Of a DNA stretch of 32,506 bases, positions 1 to 32,506 are shown piece by piece. Position 1 is the first letter of the stretch. Every line of letters begins with the position of its first letter. The notes below the pieces were generated by a model. That model worked only from the letters and a program-made list of their open reading frames with translations, was not told the origin of the DNA and ran no database searches. Origin of the DNA: Dehalococcoidia bacterium (GTDB lineage: Bacteria; Chloroflexota; Dehalococcoidia; SZUA-161; SpSt-899); NCBI GenBank assembly GCA_023271485.1, contig JALPXT010000001.1, positions 1-32,506 of the forward strand. The letters are read 5' to 3'. The translations under genes and the position numbers were made by a program.

Positions 1-52
1 CGCCTCCCTTCCCCAACCGTGAACCGCGAACCCCTGAACCGTGAACTCGGTT
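1..52. repeat. Tandem heptamer array (AACCGYG-like units; reverse complement of GGTTCRN)
   Basis: The sequence reads aaccgtg aaccgcg aacccctg aaccgtg aactcgg directly after the stop of the 53..1213 gene. The same unit occurs in the opposite orientation at 10311-10323 and 12107-12140. Confidence 0.6.
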
Positions 53-1213
53 CTAAGCAGTCACCAGGTTCAGCAGCAGCAGTTTCTTTGTTTCCGCCAC
101 TATCACCTCCGCGGGCATTGTCATCCCGCCAAACACCCTTGGCCCACCGTATATCTTTGCATTGTTGTTCACCCTTGATTTGATGTCTCGGGCTAACCAT
201 CCGGTAATGTTATGCTCCGGGATTATGATGATCCTTGGACCCTCGGCTAACTCTGCGATCTCTTTCTCAGGGAATGGTCTTATTACCTTGATTTTCACCA
301 ACCCGATATCAATTCCTTCTGCTCGCATTCTTTCCATAGCAACTCTTGCTTGAGCGGCGGCGGTGCCCGATGCCATAAATAGTGTTTCGGCCTCGGGATG
401 GGTAACTTCTACGGAGCTTCCCATATATCGGGTTATGTATTTTCGGGCTCGTTCGGCAGCGGCACGCACCTCCTGTTGCCAACTGGCATGGGTATTGTAA
501 CTTATGTAGTTACTCTTCATAACGAACGGGTCCTTCATATGCCTTACGGGAACCGTCTCCATATCCATTGTCACCACTGGAGAGACTGACGGGTCATAAG
601 GGGGCAGCATCTCATCCTCGGGAGTTAGCTCAACAATCTCCCGGGTGTGGGTAACGAAGAAGCCGTCAGCGCATACACCTATCGGCAGGTGTACGTCGGG
701 CTGCTCAGCGATGATAAATGCCTGCAGGATCATATCGAAGTAATCCTGCGGGTCTTCAGCATGAAATATCAGCATCCCGGTATCGGCCAGCCAGCCAATT
801 TCAATATTGTCCGGCTGGATGGTCAGAGGCGAATTCACTCCTCGGGTCATAAAGGCACAGACTATGGGCAGCCTTTCTCCTGCCCAGCAGGGGAACATTT
901 CAAATGCTCTCAGCGTGCCCGGTCCAGAGGTTGCGGTAAATGCCCTTACTCCCCCCATTGCGGCCCCGGCCATAGCCGACATGACGTTGAATTCATCCTC
1001 GCCTCGATAATAGTCCTTTATATAACCCTGGGCATAAATATCTCCGATAATGTGAGTAGCCTCACTTTGTGGTGTAATGGGGTAGGAAATCACCATATCA
1101 ACGTTGGCCCTCTTCACGGCCTCGGCAACGGCTTCATTTCCGATCAGATACTTCTTCTCTCGAGGGGCCTCAAAGAACATATACTCGGGGCTTACTACTT
1201 TCCTGTCTGGCAT
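53..1213 (-). CDS. 2-oxoacid:ferredoxin oxidoreductase alpha-subunit-like protein (POR/KOR/VOR family)
   Basis: 386-aa ORF. It carries GNEAVAEA, YPITPQSE and TATSGPG motifs and a C-terminal domain-II-like region, all typical of OFOR alpha subunits. Its start is overlapped by 19 nt by the upstream ORF. Substrate specificity is not assignable. Confidence 0.75.
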   Translation of the reverse strand: MPDRKVVSPEYMFFEAPREKKYLIGNEAVAEAVKRANVDMVISYPITPQSEATHIIGDIYAQGYIKDYYRGEDEFNVMSAMAGAAMGGVRAFTATSGPGTLRAFEMFPCWAGERLPIVCAFMTRGVNSPLTIQPDNIEIGWLADTGMLIFHAEDPQDYFDMILQAFIIAEQPDVHLPIGVCADGFFVTHTREIVELTPEDEMLPPYDPSVSPVVTMDMETVPVRHMKDPFVMKSNYISYNTHASWQQEVRAAAERARKYITRYMGSSVEVTHPEAETLFMASGTAAAQARVAMERMRAEGIDIGLVKIKVIRPFPEKEIAELAEGPRIIIIPEHNITGWLARDIKSRVNNNAKIYGGPRVFGGMTMPAEVIVAETKKLLLLNLVTA

Positions 1214-1815
1214 GACAACCTCCCCATTTTAACCTTTCTTATAGTCTCGGTTAGATCCATCACCTCTTCAGCATGAACATCCCTCAGGGTAAGCATGGCG
1301 TCCTCATGCCCCCTTTGGCCGCATAGAGCTATGGTGTAACAATCAGTCCCCGCCCTGACGATCTTCAAGGCCAGATTCGCAAAATGGCAATGAACACCCA
1401 CAAACACACATACATCGATATTGTTATGCCAGATGGTCAAATTAGGATGATTGGGGTTAATTTCCACTTTGGGATTGATCATGGGGTACTTGGGGCGGTA
1501 ATCCGGCATGGGTATAATCTTCATCCCCGGCACCTCGCCCACCATCTCCAGGAGTGCCGTCGCTTTTGCCACTGCCTTCTCCGACCAGGCCCATAGCACC
1601 AGGGGTCCGGGGAAAAGCGTCGGGTTCCTGGCCGAAAGCAACCTGTTGGCTATCTCTTCGCAGGCGACTTCTTCAGGAACAATATCCCCTTCGATTAGCG
1701 CCTCACCTTCGTCGGGCAGGACCACACCCATTGCCGCTGCCGACGGTGAAAGATAAGTCTCCGGCCCGGGAATCACTTTGTAACCGTTCTTGGGGAAACC
1801 TAGCAGTGTGCTCAT
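1195..1815 (-). CDS. Hypothetical protein coupled to the OFOR alpha-like gene (possibly a CdhB/DHS-like Rossmann domain, unverified)
   Basis: 206-aa ORF with SD GAAGGGAG 6 nt before the ATG and a 19-nt overlap with the downstream alpha gene. It has no CxxCxxCxxxC cluster, so it is not a delta ferredoxin, and no gamma-subunit motifs. The resemblance to acetyl-CoA synthase epsilon (CdhB)-type proteins is only by eye. Confidence 0.5.
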   Translation of the reverse strand: MSTLLGFPKNGYKVIPGPETYLSPSAAAMGVVLPDEGEALIEGDIVPEEVACEEIANRLLSARNPTLFPGPLVLWAWSEKAVAKATALLEMVGEVPGMKIIPMPDYRPKYPMINPKVEINPNHPNLTIWHNNIDVCVFVGVHCHFANLALKIVRAGTDCYTIALCGQRGHEDAMLTLRDVHAEEVMDLTETIRKVKMGRLSCQTGK

Positions 1816-1850
1816 TTGACACTCCCTTCATAACCCGGCAATTTCAGCCA

Positions 1851-1880
1851 GAAAAAATGGGCATCTCCTTCATCATGCCC
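1851..1880 (-). terminator. Candidate intrinsic terminator after tatD (6-bp GC-rich stem plus T6)
   Basis: The minus strand reads GGGCAT-gatgaaggag-ATGCCC followed by ATTTTTT, 33 nt downstream of the tatD stop. Confidence 0.4.
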
Positions 1881-1891
1881 CACCAATCTCA

Positions 1892-1920
1892 ATTATACTC
1901 GCTTTTCTTCACCTAGTCAA
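1892..1920 (-). promoter_or_regulatory. Candidate sigma70-type promoter for the 206-aa ORF/OFOR operon
   Basis: The minus strand reads TTGACT (1920-1915), a 17-nt spacer, then TATAAT (1897-1892). It overlaps the tatD stop codon. Confidence 0.4.
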
Positions 1921-2713
1921 CCGCTGGTATAAGCGGCGCTGGGAAATGTGATAGCCCGAAGAGAGTGAGGGCGTTTTCGGTGGTCCTTTGTGCAAGAACA
2001 TCTGGCTCAACCCCCTTCAGCCTTGCTACTGCCTCCAGTACCCTGGTGACATCCGCTGGCTCGGACCGATGGGCAAACTCCGTGCCCCAGCGATAGACCA
2101 CCGGCGAGTCGGTTTCAAGCAGGAGATTCTCGCAAGGCGTTTCCCTTATGGAGCTTTGATGGTCGTTGTGATACTCGGCAGCGAGGGTTGCGGAGGCATA
2201 ATAGCCCTGGCTGATAAGATCGCGCAGGACGCTCATCGGGCCGCTGTACCAGTGGAATACCGCCCTCTCTACACCCGATTCCTGGACAAGTGTAAAGCAA
2301 TCCCGCCATGAATACCGGGAATGGATCAGCGCCGGTTTTGCGTGCCGTTTCGCGATTGCCAGCACATCCCGGAGTACCTGTTTTTGAATGTCCTTGCTTG
2401 CTTTGCTCGTAACCCTCTTATGATAGTCCAGACCTATCTCGCCAATGCCTACGGCACTTTCGATATTGTCTTCGATGAACTGAAGGTTGCGCTCGATCTC
2501 CGCCGCCGTCTCTCCCAACTCTCCAGGGTGACATCCAAGGGCTGGAAATACTATTGAATACCGCTCCGCTATTTCCAGCACCCGGTTGTTCGACTCGTAA
2601 TCCACCCCGACGGCGATTATGGCGATCAAACCGCTCTCCCGGGCTCTGGCAATGGCCGGACCGAGGTCCTCTATGTCGTCAAGGTGGGCATGAGTATCGA
2701 TCAGTGGGTACAT
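1913..2713 (-). CDS. tatD: TatD-family metal-dependent hydrolase/DNase
   Basis: 266-aa ORF. The N-terminus is MYPLIDTHAHLD. Conserved His/Asp/Glu positions (GEIGLDYH, HSR, FHWYSG, LETDSP) are typical of TatD/YcfH. Confidence 0.85.
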   Translation of the reverse strand: MYPLIDTHAHLDDIEDLGPAIARARESGLIAIIAVGVDYESNNRVLEIAERYSIVFPALGCHPGELGETAAEIERNLQFIEDNIESAVGIGEIGLDYHKRVTSKASKDIQKQVLRDVLAIAKRHAKPALIHSRYSWRDCFTLVQESGVERAVFHWYSGPMSVLRDLISQGYYASATLAAEYHNDHQSSIRETPCENLLLETDSPVVYRWGTEFAHRSEPADVTRVLEAVARLKGVEPDVLAQRTTENALTLFGLSHFPAPLIPAVD

Positions 2714-2716
2714 TGC

Positions 2717-3499
2717 TCAAACGGTTTCGATCACCAGGTCGTCCACAGTTTCGACCTCTCTCTCCAGATCGGCGATGGCTATCGTTCTGGGGAGATGGTA
2801 CGCCGAGGAGGTGAATATCGTGAGACACCTGCGTCCGTACATGGCTTGCCTGGCGTTGGGTTGATGCGATCGGATGAGGACATTCTTCTCCAATCTGCTC
2901 ATCATCTCATCAAACCATCCCTGGCCGAACTGCGGCCTGCCGGTGAGCAGGTCATCGCCGAGGTATTTTCCATCCTGTTCCTGCCAGTCGCCCCAGGTTA
3001 TTTGCTGCCACCACCGGCCGCCGAATTCTATGTCATCTATATCTTCCAGACTCTCGACATCCGGCAGGGCTCCGTGCAAGGCTATGATCCCGTTTGGGGT
3101 GGATACCGCCAGCGGCATCCTGGAGAGCACTGCGGCATATCGAGCGTGCAGCTCGCCATCCAGTCCTTCCCAGAAGTCAGCCGGATGAAATGCTATGGCG
3201 CGTCGGCCTTCATGATTTCCCATTAGCAGAAACAGATTATCCGGGTGCTCCAGTTTCAGCCTCAGGAGAGAGTTCAGGTTTTCCGCCGACTTTGGCCCCC
3301 GATCCACATAGTCACCCAGGAAAACGATTTGGGTTTTCGAGTTCAAGTGTCTGGCGATGACGGCCCTGGTCGCCTCAAGATCGCCGTGCGTATCGCCGAC
3401 GAAAATAACCCGGCCGGATTCCAGTTTGATCAGGTTCCCCTCTTGCTCAAACCTCGCTTCCACCTGGTCGAGCAAGCTTCTGGTTTCCTCTCCTGTCAT
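2717..3499 (-). CDS. PPP-family metallophosphoesterase (Ser/Thr phosphatase-like)
   Basis: 260-aa ORF with the GDTHGD, GDYVDRG and GNHE motifs. It lies 4 nt upstream of tatD. Confidence 0.8.
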   Translation of the reverse strand: MTGEETRSLLDQVEARFEQEGNLIKLESGRVIFVGDTHGDLEATRAVIARHLNSKTQIVFLGDYVDRGPKSAENLNSLLRLKLEHPDNLFLLMGNHEGRRAIAFHPADFWEGLDGELHARYAAVLSRMPLAVSTPNGIIALHGALPDVESLEDIDDIEFGGRWWQQITWGDWQEQDGKYLGDDLLTGRPQFGQGWFDEMMSRLEKNVLIRSHQPNARQAMYGRRCLTIFTSSAYHLPRTIAIADLEREVETVDDLVIETV

Positions 3500-3502
3500 G
3501 CC

Positions 3503-3538
3503 AAGATCATCAGGGGGATTCTCCCCCTGAAACCCCCT
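3503..3538 (-). promoter_or_regulatory. Conserved hairpin motif, copy 1 (9-bp stem TCAGGGGGA/TCCCCCTGA, loop TTC, plus AACCCCCT)
   Basis: A perfect 9-bp inverted repeat at 3510-3530 ends 10 nt upstream of the phosphatase ATG. A near-identical copy lies at 15697-15738. Confidence 0.55.
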
Positions 3539-3560
3539 AAAAGGCGGTCAGGCCTGGGAT

Positions 3561-3617
3561 TCGTAAAGGAGCTTCGCCCCTTTACGAAGCATAGGAATTC
3601 TGAAATTCCTATGCTTC
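3561..3617 (-). other. Two back-to-back stem-loops immediately downstream of fpg
   Basis: At 3586-3617 there is a 14-bp perfect stem (GAAGCATAGGAATT/AATTCCTATGCTTC) with loop CTGA, starting 3 nt after the fpg stop. At 3561-3587 there is an ~11-bp stem with one mismatch and loop TTC. No clear U-tract follows. Confidence 0.5.
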
Positions 3618-3620
3618 CTG

Positions 3621-4442
3621 CTAAGCTCCATCTGGCTGACACCGGGCACAGAAATGAGTCCCCCGGCCCCGGAGCGAAACTCTCTGGATGGGAGACCCAC
3701 AGTAGAGGCAAGATTCCCCACGGCGGTGGGCGACCTGAAATTCCAGGTGTGCCTTCCCGGTTCCCCCATCGGGACGACGGTAGGTATTGACGCTCGCTCC
3801 CTTACGCTTTATCCCCCCCTGTAATACCTTTACGATTCCGCGGTGCAGCCGCTCGATTTCATCAGTTGAAAGGGCATTCGCCTTCTTTAAGGGATGGATG
3901 CGGGCGGCAAACAATGCTTCATCGGCATACATATTGCCGATGCCCGCTATGGCGTGCTGGTCGCAGAGCAGGACTTTTATCGCCACCCGGCGCGGGCTTA
4001 GAAGGTTCCCCAGGACGGCCGGCGTGAAGGAGGGCCCCAGAGGTTCAATGCCTAACTTGCCGACGACCCTGTTCTGATCCTCAGTCAGCCACATTGCCCC
4101 GAACCGCCGTTGATCGACGAAGTGTAAATCGTTGTCGCCGTCGAGCCGGAATATCGCGCTGGTGTGATTCTCCGGTCCACAGGATGCATCCCTGAGCAGC
4201 AGGACGCCGCTCATCTTGAGATGGAGAATTAAGGTCTGGCCACCGGAAAGTCGAAAGAGGAGATATTTCCCTCGACGCCATATGGCCATTATCTCCTGGC
4301 CAATGAGCCTCTGGCAGAATGCCTCCGGCGAGGGTTCATGCACCGCTTTTGGTCTGAATAGCTCCACCCCGACAAAACGACGGCCTCTTATCTGAGGAGC
4401 GACTTCGTTCTTTATGGTCTCGACTTCCGGCAGTTCGGGCAT
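3621..4442 (-). CDS. mutM: Formamidopyrimidine-DNA glycosylase
   Basis: 273-aa ORF. It has the MPELPEVE N-terminus and a C-terminal zinc finger (CLYCGSPI...FCARCQ). Confidence 0.92.
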   Translation of the reverse strand: MPELPEVETIKNEVAPQIRGRRFVGVELFRPKAVHEPSPEAFCQRLIGQEIMAIWRRGKYLLFRLSGGQTLILHLKMSGVLLLRDASCGPENHTSAIFRLDGDNDLHFVDQRRFGAMWLTEDQNRVVGKLGIEPLGPSFTPAVLGNLLSPRRVAIKVLLCDQHAIAGIGNMYADEALFAARIHPLKKANALSTDEIERLHRGIVKVLQGGIKRKGASVNTYRRPDGGTGKAHLEFQVAHRRGESCLYCGSPIQRVSLRGRGTHFCARCQPDGA

Positions 4443-4450
4443 TTAGTCCT

Positions 4451-4996
4451 TTACAGGTTTGCCAGGACCTCTCCATTTATTTGCTCTACCCTTGGTTTGC
4501 CCACCAACACCTCAACCAATTTCATGGAGAACTCCATTGCTGTCCCGGGTGCCTGGCTGGTTATGATCCTGCCATCAACAACAACCCTTTCATCTACGTG
4601 CTGAGCTCCACTCAGCATGTCTTTCACCGCCGGGTGGATGGTGGATTTTCTGCCTTCGAGTATGCCGGCCTTAGAGAGTACCGACGGAGCACCACATATG
4701 GCGGCGACATACTTGTTCTTGCCATGCATCTCCCGGACCAACCCCAACACCCTTTCGTCTTTCCCAAGGTTCACAAAGCCCGGATAGCCGCCAGGAAGGA
4801 CGATGACATCGAAATCACCGGCGCTTACCTTATCTATCAGCGTATCAGGTATTACCTTGACCCCGTGGGCCCCGTCGATAGCACCCTCCTTTAGCCCGGC
4901 AGTGATGACCTCCATCTCGGCTCTCCTCAGGATATCAACGATGGTGCTAAACTCTATTTCCTCAAACCCATCCACTAGCGGAACCAAAACTCTCAT
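4451..4996 (-). CDS. DJ-1/PfpI family protein
   Basis: 181-aa ORF with the nucleophile-elbow motif AAICGAP and overall DJ-1/ThiJ-like sequence. It lies 8 nt upstream of fpg. Confidence 0.85.
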   Translation of the reverse strand: MRVLVPLVDGFEEIEFSTIVDILRRAEMEVITAGLKEGAIDGAHGVKVIPDTLIDKVSAGDFDVIVLPGGYPGFVNLGKDERVLGLVREMHGKNKYVAAICGAPSVLSKAGILEGRKSTIHPAVKDMLSGAQHVDERVVVDGRIITSQAPGTAMEFSMKLVEVLVGKPRVEQINGEVLANL

Positions 4997-5026
4997 TTCA
5001 ACCTCCTTTTTGGGATTTCTGAGTTT

Positions 5027-5055
5027 AGTATACCGATAGGGCTGAGCTGTGTCAA
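5027..5055 (-). promoter_or_regulatory. Candidate sigma70-type promoter of the DJ-1/fpg operon
   Basis: The minus strand reads TTGACA (5055-5050), a 17-nt spacer, then TATACT (5032-5027). The -35 sits inside an 8-bp inverted repeat, GGCTGAGC...GCTCAGCC (5040-5071). An AAAGGAGG SD precedes the ATG at 4996. Confidence 0.5.
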
Positions 5056-5150
5056 TTATGCGCGCTCAGCCGCGGCGCCTTTTCCCCCGGCATCTGAGGA
5101 TGCCGACTCCTCGGATGCCTTGTCTTCTTGAAACTGTTCAACTACCCTAT

Positions 5151-5284
5151 GTCACCCTGAGCCTGAACGCAGTGAGGGAGAAGGGTCTCCGAGGTTCTTC
5201 CCGGAGCCGTCTCAAAAGAAATGAGATTCTTCGCTTCGCTCAGAATGACAAAAGCGAAGGACCAGAATGACAGAAGCGAAGGGT
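5151..5284. repeat. Intergenic palindromic repeat of the GTCAYYCTGAGC...GAAGRRTCTC type, plus a 20-nt tandem duplication
   Basis: The right arm GAGATTCTTCGCTTCGCTCAGAATGAC (5223-5249) is the reverse complement of the motif in the degenerate left arm GTCACCCTGAGC...GAAGGGTCTC (5151-5189). CAGAATGACARAAGCGAAGG is repeated at 5241-5260 and 5263-5282. Translations give the RFFASLRMT / VILSEAKNL peptides typical of spurious ORFs over this repeat class. Confidence 0.7.
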
Positions 5285-7688
5285 TACCTTCTCTTTTTTT
5301 GGCTCTCATGCCGCAGCGGCATAAGGCGCTCAGCCAGTATATTGACCGTCCCACTCGACTTCTGGACTATGCCCTCCACGACCAGCAAGGGCTCCATGCG
5401 AGCTACCCGGCGATACCTTTCGTAGACCTTTGGCCTCACCACTATGTTAATCAGACCATGCTCGTCTTCGAGGGTAAGGAATAGATGGCCCTTGGCCGTC
5501 GCCGGTTTTTGGCGGCAGACCACGTAGCCAGCGGTGCGAACACGGGTATTGGAGAACAGGCTTTCAATTTCTTGGCTGCTAAGGATGCCATCATTAGCGC
5601 TCCGCAACAGTTGCATCGGATGATAGCGACATGATAACTCATAATCTTCGTCCAGGCTGCTTCACCAACACCCTTAACATACTTGAAGCCGAGCCTGATC
5701 TTCCCATCTTCTATGGTGCAGCGGTCTTCGCTCTTATTTACATCCACCGGCAGCATCTGTATCCCGTGACGCCGGGCATCGTTCACTATAACCTCCGGGG
5801 AGTAGAAGCCCATGGGCTGGTTGTTAAGGAGAGCGCAGTAGAACCTTTGTTTGCCCATCGCCCGGCGGAGTTGCTCCGCCTCGGCTGGACTAAAACCGGC
5901 GATCTCCACCGCTATCCTTAATACCTGCTCCTGAAAGAGGATAACCCCCATTGTTTCCTCCAGGATGGGTTGAAGCCTGGGGTGCAGATAGGTTACCTTC
6001 TCCAGTCCTTGCCTCCGCCGGAGATAGGGGTGAACCATATTGCCCTGCAGTGGCCCCGGCCGCACGATAGCCACCTCGATTATGAGGTCCTCAAGAGAGC
6101 GCGGCTTTGATTTGGGCAACATCTGCATCTGGGCCCTGCTTTCCACCTGGAAGACGCCGATGGTATCAGCGCGGCAAATCATATCGTAGACCTGCGGGTC
6201 ATTTAACGGTATCTTGTCCAGATTGAGGTCAATACCTCGGTGCCTCTCGATTAGCTCCCGGGCCTCTTGAATGAGCGACAACATCCTCAATCCAAGGAGG
6301 TCGATCTTGATCAGTCCTACATCCTCGATATCATCCTTATTCCACTGGGTTACCACCCTGCCCTGAGCTGCCGCCGGCTCCAGAGGGACGATATCAATCA
6401 GTGGACAGGAACTCACCAGCATGCCGCCAACGTGAATGGATAGGTGCCTGGGGAAGTCGGCAACCTGTTCGCAGAGCGCAAGGAACATCTGCCAGGCAGG
6501 GCTTTCAACGCTATCCTTGAATTCACTGATTCTAAGCATCTCATCCCTCAGGTTTGCTGCGGAATAGGTATCGAGGGATTTCGCCAGCCGGTGGATTACG
6601 TGTTGGGGCATGTCTAATGATTTACCCACATCCCTTACGGCCTTCCGGGCCTGGAAGGTAACCACATTACACACCATAGCGGTATGCTCCTCGCCGTATT
6701 TGCGGTAAACATACTGGATAAGCGCCTCCCGGTGATTGGTGGAGATGTCGATATCGATATCAGGGGTGCCCTGCATCTCCTCGTTGAGGAAACGCTCGAA
6801 GAGGAGGTTGTGCCTTAAGGGGTCAACCCTGGTTATTCCCAGGAGATAGGCGACGATGGAATTGGCAGCCGATCCTCTGCCCTGAGCCGGTATGCCGTTC
6901 TGCCTGGCATGGTGCATAATGTCCCAAACGATAAGAAAATATCCGGCCAGGTTCATCCTCTGGATTACCCCCAGCTCGTGCTCAAGTTGCTCTATCACCT
7001 GCTCACCAACCGGCTCATATCTTTCCTCGGCGCCCTGGCGGCAGAGTTCCCTCAGGTAGCTCATTGAGGTTTCGCCCGATGGCACAGGGAAATCGGGGAA
7101 GCGGTACTCCTCGAGGTTGAGGTCGACATGGCATCTCTCGGCAATTACCAGCGAGTTAGAAACCGCCTCCGGATAACGGCTAAAGAGGAAGGTCATCTCG
7201 TCTTGAAGCCGGTATCCCTCAGGCGTGGCATAATGGACGTTATTGGTGGCCACGTAGCCAATCCCTGCTTGTCTGGCGATATTGACGAGCTTATCGCAGA
7301 GCCGAGCCTCACCGGGAAGAAGGTGTCTTTGGAGTTCAATCCAGAAGTTATCCCCTCCAAATAGGGCCCTATATCTTTGGGCCGCCCTCGAGGCCTCGTC
7401 CAGCTTATTCTGCAGGAGATATGTGGCCACCTCGCTCTTCCGGCATCCGGAGAGACAGATGAGGCCTTTGCTGTGACTGGATAACGTCTCCCAGTCCAGT
7501 GAGGTCCTGGTTTTCTTTGAGTGGCTGATGAGGCGGCAGAGGTTAGAATAGCCAGCCTTGTCCTCGGCAAAAAGGGTTATATGATACCCTCCATCCAGGG
7601 CCACCTCAACGCCGATAATTGGCTTTATCCCCTGCTCCCAGGCCGCTTTATAGAACCGAACTAGGCCCGGCGTAGAGGCATCCCTGGT
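5284..7688 (-). pseudogene. dnaE2: Error-prone DNA polymerase III alpha (DnaE2-like), multiply deleted
   Basis: ORFs of 717 aa and 110 aa in different frames carry DnaE motifs (GIKPIIGVE upstream of the called start, NNVHY, QPMGFYSP, and an OB-fold region RQKPATAKGHLFLTLEDEHGLINIVV). The N-terminal PHP start is missing. Segments appear absent after RRAMGKQR and after KGVGEAA, and the reading frame changes near 5655-5675. Confidence 0.75.
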
Positions 7689-7846
7689 TCAACCCCGCAG
7701 GCGGCTGCCTCGGGCGAGGCATCGTAAACCGGCTTTGACTCGAATGACGAGCCGCCGATGACTAACGGCCGCCGGCCCAGTTGAGGGTCGTGAGTCACCG
7801 CTGCCTGAACAGCGAAATTGTGGATCAGAACACAGGCAACCCTCAT
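7661..7846 (-). pseudogene. imuB: ImuB-like Y-family polymerase remnant (first ~60 codons only)
   Basis: The 61-aa ORF MRVACVLIHNFAVQAA...DASPEAAACGVEPGMPLRRA matches the N-terminus of ImuB/Y-family polymerases, which normally run to about 400-500 aa. DnaE2 homology starts in another frame within ~25 nt of its stop. Confidence 0.6.
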
Positions 7847-7856
7847 CTACTCCCCC

Positions 7857-8377
7857 TTACAGCTTCCTTAAGACTCCAATCACCCTACCTTGAATCTCGA
7901 TATTCTCCGGGAGGTGATAGATCGGCGACATCATCCTGTTTGCCGGCCTGAGGCAAACCCTTCCCTGTTCACGGTAGAGTCTCTTCAGGGTCACCTCCTG
8001 CTCATCCCTCAGCCATACAGCAGCCATCTCGCCGTCATCAACTGTGCTTACCTGCTGCATCAACACTACGTCCCCATCATCGATAAGCGCATCGATCATG
8101 GAGGTGCCTTTTACCTTGAGGGCGTAAACACCCTCTTTACCCTGGATCATATCCTGGGGTAGTTCGAGCGTCTCTTCAGGGGCAGCAGCCCAGGTATCGG
8201 CAATTGGCACCGGTATCGGTGCGCCGGCGGCGATTGTTCCCAGTAAAGGGACATCAATAGTAACCGGCCGTTCCTCTTCAGCAAGGCGTATACTCCGGAA
8301 CACCTGAGGATCACGGTAGATATAGCCCTGCTTTTCCAGCATGTTCAGGTGGTGCTGAACCACTGATGGCGTTAGTA
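7857..8377 (-). pseudogene. lexA: LexA repressor, 5'-truncated by the IS630-family insertion
   Basis: The S24 peptidase domain is intact (GTSM ... KRL Ser/Lys dyad). The frame stays open (LLTPSVVQHHLNMLEKQGYI) right up to the IS end at 8378. The ~35 N-terminal codons of the winged-helix domain are absent. Only a GTG at 8363 is available as a start. Confidence 0.75.
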
Positions 8378-9607
8378 ACTAGTACCTTGTCACTCTTTAA
8401 TTAATGGATAGAGGCGTTTGAGTTTTATGCGGGCATCTTTTGTAGTAAACTGCCAGTCGACACCTTTCTGTTGCTCGTTTCGTCTCTTTTCCCACGCTTT
8501 GGTTTCATTGCCCAGCGTTTGGATATCCGGAATTCGCCGATCAAGGCATTGCGTTGTCAGGGCGCTCAACTCGATTTCGGCGATATTTAGCCAGCTCCCA
8601 TGCTTTGGCGTATAGTGAATTTCAAGACGCCTGGCAAGCTGTCGCGCCACTTCAGGTGGGAATGCTTCATAGAGAGAGCCGAGCTTATGCGTGTTCAGAT
8701 TGTCACACACCAGACGCACTCGTTCAGCTTCAGGATAATTGACCTCCAGGAGACTTTTGATCGCATAGGCCCAGTCGAGCCCGGTCTTACGCTCTCTGAC
8801 ACTGACACCGCGACGTCCATTAAGAGGTTCAGTGAACATGAATACGTTGGCTGTACCATTGCGTTCGTATTCGTAGTCCACACGCGCCGGTTTCCCCGGC
8901 TCAGCCGGAAGTGGGTCTCTCCTTTCCTTGATCAGTTGCACCGGTTGTTCATCCATACATACCAACGGAATCTGTGGATCATATGGCAAGTGATACAATT
9001 CCAAGACATCCTCCATTCGTGCCACGAACTCGGCATTCTGCTCCGGAGGGATGACCCACGATTTGCGCAAATGTGGCTTCAGCTCGCTTTTTTTAGAGTC
9101 CGCCTCACGGTTTCATATGAAAGCGTGTCTACAATCTCCAATTCCACCACTTTATCTGCCAGGAGGCGCAATGTCCACCGATTGCGTCCCTCCGGCGGCT
9201 TGCTGCAACTCAGGGCTATCAGCCGTGCCTCCGCTTCTCCATCCAGTTTCCTCTTGCGAGGACCACGATCTCGCCTCTTACGATTCAGAGCCCCTTCTAA
9301 GCCTTGCTCCACAAAGCGCTGCCGGATACTGCCAACCGTTTTCGTATTCACCGAAAAAGCCTCTGCTATTTGCGCATCCCTCCATGCCGGCCCATCAACA
9401 TCAGCCTTCAGCAGGATGTTGGCGTGTTTGATTTTATACGCTGCCGCCTTTCCCTTTCTGGTCAACTCCGTTAATTGCTCGCGTTCTTCCTTGGTAAGAC
9501 GTACTACATACTTCTTCATGTCGTTCTCCCATCTGATAGAGTCCCACTTTAACAGACGAAATAACGACTCATTTTGTTCCATTCTTTAAGGGTGACAAGG
9601 TACTAGT
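8378..9607 (-). mobile_element. IS630-family insertion sequence (~1.23 kb)
   Basis: The terminal inverted repeats at 8378-8400 and 9585-9607 match at 21 of 23 positions (ACTAGTACCTTGTCAC...). TA dinucleotides adjoin both ends, with boundaries uncertain by 1 nt. The element encodes HTH and DDE transposase ORFs. Confidence 0.85.
8390..9582 (-). CDS. IS630-family transposase, two frames joined by a putative -1 programmed frameshift
   Basis: OrfA (9079..9582, 167 aa) is an HTH domain. OrfB (8390..~9094, DDE domain) carries DNLNTH and WLNIAEIE. An A7G slippery run on the minus strand (9088-9094) lies where the frames overlap. A -1 slip gives ...TLKKKSELKPHLRKSWVIPPE, matching single-ORF relatives. 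Confidence 0.8.
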
Positions 9608-9608
9608 A

Positions 9609-10028
9609 TCACGACTCAGCCGCCCAAGCGGTTGGAATCTGTCTTCCTCGTTTGGTACGATCAAAATCGCTGTCAAAACTTACTAATGTCAGGTCATATT
9701 TTTCGGAGATCACATATTGATAAGCATCGTCAAAGTCCAAATCAAATTCTTTTGCTCGGGAAGCCAAGGTTTCAATATCAGAGATTGATATTCTCAACAG
9801 CCGGAGTCCACCAGTTACGAGTAGATCATCAACAAATCGTTTGAAGATTTCAGGCAGATTACGGTGAAACAAGATAATCCCGATGGAATAGAGCGAAAAT
9901 TCGGAGATGTGAAGTTTCTCTCTCGAAGTGCCCCGCAAGAATTTCTCAACCTCCTCCGCGTTATCCTGGTCTAGGAGCAACTCTAGAAAGACATTGGTAT
10001 CAAGAAGATACATCAGTCCCCCCACCAC
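9609..10028 (-). CDS. vapC: PIN-domain toxin (VapC-like)
   Basis: 139-aa ORF starting LLDTNVFLE, with conserved acidic residues in a PIN-like pattern. It overlaps the upstream small gene by 16 nt. Its stop codon lies 1-2 nt from the IS630 end. Confidence 0.8.
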   Translation of the reverse strand: MVGGLMYLLDTNVFLELLLDQDNAEEVEKFLRGTSREKLHISEFSLYSIGIILFHRNLPEIFKRFVDDLLVTGGLRLLRISISDIETLASRAKEFDLDFDDAYQYVISEKYDLTLVSFDSDFDRTKRGRQIPTAWAAES

Positions 10029-10219
10029 TCCGAGGCCTTATGTTGAAGCTCTACAGAAGTATAATCATCTCTCAAATCTTTTATTGCACCCTTCCAGTCA
10101 AGTTTTAGCTCGCCATTGCGTTTTCCTGGTAAACGCGTGAGCAAAAATTCTGCAAAATCTCCTACTTCTTGCTGGAGATCCGGTGGTAATTGGGCTATAA
10201 GTTCGTTTACTGTTCTCAT
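10013..10219 (-). CDS. Antitoxin-like small protein (DUF2281/VapB-like)
   Basis: 68-aa ORF with the LPPDLQQEVGDFAEFL motif typical of DUF2281-type partners of PIN toxins. It is translationally coupled to vapC. Confidence 0.65.
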   Translation of the reverse strand: MRTVNELIAQLPPDLQQEVGDFAEFLLTRLPGKRNGELKLDWKGAIKDLRDDYTSVELQHKASEWWGD

Positions 10220-10310
10220 AATGCTTACATCCCTTGTTCTTTTTCTACCCTTCTGAGCTCATCAAACACATCTGGCCCTCGCCATCGAATCTAGATCTCT
10301 TGCTTGTTCC

Positions 10311-10403
10311 AGGTTCAGGGTTCGCTTCGCGAGTCTAGAGTCTGGAGTCCCTCCCCGATTCGCTAGTCGCTAGTCGACAGTCCCCCGCTCCACTTCAGCC
10401 TTC
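10311..10403. repeat. Heptamer repeat block (GGTTCRN x2; inverted GACTCYA units; GCTAGTC x2; CTTCAGCC)
   Basis: The units are aggttca gggttcg (10311-10323), gagtctagagtctggagtc (10331-10349), gctagtc gctagtc gacagtc (10362-10382) and cttcagccttc (10393-10403). The last three parts are reverse complements of blocks at 12180-12274. Confidence 0.65.
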
Positions 10404-10533
10404 TGTATCCAGAACATTTTCTCCATCTCGCGCCGATAAGCGCGTATCCTTAAAATCCCCCTTATAAAGGCATGCTACCATATCTCTGTCTTTCCTGTCA
10501 AGGAAAGATCAGCTAACATACCGCCGATCTGTA

Positions 10534-10542
10534 TGCTATAAT
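10534..10542 (+). promoter_or_regulatory. Candidate extended -10 promoter element (TGCTATAAT) upstream of the DUF72 gene
   Basis: TGcTATAAT lies 16 nt upstream of the ATG at 10559. There is no good -35 box. Confidence 0.3.
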
Positions 10543-10558
10543 CTGGACGAGAGCAAAG

Positions 10559-11475
10559 ATGGGGAACATATTGATAGGCACGTGTTCCTGGACGGATCCC
10601 ACTCTGCTTAAGAGCGGGTTTTATCCCAGAGATTGCCGCACTGCCGAGGGAAGGCTTCGGTATTATTCGCAGAACTTCAATCTGGTGGAGGTAGACAGCA
10701 CCTATTACTCCCTGTTAGCCGAGAGGACAGCGGAGCTCTGGTGCCGGAGGACACCGGAGGATTTCACATTCGATGTAAAGGCCTTCTCCCTGTTTACGCA
10801 GCACCCGACGCAGGTTCAGTCTTTTCCCAGGGATATTCGGAATGCGCTCAGCAAGGACACCGCCCAGCGCCCTCGGATCTACTATCGTGAGCTTCCTCTG
10901 GAGATAAGGAACGAGCTCTGGGAGAGATTTGCTCGGGCGCTCTTGCCCTTAGATAGCGCTGGCAAGCTGAGGGTGGTTCTGTTTCAGTTCCCCCCCCGTG
11001 GTTCTACCCGAGGGAAGATAATCGGCGCTACATCGCCCGGTGCCAGGAAAGCCTGCCTCAGTATCGAATCGCGGTCGAGTTTCGCAATGGTGCGTGGCTC
11101 AGCGAGGAGGAAAGAGACCGGACATTATCTCAATTGAGGGATAACGACCTGGCCTATGTTTCAGTAGATGAGCCACAGGGATTCAGGTCATCTGTCCCGC
11201 TGCTGGCTGAGGCTACCTCTGATGTGGCGGTGGTTCGCTTCCATGGACGAAACAAGGAGAACTGGGAAAAGAAAGGCACACCGGTAGCTGAGCGATTCAA
11301 GTATCTCTACTCCAGGGAGGAACTTGGTGAGTGGTTGCCTCGCCTCCAGTCTCTTGCCTCCCGGACGAGGGAGCTTCATGTGCTGTTCAACAATTGCTAC
11401 GGGGATTACGGGGTAAGGAATGCCATGGATATCACCGATCTCATGCGTTCGCAGCCGCTCCTGTTTCCCGACTAG
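10559..11475 (+). pseudogene. DUF72 (UPF0759) family protein, frameshifted at a C8 homopolymer
   Basis: ORFs 10559..11137 and 11134..11475 are the two halves of one DUF72 protein. The second frame is open back to WFYPREDNRRYIARCQESLPQYRIAVEFRNGAW, starting at 10999. The frames meet at the C8 run at 10990-10997 (…LFQFPP / WFYP…). Confidence 0.75.
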
Positions 11476-11499
11476 GCAAGTGATAACGGAGGTAATGCT

Positions 11500-12102
11500 A
11501 TGGCAGAGAAATATGCAGATAAGAAGGCCGCTTCGAAAGACTCCGACAATTACAAAATAATTTTTATGGGCAATAGCATTTTTTCCTTTGCTGAGGGGCT
11601 TTACTATCCTTTTTTAATTGGTTTCCTTTATGGTCTCGGCGGTATGCCTTTACTGGGAGCCCTAGGATTAATCATAATATTCGATTCGATCGGAAGTTAT
11701 ATTTCTGGAAAATTAGCTGATAAGTATGGTCGGAAACCTTTTTTCTTAATTACCCCTGTCGTCAGCATTGCTGTTTTTGTATTTTATCCCCTTCTTCCTC
11801 TTCTGGGCGAAACAATGCCCAGTTTGATGTTTCCTGCATTGTTTCTGATACTTATTATTGATGGGGTACTGGATGGGTTTTGGGGTACGGTTGAAGCAGT
11901 TTATCTGGCAGATATTACGAGCAAGGCCACTCGCGGAAGCAAGATGGGTTCTTACTGGGGGGTGAGTGGGCTGATAACCGGAGCAGCTATGCTCGGTGCT
12001 GGGTTTCTGGGACTATATATTGATTTTCTTACCGCTGCAATTATCGTCGCTTTCATCTATCTCAGTGGCTTCATTATATTGCTTCGCATCAAGGAGATGT
12101 AG
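11500..12102 (+). CDS. MFS-like membrane protein, half length (about 6 TM)
   Basis: 200-aa hydrophobic ORF with an MFS motif-A-like loop, GKLADKYGRKP, between predicted TM2 and TM3. It is visibly lower in GC than its neighbours. It ends where the heptamer repeat block begins. Confidence 0.6.
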   Translation: MAEKYADKKAASKDSDNYKIIFMGNSIFSFAEGLYYPFLIGFLYGLGGMPLLGALGLIIIFDSIGSYISGKLADKYGRKPFFLITPVVSIAVFVFYPLLPLLGETMPSLMFPALFLILIIDGVLDGFWGTVEAVYLADITSKATRGSKMGSYWGVSGLITGAAMLGAGFLGLYIDFLTAAIIVAFIYLSGFIILLRIKEM

Positions 12103-12106
12103 TTAT

Positions 12107-12274
12107 TCGGGTTCGAGGTTCAGGGGTTCAAGGTTCAAAGTTGGAAAACGATGAGTATAAGCCTCACTTCGTAAAGACCGAAGGCTGAAGGCTGAAGGGG
12201 GGCGGGGGACTCCAGACTCCAGACTCTAGACTCTAGGCTCTAGACTCTAGACACCAGACTCTCGACTCTTGACT
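12107..12274. repeat. Heptamer repeat block (GGTTCRN x~4; GAAGGCT x2; GACTCYA x~9.5)
   Basis: The blocks are tcgggttcgaggttcaggggttcaaggttcaaag (12107-12140), gaaggctgaaggctgaagg (12180-12198) and gactcca gactcca gactcta gactcta ggctcta gactcta gacacca gactctc gactctt gact (12208-12274). Confidence 0.75.
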
Positions 12275-12421
12275 TCAGCGTGTTCTTATCAGGTGATTCA
12301 TGGGATAATTGTTAGTGGGGTCATTTTGAATTATCCGGCATAAATGGAGGGCTTATGATGGGGAACGGCAGGCAAGATCGGATTCGTGAATTAATCGAGG
12401 CTCATTGGTAACACACCTCTT

Positions 12422-13471
12422 TTGGCAATCGACTTCATGTTCAGTGGGTGGAAGCGCACGCTCTACGCCAAGGCTGAGAACCTGAACATGACTGGGAGCA
12501 TCAAGGATCGCATGGCTTTTCATATCCTGGAGAAGGGTTACGCAAGGGGGGTTCTCAATCCTGGCGATTTGATTATTGAGGCTACCAGTGGTAATACGGG
12601 CATAGCCTTTGCAGCAATCGGTCGGGCGCTGGGTCATCCGGTGGCCATATTTATGCCGGACTGGATGAGTGAGGAGCGAATCAATCTTATCCGCAGTTTG
12701 GGTGCGGAGATAGTCCTTGTGAGCAGGGAGGAAGGTGGCTTTCTTGGCAGCATTCGTCGTGCTGAGGAGTTGGCCGAGACGACGAAAGGGGCTTTTCTTC
12801 CCCGGCAGTTCTCAAATGAAGACAATATAGAAGCCCATTACAGAACAACAGGTACTGAGATCTGGTGGCAGTTGAGATTTCAATCTCTCTATCCCAATGC
12901 CTTTATTGCCGGTGTAGGGACGGGAGGCACCATAATGGGCACGGGACGTTTTCTCAGGGAGAACTATCCTTCCATTGAGATTCGTCCTCTGGAGCCGTCC
13001 AACTCTCCGACATTGTCGACGGGTCACAAAGTTGGTAAGCACCGAATCCAGGGGATATCTGACGAGTTTATCCCGCCTATCCTGGACCTGGTATGCCTGC
13101 ATGAGGTAATCAGTGTGGATGGCGGTGATGCCATCCTGATGGCGCAAAGGCTCGCCACCGAGTTGGGAATGGGGGTTGGGATCTCGTCGGGTGCAAACTT
13201 CCTGGGGGCCTTGATGGTTCAGGAGGAGCTAGGTCGGGATGCGGTTGTAGTTACTGTTTGTTCGGACGACAACAAGAAGTATCTCAGCACCGACCTCTTG
13301 CGAGAGGAACCGATAAAGGATAGCTTCCTTGCGCCTCATGTCAAACTTCTGGGGGTTCGAGCGTTCAAGCGAGTATGTCGCACTTGCCGCGACCCACAAG
13401 AGTGTATTGATCCAGAGTCGCTGGATATTGCAGAAGAAGTATCTTTGCCCCATTGTCCGGGATGTAGCTGA
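12422..13471 (+). CDS. cysK: Cysteine synthase (O-acetylserine sulfhydrylase, PLP-dependent) with a Cys-rich C-terminal extension
   Basis: It carries NMTGSIKDR (PLP lysine), SGNTGIA and GVGTGGT motifs. The frame is open back to LIGNTPLL (12401), but the only SD-supported ATGs (12355/12358) are in another frame, so a 5' frameshift or a TTG start at 12422 is implied. The last ~55 aa lie beyond the usual ...YLST end. Confidence 0.8.
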
Positions 13472-13524
13472 GCCAGGAATTGAGAACGCCGCTAAACCGA
13501 AACCTTCCATTGGGATGATAGATG

Positions 13525-15729
13525 TCAAGGCGACTGATGCTTCAATTCCCAGGCATCCGACACGATTATCTCTCCGGCGGAATCCACGATCAGGCCGGCG
13601 ATCGCCAGCGAATTCAGCAGTTCCTTTCCTTTCTCCGGCCCCAATACAAAGACAAGTGTGGTGAGGGCGTCGGCATCGAGGGAATTTCCGGCAACGATGG
13701 TGACGCTCATGACTGCATCGGCCGGTTGGCCCGTTTTCGGATCGAGGATGTGATGAACCCTTCTCTCCCCCAGCAAGAAGAACCGTCTGTAATCACCGGA
13801 GGTGGCCACTGCTGCGTTTTTAAGATCTATCACCTCAAGCCACTCGTATTCATCGCGCGGATGTTGAATAGCAATTCTCCAGCTTTCAGGCCCAAACCCT
13901 CTGATATCCCCCCCGATGTCTACCAGCGCCCGCTCAATGCCGCTTTCCTTTAAGACGGCAATTGCGCGATCCACTGCATAACCTTTGGCGATCCCACCGA
14001 GGGTGATCTTCATCCCTTCCTTGAGGAATCTGGCCCTGCCGTTATCCTCATCAAGCTCCAGAGCCCGCCAATCAACCAGTGCAAGCGCCCTGCCCAGCTC
14101 GTCGGTGGTCGGAAGCCTCCCCCAGGCTCTCACCCTTTCCATCCACAGATCTAGCAGTGGTTTAACCGTTGGATCAAAGGCTCCGTCTGAGATACTGGCA
14201 AAATACAAGCTGCGCTCCAGCACATGAATGGTCTCCGGGGAGAGATACACCCAGGCTCCCCCTGATTGATTCAGGATATAGATCTCGCTGGAATGATCCG
14301 TGGCCGACATCAGGTTCTCAATTCTGGAGATTTCATCGAATGCGTCCCCCACGGCGGCCTCCGCCATTTGTGTGTCCTCGTCAATGGCCGTGATCGAAAC
14401 CACGGTTCCCATGGCCAGGCCCATTCCACGCACCACATTTCCGTCTACTTCTATCTGCGGTCTTTGCGCCCCGATGGGGCCCAGCACCAAACCAACCAGG
14501 ACGAGAGCCGCCATCGAGCCTGCCACAACCTTGCGGGTTTCACCTCCGAGCCTGGATAAGAGGAATAAAGCGGCGGCCAGGCTGCATTGGAGCGCAAGCA
14601 TGCTAATCGCCAGGCCCAGTAAACCGAAGGCCCTTCCCAGTACGATTATTCCCACGATTCCGATCCCCAGGGCGAGCAGATGGGAACCGAAAACGACATT
14701 GGTCTTTCCTTCGGTATAAAGGCTGGATGTCTTTATCCCCACGAGGGTCGCCGGGATTATCGCCAGCCCCATTATCTGAATAGCGTTCACGCTCCCGGCA
14801 AATTCCGGGAAGGCTAGCGGAACAACTAAATACGCGAAGAAGTAGGTAGCCGCAGCCAGTCCAAAGGAAGCGATAACCGCCATTTTTTCAATCTTTTCCG
14901 TATTCCTCCGGGCGGCTTTCTCGGATAAGAGGTAGAAGAACATAATTTGAGGTAGTATCCCGAACAGGAGGAAGATGCGGAAGGCGAAGTGGTAATATCC
15001 GAGCACTGCCATTCCGAAGAGCTTTCCTATCAGTATCTTGTCGAGGAAGCTCGTAGACACCCTGCTGATGTCGGTTCCCAGAACACCGAGCGTGAATTTG
15101 AGAGTTCCCCGGATTTTCCGAAAATCGGGTCTTAAGCGCAGGAGGTGCATAAGAGCCCTGCCACCAAAGAGGAGATAGGCAAGGGCCAGTCCGACCAGGA
15201 TCCACGTTATTGATCCCCAGAGGAGATAGAAAAGGACCGGGATGAGCAGGCAAAGCAACCGTGTCCCGACCCATGCCCGGAGATAACTTCCGTACTTCCG
15301 GCCCGCCAGCTCCAGGTGAACCGTGATCGAAAAAAGCGATAGCCCAATGGTGAGCAAACCGACCGCCGGTTCCAGAACAACTGAGACTGCTATTCCGGCA
15401 ATCAGACTGAGGATAACAACGACTGCCACCGAGCTGCTCACGAGCTTGCCGTCTTTCTCGGTGGCCAGATGGGTGATTATGGTCTTACCCAGGCCGAAGG
15501 TGCAGATGGTTGAGAGGATTGTCGCAATTGATACCAGCCAGATCAAGTGCCCGTAGGCCAGGGGATGGATAAGCAGGGCGAGCAGCAGCCACAGAGCCGT
15601 CCCCAGCAAAAGGGCGGCAAGTTGTGCCGACGCCACCCAAACGAGCCCGCGATCCCTGCCGGTGCTCATGTCTTCCATGTGAGACTTTCCAGCGGCAAAA
15701 TCATCAGGGGTATTCTCCCCCTGACGCAT
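13525..15729 (-). CDS. Fusion protein: N-terminal multi-TM flippase-like (MOP/Wzx-type) domain plus C-terminal ApbE-family FAD:protein FMN transferase domain
   Basis: 734-aa uninterrupted ORF. The C-terminal ~303 aa (13528-14436) has ApbE motifs (GGIAKGYAVD, TSGDYRRFF...HHILDPKTGQP, DADALTT). The N-terminal ~420 aa contains about 12-14 hydrophobic helices and polysaccharide-flippase-like segments (LGYYHFAFRIFLL). The start is ambiguous among 15729, 15678 and 15669. Confidence 0.8.
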   Translation of the reverse strand: MRQGENTPDDFAAGKSHMEDMSTGRDRGLVWVASAQLAALLLGTALWLLLALLIHPLAYGHLIWLVSIATILSTICTFGLGKTIITHLATEKDGKLVSSSVAVVVILSLIAGIAVSVVLEPAVGLLTIGLSLFSITVHLELAGRKYGSYLRAWVGTRLLCLLIPVLFYLLWGSITWILVGLALAYLLFGGRALMHLLRLRPDFRKIRGTLKFTLGVLGTDISRVSTSFLDKILIGKLFGMAVLGYYHFAFRIFLLFGILPQIMFFYLLSEKAARRNTEKIEKMAVIASFGLAAATYFFAYLVVPLAFPEFAGSVNAIQIMGLAIIPATLVGIKTSSLYTEGKTNVVFGSHLLALGIGIVGIIVLGRAFGLLGLAISMLALQCSLAAALFLLSRLGGETRKVVAGSMAALVLVGLVLGPIGAQRPQIEVDGNVVRGMGLAMGTVVSITAIDEDTQMAEAAVGDAFDEISRIENLMSATDHSSEIYILNQSGGAWVYLSPETIHVLERSLYFASISDGAFDPTVKPLLDLWMERVRAWGRLPTTDELGRALALVDWRALELDEDNGRARFLKEGMKITLGGIAKGYAVDRAIAVLKESGIERALVDIGGDIRGFGPESWRIAIQHPRDEYEWLEVIDLKNAAVATSGDYRRFFLLGERRVHHILDPKTGQPADAVMSVTIVAGNSLDADALTTLVFVLGPEKGKELLNSLAIAGLIVDSAGEIIVSDAWELKHQSP

Positions 15730-15738
15730 GAACCCCCT
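15697..15738 (-). promoter_or_regulatory. Conserved hairpin motif, copy 2
   Basis: aaaatcatcaggggtattctccccctga + cgcatg + aaccccct. The hairpin at 15704-15724 has one mismatch. It lies at the extreme 5' end, or 5' UTR, of the flippase/ApbE gene. Compare 3503-3538. Confidence 0.55.
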
Positions 15739-15770
15739 CGCCGATAGGAGTTGACCTAACCCCTGGACAT

Positions 15771-15799
15771 TTGCAAAAATCGGTCATATACGCTAAAAT
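15771..15799 (+). promoter_or_regulatory. Candidate promoter of tRNA-Val
   Basis: TTGCAA (15771-15776), a 17-nt spacer, then TAAAAT (15794-15799), ending 12 nt before the tRNA 5' end. Confidence 0.45.
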
Positions 15800-15811
15800 A
15801 AACTAACTCGT

Positions 15812-15887
15812 GGGCGATTAGCTCAGCGGCTAGAGCGCTTGCTTCACACGCAAGAGGTCATTGGTTCAAATCCAGTATCGCCCACCA
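15812..15887 (+). tRNA. tRNA-Val (anticodon CAC), CCA encoded
   Basis: 76 nt fold as a cloverleaf: acceptor GGGCGAT/ATCGCCC, D arm GCTC-AGCGGCTA-GAGC, anticodon stem CTTGC/GCAAG with loop TTCACAC (CAC at 15845-15847), T arm ATTGG-TTCAAAT-CCAGT, and discriminator A plus CCA. Confidence 0.93.
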
Positions 15888-15895
15888 TTTTCGAT

Positions 15896-17389
15896 CTATA
15901 GGCCGCATAACTCGTAGATACGCCCTATATCAAGGCTCTCCCGCACTATCATGGCAAGCTTGTCGTATTGCTCCTCTCTGGATGGCAGCTCGCTTTGCAT
16001 TTCGAGTGGCTTTATGTTGTGCAGCAGACCACGTCGAAAGCGTTCATTGTCGAAGAGCCCGTGCAGATAGGTCCCGAATACCTTGCCATCGTGCCCCGTC
16101 GCCCCATCGGGGTGACTTACGTCCTCTCCTATCCTTTGGGTAATCTCAAAGGCCGGGGGAGCATCCCCGCCCAGAGTCTGGCCCATATGGATCTCATAGC
16201 CTGTCAGATCCTCCCCGGTAAGTCCCCGGAATAAGCCCTCGCCGGTGGCAATCCTTGCCTTCACCTGATGAGTCGTTTTCTGCCCTTCAAATACGGTCAC
16301 GATATCAAGCAAGCCTAATCCATCGATACTTGTTTGCTCCGACTCGACCCGCTGCGGATCCTCTATCCTCTTGCCCAGCATCTGAAAGCCGCCGCAGATG
16401 CCGATAACCGGCGTTCCTGCCCTGGCTTTGCTCAGGATTGCCTCGGCCAGCCCGATCTCCTTAAGATGGGCAAGATCGGCAATGGTACTCTTGGAGCCGG
16501 GGATGATTATCAGGTCGGGATTACCGAGCTGCCAGGGAGCGCTTATATAGCGCAGGCGGACCCCTGGTTCCTGCTGCAAAGGCTCGAAATCGGTGGAGTT
16601 AGAGATGCGCCGGAGATAGACCACCGCGATATCAATCCCACATTCTCGGTTCCATTCACCCGTCTCCCCCTGATGTATGGAGTCCTCTTCGTTGATCATG
16701 ATGTGGTGATAGTAGGGCACCACACCGAGAACCGGAATCCCGGTGTGCTCCTCCAGATAATCGAGTCCCGGTTGGAGAATGGAAATATCACCACGAAATT
16801 TATTGATGATAAAACCTTTAATCCTCTCCGCCTCCTCCTCCAGCAACACGACGGTTCCTATCAGCGAGGCGAAAACCCCACCCTTGTCGATATCGCCCAC
16901 GAGGAGAACCGGCGACTGAGCCAGCCTGGCGATGCTCATATTCACCATCTCGAAGCGGAGGAGGTTTATCTCCGCCGGGCTCCCTGCCCCTTCGATGATT
17001 ACGATGTCGTATTGGGAACGCAGCCGGGCTAGAGATTGTTCGATTATTGGAAAAAGGTCGAGGGTGTGCTTGTAATAGTCGCGGGCGCTTACTGTCATCC
17101 TTGGCTTTCCCATGACCACGACCTGCGACTTAGCATCGGCCTCGGGCTTGAGCAGCACCGGATTCATATCAACGGCAGGCTCGATCCCGGCAGCTTCGGC
17201 CTGTACCACCTGGGCCCGTCCCATCTCCCGACCGTCTCTGGTCACAAAGGAATTCAGCGCCATGTTTTGTGACTTGAAGGGTGCTACCCTGAAACCATCC
17301 TGATGCATGATGCGACACAGGGCGGCGACGATGATGCTCTTCCCAACCGAGGAGCCGGTACCCTGGATCATCAGCGTCTTGGCCGTCAT
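15896..17389 (-). CDS. cobQ: Cobyric acid synthase
   Basis: 497-aa ORF. It has an N-terminal P-loop-like GTGSSVGKS and a C-terminal glutamine amidotransferase domain (ICGGFQMLG, YEIHMG). Confidence 0.9.
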   Translation of the reverse strand: MTAKTLMIQGTGSSVGKSIIVAALCRIMHQDGFRVAPFKSQNMALNSFVTRDGREMGRAQVVQAEAAGIEPAVDMNPVLLKPEADAKSQVVVMGKPRMTVSARDYYKHTLDLFPIIEQSLARLRSQYDIVIIEGAGSPAEINLLRFEMVNMSIARLAQSPVLLVGDIDKGGVFASLIGTVVLLEEEAERIKGFIINKFRGDISILQPGLDYLEEHTGIPVLGVVPYYHHIMINEEDSIHQGETGEWNRECGIDIAVVYLRRISNSTDFEPLQQEPGVRLRYISAPWQLGNPDLIIIPGSKSTIADLAHLKEIGLAEAILSKARAGTPVIGICGGFQMLGKRIEDPQRVESEQTSIDGLGLLDIVTVFEGQKTTHQVKARIATGEGLFRGLTGEDLTGYEIHMGQTLGGDAPPAFEITQRIGEDVSHPDGATGHDGKVFGTYLHGLFDNERFRRGLLHNIKPLEMQSELPSREEQYDKLAMIVRESLDIGRIYELCGL

Positions 17390-17393
17390 ACCT

Positions 17394-17957
17394 CTATCCT
17401 TTCACCTTCATCGGAATGCCGGCGACCATGAAATAGACTTCACCGGCATATCGGGCAATCAGTTGGTTGGCTCTTCCCAGGAGGTCACCATACGCTCGCC
17501 CCAGTTTGCTCTCCGGCACCAGGCCAAGTCCGACCTCGTTAGAGACGATGATGAAGGTCGCACTCGTCTCTTGCATGAATTTAGCCAGCGTTTCCATTTC
17601 CGTCATCACTCGACCGCCGGCATCTTCGGTCTCGCCCGACTTTGAAAGCCCACGTTCTTCGCCGAGCATGAGATTAGAGACCAGCAAAGTGAGGCAATCG
17701 ATGAGCACCACCTCGGCATCGCCGATCCGCCCGGCAATCCCCCGTGCCAGATTCGTAGGGGTCTCCAGTGTTTGCCAGGAGCGGGGACGTGCGCGCTGGT
17801 GCTCCGCGATACGTGTCTTCATTTCTTCATCGAGGGCCTCAGCGGTGGCAACGAATAGAACCTTGTTGCTGATACGGCCAGCCAGATCCAGGGCATAGCG
17901 GCTCTTCCCGCTGCGCACTCCGCCCAGTATAAGGATATGCTTTCTATTCAAAGCCAA
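17394..17957 (-). CDS. cobU: Adenosylcobinamide kinase / adenosylcobinamide-phosphate guanylyltransferase
   Basis: 187-aa ORF with P-loop GGVRSGKS and a CobU/CobP-like sequence throughout. It lies 4 nt upstream of cobQ. Confidence 0.88.
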   Translation of the reverse strand: MALNRKHILILGGVRSGKSRYALDLAGRISNKVLFVATAEALDEEMKTRIAEHQRARPRSWQTLETPTNLARGIAGRIGDAEVVLIDCLTLLVSNLMLGEERGLSKSGETEDAGGRVMTEMETLAKFMQETSATFIIVSNEVGLGLVPESKLGRAYGDLLGRANQLIARYAGEVYFMVAGIPMKVKG

Positions 17958-18050
17958 TGCCTCGTCATCTATATCTTACCGCAAAATGACGGTTTTTGAA
18001 ACTCCTCTTCTTGTTTACCAGCCCCGGAAAAGCTATACTTAAGAGGGGAA

Positions 18051-19388
18051 ATGTATCAGGATACCATCGCGGCCATCTCCACCCCTATTGGCGAGGGCGG
18101 GATCGGGATCGTCCGTCTGAGCGGGCAGGAGGCTTGCTCGATTGCGACAAAACTTTTTGGCAAGTCTCTCCCGGACCGCCGTCTGGTCTATGGGCACATA
18201 TTCGACCCCGAGACCTCGGAGGCGGTCGATGAGGTTCTGGTGGCCTATATGGCTGCTCCCCATACCTATACCCGCGAGGATATCGTAGAGATCAACTGCC
18301 ATGGCGGGATTGTTCCTCTGCAGCGTATACTGGGACTCACACTTAAGCTTGGAGCCCGGCTGGCTGAGCCGGGCGAGTTCACGCTGAGGGCATTCCTGAA
18401 CGGCCGGATCGATCTCTCACAGGCGGAGTCGGTTCTGGACATCGTGCGGGCCAGGACGCAGTCCAGCCTCCGCCTGGCGGTGGAGGGCTTGGGAGGGAGG
18501 CTTTCACGGCAGATCAGGTCGATACGAAACGAGTTGCTATCGGTACTGGCCTACCTCACCGCCAGAATCGATTTCCCCGAGGACGAGATCGAGGAACAGG
18601 ATGCCCTGCGGCCAATCAAGAAAGCACATCTCGAGCTGGATGAACTCATCGAGGGGGCCGATGCCGGAATTGTCTATCGTCAGGGCGTGCGGACTGCGAT
18701 CGTGGGGCGGCCCAACGTGGGAAAGTCGAGCTTATTGAACCGGCTGTTACGGGAGAGCCGGGCGATCGTGACCCCTATCCCCGGCACCACCCGCGACACA
18801 CTGGAAGAGGTAGTGAACTTAAAAGGAGTGCCCTTCGTTCTCACCGACACCGCAGGGATCACTCACAGCGAAGACGTGATCGAGACCCTGGGTGTGGAGC
18901 GGAGCCGTAAGGCCGTTGAGCAATCATCGCTTGTCCTGCTGGTAACTGATGCCGGCGAGCCGCTTAATGCCGCCGATTTCGAGATCATCGAGCTTCTCGA
19001 TGGCAGAACAGTCCTGGTGGTGGCCAACAAGTGTGACCTGCCGGCTCAGGCCGATTTGAGGAGTCTGCCCTGGCCGATCGTCCGCACCTCGGCGCTCACC
19101 GGGGAGGGAATGAGCGCGCTCGAAACGAGGATGGCGGATATCGCCCTCGGAGGCAAAGTAGTAAGTCCGGACGCCTTTCTGGTTACCAATATCCGCCACA
19201 AAGAAGCACTAGGACGGGCGGCCCAACATTTACGTCAGGCTGAAGAAAGCCTTGATGGCAACATGCCCGATGATTTCGTTACCATCGATCTCACTGCTGC
19301 CTTAGATGCCCTGGGGGAGATCACCGGAGAGACGGTCAGTGAGGAACTCCTGGACATGATATTCAGCCGGTTTTGCATCGGCAAGTAG
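18051..19388 (+). CDS. mnmE: tRNA modification GTPase MnmE
   Basis: 445-aa ORF. The N-terminal domain has TIAAISTP...GIGIVRLSG. The G domain has [16 protein letters not shown] and NKCD. The C-terminus ends in the CIGK motif. Confidence 0.93.
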
Positions 19389-19402
19389 GAAGGAGAGTGG
19401 CA

Positions 19403-20092
19403 ATGTCTGCAGGGAAAATCCTGATAGTAGAAGACGAAGAGACCCTGCTTGAGGTGCTGCGTTACAACCTGGATAAAGAGGGGTATACCGTGGTCACCGC
19501 AGCCGATGGCATTCAGGCGCTGAACTCGGCGCGCTCCGAGTCGCCCGACCTCATCATCCTCGACATCATGCTGCCCCAACTTGACGGTTTTGAAGTCTGC
19601 CGAATCCTGCGCAAGGACATAACCGTGCCCATCATTATGCTCACCGCCAAAGAGGAGGAAATCGACAAGGTGCTCGGCCTGGAACTGGGTGCCGATGACT
19701 ATATGGCCAAGCCCTTCAGCATGCGTGAATTCAAGGCCCGGGTCAAAGCCATACTGCGCCGCGCCGCAGCACAATCCAAACCCGGAGAGGCGAGTGTGAT
19801 AAGGATAGCTGACCTGGCGGTAGATCTCGGCAAACACCAGGTATCTATCGGTGAGGCTAGCGTGAGTTTGACGCCCAAGGAATTCGACCTGCTTGCCTAC
19901 CTGGCCGGCAACAAGGGGCGGGTCTTTTCACGGGAGCACCTCTTGGAACGAGTTTGGGGCTACGACTACGTTGGGGATACCCGCACCGTGGATGTGCACA
20001 TTCGCTGGCTTCGGGAAAAGCTAGAGACCGAGCCGTCAAAGCCCAGGCGACTGATAACCGTCAGAGGTACAGGCTACAAGATCGAAGGTTAG
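19403..20092 (+). CDS. OmpR/PhoB-family response regulator
   Basis: It has a receiver domain ([16 protein letters not shown]) and a winged-helix output domain ([14 protein letters not shown]). The start was chosen at ATG 19403, which has an AGGAAGGAGAG SD, rather than the ORF-track start at 19373 inside mnmE. Confidence 0.88.
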
Positions 20093-20093
20093 T

Positions 20094-21449
20094 ATGTTTG
20101 GCAGCATCAAATGGCGGATAGCGATACCTTATAGCTTGCTCATCTTGGTCGGCATGAGCATACTGGGGTTCTATCTGGCCGACACGGGGATCGACCGCTC
20201 CATTGTCGTCCTGGCAATGGGCCTCGCCACGCTGTTTTCCATCCTGGTGGCGCTCTTTATTGCCAGAGCCATCACCAGACCCATAAAGGCAGTCACGCAG
20301 GCGGCGAAAAGGATAACATCGGGAGAGATGGATCAGAAAATCCATGTGGCGACAGGGGATGAATCCGCCGAACTGGCGCATGCCTTTAACGAGATGACCG
20401 AGGGTTTTAGAGAGATGATGGGCGCTCTCTCCACTGAGAGGAACAGGCTGGCGGCAGTACTCTCCACCATGGCCGATGGCGTATTGATGGCTGACGCCGA
20501 GGGGAACGTTCTCATGGTAAACCCGGCAGCGGAAAGACTTTTCGGCTTCGAAGAAAAGGCGGCCATCGGACATCCCCTGATAGAAGCAGTCCCCGACCAC
20601 GAGATCAGCGACACGCTGCAATCATGCCTCAAGAGCCGACAACAACAAGCAGCACAGATCGAGTCAAGGGGTCGATTGCTGAGAGTTATCGCTTCTCCGA
20701 TCCTGGACAATGGTGCAAGTGGTGCTTTGCTCATATTCCAGGACCTCACCGAGGTCCGGCGCTTCCAGACGATGAGGCAGGAGTTCGTAGGCAATATCTC
20801 GCACGAACTGAGAACACCTCTGGCGTCGATGAAGGCCGTCCTGGAGACCCTTAACGAGGGGGCGATTGATGACCGCCAGATAGCCAAGGATTTTCTGACC
20901 ATGATGGGCGGCGAGGTTGACCGTATGACTCAGTTGGTACGGGAACTGGCGGAACTATCGCGGATCGAGACGGGGCAAAATGAGTTGGAGATAGCTCCGG
21001 TAGACCTGAACTCGCTAATTGACCAGGCCATAACCAAGCTCAAGCCACAGTCAGAAAGAAAGCAGATCGATATCTTGAGGCAGTCCGATCCTGCACTGCC
21101 GGTGATCCCGGCGGAGGAAGAACGAATAGAGCAGGTGTTGACCAATCTACTCCATAATGCCATCAAGTTCACGCCGCCGGGCGGCAGGATTATTATCTCG
21201 GCTAAGTCGGAGGACGATGGCGTCTTGGTCGCCGTGGAGGATACGGGTGCCGGCATCCCGGCGGAGGATCTACCGCACGTTTTCGAGCGCTTCTACAAGG
21301 CGGACAAGGCCCGTTCCAGTGAGGGTACCGGACTCGGGCTGGCGATTGCCAAACACATAATTCAGGCTCATGACGGGAATATTTGGGCCAGGAGCGAAGA
21401 GGGTCGGGGCTCCACTTTCAGTTTCAGGCTGCCGGCTATAAAGGGATAA
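20094..21449 (+). CDS. Sensor histidine kinase (2 TM, HAMP, PAS, HisKA, HATPase)
   Basis: It has the H-box ISHELRTPLASM, the N-box NLLHNAIKFT, and G-boxes DTGAGI and GTGLGLAI. Two N-terminal TM helices are joined by a very short external loop. It lies 1 nt after the regulator gene. Confidence 0.9.
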   Translation: MFGSIKWRIAIPYSLLILVGMSILGFYLADTGIDRSIVVLAMGLATLFSILVALFIARAITRPIKAVTQAAKRITSGEMDQKIHVATGDESAELAHAFNEMTEGFREMMGALSTERNRLAAVLSTMADGVLMADAEGNVLMVNPAAERLFGFEEKAAIGHPLIEAVPDHEISDTLQSCLKSRQQQAAQIESRGRLLRVIASPILDNGASGALLIFQDLTEVRRFQTMRQEFVGNISHELRTPLASMKAVLETLNEGAIDDRQIAKDFLTMMGGEVDRMTQLVRELAELSRIETGQNELEIAPVDLNSLIDQAITKLKPQSERKQIDILRQSDPALPVIPAEEERIEQVLTNLLHNAIKFTPPGGRIIISAKSEDDGVLVAVEDTGAGIPAEDLPHVFERFYKADKARSSEGTGLGLAIAKHIIQAHDGNIWARSEEGRGSTFSFRLPAIKG

Positions 21450-21453
21450 CAAC

Positions 21454-22245
21454 TTGGTACAGGTTCCGGCCCGAATAGTTTCACGGACGCGGGTAATGCC
21501 CGCGGTTTATCTCATCTGGGTTGAGGCTCCGGATATCACAGCGGAAGCTCGACCGGGACAGTTCGTCACCCTTCGCTGCGGGGACCATCTTCCGCTGCGT
21601 CGACCATTGAGCATTCATAGAACCGATGGCAGAAAGCTGGCGCTGCTCTTCGCCGTGGTAGGACAGGGGACCGAATGGCTCTCAGGCCGCTTGGTGGGCG
21701 AGTATGTGGATCTCCTGGGTCCGCTGGGGAACGGGTTCAGTATCCATCATGGCTCACAGAAACTGCTCTTGATTGCCGGAGGAATCGGCATCGCTCCTCT
21801 AGTAGCCCTGGCCGAGGAGGGCGTGGACGCTGGTCTTTCGGTGAAATTGGTGATCGGTGCAGAGACCGCCTCTAAACTCTATCCCGAGGACTTCATCCCC
21901 GGAGGAGTGGAAGCCATTTGCGTCACTGATGACGGCTCAGCGGGAGGGAGGGGTGTGGCGACTGATTTTCTGCCTCCCCTTGCGGATTGGGCCGACCAGA
22001 TATTTGCCTGTGGGCCGATGCCTATGTATCGCAGGATGGCAGAGATGGGACTGGGCGACAAGCCGGTGCAGGTCCTTCTGGAGCAGGTGATGGGCTGCGG
22101 AATAGGGGCCTGCCGCGGCTGTGCGGTGATGACCAGGCAGGGAATAAGGCTGGTCTGTCGGGACGGCCCCGTATTCCGGCTGGGGGAAATCATCTGGGAA
22201 GAGGTGAAGGAGCCTGGGGTAAACAGGCTCACAAGATGGGCCTGA
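21454..22245 (+). CDS. pyrK: PyrK-family FAD/[2Fe-2S] electron-transfer protein (dihydroorotate dehydrogenase B electron-transfer subunit-like)
   Basis: 263-aa ORF with a ferredoxin-reductase-type FAD/NAD fold (RPLSIH, GGIGIAP) and a C-terminal CGIGACRGC...C...DGPVF cluster. No pyrD is adjacent, so the physiological partner is uncertain (NfnA-like roles are possible). Confidence 0.6.
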   Translation: MVQVPARIVSRTRVMPAVYLIWVEAPDITAEARPGQFVTLRCGDHLPLRRPLSIHRTDGRKLALLFAVVGQGTEWLSGRLVGEYVDLLGPLGNGFSIHHGSQKLLLIAGGIGIAPLVALAEEGVDAGLSVKLVIGAETASKLYPEDFIPGGVEAICVTDDGSAGGRGVATDFLPPLADWADQIFACGPMPMYRRMAEMGLGDKPVQVLLEQVMGCGIGACRGCAVMTRQGIRLVCRDGPVFRLGEIIWEEVKEPGVNRLTRWA

Positions 22246-23512
22246 CTATGATCGATTGATCCCTGTTGGGGCCTACGGAGATCAGATCAACCGGACAGCC
22301 AACCAGCTCCTCGATTCTTTTCACATACTGCCGGGCTTCCCGGGGAAGATCATCGAAGTTGCGGATATGATGTGTGGATGTCTGCCAGCCCGGCATCTCC
22401 TCCCAAATGGGGCGGCATTTCTCCAGGGTGGCAAAGTTGGGAGGGGGGTTGTCCAGGACAGTGCCCTCAAGCCCATAGCCGGTGCATATCTTGATCGTGG
22501 GCAGGGTATCAAGGATATCGAACTTGGTGAGGGCTGTCCCGGTAAAACCGTTCAGTCGAGCGCTGAAACGTGTAGCTACTCCATCGAACCAGCCGCAGCG
22601 TCGAGGACGGCCCGTGGTGGTGCCATATTCTTTGCCCCTTTCCCGCATCATGTCTCCGGTAGCATCTCTTAGCTCCGTTGGCATGGGGCCACCGCCTACC
22701 CGAGTAGTATATGCTTTGTATACCCCGATGATCTTGTCAATCTGCAGGGGGCTTATCCCTATTCCCAGGCAGGCACCGCCGGCTGTGCAAGAAGAAGAAG
22801 TCACATAGGGATAGGTGCCGAAGTCGATATCCAGCATGGTTCCCTGGGCACCCTCAAGGAGAACGGTATCGCCCTTTTCCAACGCCTCATTCACCATCAG
22901 ACTCGTCTCCCGTATGAATGGGAGCAGGCGGTCAGCATAATTGCAGTACTCCTGATAGATTTCGTCGAAGGAGAGAGGACTAGCCCCAAAGACCCTGCTT
23001 ATAATCGTATTCTTGTGATTTAGAATAGCGCGAAGTCGCCTCCGGAACAAATCTTTGTCCAGCAGATCACCAAACCTGATTCCCAATCGTGATACCTTAT
23101 CAGCATAGGCCGGGCCTATTCCCAACCTGGTAGTGCCTATGGCACTCTTGCCCCGAGCATCCTCTTCCAGTGCATCGAGTAATAGATGATAGGGCATGAT
23201 CAAATGAGCCCGGTCGCTGATGAAAAGCCGGCTGACGTCAATGCCACGCCCCTGGAGAGTCTCGATTTCACTGATCAGAACACGGGGATTGATCACCACG
23301 CCGTTGCCGATCAGGCAATCCACATGGGAGTGGAAGACGCCCGAGGGTATCATGTGCAACCCGAATTCGCCAAACTCGTTTACTACGGTATGCCCGGCAT
23401 TGTTTCCGCCGGAAAAACGTGCCACAATGCTGGCCTTTTCCGCCAGAAGGTCAATAAGTTTTCCCTTCCCCTCATCCCCCCACTGCCCCCCGATGATAGC
23501 AATTGCTGGCAT
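22229..23512 (-). CDS. purA: Adenylosuccinate synthetase
   Basis: 427-aa ORF with GGQWGDEGKGK, GNNAGHT, TTRVGGGP and GTTTGRPRRCGW motifs. It converges on the pyrK-like gene and overlaps its 3' end by 17 nt. Confidence 0.95.
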   Translation of the reverse strand: MPAIAIIGGQWGDEGKGKLIDLLAEKASIVARFSGGNNAGHTVVNEFGEFGLHMIPSGVFHSHVDCLIGNGVVINPRVLISEIETLQGRGIDVSRLFISDRAHLIMPYHLLLDALEEDARGKSAIGTTRLGIGPAYADKVSRLGIRFGDLLDKDLFRRRLRAILNHKNTIISRVFGASPLSFDEIYQEYCNYADRLLPFIRETSLMVNEALEKGDTVLLEGAQGTMLDIDFGTYPYVTSSSCTAGGACLGIGISPLQIDKIIGVYKAYTTRVGGGPMPTELRDATGDMMRERGKEYGTTTGRPRRCGWFDGVATRFSARLNGFTGTALTKFDILDTLPTIKICTGYGLEGTVLDNPPPNFATLEKCRPIWEEMPGWQTSTHHIRNFDDLPREARQYVKRIEELVGCPVDLISVGPNRDQSIIVRPIL

Positions 23513-23564
23513 ATGCCCACCTCTCTAGAATCGCTTACTTTGAAGCCATCAAGAGTATAGCATC

Positions 23565-24401
23565 CTATGAGTTGGATGACAAGAGGAAAGGCTGGTAATC
23601 TCCCTTCTTAAATGACGGACTCCTGCCATCGCCGGGGATGATCAGCGTTGCCGGCAGACCGTTGAAGGGGTGAGGGTAGACACAGACCTCGGCGCCGTAG
23701 ACTGCCTTGATATGCTGCGCGGTAATCACCTGCGTTGGCGAGCCCTCGGCATGGATACCTCCCCCATTGAGCATTATGAGCCGGTCACAGTATTGAGCGG
23801 CGAGATTCAGGTCGTGCAGGGCAGCTACTGCTGCCAGGTCATGCTCCAGACAGAGGTCTTTAACGAGATCGAGTGTTTCGACCTGATAGTTGATATCTAA
23901 ATGGGCGGTGGGCTCGTCGAGGAGAATAAGTTTCGGCTGCTGAGTCAGCGCCCTGGCGATGGTCAGACGCTGCCTCTCGCCGCCGGAGAGTTCACCGACC
24001 CTTCGTTCGGCAAAGGGCTGGGTCTTGGTTATCTCCATTGCTTGCCATGCAATATCGAAGTCACTCCGGCTTTCATAACGAAGCAGCCCCAGGTGAGGGG
24101 TTCTGCCCATGAGCACGATCTCAAAGCCGGTAAAGGCCTCGGGCAGAGTGGCTGTCTGAGGCACCACAGCGACGAGGGAGGCCAGTTCGCCCCGGCTGAT
24201 ATGGGCTATATCTCGTCCGTCGATGAAGACACGCCCGTTCTTTGGGGTAAGCAGATAGCAGATGCCTTTGATTAGGGTTGATTTCCCCGATCCATTTGGC
24301 CCGACAATGCCAAGCATTTCGCCCCGTGCAACAGAGAGGCTGATGTCACTGAGGACTGTGTGCTTTCCATAGCCGAGAGTGATGTTTTGTGTCTGCAACA
24401 T
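23565..24401 (-). CDS. btuD: ABC transporter ATP-binding protein (FepC/BtuD type)
   Basis: It has Walker A GPNGSGKST, signature LSGGERQR and Walker B LILLDEPT. It is the last gene of a cobalamin-riboswitch-controlled operon. Confidence 0.8.
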   Translation of the reverse strand: MLQTQNITLGYGKHTVLSDISLSVARGEMLGIVGPNGSGKSTLIKGICYLLTPKNGRVFIDGRDIAHISRGELASLVAVVPQTATLPEAFTGFEIVLMGRTPHLGLLRYESRSDFDIAWQAMEITKTQPFAERRVGELSGGERQRLTIARALTQQPKLILLDEPTAHLDINYQVETLDLVKDLCLEHDLAAVAALHDLNLAAQYCDRLIMLNGGGIHAEGSPTQVITAQHIKAVYGAEVCVYPHPFNGLPATLIIPGDGRSPSFKKGDYQPFLLSSNS

Positions 24402-24455
24402 TATTATTTCCCGGAGCGTAGAGCGACCTTTTTCGGGTCGCTACGTAACGCAACT

Positions 24456-25544
24456 TTAGAAAACCGCCCTCTTTTTGTGGCGCAGTAGATAGAGGAAAAA
24501 CGGCGCTCCAAAAAAGGCGGTTATCACCCCCACCGGTATCTCAGTGGGCGCCAGCATCGTTCGTGCCGCCGTATCAGCCAGGATTAAGAAACCAGCCCCA
24601 GCAAAGGTAGTCAATGGCAGCAAGAAGCGGTGGTCAGGTCCCCAGATGAGGCGCACCGCGTGGGGGACGATGATGCCCACAAATCCAATAGTCCCCACAA
24701 AGCTGACTGCGGCGGCAGTGATGAGAGTTGCCGCCACCAGCAAAATCAACTTGACACGCTCGACGTTAATTCCCAGTTGCTGTGCCTGTTCCTCGTCCAG
24801 TTGCATCACATTTAGTGGTCGGGCATAAAGCCAGATGAATACCACCCCGATGACACAGGGCGCAGCAATCATCCATACTTGCTCCCAGTTGCTCAGGGAG
24901 AATCTTCCCATAAGCCAGGCGATTATGCCGTGCAATCTCTCCCCTGAAATAATCATTAAGTAGGAAGTGATTGAGCCGAGAAAGGCACCCAGAGCTACAC
25001 CGGCCAGAATAAGAGTGGTTACCGGTAGGGTCTTGCCCACCCTGGCTATGGAATAGACGACGGCCACCGCCATCAGGGCACCGACAAAGGCCAGCGCGGG
25101 GATGAGACTAAGGCCGGCCACTGACCAGGGGAGAAGGAATCCAACCACCGCGCCCAGGGCCGCCCCCTGGGCTACCCCGATGAGATAGGGATCAGCCAGA
25201 GGGTTACGAAACAGCCCCTGATAGGTAGCCCCGGCCACGGCCAGGGCCGCACCGACCAGGCCTGCCAGCATCACCCGGGGCAGGCGAATATCAAGAATGA
25301 TCGTCTCCGTGGCATCCGGCCAAGCATGGATATCTGTAAAGGGCAACTGGGAAACCAACACCTCCCATATAGTGCCAATGGGAATGTGGGTGCTTCCCAT
25401 CGCTGAAGCAACAACCATAACCACTCCCAGAAGCAGTGCCAGCCCGGCAATGCTGTACAGCCGGGTTCGCCAGCGAGGCGAATAGGCTGGGGTAGCTTCC
25501 GGCAGCGGCATGGTCGTAGTATCAGGCGGGTTGAATGATGTCAT
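24456..25544 (-). CDS. btuC: FecCD/BtuC-family ABC permease
   Basis: 362-aa polytopic ORF with the FecCD signature region GTIGFVGIIVPHAVRL. Confidence 0.8.
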   Translation of the reverse strand: MTSFNPPDTTTMPLPEATPAYSPRWRTRLYSIAGLALLLGVVMVVASAMGSTHIPIGTIWEVLVSQLPFTDIHAWPDATETIILDIRLPRVMLAGLVGAALAVAGATYQGLFRNPLADPYLIGVAQGAALGAVVGFLLPWSVAGLSLIPALAFVGALMAVAVVYSIARVGKTLPVTTLILAGVALGAFLGSITSYLMIISGERLHGIIAWLMGRFSLSNWEQVWMIAAPCVIGVVFIWLYARPLNVMQLDEEQAQQLGINVERVKLILLVAATLITAAAVSFVGTIGFVGIIVPHAVRLIWGPDHRFLLPLTTFAGAGFLILADTAARTMLAPTEIPVGVITAFFGAPFFLYLLRHKKRAVF

Positions 25545-25546
25545 CG

Positions 25547-26458
25547 TTACTCCTGGAAAAGTTCGGGCTGGAGAAGTCCGGCCAATTCTTCCAGGGCATC
25601 AACCAGCCTTGGTCCCGGGCGCTGGAATGGATCTTCCTCAACCAGGTATACCCGGTCTTCCATTCCTGCTGTGGTTGCTGCCAAACGGGGGTCATCCTTT
25701 ACTCCGGCTGCGCCGTGAGTGGCGATAATCACCTGGGGATCTCGGGCAATGACCGTTTCCAGATCAATAACCGCCCAGTCGGCGAGGTCATGAGCAATGT
25801 TTTTCCCCCCGGCTTTAATGATCAGGTCATTTGCGAAGGTTCCTGATCCAGCGACCCATAGCGGGTCATGCCAGACTAGATGTAGAACCCGTGGTCTTTG
25901 CTCATCAGTCAGAAGCTGTGTTCTGGCAGTTATTGCCTCGATTCTCTCCTTGAGATCGGTAACCAGCCGGATGGCCTCCTCACTCTTGCCGGTGATTTCC
26001 CCGACTAAGGCAATATTAGCAAGTACCCTACCCAGGGTCTTTGGCGCCAGGACAAAGACAGTTATGCCGACCTCCTCCAGGGCGGCGATTCCATCCGGAT
26101 GGTGAATGCCAGCGGCCAGCACCAGGTCTGGCTCACGGGCGACCACCCTCTCCAGATCGAAGGGAACAAAACCACCCACCTTAGGTATATCCAGAGCCGC
26201 CTCAGGGTAATTGCACCACTCGGTCACCCCGACTATCCTATCCCCAAGACCGAGGGCAAAGAGGATTTCGGTATTACTCGGGGCAACGGAAACAATCCTT
26301 TGCGGGATTTTTTCGATGGTTACCGTTCTTCCCAGGTCGTCGACAAATGTACGGGGCACAGGTTCCACAGGCTCGACCGGCCTGGGGCACGCACCTGCTA
26401 GGGCAAGCGTCAGGATGAGGGTAAGAGCGATCAGGATTCTTGTCCAGTGTCCGTTCAT
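25547..26458 (-). CDS. btuF: Periplasmic/extracytoplasmic substrate-binding protein (BtuF-like, cluster A-2)
   Basis: It has PQRIVSVAPSNTEILFALGLGDRIVGVT and other BtuF/FhuD-type features. The start was chosen at ATG 26458 (GGAGG SD), which gives a signal peptide ending LALAGAC (lipobox-like). The ORF-track start at 26527 is unlikely. Confidence 0.78.
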   Translation of the reverse strand: MNGHWTRILIALTLILTLALAGACPRPVEPVEPVPRTFVDDLGRTVTIEKIPQRIVSVAPSNTEILFALGLGDRIVGVTEWCNYPEAALDIPKVGGFVPFDLERVVAREPDLVLAAGIHHPDGIAALEEVGITVFVLAPKTLGRVLANIALVGEITGKSEEAIRLVTDLKERIEAITARTQLLTDEQRPRVLHLVWHDPLWVAGSGTFANDLIIKAGGKNIAHDLADWAVIDLETVIARDPQVIIATHGAAGVKDDPRLAATTAGMEDRVYLVEEDPFQRPGPRLVDALEELAGLLQPELFQE

Positions 26459-26555
26459 TATAGCCTCCTTTCTACTGGATGTTGAACTTCTTCGGTGTTT
26501 TACCGATGCACCGGTCAGCCTTTTCAACGGCTAGAACATGTCTCTATCACCCCCC

Positions 26556-26592
26556 TTCAAATAGAAATCCCCGCCTCCAGGGCGGGGATTTC
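26556..26592 (-). terminator. Intrinsic terminator / expression platform of riboswitch 1
   Basis: The minus strand reads GAAATCCCCGCC-CTGGA-GGCGGGGATTTC (12-bp stem) followed by TATTT. It lies between the aptamer and the btuF SD. Confidence 0.7.
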
Positions 26593-26639
26593 CGACAAAA
26601 CTAAAATCCTTCCCTCCCCTCGGAGGCGTTGAGATCGAA

Positions 26640-26756
26640 TCAGAGGCTGGCGTTCTGGCTTCCCCTCAGCAGGGGTCACAGTGGCGGGGCCGCGCCGGAT
26701 TCGCACCGGACTTGCTCTCCATTTCAGCCCTGGCTCATGCTCGGGCACCTCTGTCA
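26640..26756 (-). promoter_or_regulatory. Cobalamin (B12) riboswitch 1
   Basis: The minus strand reads ...AGGTGCCCGAGC...GGTGCGAATCCGGCGCGGCCCCGCCACTGTGA...GGGAAGCCAGAACGCCAGCC. This gives the conserved core and a somewhat divergent B12 box. It lies upstream of btuFCD. Confidence 0.85.
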
Positions 26757-26847
26757 AGCTATTCAATTGTAGATTACTATATATTATATTAGCAGTATCA
26801 TCATCTCTTGTCAAGCGGAAGCACGGCAAGAACCGGCGGAGGCACTC
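26754..26847. repeat. Repeat A, copy 1 (94 nt, contains the promoter of the riboswitch-btuFCD operon)
   Basis: It is about 85% identical (80/94 by hand count) to 30600-30693, in the same orientation. Confidence 0.8.
26786..26814 (-). promoter_or_regulatory. Sigma70-type promoter of riboswitch 1/btuFCD
   Basis: The minus strand reads TTGACA (26814-26809), a 17-nt spacer, then TAATAT (26791-26786), about 30 nt upstream of the aptamer. Confidence 0.65.
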
Positions 26848-26879
26848 CCCAGAGGTAGTTGCCCTCAAACATCATCGAA

Positions 26880-27635
26880 CTAGGCTAACCACAACCATTG
26901 GTTGTAAGCCAGCAGAGAGACAAGAATAAGCACCCAAACCTCAGCTACTTCATTTATAGCCCCGTAGGTGTCACCAGTAAGACCAGAAAACTTACGCTTA
27001 AAATAGGTTCCCATGGCTATCACTATAACCCAGATGCCCGCCATTATAGCTAAGCCTGCCAGTTGGGCTAAAACCACAGTTGCTGCCAAAGTTACCAGTG
27101 TGGCTAAAGTAAGCATCTGCCAATTAGCTTTCTGCTTGAATGACTTGCCCAGACCTGATGGCTGGGCAGCGGGATAGGCGAAGCCGGCATAGACCATTGT
27201 CCACCGACTTATTACCGGCATAAGCACCAGGGTCGACATCAGTAAAGGTTCAGGTAGGCTATTTAGTGAGATATACTTGACCAACAATAGGCAGCAGATG
27301 CCGACAACACCAAAAGCGCCCACCCGACTGTCACGCATTATTTCCCATCTTTCCTGCGGAGTCTTGTGACCAGCGATACCGTCGCAGGTATCAACAAAGC
27401 CATCAAGGTGCAATGCGCCACTAATCACCACCAAGCAAACAATCAGCAGTACATTTACTACAGCCGAAGGTAGGATAAGACTCAAAAGCCAACTCAAACC
27501 AGCTAAAATAAGACCAATTATGATACCGACCACAGGGTAGTAACCCATCGACCGTCCTATTTCGTCCGGCCTAACCTCACGTGGCGAGGGTATGGGTATA
27601 ATGGTTAGAAACCGTATCGCGGCCAGCAACGCCAA
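26880..27635 (-). CDS. cobS: Adenosylcobinamide-GDP ribazoletransferase (cobalamin synthase)
   Basis: It is a polytopic membrane protein with a CobS-like FLTIIPIP N-terminus and a DGFVDTCDG motif. The start was set at TTG 27635 (SD GAAGGAAGAG 7 nt upstream), giving ~251 aa. The 319-aa ORF-track version overlaps cobT by 200 nt and is unlikely. Confidence 0.8.
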   Translation of the reverse strand: MALLAAIRFLTIIPIPSPREVRPDEIGRSMGYYPVVGIIIGLILAGLSWLLSLILPSAVVNVLLIVCLVVISGALHLDGFVDTCDGIAGHKTPQERWEIMRDSRVGAFGVVGICCLLLVKYISLNSLPEPLLMSTLVLMPVISRWTMVYAGFAYPAAQPSGLGKSFKQKANWQMLTLATLVTLAATVVLAQLAGLAIMAGIWVIVIAMGTYFKRKFSGLTGDTYGAINEVAEVWVLILVSLLAYNQWLWLA

Positions 27636-27639
27636 CTTG

Positions 27640-28701
27640 TCACTCTTCCTTCTCTGATACCGCAGCCTCGGCAAAGGTGGCCATCTCAGCCAGCACCCTG
27701 GCTGAAGTCTCAACCAGAAATATTCCCAGGGCGGCACCGGTGCCCTCACCCAGACGCATGTCCATGCTGAGCAACGGCTTAAGCCCAAGATGTTCAAGCA
27801 ATAACCGATGACCTGACTCAGCGGAAAGATGGGCGGCAATAAGGTAGTCCTTTAATCCTGGTGCCAGGGCAGTAGCAATGAGGGCGGCTGCCCCTGAGAT
27901 AAAGCCATCGATAACTACCGGGATGCGGTGAGCCGCCGCTCCGAGCATCACCCCGGCTAAGCCGCCAATCTCAAATCCACCTACCCTGGCCAGCACGGTT
28001 AAAGGCTGTTCAGGGTCAGGGCGATTTACCTCCAGAGCCCTCTTAATTACCTCCACTTTATGAGCAAGCTGTTCATCAGTTATGCCGGTACCGCGGCCGG
28101 TAACCCTGGTCACTGGTTTCCCAGTCATAACGGAACAGATAGCGGCACTGGGGGTGGTATTCCCAATGCCCATATCGCCGGTGCCGACTATATCCAGACC
28201 CTTAGCCACCTCGTCTCTTACTATTTCAATCCCACTCTCTACTGCGGTTATTGCCTGCTCCTCAGTCATCGCCGCACCAGTCGCCATATTCCGGGTGCCA
28301 GGGGCAACCTTTCTGGATACTAAATGAGGGTTGGGCGTTAGCTCGGATGCCACCCCCATATCTACCACAATAATTCTGGTGCCGACCTGGCGGGCAATCA
28401 CATTTATCCCGGCTCCGCCACCGAGGAAATTATAAACCATCTGAGTGGTAACCTCTTGCGGCCAGTTGCCGACCTTCTCTGCTAATACCCCATGGTCACC
28501 AGCCATAGTAATAATCGCTTTGTGCCTGATTTGAGGCCTAGGATTACCTTGAATACCAGCGAGTTTAATGGATAATTCCTCCAGCCTACCCAGGCTGCCC
28601 TGCGGTTTGGTCAACATGTCCTGCCGGGCTTGAGCCTGAGCCATTGCCTCTTGATCCAGTGGTTTTATCATTCCGATCGTATTGGACAGAAGTTCCGACA
28701 T
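27640..28701 (-). CDS. cobT: Nicotinate-nucleotide--dimethylbenzimidazole phosphoribosyltransferase
   Basis: 353-aa ORF with LTKPQGSLGRLE, GDMGIGNTT and a C-terminal EGTGA motif. Confidence 0.9.
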   Translation of the reverse strand: MSELLSNTIGMIKPLDQEAMAQAQARQDMLTKPQGSLGRLEELSIKLAGIQGNPRPQIRHKAIITMAGDHGVLAEKVGNWPQEVTTQMVYNFLGGGAGINVIARQVGTRIIVVDMGVASELTPNPHLVSRKVAPGTRNMATGAAMTEEQAITAVESGIEIVRDEVAKGLDIVGTGDMGIGNTTPSAAICSVMTGKPVTRVTGRGTGITDEQLAHKVEVIKRALEVNRPDPEQPLTVLARVGGFEIGGLAGVMLGAAAHRIPVVIDGFISGAAALIATALAPGLKDYLIAAHLSAESGHRLLLEHLGLKPLLSMDMRLGEGTGAALGIFLVETSARVLAEMATFAEAAVSEKEE

Positions 28702-28785
28702 CCTATTCCTCCTTCTTATTTAGTTATTGAACATCCCGGCTTCTTTTCTATATCATTATCGTTAATTCATAGCCCAGCCTCCTTT

Positions 28786-29266
28786 TCAAGAGAATGTGAC
28801 GATGGCTTTCAGTCCTTCGCGATTTGCCACATACCCCATGCCCTCCTGTATCTCACTCAGCGAGAGCCGCTTTGTGATAAGCCTGGCAACCGGCACCGTG
28901 CCCGAAGCTATCAGTCTGAGCGCCGCTGAGTTCTGGGCAGCAGTAGAGCCATAGGCACCAACGATGGTGAGTTCCTTATAGTGAGTCAGATTTGTATCGA
29001 GAAGAATTTGAGCCGTCTCCGGGGGCAACCCAGAAAAGAGACAGAGCCGCTCCCGGGGTGCGGCTCTCAACTACCACCCCGGCAACTTCATGCCCCAGTG
29101 TGCGTGGGTAGTGCACATCCCGGTAACCGCGCTGGAACATCTTTACATCGGTACTGCAGATGGAGCATGCCTGAGTTTTCATAAGAAGACCGCCATCTGG
29201 GCATAGTGGCATTGCCACTTCGTCTAGCATCAGCCGCCCGGGGGCTTCCATGATAGCCGCTTTCAT
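28786..29266 (-). pseudogene. Zinc-type medium-chain alcohol dehydrogenase remnant (internal ~185-codon deletion plus frame change)
   Basis: ORF 28976..29266 gives the N-terminus MKAAIMEAPG...CSICSTD...LGHEVAGVVVE. ORF 28786..29070 gives the C-terminal ~85 aa (LFSG...KELTIVGAYG...LITKRLSLSEIQEG...KAIVTF). The whole nucleotide-binding domain is missing. The junction is near 29045-29070. Confidence 0.7.
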
Positions 29267-29280
29267 AAGTTACCCCTCCA

Positions 29281-29322
29281 ATAAACACAAAAATCCCTAA
29301 ACCAAACTCGGTTTAGGGATTT
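29281..29322 (-). terminator. Intrinsic terminator / expression platform of riboswitch 2
   Basis: The minus strand reads AAATCCCTAAAC-CGAGTTTG-GTTTAGGGATTT (12-bp stem) followed by TTGTGTTTATT. Confidence 0.7.
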
Positions 29323-29359
29323 ACCATCTCCCTCAGCCCTTTCCTCCGGGGCTTAATCA

Positions 29360-29527
29360 ACTTGTTGGCAGGTCTTCTGGCTCTTAGGTCACCCTACTCC
29401 TTGACGCCTTCCCATTTCGCTCAGGCGAAACAGTGGCACTATGTCAAGTTTCGTCCCTAATCACAGCGGCGGGACCGCACCCGACTTTCACGGGTTTCCC
29501 TTTTAAGCTTCTGTTTCAAAGCACCGA
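29360..29527 (-). promoter_or_regulatory. Cobalamin (B12) riboswitch 2
   Basis: The minus strand reads GGTGC...AAAAGGGAAACCCGTGAAAGTCGGGTGCGGTCCCGCCGCTGTGA...GGGAAGGCG...AGCCAGAAGACCTGCCAAC (canonical B12 box). It lies upstream of the ADH remnant-cobT-cobS operon. Confidence 0.9.
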
Positions 29528-29536
29528 CAAGTTCTC

Positions 29537-29584
29537 TTATTAAAGAGTCAAATATAGCTTATCAAATAAGTTAGAATTTGTCAA
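29537..29584 (-). promoter_or_regulatory. Candidate promoter(s) of riboswitch 2
   Basis: There are two alternatives on the minus strand. One is TTGATA (29565-29560), 17 nt, TAATAA (29542-29537). The other is TTGACA (29584-29579), 17 nt, TAAGCT (29561-29556). Confidence 0.4.
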
Positions 29585-29610
29585 ATCCCTTGCTGTGTGT
29601 TCAGCCATAA

Positions 29611-29688
29611 GTTCGGACATCTCCCTGAACCATTCTGCTATTTTCTCATCTCTTTAAACTCGTCGCCCGCAATTGCCTATAACGTGAT
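29611..29688. repeat. Repeat B, copy 1 (78 nt)
   Basis: It matches 30719-30796 at 75 of 78 positions, in the same orientation. Weaker gapped similarity continues for ~70 nt to about 29755 / 30867. Confidence 0.85.
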
Positions 29689-29741
29689 TGGCAGACACTC
29701 AGTGCCCTGAGGGGATTGAGCAAAGCGTAGTGTATGCCGTG

Positions 29742-30305
29742 TTAACCGAAGTTCGCCCGCTCCTCCGCTTTGTTCTTATATGAGCTTTGATTGGTGTAGA
29801 TGTATAGCTGCTCAATGGCCAGTTCTACGATGGCTCGGGTGACGAAAAGGCTGCTTAGATCATAGAGGTCAACAATACGGCGCTTTGCCTCAGCCAGCGA
29901 AATATATCCCATGCGGTAAGCTCTAACCACCATACCCAAGGATCCCACCGGGGTCAAGCTCAAGCGTTTCGCTGCCTCTCGCACGGCTAAGTCATCAGTC
30001 AACAGAATTGGCACACCTATCTGCCGACAAAGATATAGGCATTCACATTCCCCAGCATGTAGCTCTTCCAGGCTGTTCTCCACTATGAACTGGGTGACTT
30101 CTGCTTGAAGCAGGGTATGCGGTTGCACATTGCTCAATCTCAAAACATCCGCTTGGGAAGTTCGCCCTTGTTCAACGGTCTCCAGCCACACAGCATCTGG
30201 GATGTGCAAGGTCTCGAAGATGCGTAGAAGTGGGAGGCAGTCAATCTCGCAAAGGTGGATAAGCGGGCCGGCATCAGATACGGCACTTATTCCTCCAGTG
30301 CCCAC
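29742..30305 (-). CDS. PIN-like domain protein (DUF3368/COG2405-type putative toxin)
   Basis: 187-aa ORF with VSDAGPLIHL..., GECECLYL and LLTDDLAVREAA...GSLGMVV, the pattern typical of DUF3368 PIN-like proteins. It overlaps the upstream small gene by 19 nt. Confidence 0.7.
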   Translation of the reverse strand: MGTGGISAVSDAGPLIHLCEIDCLPLLRIFETLHIPDAVWLETVEQGRTSQADVLRLSNVQPHTLLQAEVTQFIVENSLEELHAGECECLYLCRQIGVPILLTDDLAVREAAKRLSLTPVGSLGMVVRAYRMGYISLAEAKRRIVDLYDLSSLFVTRAIVELAIEQLYIYTNQSSYKNKAEERANFG

Positions 30306-30535
30306 GCCAGATCCTCCATCATTGCCTCGTGCTGACGCTCCGCCAGTTCGACCCAGTCAATCCCCACGGATTTAATGGCCTCATCCCGGGAAATCTCGTG
30401 CCGCAGGTAGCGCCCTAAGATATGCTCTCGCCACAATTGCCGTAGGCCGATTTGAAAGGCCCTCGTTAGTACTTCAGCCTCTGGCTTCTTGGTCTCACGG
30501 GTGAGCGATTCCAGATAAGTTAATGTGCTTTCCAT
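30287..30535 (-). CDS. UPF0175-like putative antitoxin
   Basis: The 82-aa ORF is translationally coupled to the PIN-like gene. Its C-terminal region (ISRDEAIKSVGIDWVELAERQ) is HTH-like, as in the UPF0175 partners of DUF3368. Confidence 0.55.
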   Translation of the reverse strand: MESTLTYLESLTRETKKPEAEVLTRAFQIGLRQLWREHILGRYLRHEISRDEAIKSVGIDWVELAERQHEAMMEDLAWALEE

Positions 30536-30599
30536 AGCGCTTTCCCTCCAAATCTCTTTTCTCCGCCTCTCTCACTAAAATATCAGTCCTGCTGATGCT

Positions 30600-30693
30600 T
30601 CAAGCTATTCAATTGTACTTTGCTATACGCTACATTAGCAGTATCATCATTCTTTGTCAAGCGGAAGCATGGCAAAAACCGGCGTGGGCACTC
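30600..30693. repeat. Repeat A, copy 2 (94 nt, contains the promoter of the UPF0175/PIN operon)
   Basis: It is about 85% identical to 26754-26847. The 18 nt TCAAGCTATTCAATTGTA at the lower-coordinate end are identical in both copies. Confidence 0.8.
30632..30660 (-). promoter_or_regulatory. Sigma70-type promoter of the UPF0175/PIN pair
   Basis: The minus strand reads TTGACA (30660-30655), a 17-nt spacer, then TAATGT (30637-30632). It is homologous to the promoter at 26786-26814. Confidence 0.6.
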
Positions 30694-30718
30694 AGCATTG
30701 GCTAAGGTTCAGAGATGA

Positions 30719-30796
30719 GTTCGGGCATCTCCCTGAACCATTCTACTATTTTCTCATCTCTTTAAACTCGTCGCCCGCAATTGTCTATAACGTGAT
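30719..30796. repeat. Repeat B, copy 2 (78 nt)
   Basis: It matches 29611-29688 at 75 of 78 positions. It lies only 25 nt from repeat A copy 2. Confidence 0.85.
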
Positions 30797-30898
30797 CGGG
30801 CTTGGAGCAGTGCGAAGCACTTGGGGAACGAAACGAAGCCGCAAAGCCCGTGTTATCTGAAGTCCCAGTCGTTGTAAAGACAGTTACATCCTTGTCGC

Positions 30899-31264
30899 CT
30901 ATGGCTTCTGCGGAAGTGGACGCTGACGTATCCAACCGCGCCCGATTACAGTGAACTGTCCGTCAAGTGTGATGTGATCTACCTCGAGTAGCTTGATGAA
31001 GCGTTCTGCCGGTTCATCCGGAGTGATGGGGGCAAGCCGAAAATATGCGACACCGGCTGGAGAGGGCAGGCGACGGCGGTAAATTAGCTCGCCGTAGTCG
31101 CGGTCGAAAGTTAAGATGATGCGTTGTTCTCCGTGAACTCGTGATAAGACGGATTCATCCTTCGCGCCGGGGGAATCTTCGATGATGCTGGCAATATCAT
31201 AGCCGGCAACACGTAGACGACGAACGCTTGCTACCGGCACATCCTCGTTCGCCAGGAACTGCAT
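30899..31264 (-). CDS. DUF5615-type PIN-like putative toxin
   Basis: 121-aa ORF with MQFLANEDVP...GYDI...DESVL...RIILTFDRDYGEL, typical of DUF5615 proteins paired with DUF433. Its start overlaps the stop of the upstream gene. Confidence 0.7.
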   Translation of the reverse strand: MQFLANEDVPVASVRRLRVAGYDIASIIEDSPGAKDESVLSRVHGEQRIILTFDRDYGELIYRRRLPSPAGVAYFRLAPITPDEPAERFIKLLEVDHITLDGQFTVIGRGWIRQRPLPQKP

Positions 31265-31506
31265 CAGTCGGCTCCAACGGGTGTGAGGACGAATAGCGCT
31301 TCTTCATGCATACATTCTGCTGCAAAGGCAAACACGGCCCGCAGGCTTTGCGGCGTGAGAGTGGGATAATTGTCCAGAACCTGCTTCTCGGTCCAGCCGG
31401 CTGCAAATAGGCCAAGAAGAAATTCAACGGAAAGCCGCGTGCCTTTGACCACTGGTTTGCCTGACAACACTTCCGCATCAGAGTGAATGTACTCTCTCCA
31501 GTTCAT
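31264..31506 (-). CDS. DUF433 family protein (putative antitoxin)
   Basis: 80-aa ORF with LSGKPVVKGTRLSVEFLL...GWTEKQVLDNYPTLTPQSLRAVFAFA, the canonical DUF433 pattern. A GGAGGG SD precedes the ATG. Confidence 0.75.
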   Translation of the reverse strand: MNWREYIHSDAEVLSGKPVVKGTRLSVEFLLGLFAAGWTEKQVLDNYPTLTPQSLRAVFAFAAECMHEEALFVLTPVGAD

Positions 31507-31547
31507 TAACTTTCCCTCCTAATCACAGCTCGGAATTTGTAGTCTGG

Positions 31548-31601
31548 AATTTCAGAAAACGTCTTGCGGATAAAAGAAGTTGCCGAAGGCAATTTGGGGG
31601 A
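31548..31601. repeat. Repeat C, copy 1
   Basis: aatttcagaaaacgt...ataaaagaagtt...gccgaaggcaa..tttggggga. It resembles 32158-32215 in direct orientation. Confidence 0.6.
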
Positions 31602-31617
31602 ATCTTTGATTCCCATT

Positions 31618-31854
31618 TTATCCGCTGTTTCCTCTAGGCATCGCTTGATAATATTCTTTACTTATTCGCTTAACAATGTTCTCTATTCCTACATAAAAAT
31701 TTAGTAAAAATGTTCCTATGGCTGCTTTTTGGACATTATTTATTTTATCTGAGTCCAAATTATTCTTAAGAGATGCCAAATCTTTTAAGACTTGTTCTAC
31801 TGCGTCTATCTCATCTGATACATCTGCTTTTAATTGCTCATACCTTTTTTGCAT
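31618..31854 (-). pseudogene. HEPN-type toxin remnant (N-terminal half only)
   Basis: The 78-aa ORF overlaps the MNT gene by 17 nt. Its segment AAIGTFLLNFYVGIENIVKRISKE resembles the N-terminal helices of HepT-like HEPN partners of MNT. The ORF contains no histidine, so no Rx4-6H motif is possible. It stops just before repeat C copy 1. Confidence 0.5.
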
Positions 31855-32128
31855 ATATCACTCTCCCTTTTTCCAAAATGCGTTTAGAGAAATGTTCTCT
31901 TGCATCCTCTAAGGGAATCAGGTCTACTTCACTATCTACCACACCTAAAATCTTACCATACATCTCGAAAAACTTTTCTGGCTTAACCCCCTTTACTGCT
32001 ATATCAATGTCCTGCGCTGATTCAACCCCCTCAAGACAGGAACCGAATAATAACACTTTCTCGGCACCAAATTCCTCACTAATATCGACAATCTTATCTA
32101 ACTCTCTTTTTAATACCTCTTTTTCCAT
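31838..32128 (-). CDS. Minimal nucleotidyltransferase (MNT-type antitoxin)
   Basis: 96-aa ORF with LFGSCLEG...DIDIAV, the GS-x(n)-DxD nucleotidyltransferase signature. The gene is AT-rich. Confidence 0.8.
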   Translation of the reverse strand: MEKEVLKRELDKIVDISEEFGAEKVLLFGSCLEGVESAQDIDIAVKGVKPEKFFEMYGKILGVVDSEVDLIPLEDAREHFSKRILEKGRVIYAKKV

Positions 32129-32157
32129 TTATTCATCACCTCACAAATAGCTGTCAA

Positions 32158-32215
32158 AATTTCAGATAACGTTCCCAGCATAAAAGAAGTTTTTGCGAAG
32201 CAACAATTTGGGTGA
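32158..32215. repeat. Repeat C, copy 2
   Basis: aatttcagataacgt...ataaaagaagttttt...gcgaagcaacaatttgggtga, direct with 31548-31601. Confidence 0.6.
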
Positions 32216-32422
32216 GTGCCGTAGGGCGAACCTTTTACGTAACTTTTGTACAAATAGTCGGGAAAACATCGAAAAAATGAAATTTCGCTGGGGTAGGTTT
32301 CCGAAGTGATTATATTGCCACGGCTTTACTCCGATGGCTGCAGTCACTGCGTCTGTAAATCCGAAGTATTTTGTTGTACATTGGTACTATCTGAGGATTT
32401 TCCTCAACAAGGAGGTGTACCA

Positions 32423-32506
32423 ATGGACAGCATTACCAAACGCTACGGGCTTGCCAATTTCGATGATTTCTCCATCACCGGGTTCCTTGTCCCCACCGGG
32501 CACTAT
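32423..32506 (+). CDS. Partial ORF running off the window edge (unknown function)
   Basis: The ATG at 32423 has GGAGG 7 nt upstream. 28 codons (MDSITKRYGLANFDDFSITGFLVPTGHY) remain open to the end of the window. Confidence 0.35.
   Translation, partial: MDSITKRYGLANFDDFSITGFLVPTGHY

Follow-up and report, generated by a model that had tools for sequence, protein, structure and literature searches.

A Wzx-like flippase core fused to an ApbE flavin transferase in bacteria and archaea: a candidate FAD-delivery protein linked to Rnf

Results

In a 32,506-nucleotide stretch of Dehalococcoidia DNA (hereafter, the window), a single ORF was found to join a membrane domain resembling Wzx flippases to an ApbE (FAD:protein FMN transferase) domain. 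We give a probability of roughly 0.5 to the reading that a Wzx-like flippase was re-purposed here to supply FAD to the transferase fused to it. To our knowledge, the route by which FAD reaches an extracytoplasmic ApbE is known for two systems only, Bfe of Shewanella and EetB/FmnA of Listeria. If the core moves FAD, the fusion protein would represent a third, independent solution, with the exporter physically coupled to the transferase. A conserved gene fusion is among the strongest genomic signs of functional partnership.

A single ORF recurring across phyla

The whole ORF, a MOP (Wzx-like)-TM13-ApbE fusion, occupies 13525..15729 on the minus strand (734 aa as the longest ORF; stop codon at 13525-13527). 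The original prediction had described a 734-aa fusion of a MOP/Wzx-type and an ApbE domain and considered the architecture unusual, and both points held. The translated frame was uninterrupted, with no stop and no frameshift between or within the domains, and the recurrence of the same single ORF in at least 20 independent assemblies, spread over several phyla, excludes a chimera created during assembly. In total, the single-ORF fusion was found in approximately 37 clusters and in approximately 25 GTDB species, and its hosts include bacteria (Dehalococcoidia, Actinomycetota, and Synergistales) and archaea (Hadarchaeota). The architecture is rare, and a literature search, whose coverage was incomplete, so that absence is not proof, returned no published flippase-ApbE fusion; the sole ApbE fusion discussed in a 2025 review is the ApbE-fumarate reductase of trypanosomatids. 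A protein of 734 aa that is 98% identical to the window protein (P0001) is annotated as 'FAD:protein FMN transferase [Dehalococcoidia bacterium]'. Present annotations ('FAD:protein FMN transferase' and 'thiamine biosynthesis lipoprotein') cover only one half of the fusion protein.

The explanation that a sequencing error merged two adjacent genes is effectively refuted. In its favor, two relatives in a single metagenome look split, each with a MOP gene and an overlapping ApbE gene (P0039/L004 and P0040/L001). However, these are frameshift-type splits in the same reading register (8001-9500, then 9494-10189), and they stand against the continuous ORF in approximately 37 clusters and in 20 GTDB genomes from separate studies, as well as against a junction that consists of a conserved TM helix and a spacer of constant length. 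An interpretation of P0039/P0040 as an ancestral two-gene operon was likewise rejected because the frames overlap, the total length is unchanged, and both come from one metagenome.

The membrane half has a Wzx-like core and a 13th helix

The membrane core (aa 28-392; 14554..15648, minus strand) was assigned a MOP-superfamily, Wzx/PST-like fold of 12 TM helices on the basis of Pfam, AlphaFold, and Foldseek. It consists of an N-lobe (TM1-6) and a C-lobe (TM7-12), with both ends on the cytoplasmic side. In Pfam, Polysacc_synt_3 (PF13440) matched aa 49-255 with 30.2 bits (cut-off 23), and in NCBIfam, a weak 'MOP flippase family' match was obtained at aa 195-401. The PDB sequence search with the N-terminal half gave no match, and fold comparison alone succeeded: the top Foldseek match was WzxE (9g9p; E 3.7e-8, TMt 0.72), followed by MurJ and MATE structures. 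The predicted resemblance of the N-terminal half to flippases was therefore confirmed. The suggested profile search of both halves placed PF02424 and PF13440 above their cut-offs, whereas MatE in Pfam had no match to the fusion protein even at E <= 1; on this ground, membership of MATE, the family of the flavin exporters Bfe and YeeO, and hence direct homology to Bfe, was rejected. No Pfam or NCBIfam match of the fusion protein indicated homology to ECF S- or T-components.

Hydrophobicity, K+R counts, and the AlphaFold model agreed on 13 TM helices, not 12 or 14, within the approximately 12-14 that had been proposed. The model (pLDDT 82, pTM 0.76) showed 13 helices, of which 12 are the long helices of the core, and then the ApbE fold. 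Family-wide, K+R amounted to 19.3 in the cytoplasmic loops versus 0.4 in the outer loops, following the positive-inside rule. The 13th helix (aa 398-421; 14467..14538, minus strand) has a hydrophobicity peak of 2.34 at aa 410, coincides with an AlphaFold helix at 398-421, and is preceded by a K/R-rich loop, RLGGETR. In all but one of 29 homologues, 48-51 aa separate the end of TM12 from the MGT motif, although identity over this spacer is 35%; in one homologue of 796 aa (P0047), TM13 is followed by a long insertion.

WzxE has its N- and C-termini in the cytoplasm (PMC11706664). Since the ends of a WzxE-type core lie in the cytoplasm, TM13 is exactly what would place ApbE outside: after TM12 has ended in the cytoplasm, it is predicted to take the polypeptide across the membrane once more, in place of the signal or lipoprotein anchor that ApbE proteins usually have. 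Known ApbE proteins are approximately 300-350 aa long and carry a lipoprotein signal or a single anchor, whereas the anchor of the fusion protein is a conserved 13-TM transporter-type domain.

The ApbE half is predicted to be complete and extracytoplasmic

The ApbE domain spans aa 440-734 (13528..14412, minus strand). The Pfam match (PF02424, aa 440-708) had an E value of 1.6e-86 and a score of 290.6 bits (cut-off 25.6). The NCBIfam ApbE equivalog scored 127 bits against a cut-off of 498, indicating a lack of orthology between the fusion protein and the E. coli-type ApbE. In a phmmer search against the PDB, this half matched TM1553/1vrm (E 2.8e-48), and Foldseek gave a TMt of 0.88 for 1vrm and of 0.79-0.87 for every other ApbE structure. 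The pLDDT was mostly above 85 across the ApbE half of the AlphaFold model.

The catalytic triad was located by alignment with the FmnB triad, with the spacing checked: S644 (codon 13798-13800), H660 (13750-13752), and D687 (13669-13671), all on the minus strand, align with Ser241-His257-Asp285 of V. cholerae ApbE. Across 29 homologues, each triad residue was either invariant or conserved in at least 90%, and little or no variation was seen in the GGIAKGYA and D687/T691 motifs. A complete ApbE domain had been predicted from GGIAKGYAVD and TSGDY...HHILDPKTGQP, and both motifs are in the translation, with the triad intact. In the suggested topology prediction, the 13 TM helices, the K+R distribution, and the AlphaFold model all placed the ApbE half outside the cell. 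Based on the models and alignments, it is strongly supported that the ApbE half is complete, with a predicted intact active site and an extracytoplasmic position.

Compared with the ApbE/Ftp/FmnB proteins (PF02424; EC 2.7.1.180), including the 'RnfF' proteins encoded by rnf or nqr genes, the fusion protein has in common the fold (TM-score 0.80-0.88 to 1vrm, 5mgy, 7esa, and 4ifu), the Ser-His-Asp triad, the metal-binding motifs, the extracytoplasmic site, and the Rnf partnership. At the position of E. coli Tyr60, the alignment placed a polar residue, T477, and a Thr here is like the non-yellow class; a polar residue at this position marks the non-yellow, 'FAD-hydrolysing' Ftp class (PMC4767422). 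The sequence evidence strongly supports a putative activity in which the ApbE half takes the FMN part of FAD and attaches it to a Thr in flavoprotein domains outside the cytoplasm.

The fused gene travels with rnf

In 12 of 20 complete fused loci, rnf genes lay within 4 kb. In all eight Hadarchaeota loci and in Ca. Hakubella, rnfB and the fused gene lie tail-to-tail, 12-76 bp apart, and in a Synergistaceae genome, rnfCDGEA is followed by the fused gene on the same strand. In two Dehalococcoidia loci (L022/L024), its distance to rnfC/rnfD-like genes is 3.6 kb. None of the fused loci examined had a second ApbE gene. An apbE gene adjoining rnf is a known arrangement (PMC5736913). Because of this tight linkage, the ApbE half can be regarded as a candidate Rnf-type flavinylation factor ('RnfF'). 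At the rnf-linked loci, flavinylation motifs were found in RnfG (DAITGATISS) and RnfD (D..[ST].ATPL), and it is strongly supported from gene context and motifs that the targets of the ApbE half in the fused family would chiefly be RnfG and RnfD.

The proposed search for FMN-binding substrates was productive in part: it yielded RnfG and RnfD as candidates beside homologues, whereas the motif scan was empty in the window and at the loci of its nearest homologues. In the window's own sub-clade (the window, L005, and L009), neither rnf genes nor proteins with flavinylation motifs were found nearby, and the neighbors of the fusion in the window are cobalamin-, tRNA-, and cysteine-synthase-type genes. 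The family marks an rnf + apbE module transferred between bacteria and archaea in deep-subsurface and serpentinizing habitats.

Conservation argues against a mere anchor

Within the fused family, mean pairwise identity was 53% in the core, 60% in ApbE, and 35% in TM13 and the linker combined, and the two halves co-evolve (r = 0.92). Together with the fixed spacer, these values indicate selection acting on the core and a role beyond anchoring. The alternative is a scaffold, in which the core transports nothing and docks ApbE beside Rnf during assembly while FAD arrives by other means. For ordinary ApbE proteins, a lipid or single-TM anchor is enough, and truncated soluble forms are active (PMC12052999); the tight adjacency to rnf fits a docking role equally well. 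However, an anchor would be expected to diverge like TM13 and the linker, and the core stays near the value of the enzyme. All 12 helices are retained in every lineage. The core shares W47, Y59, G60, D230, K231, Y246, P260, and P326 with stand-alone archaeal flippases of approximately 380 aa, and the retention of D230, K231, Y246, P260, and P326 in common with working flippases speaks against a purely structural role, as do the newly fixed polar or aromatic residues H55, R251, W64, and W153. We therefore consider the scaffold explanation unlikely.

Fusion-specific residues and loss of glycan context

The nearest stand-alone relatives of the core, at 29-40% identity, are flippases of glycan clusters, and homology alone would thus predict a lipid-linked sugar as the substrate. 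The corresponding explanation holds that the N-terminal half flips a polyprenyl-PP-sugar for envelope or S-layer glycosylation and that the protein is bifunctional, without flavin transport. In line with this are the Polysacc_synt_3 match in Pfam, WzxE as the best structural match, 40% identity to a Heimdallarchaeota flippase whose gene is followed by GT2 and GT4 genes, and the location of further stand-alone relatives in glycan clusters as well. A shared working site at the outer face of the membrane would account for the fusion under this explanation. The core and the Wzx/PST proteins (E. coli WzxE, 9g9p) have in common the two-lobed 12-TM MOP fold and its cytoplasmic ends.

However, a glycan cluster is a functional hallmark of Wzx/PST proteins, and glycan-type genes were found within 6 kb at none of 26 fused loci compared with nine of 11 stand-alone loci. 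The fusion travels instead with rnf in both bacteria and archaea, and its co-evolved halves are never separated. Compared with Wzx/PST proteins, the fusion protein also adds TM13 and the enzyme and carries four residues of its own: H55 (15565-15567), R251, F265 (14935-14937), and G321 (14767-14769), all on the minus strand, were present in 100% of fused proteins and absent from stand-alone relatives, the closest ones included. The clearest of these is the invariant Arg251 in TM8 (codon 14977..14979, minus strand; sequence alignment): Gln occupies this position in 97% of 118 stand-alone sequences and Arg in every fused protein. The replacement of a near-universal Gln by Arg throughout the fused family speaks against the glycan explanation, which on balance appears improbable.

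Seven of the 12 fusion-specific positions mapped to TM1, TM2, TM8, or TM10, an enrichment that is statistically not strong; these four helices line the cavity of WzxE (PMC11706664). The Gln251-to-Arg replacement and the three other fusion-only residues suggest an altered specificity, as judged from the alignment. In the NJ tree, the fused proteins were not cleanly apart from the stand-alone ones; L027 and P0046 nest within the fused clade. The NJ tree thus gave no clear support to monophyly of the fused clade, and the residue signatures split the groups better.

A proposal for FAD delivery

The idea of flavin export rests indirectly on the lost glycan context, the strong conservation of the core, the invariant fusion-specific residues, and the fixed-length spacer. 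In the proposed mechanism, the 12-TM Wzx-like core would have been recruited from archaeal-type glycan flippases and would deliver cytoplasmic FAD, the donor, to the fused transferase, which TM13 would hold at the outer face of the cytoplasmic membrane. FAD, as adenosine-PP-ribityl-flavin, bears a likeness to a PP-sugar head group. Direct transfer at the membrane would then keep the cofactor from being lost to the medium, in hosts without an outer membrane to retain FAD. In its logic, the protein could be a flavin counterpart of the haem exporter/lyase CcsBA.

How FAD might be delivered specifically to ApbE is recognized in the literature as an unsolved question (PMC9973259; PMC12052999), and three known systems offer partial comparisons. 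The export of FAD by a MOP-superfamily protein is known from Bfe (SO_0702, Shewanella oneidensis), a MATE transporter that exports FAD over the cytoplasmic membrane for periplasmic use (PMC3551548). The fused core has the superfamily in common with Bfe but belongs to PST, with MATE structures as distant fold matches (E ~6e-6), and it is joined to ApbE, whereas Bfe stands alone and is uncoupled to ApbE. In Listeria monocytogenes, whose cells lack an outer membrane, EetB/FmnA provides the FAD used by FmnB, an extracytoplasmic ApbE; the exporter genes co-localize with apbE, and the authors of that work favor targeted delivery to ApbE (PMC9973259). That system is ECF-type, ATP-driven, and multi-subunit, with an unrelated fold and no fusion. 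CcsBA, which is cited as an analogy in PMC9973259, brings haem across and attaches it covalently to an outside apoprotein within a single membrane protein. The likeness is functional only, as CcsBA has no homology to the fusion protein and handles haem, not flavin.

MOP transporters are typically antiporters. A different flavin cargo is also conceivable: the core might move riboflavin or FMN, exchange FAD for AMP, or flip a lipid-linked flavin donor. The release of AMP outside the cell by ApbE (PMC12052999), T477 at the Tyr60 position of the 'FAD-hydrolysing' Ftp class (PMC4767422), and the ancestry of the core in lipid-PP-sugar flipping are consistent with these cargos. On the other side, characterized ApbE enzymes take free FAD as the donor (PMC4767422; PMC12052999); the evidence at hand separates none of these cargos from FAD. 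Taken together, they are rather unlikely. The most specific version, in which the core would flip a lipid-carrier-linked flavin (polyprenyl-diphospho-riboflavin) as the donor for Rnf flavinylation by the fused ApbE, is very improbable. Such a compound would be an FAD analogue with a lipid phosphate in the place of AMP, so that the ancestral chemistry of the core would be kept; if true, it would mean a previously unknown cofactor delivery pathway common to subsurface bacteria and archaea.

If the core does move FAD itself, a small number of substitutions in the cavity-lining helices would have adapted a glycolipid flippase to a dinucleotide. FAD delivery by the core would also explain how Rnf matures in archaea and monoderm anaerobes without a periplasm that retains the cofactor. 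The fusion family allows the transferase and its candidate exporter to be tested jointly in one polypeptide.

The start codon and the flanking elements

The original prediction also mentioned a neighboring tRNA gene and a shared hairpin at the 5' end of the gene, and both are real. The tRNA is a divergently oriented tRNA-Val(CAC) at 15812..15887 (plus strand), 83 nt upstream of the ATG, with no functional link indicated. The hairpin is a 24-nt palindromic motif, CAGGGGGAGAATNCCCCTGATGAT, with a 6-bp G/C stem, at 15700..15723 (minus strand). The window contains exactly two copies, identical and both on the minus strand, the second at 3506-3529; the chance expectation is none. The motif occurred at none of 41 related loci, and no Rfam family covers it. 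A role for the hairpin as part of a conserved system was rejected, given that its two copies both lie in the window and that it was absent from all the related loci. The tRNA neighbor and the hairpin appear incidental to the function of the fusion protein.

The position of the hairpin relative to the coding sequence depends on the translation start. Homologues are 714-721 aa long with the N-terminus MEDM..., and in genomes with copies that are 80-95% identical, the tblastn alignments begin at query residue 18. These N-termini and alignments suggest that translation probably starts at ATG 15678 (M18; 15676..15678, minus strand), not at 15729, giving a protein of 717 aa; the hairpin, which lies at the 5' end of the gene as annotated, would then probably sit in the 5' UTR.

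Identification of the flippase–ApbE fusion

The gene at 13525-15729 (minus strand) formed one ORF of 734 aa with zero internal stops, as the original prediction of a single fused gene had proposed, and Pfam detected both halves: ApbE at aa 440-708 (E 1.6e-86) and Polysacc_synt_3 at aa 49-255 (30.2 bits against a cut-off of 23). NCBIfam gave a weak match to 'MOP flippase family' at aa 195-401. Because homologues were 714-721 aa long and tblastn matches in near-identical genomes started at residue 18, the true start is probably ATG 15678. The best database match, 98% identical, was named 'FAD:protein FMN transferase [Dehalococcoidia bacterium]'.

A word-indexed search returned full-length fused proteins in about 37 clusters (46-98% identity), and the membrane half alone as query recovered the same proteins. 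Exhaustive phmmer of aa 1-425 against 1.84 billion representatives (E <= 0.001) gave only 477 matches; the best were fused proteins of 685-796 aa, followed by a stand-alone family of ~380 aa with 25-33% identity. Scanning one genome per GTDB species revealed 33 loci, and continuous fused ORFs occurred in Dehalococcoidia, an Acetothermia-labelled MAG, Actinomycetota (including Ca. Hakubella), Synergistales, and 8 Hadarchaeota. The fusion is therefore real, old, and rare, and an assembly artefact is extremely improbable. Pairwise identities of the two halves correlated (r = 0.92, 406 pairs), indicating that the halves have co-evolved. Two apparent 'split' versions with separate genes were rejected as frameshifted copies from one metagenome.

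Each domain is of a known kind. The combination is present in databases but unremarked, with annotations naming the ApbE half alone; the Hakubella genome paper drew the gene simply as apbE (PMC7325909). No paper describing a flippase–ApbE fusion was found in the literature search: the eLife flavinylation survey does not mention one, and the sole ApbE fusion in the 2025 ApbE review is with fumarate reductase.

Topology and active site

The AlphaFold model, based on an alignment of 29 homologues, was confident (pLDDT 82, pTM 0.76) and contained 13 long helices with an alpha/beta domain C-terminal to them, and hydrophobicity peaks were consistent with these helices; the 12-14 TM helices predicted for the first ~420 aa thus held as a range and were narrowed to 13. 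In the family alignment (13 segments), Lys+Arg averaged 19.3 on the N-terminus and even-numbered loops versus 0.4 on the odd-numbered loops. This very strong positive-inside signal predicts a cytoplasmic N-terminus and an external ApbE domain.

In Foldseek searches, the C-terminal half matched every ApbE of known structure, with TM-scores reaching 0.88, and the N-terminal half best matched the lipid III flippase WzxE (E 3.7e-8, TM-score 0.72), followed by MurJ and MATE transporters, in agreement with the flippase-like character originally assigned to it. WzxE spans the membrane with 12 TM helices, and its two termini are both cytoplasmic (PMC11706664). Because a WzxE-type core ends in the cytoplasm, TM13 in the model appears to be an adaptor that takes the chain outside, in place of the usual ApbE lipoprotein signal.

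The conserved ApbE triad is Ser241-His257-Asp285 (PMC12052999). S644, H660, and D687 aligned with it and were invariant or nearly so across the family, indicating that the active site is intact; the ApbE domain is complete, as predicted. Thr477 occupied the position of E. coli Tyr60, which places the enzyme by sequence among the non-yellow, FAD-hydrolysing Ftps; these still transfer FMN (PMC4767422). The fusion represents no new chemistry.

Association with Rnf-type complexes

The fused gene and rnfB ended 12-76 bp apart, stop codon to stop codon, at every one of the 8 Hadarchaeota loci and likewise in Ca. Hakubella, rnfB being part of an rnfCDGEAB operon convergent to the fused gene. A Synergistaceae genome carried rnfCDGEA and then the fused gene on the same strand. 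In Dehalococcoidia loci L022/L024 and metagenomic loci L001/L004, the fused gene lay 3.6 kb downstream of a cluster for a molybdopterin oxidoreductase, an FeS protein, rnfC-like and rnfD-like genes, and tatAC. The RnfG and RnfD proteins encoded near the fused gene bore the expected flavinylation motifs, and no second ApbE was present in any examined locus. The occurrence of apbE next to rnf, frequently under the annotation rnfF, is already known (PMC5736913). Given this adjacency, the motifs, and the precedent, we assign the C-terminal half with high confidence as the flavin transferase maturing Rnf-type complexes. In the sub-clade of the window, L005, and L009, zero rnf genes and zero motif-bearing genes were found nearby, so its flavinylation targets must be encoded elsewhere.

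The fusion also reveals an rnf and apbE module common to both sides of the bacterial-archaeal divide. L016 (Ca. Hakubella, Actinomycetota) and the Hadarchaeota loci L002/L019/L012-L020/L033 shared convergent rnfCDGEAB and fused gene, with Rnf subunits 55-68% identical and the same gene order. This sharing of the whole module points to its movement between domains as one unit among subsurface/serpentinite-hosted anaerobes. The L009 copy (JAJHSB010000018.1, Candidatus Acetothermia-labelled MAG) was 80% identical to the window protein, reflecting either recent transfer or a binning/taxonomy inconsistency.

The unusual upstream cluster (L022, about 875-6434; L024, about 715-6274; L004, 1-5859; one Dehalococcoidia clade) was ordered molybdopterin oxidoreductase, 4Fe-4S protein, RnfC-like, RnfD-like, then tatA, tatA, and tatC. 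The RnfD-like protein carried the flavinylation motif DALTQATPL, and rnfG/E/A/B were absent from the cluster, which may encode a novel RnfCD-coupled, Tat-exported molybdoenzyme complex needing the fused ApbE.

Possible function of the membrane half

The best explanation, with a probability of about 0.5, is a self-contained exporter-transferase. In this inferred scheme, the Wzx-like core would have been re-purposed to deliver FAD, or a flavin donor closely related to it, to the outer face, where the tethered ApbE would receive it and flavinylate RnfG, RnfD, and possibly further targets. Such a protein would be of use to archaea and monoderm anaerobes, from which exported FAD would otherwise diffuse away. 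What the analysis shows is the predicted topology, the intact enzyme, the Rnf association, and the patterns of conservation and gene context; transport by the core is proposed. FAD is a pyrophosphate-bridged ribityl compound and, by analogy, may be chemically fairly close to the PP-sugar head group recognised by Wzx proteins. Other flavin-related cargo, or FAD/AMP exchange, is quite unlikely.

Several observations speak against a flavin role, and the glycan contexts among them for an unchanged glycan flippase within a bifunctional protein. The membrane half was not a MATE protein in the Pfam search, and its stand-alone relatives sat in glycan clusters, P0053 and P0060 lying among genes for glycosyltransferases, epimerases, NeuB, and CMP-sugar synthetase. 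The nearest stand-alone relative, a Heimdallarchaeota gene with 40% identity, was directly followed by GT2 and GT4 genes. However, glycan-type genes occurred within 6 kb at 0/26 fused loci versus 9/11 stand-alone loci (seven of these 11 supplied no query sequences, and five of the seven were glycan-positive), and the fused proteins had Arg251 at a position occupied by Gln in 97% of the stand-alone family, making an unchanged flippase distinctly improbable. Twelve positions were fixed in the fused proteins and different in 118 stand-alone ones; four (H55, R251, F265, G321) set the fused proteins apart even from their nearest stand-alone relatives. Seven of the 12 lay in TM1, TM2, TM8, or TM10, helices lining the WzxE cavity (PMC11706664), an enrichment that, judged by helix assignment, is only suggestive.

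A non-transporting anchor or docking scaffold is also unlikely: mean pairwise identity was 53% in the core, near the 60% of ApbE, versus 35% in TM13 and the linker, whereas a mere anchor should be less conserved. The spacer from TM12 to the ApbE MGT motif was 48-51 residues in 28/29 homologues with low sequence identity, and this constant length despite varying sequence suggests a fixed geometry between the domains. Precedents exist for the exporter-transferase: Bfe, a proven FAD exporter (PMC3551548), belongs to the MOP superfamily like the membrane half, although Bfe is a MATE protein, and in Listeria a dedicated ECF exporter supplies FAD to ApbE, for which its authors argue targeted delivery (PMC9973259). 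The lost glycan context, conserved core, fixed residues, constant spacer, and these precedents together argue for a new function of the core, and the fusion allows the open question of how FAD reaches ApbE to be addressed by a direct single-gene experiment.

Other members of this small flippase family, P0130 (922 aa), P0179 (911 aa), P0198 (910 aa), and P0152 (629 aa), carried C-terminal extensions of ~250-530 aa that were unlike ApbE and had no Pfam match, indicating that the scaffold has been joined to putative extracytoplasmic domains more than once.

Hairpin motif and genomic surroundings

A tRNA-Val(CAC) gene lay 83 nt upstream of the fusion gene on the opposite strand, and the shared hairpin was also present, both as first noticed. 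This 24-nt palindromic motif, CAGGGGGAGAATNCCCCTGATGAT (6-bp G/C stem), occurred in exactly two copies (15700-15723 and 3506-3529, minus strand), at the 5' ends of the minus-strand fusion and metallophosphoesterase genes, respectively, with ~32 nt of flanking similarity and 0 copies expected by chance. It was found in 0/41 related loci and matched no Rfam family. The copy at 15700-15723 spans codons 3-10 of the annotated ORF; because the true start is likely ATG 15678, it is probably a genome-specific element of the 5' UTR. It may act as a regulatory hairpin or represent a small repeat.

The window consists of unremarkable chromosomal DNA from a Dehalococcoidia-type anaerobe, with CODH/ACS and PFOR fragments and a typical Dehalococcoidia corrinoid salvage island. 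The latter comprised CobQ and CobU (15896-17957, adjoining the fusion gene), a BtuFCD-like ABC importer (23565-26527), CobS and CobT (26880-28701), and two minus-strand cobalamin riboswitches upstream of corrinoid genes (26628-26767, 116 bits; 29350-29543, 51 bits). Apparent gene decay was observed at 5451-12102 around an IS630-like transposase split over two ORFs (HTH_32, 9079-9582; DDE_3, 8390-9070). Within this patch, a 717-aa DnaE-like fragment lacked the C-terminus and most of the PHP domain, and two further proteins were only half-length: a DUF72 protein (profile positions 1-93 of 217) and an MFS transporter (profile positions 2-171 of 347). An S24 (LexA/UmuD-like) peptidase was encoded there as well.
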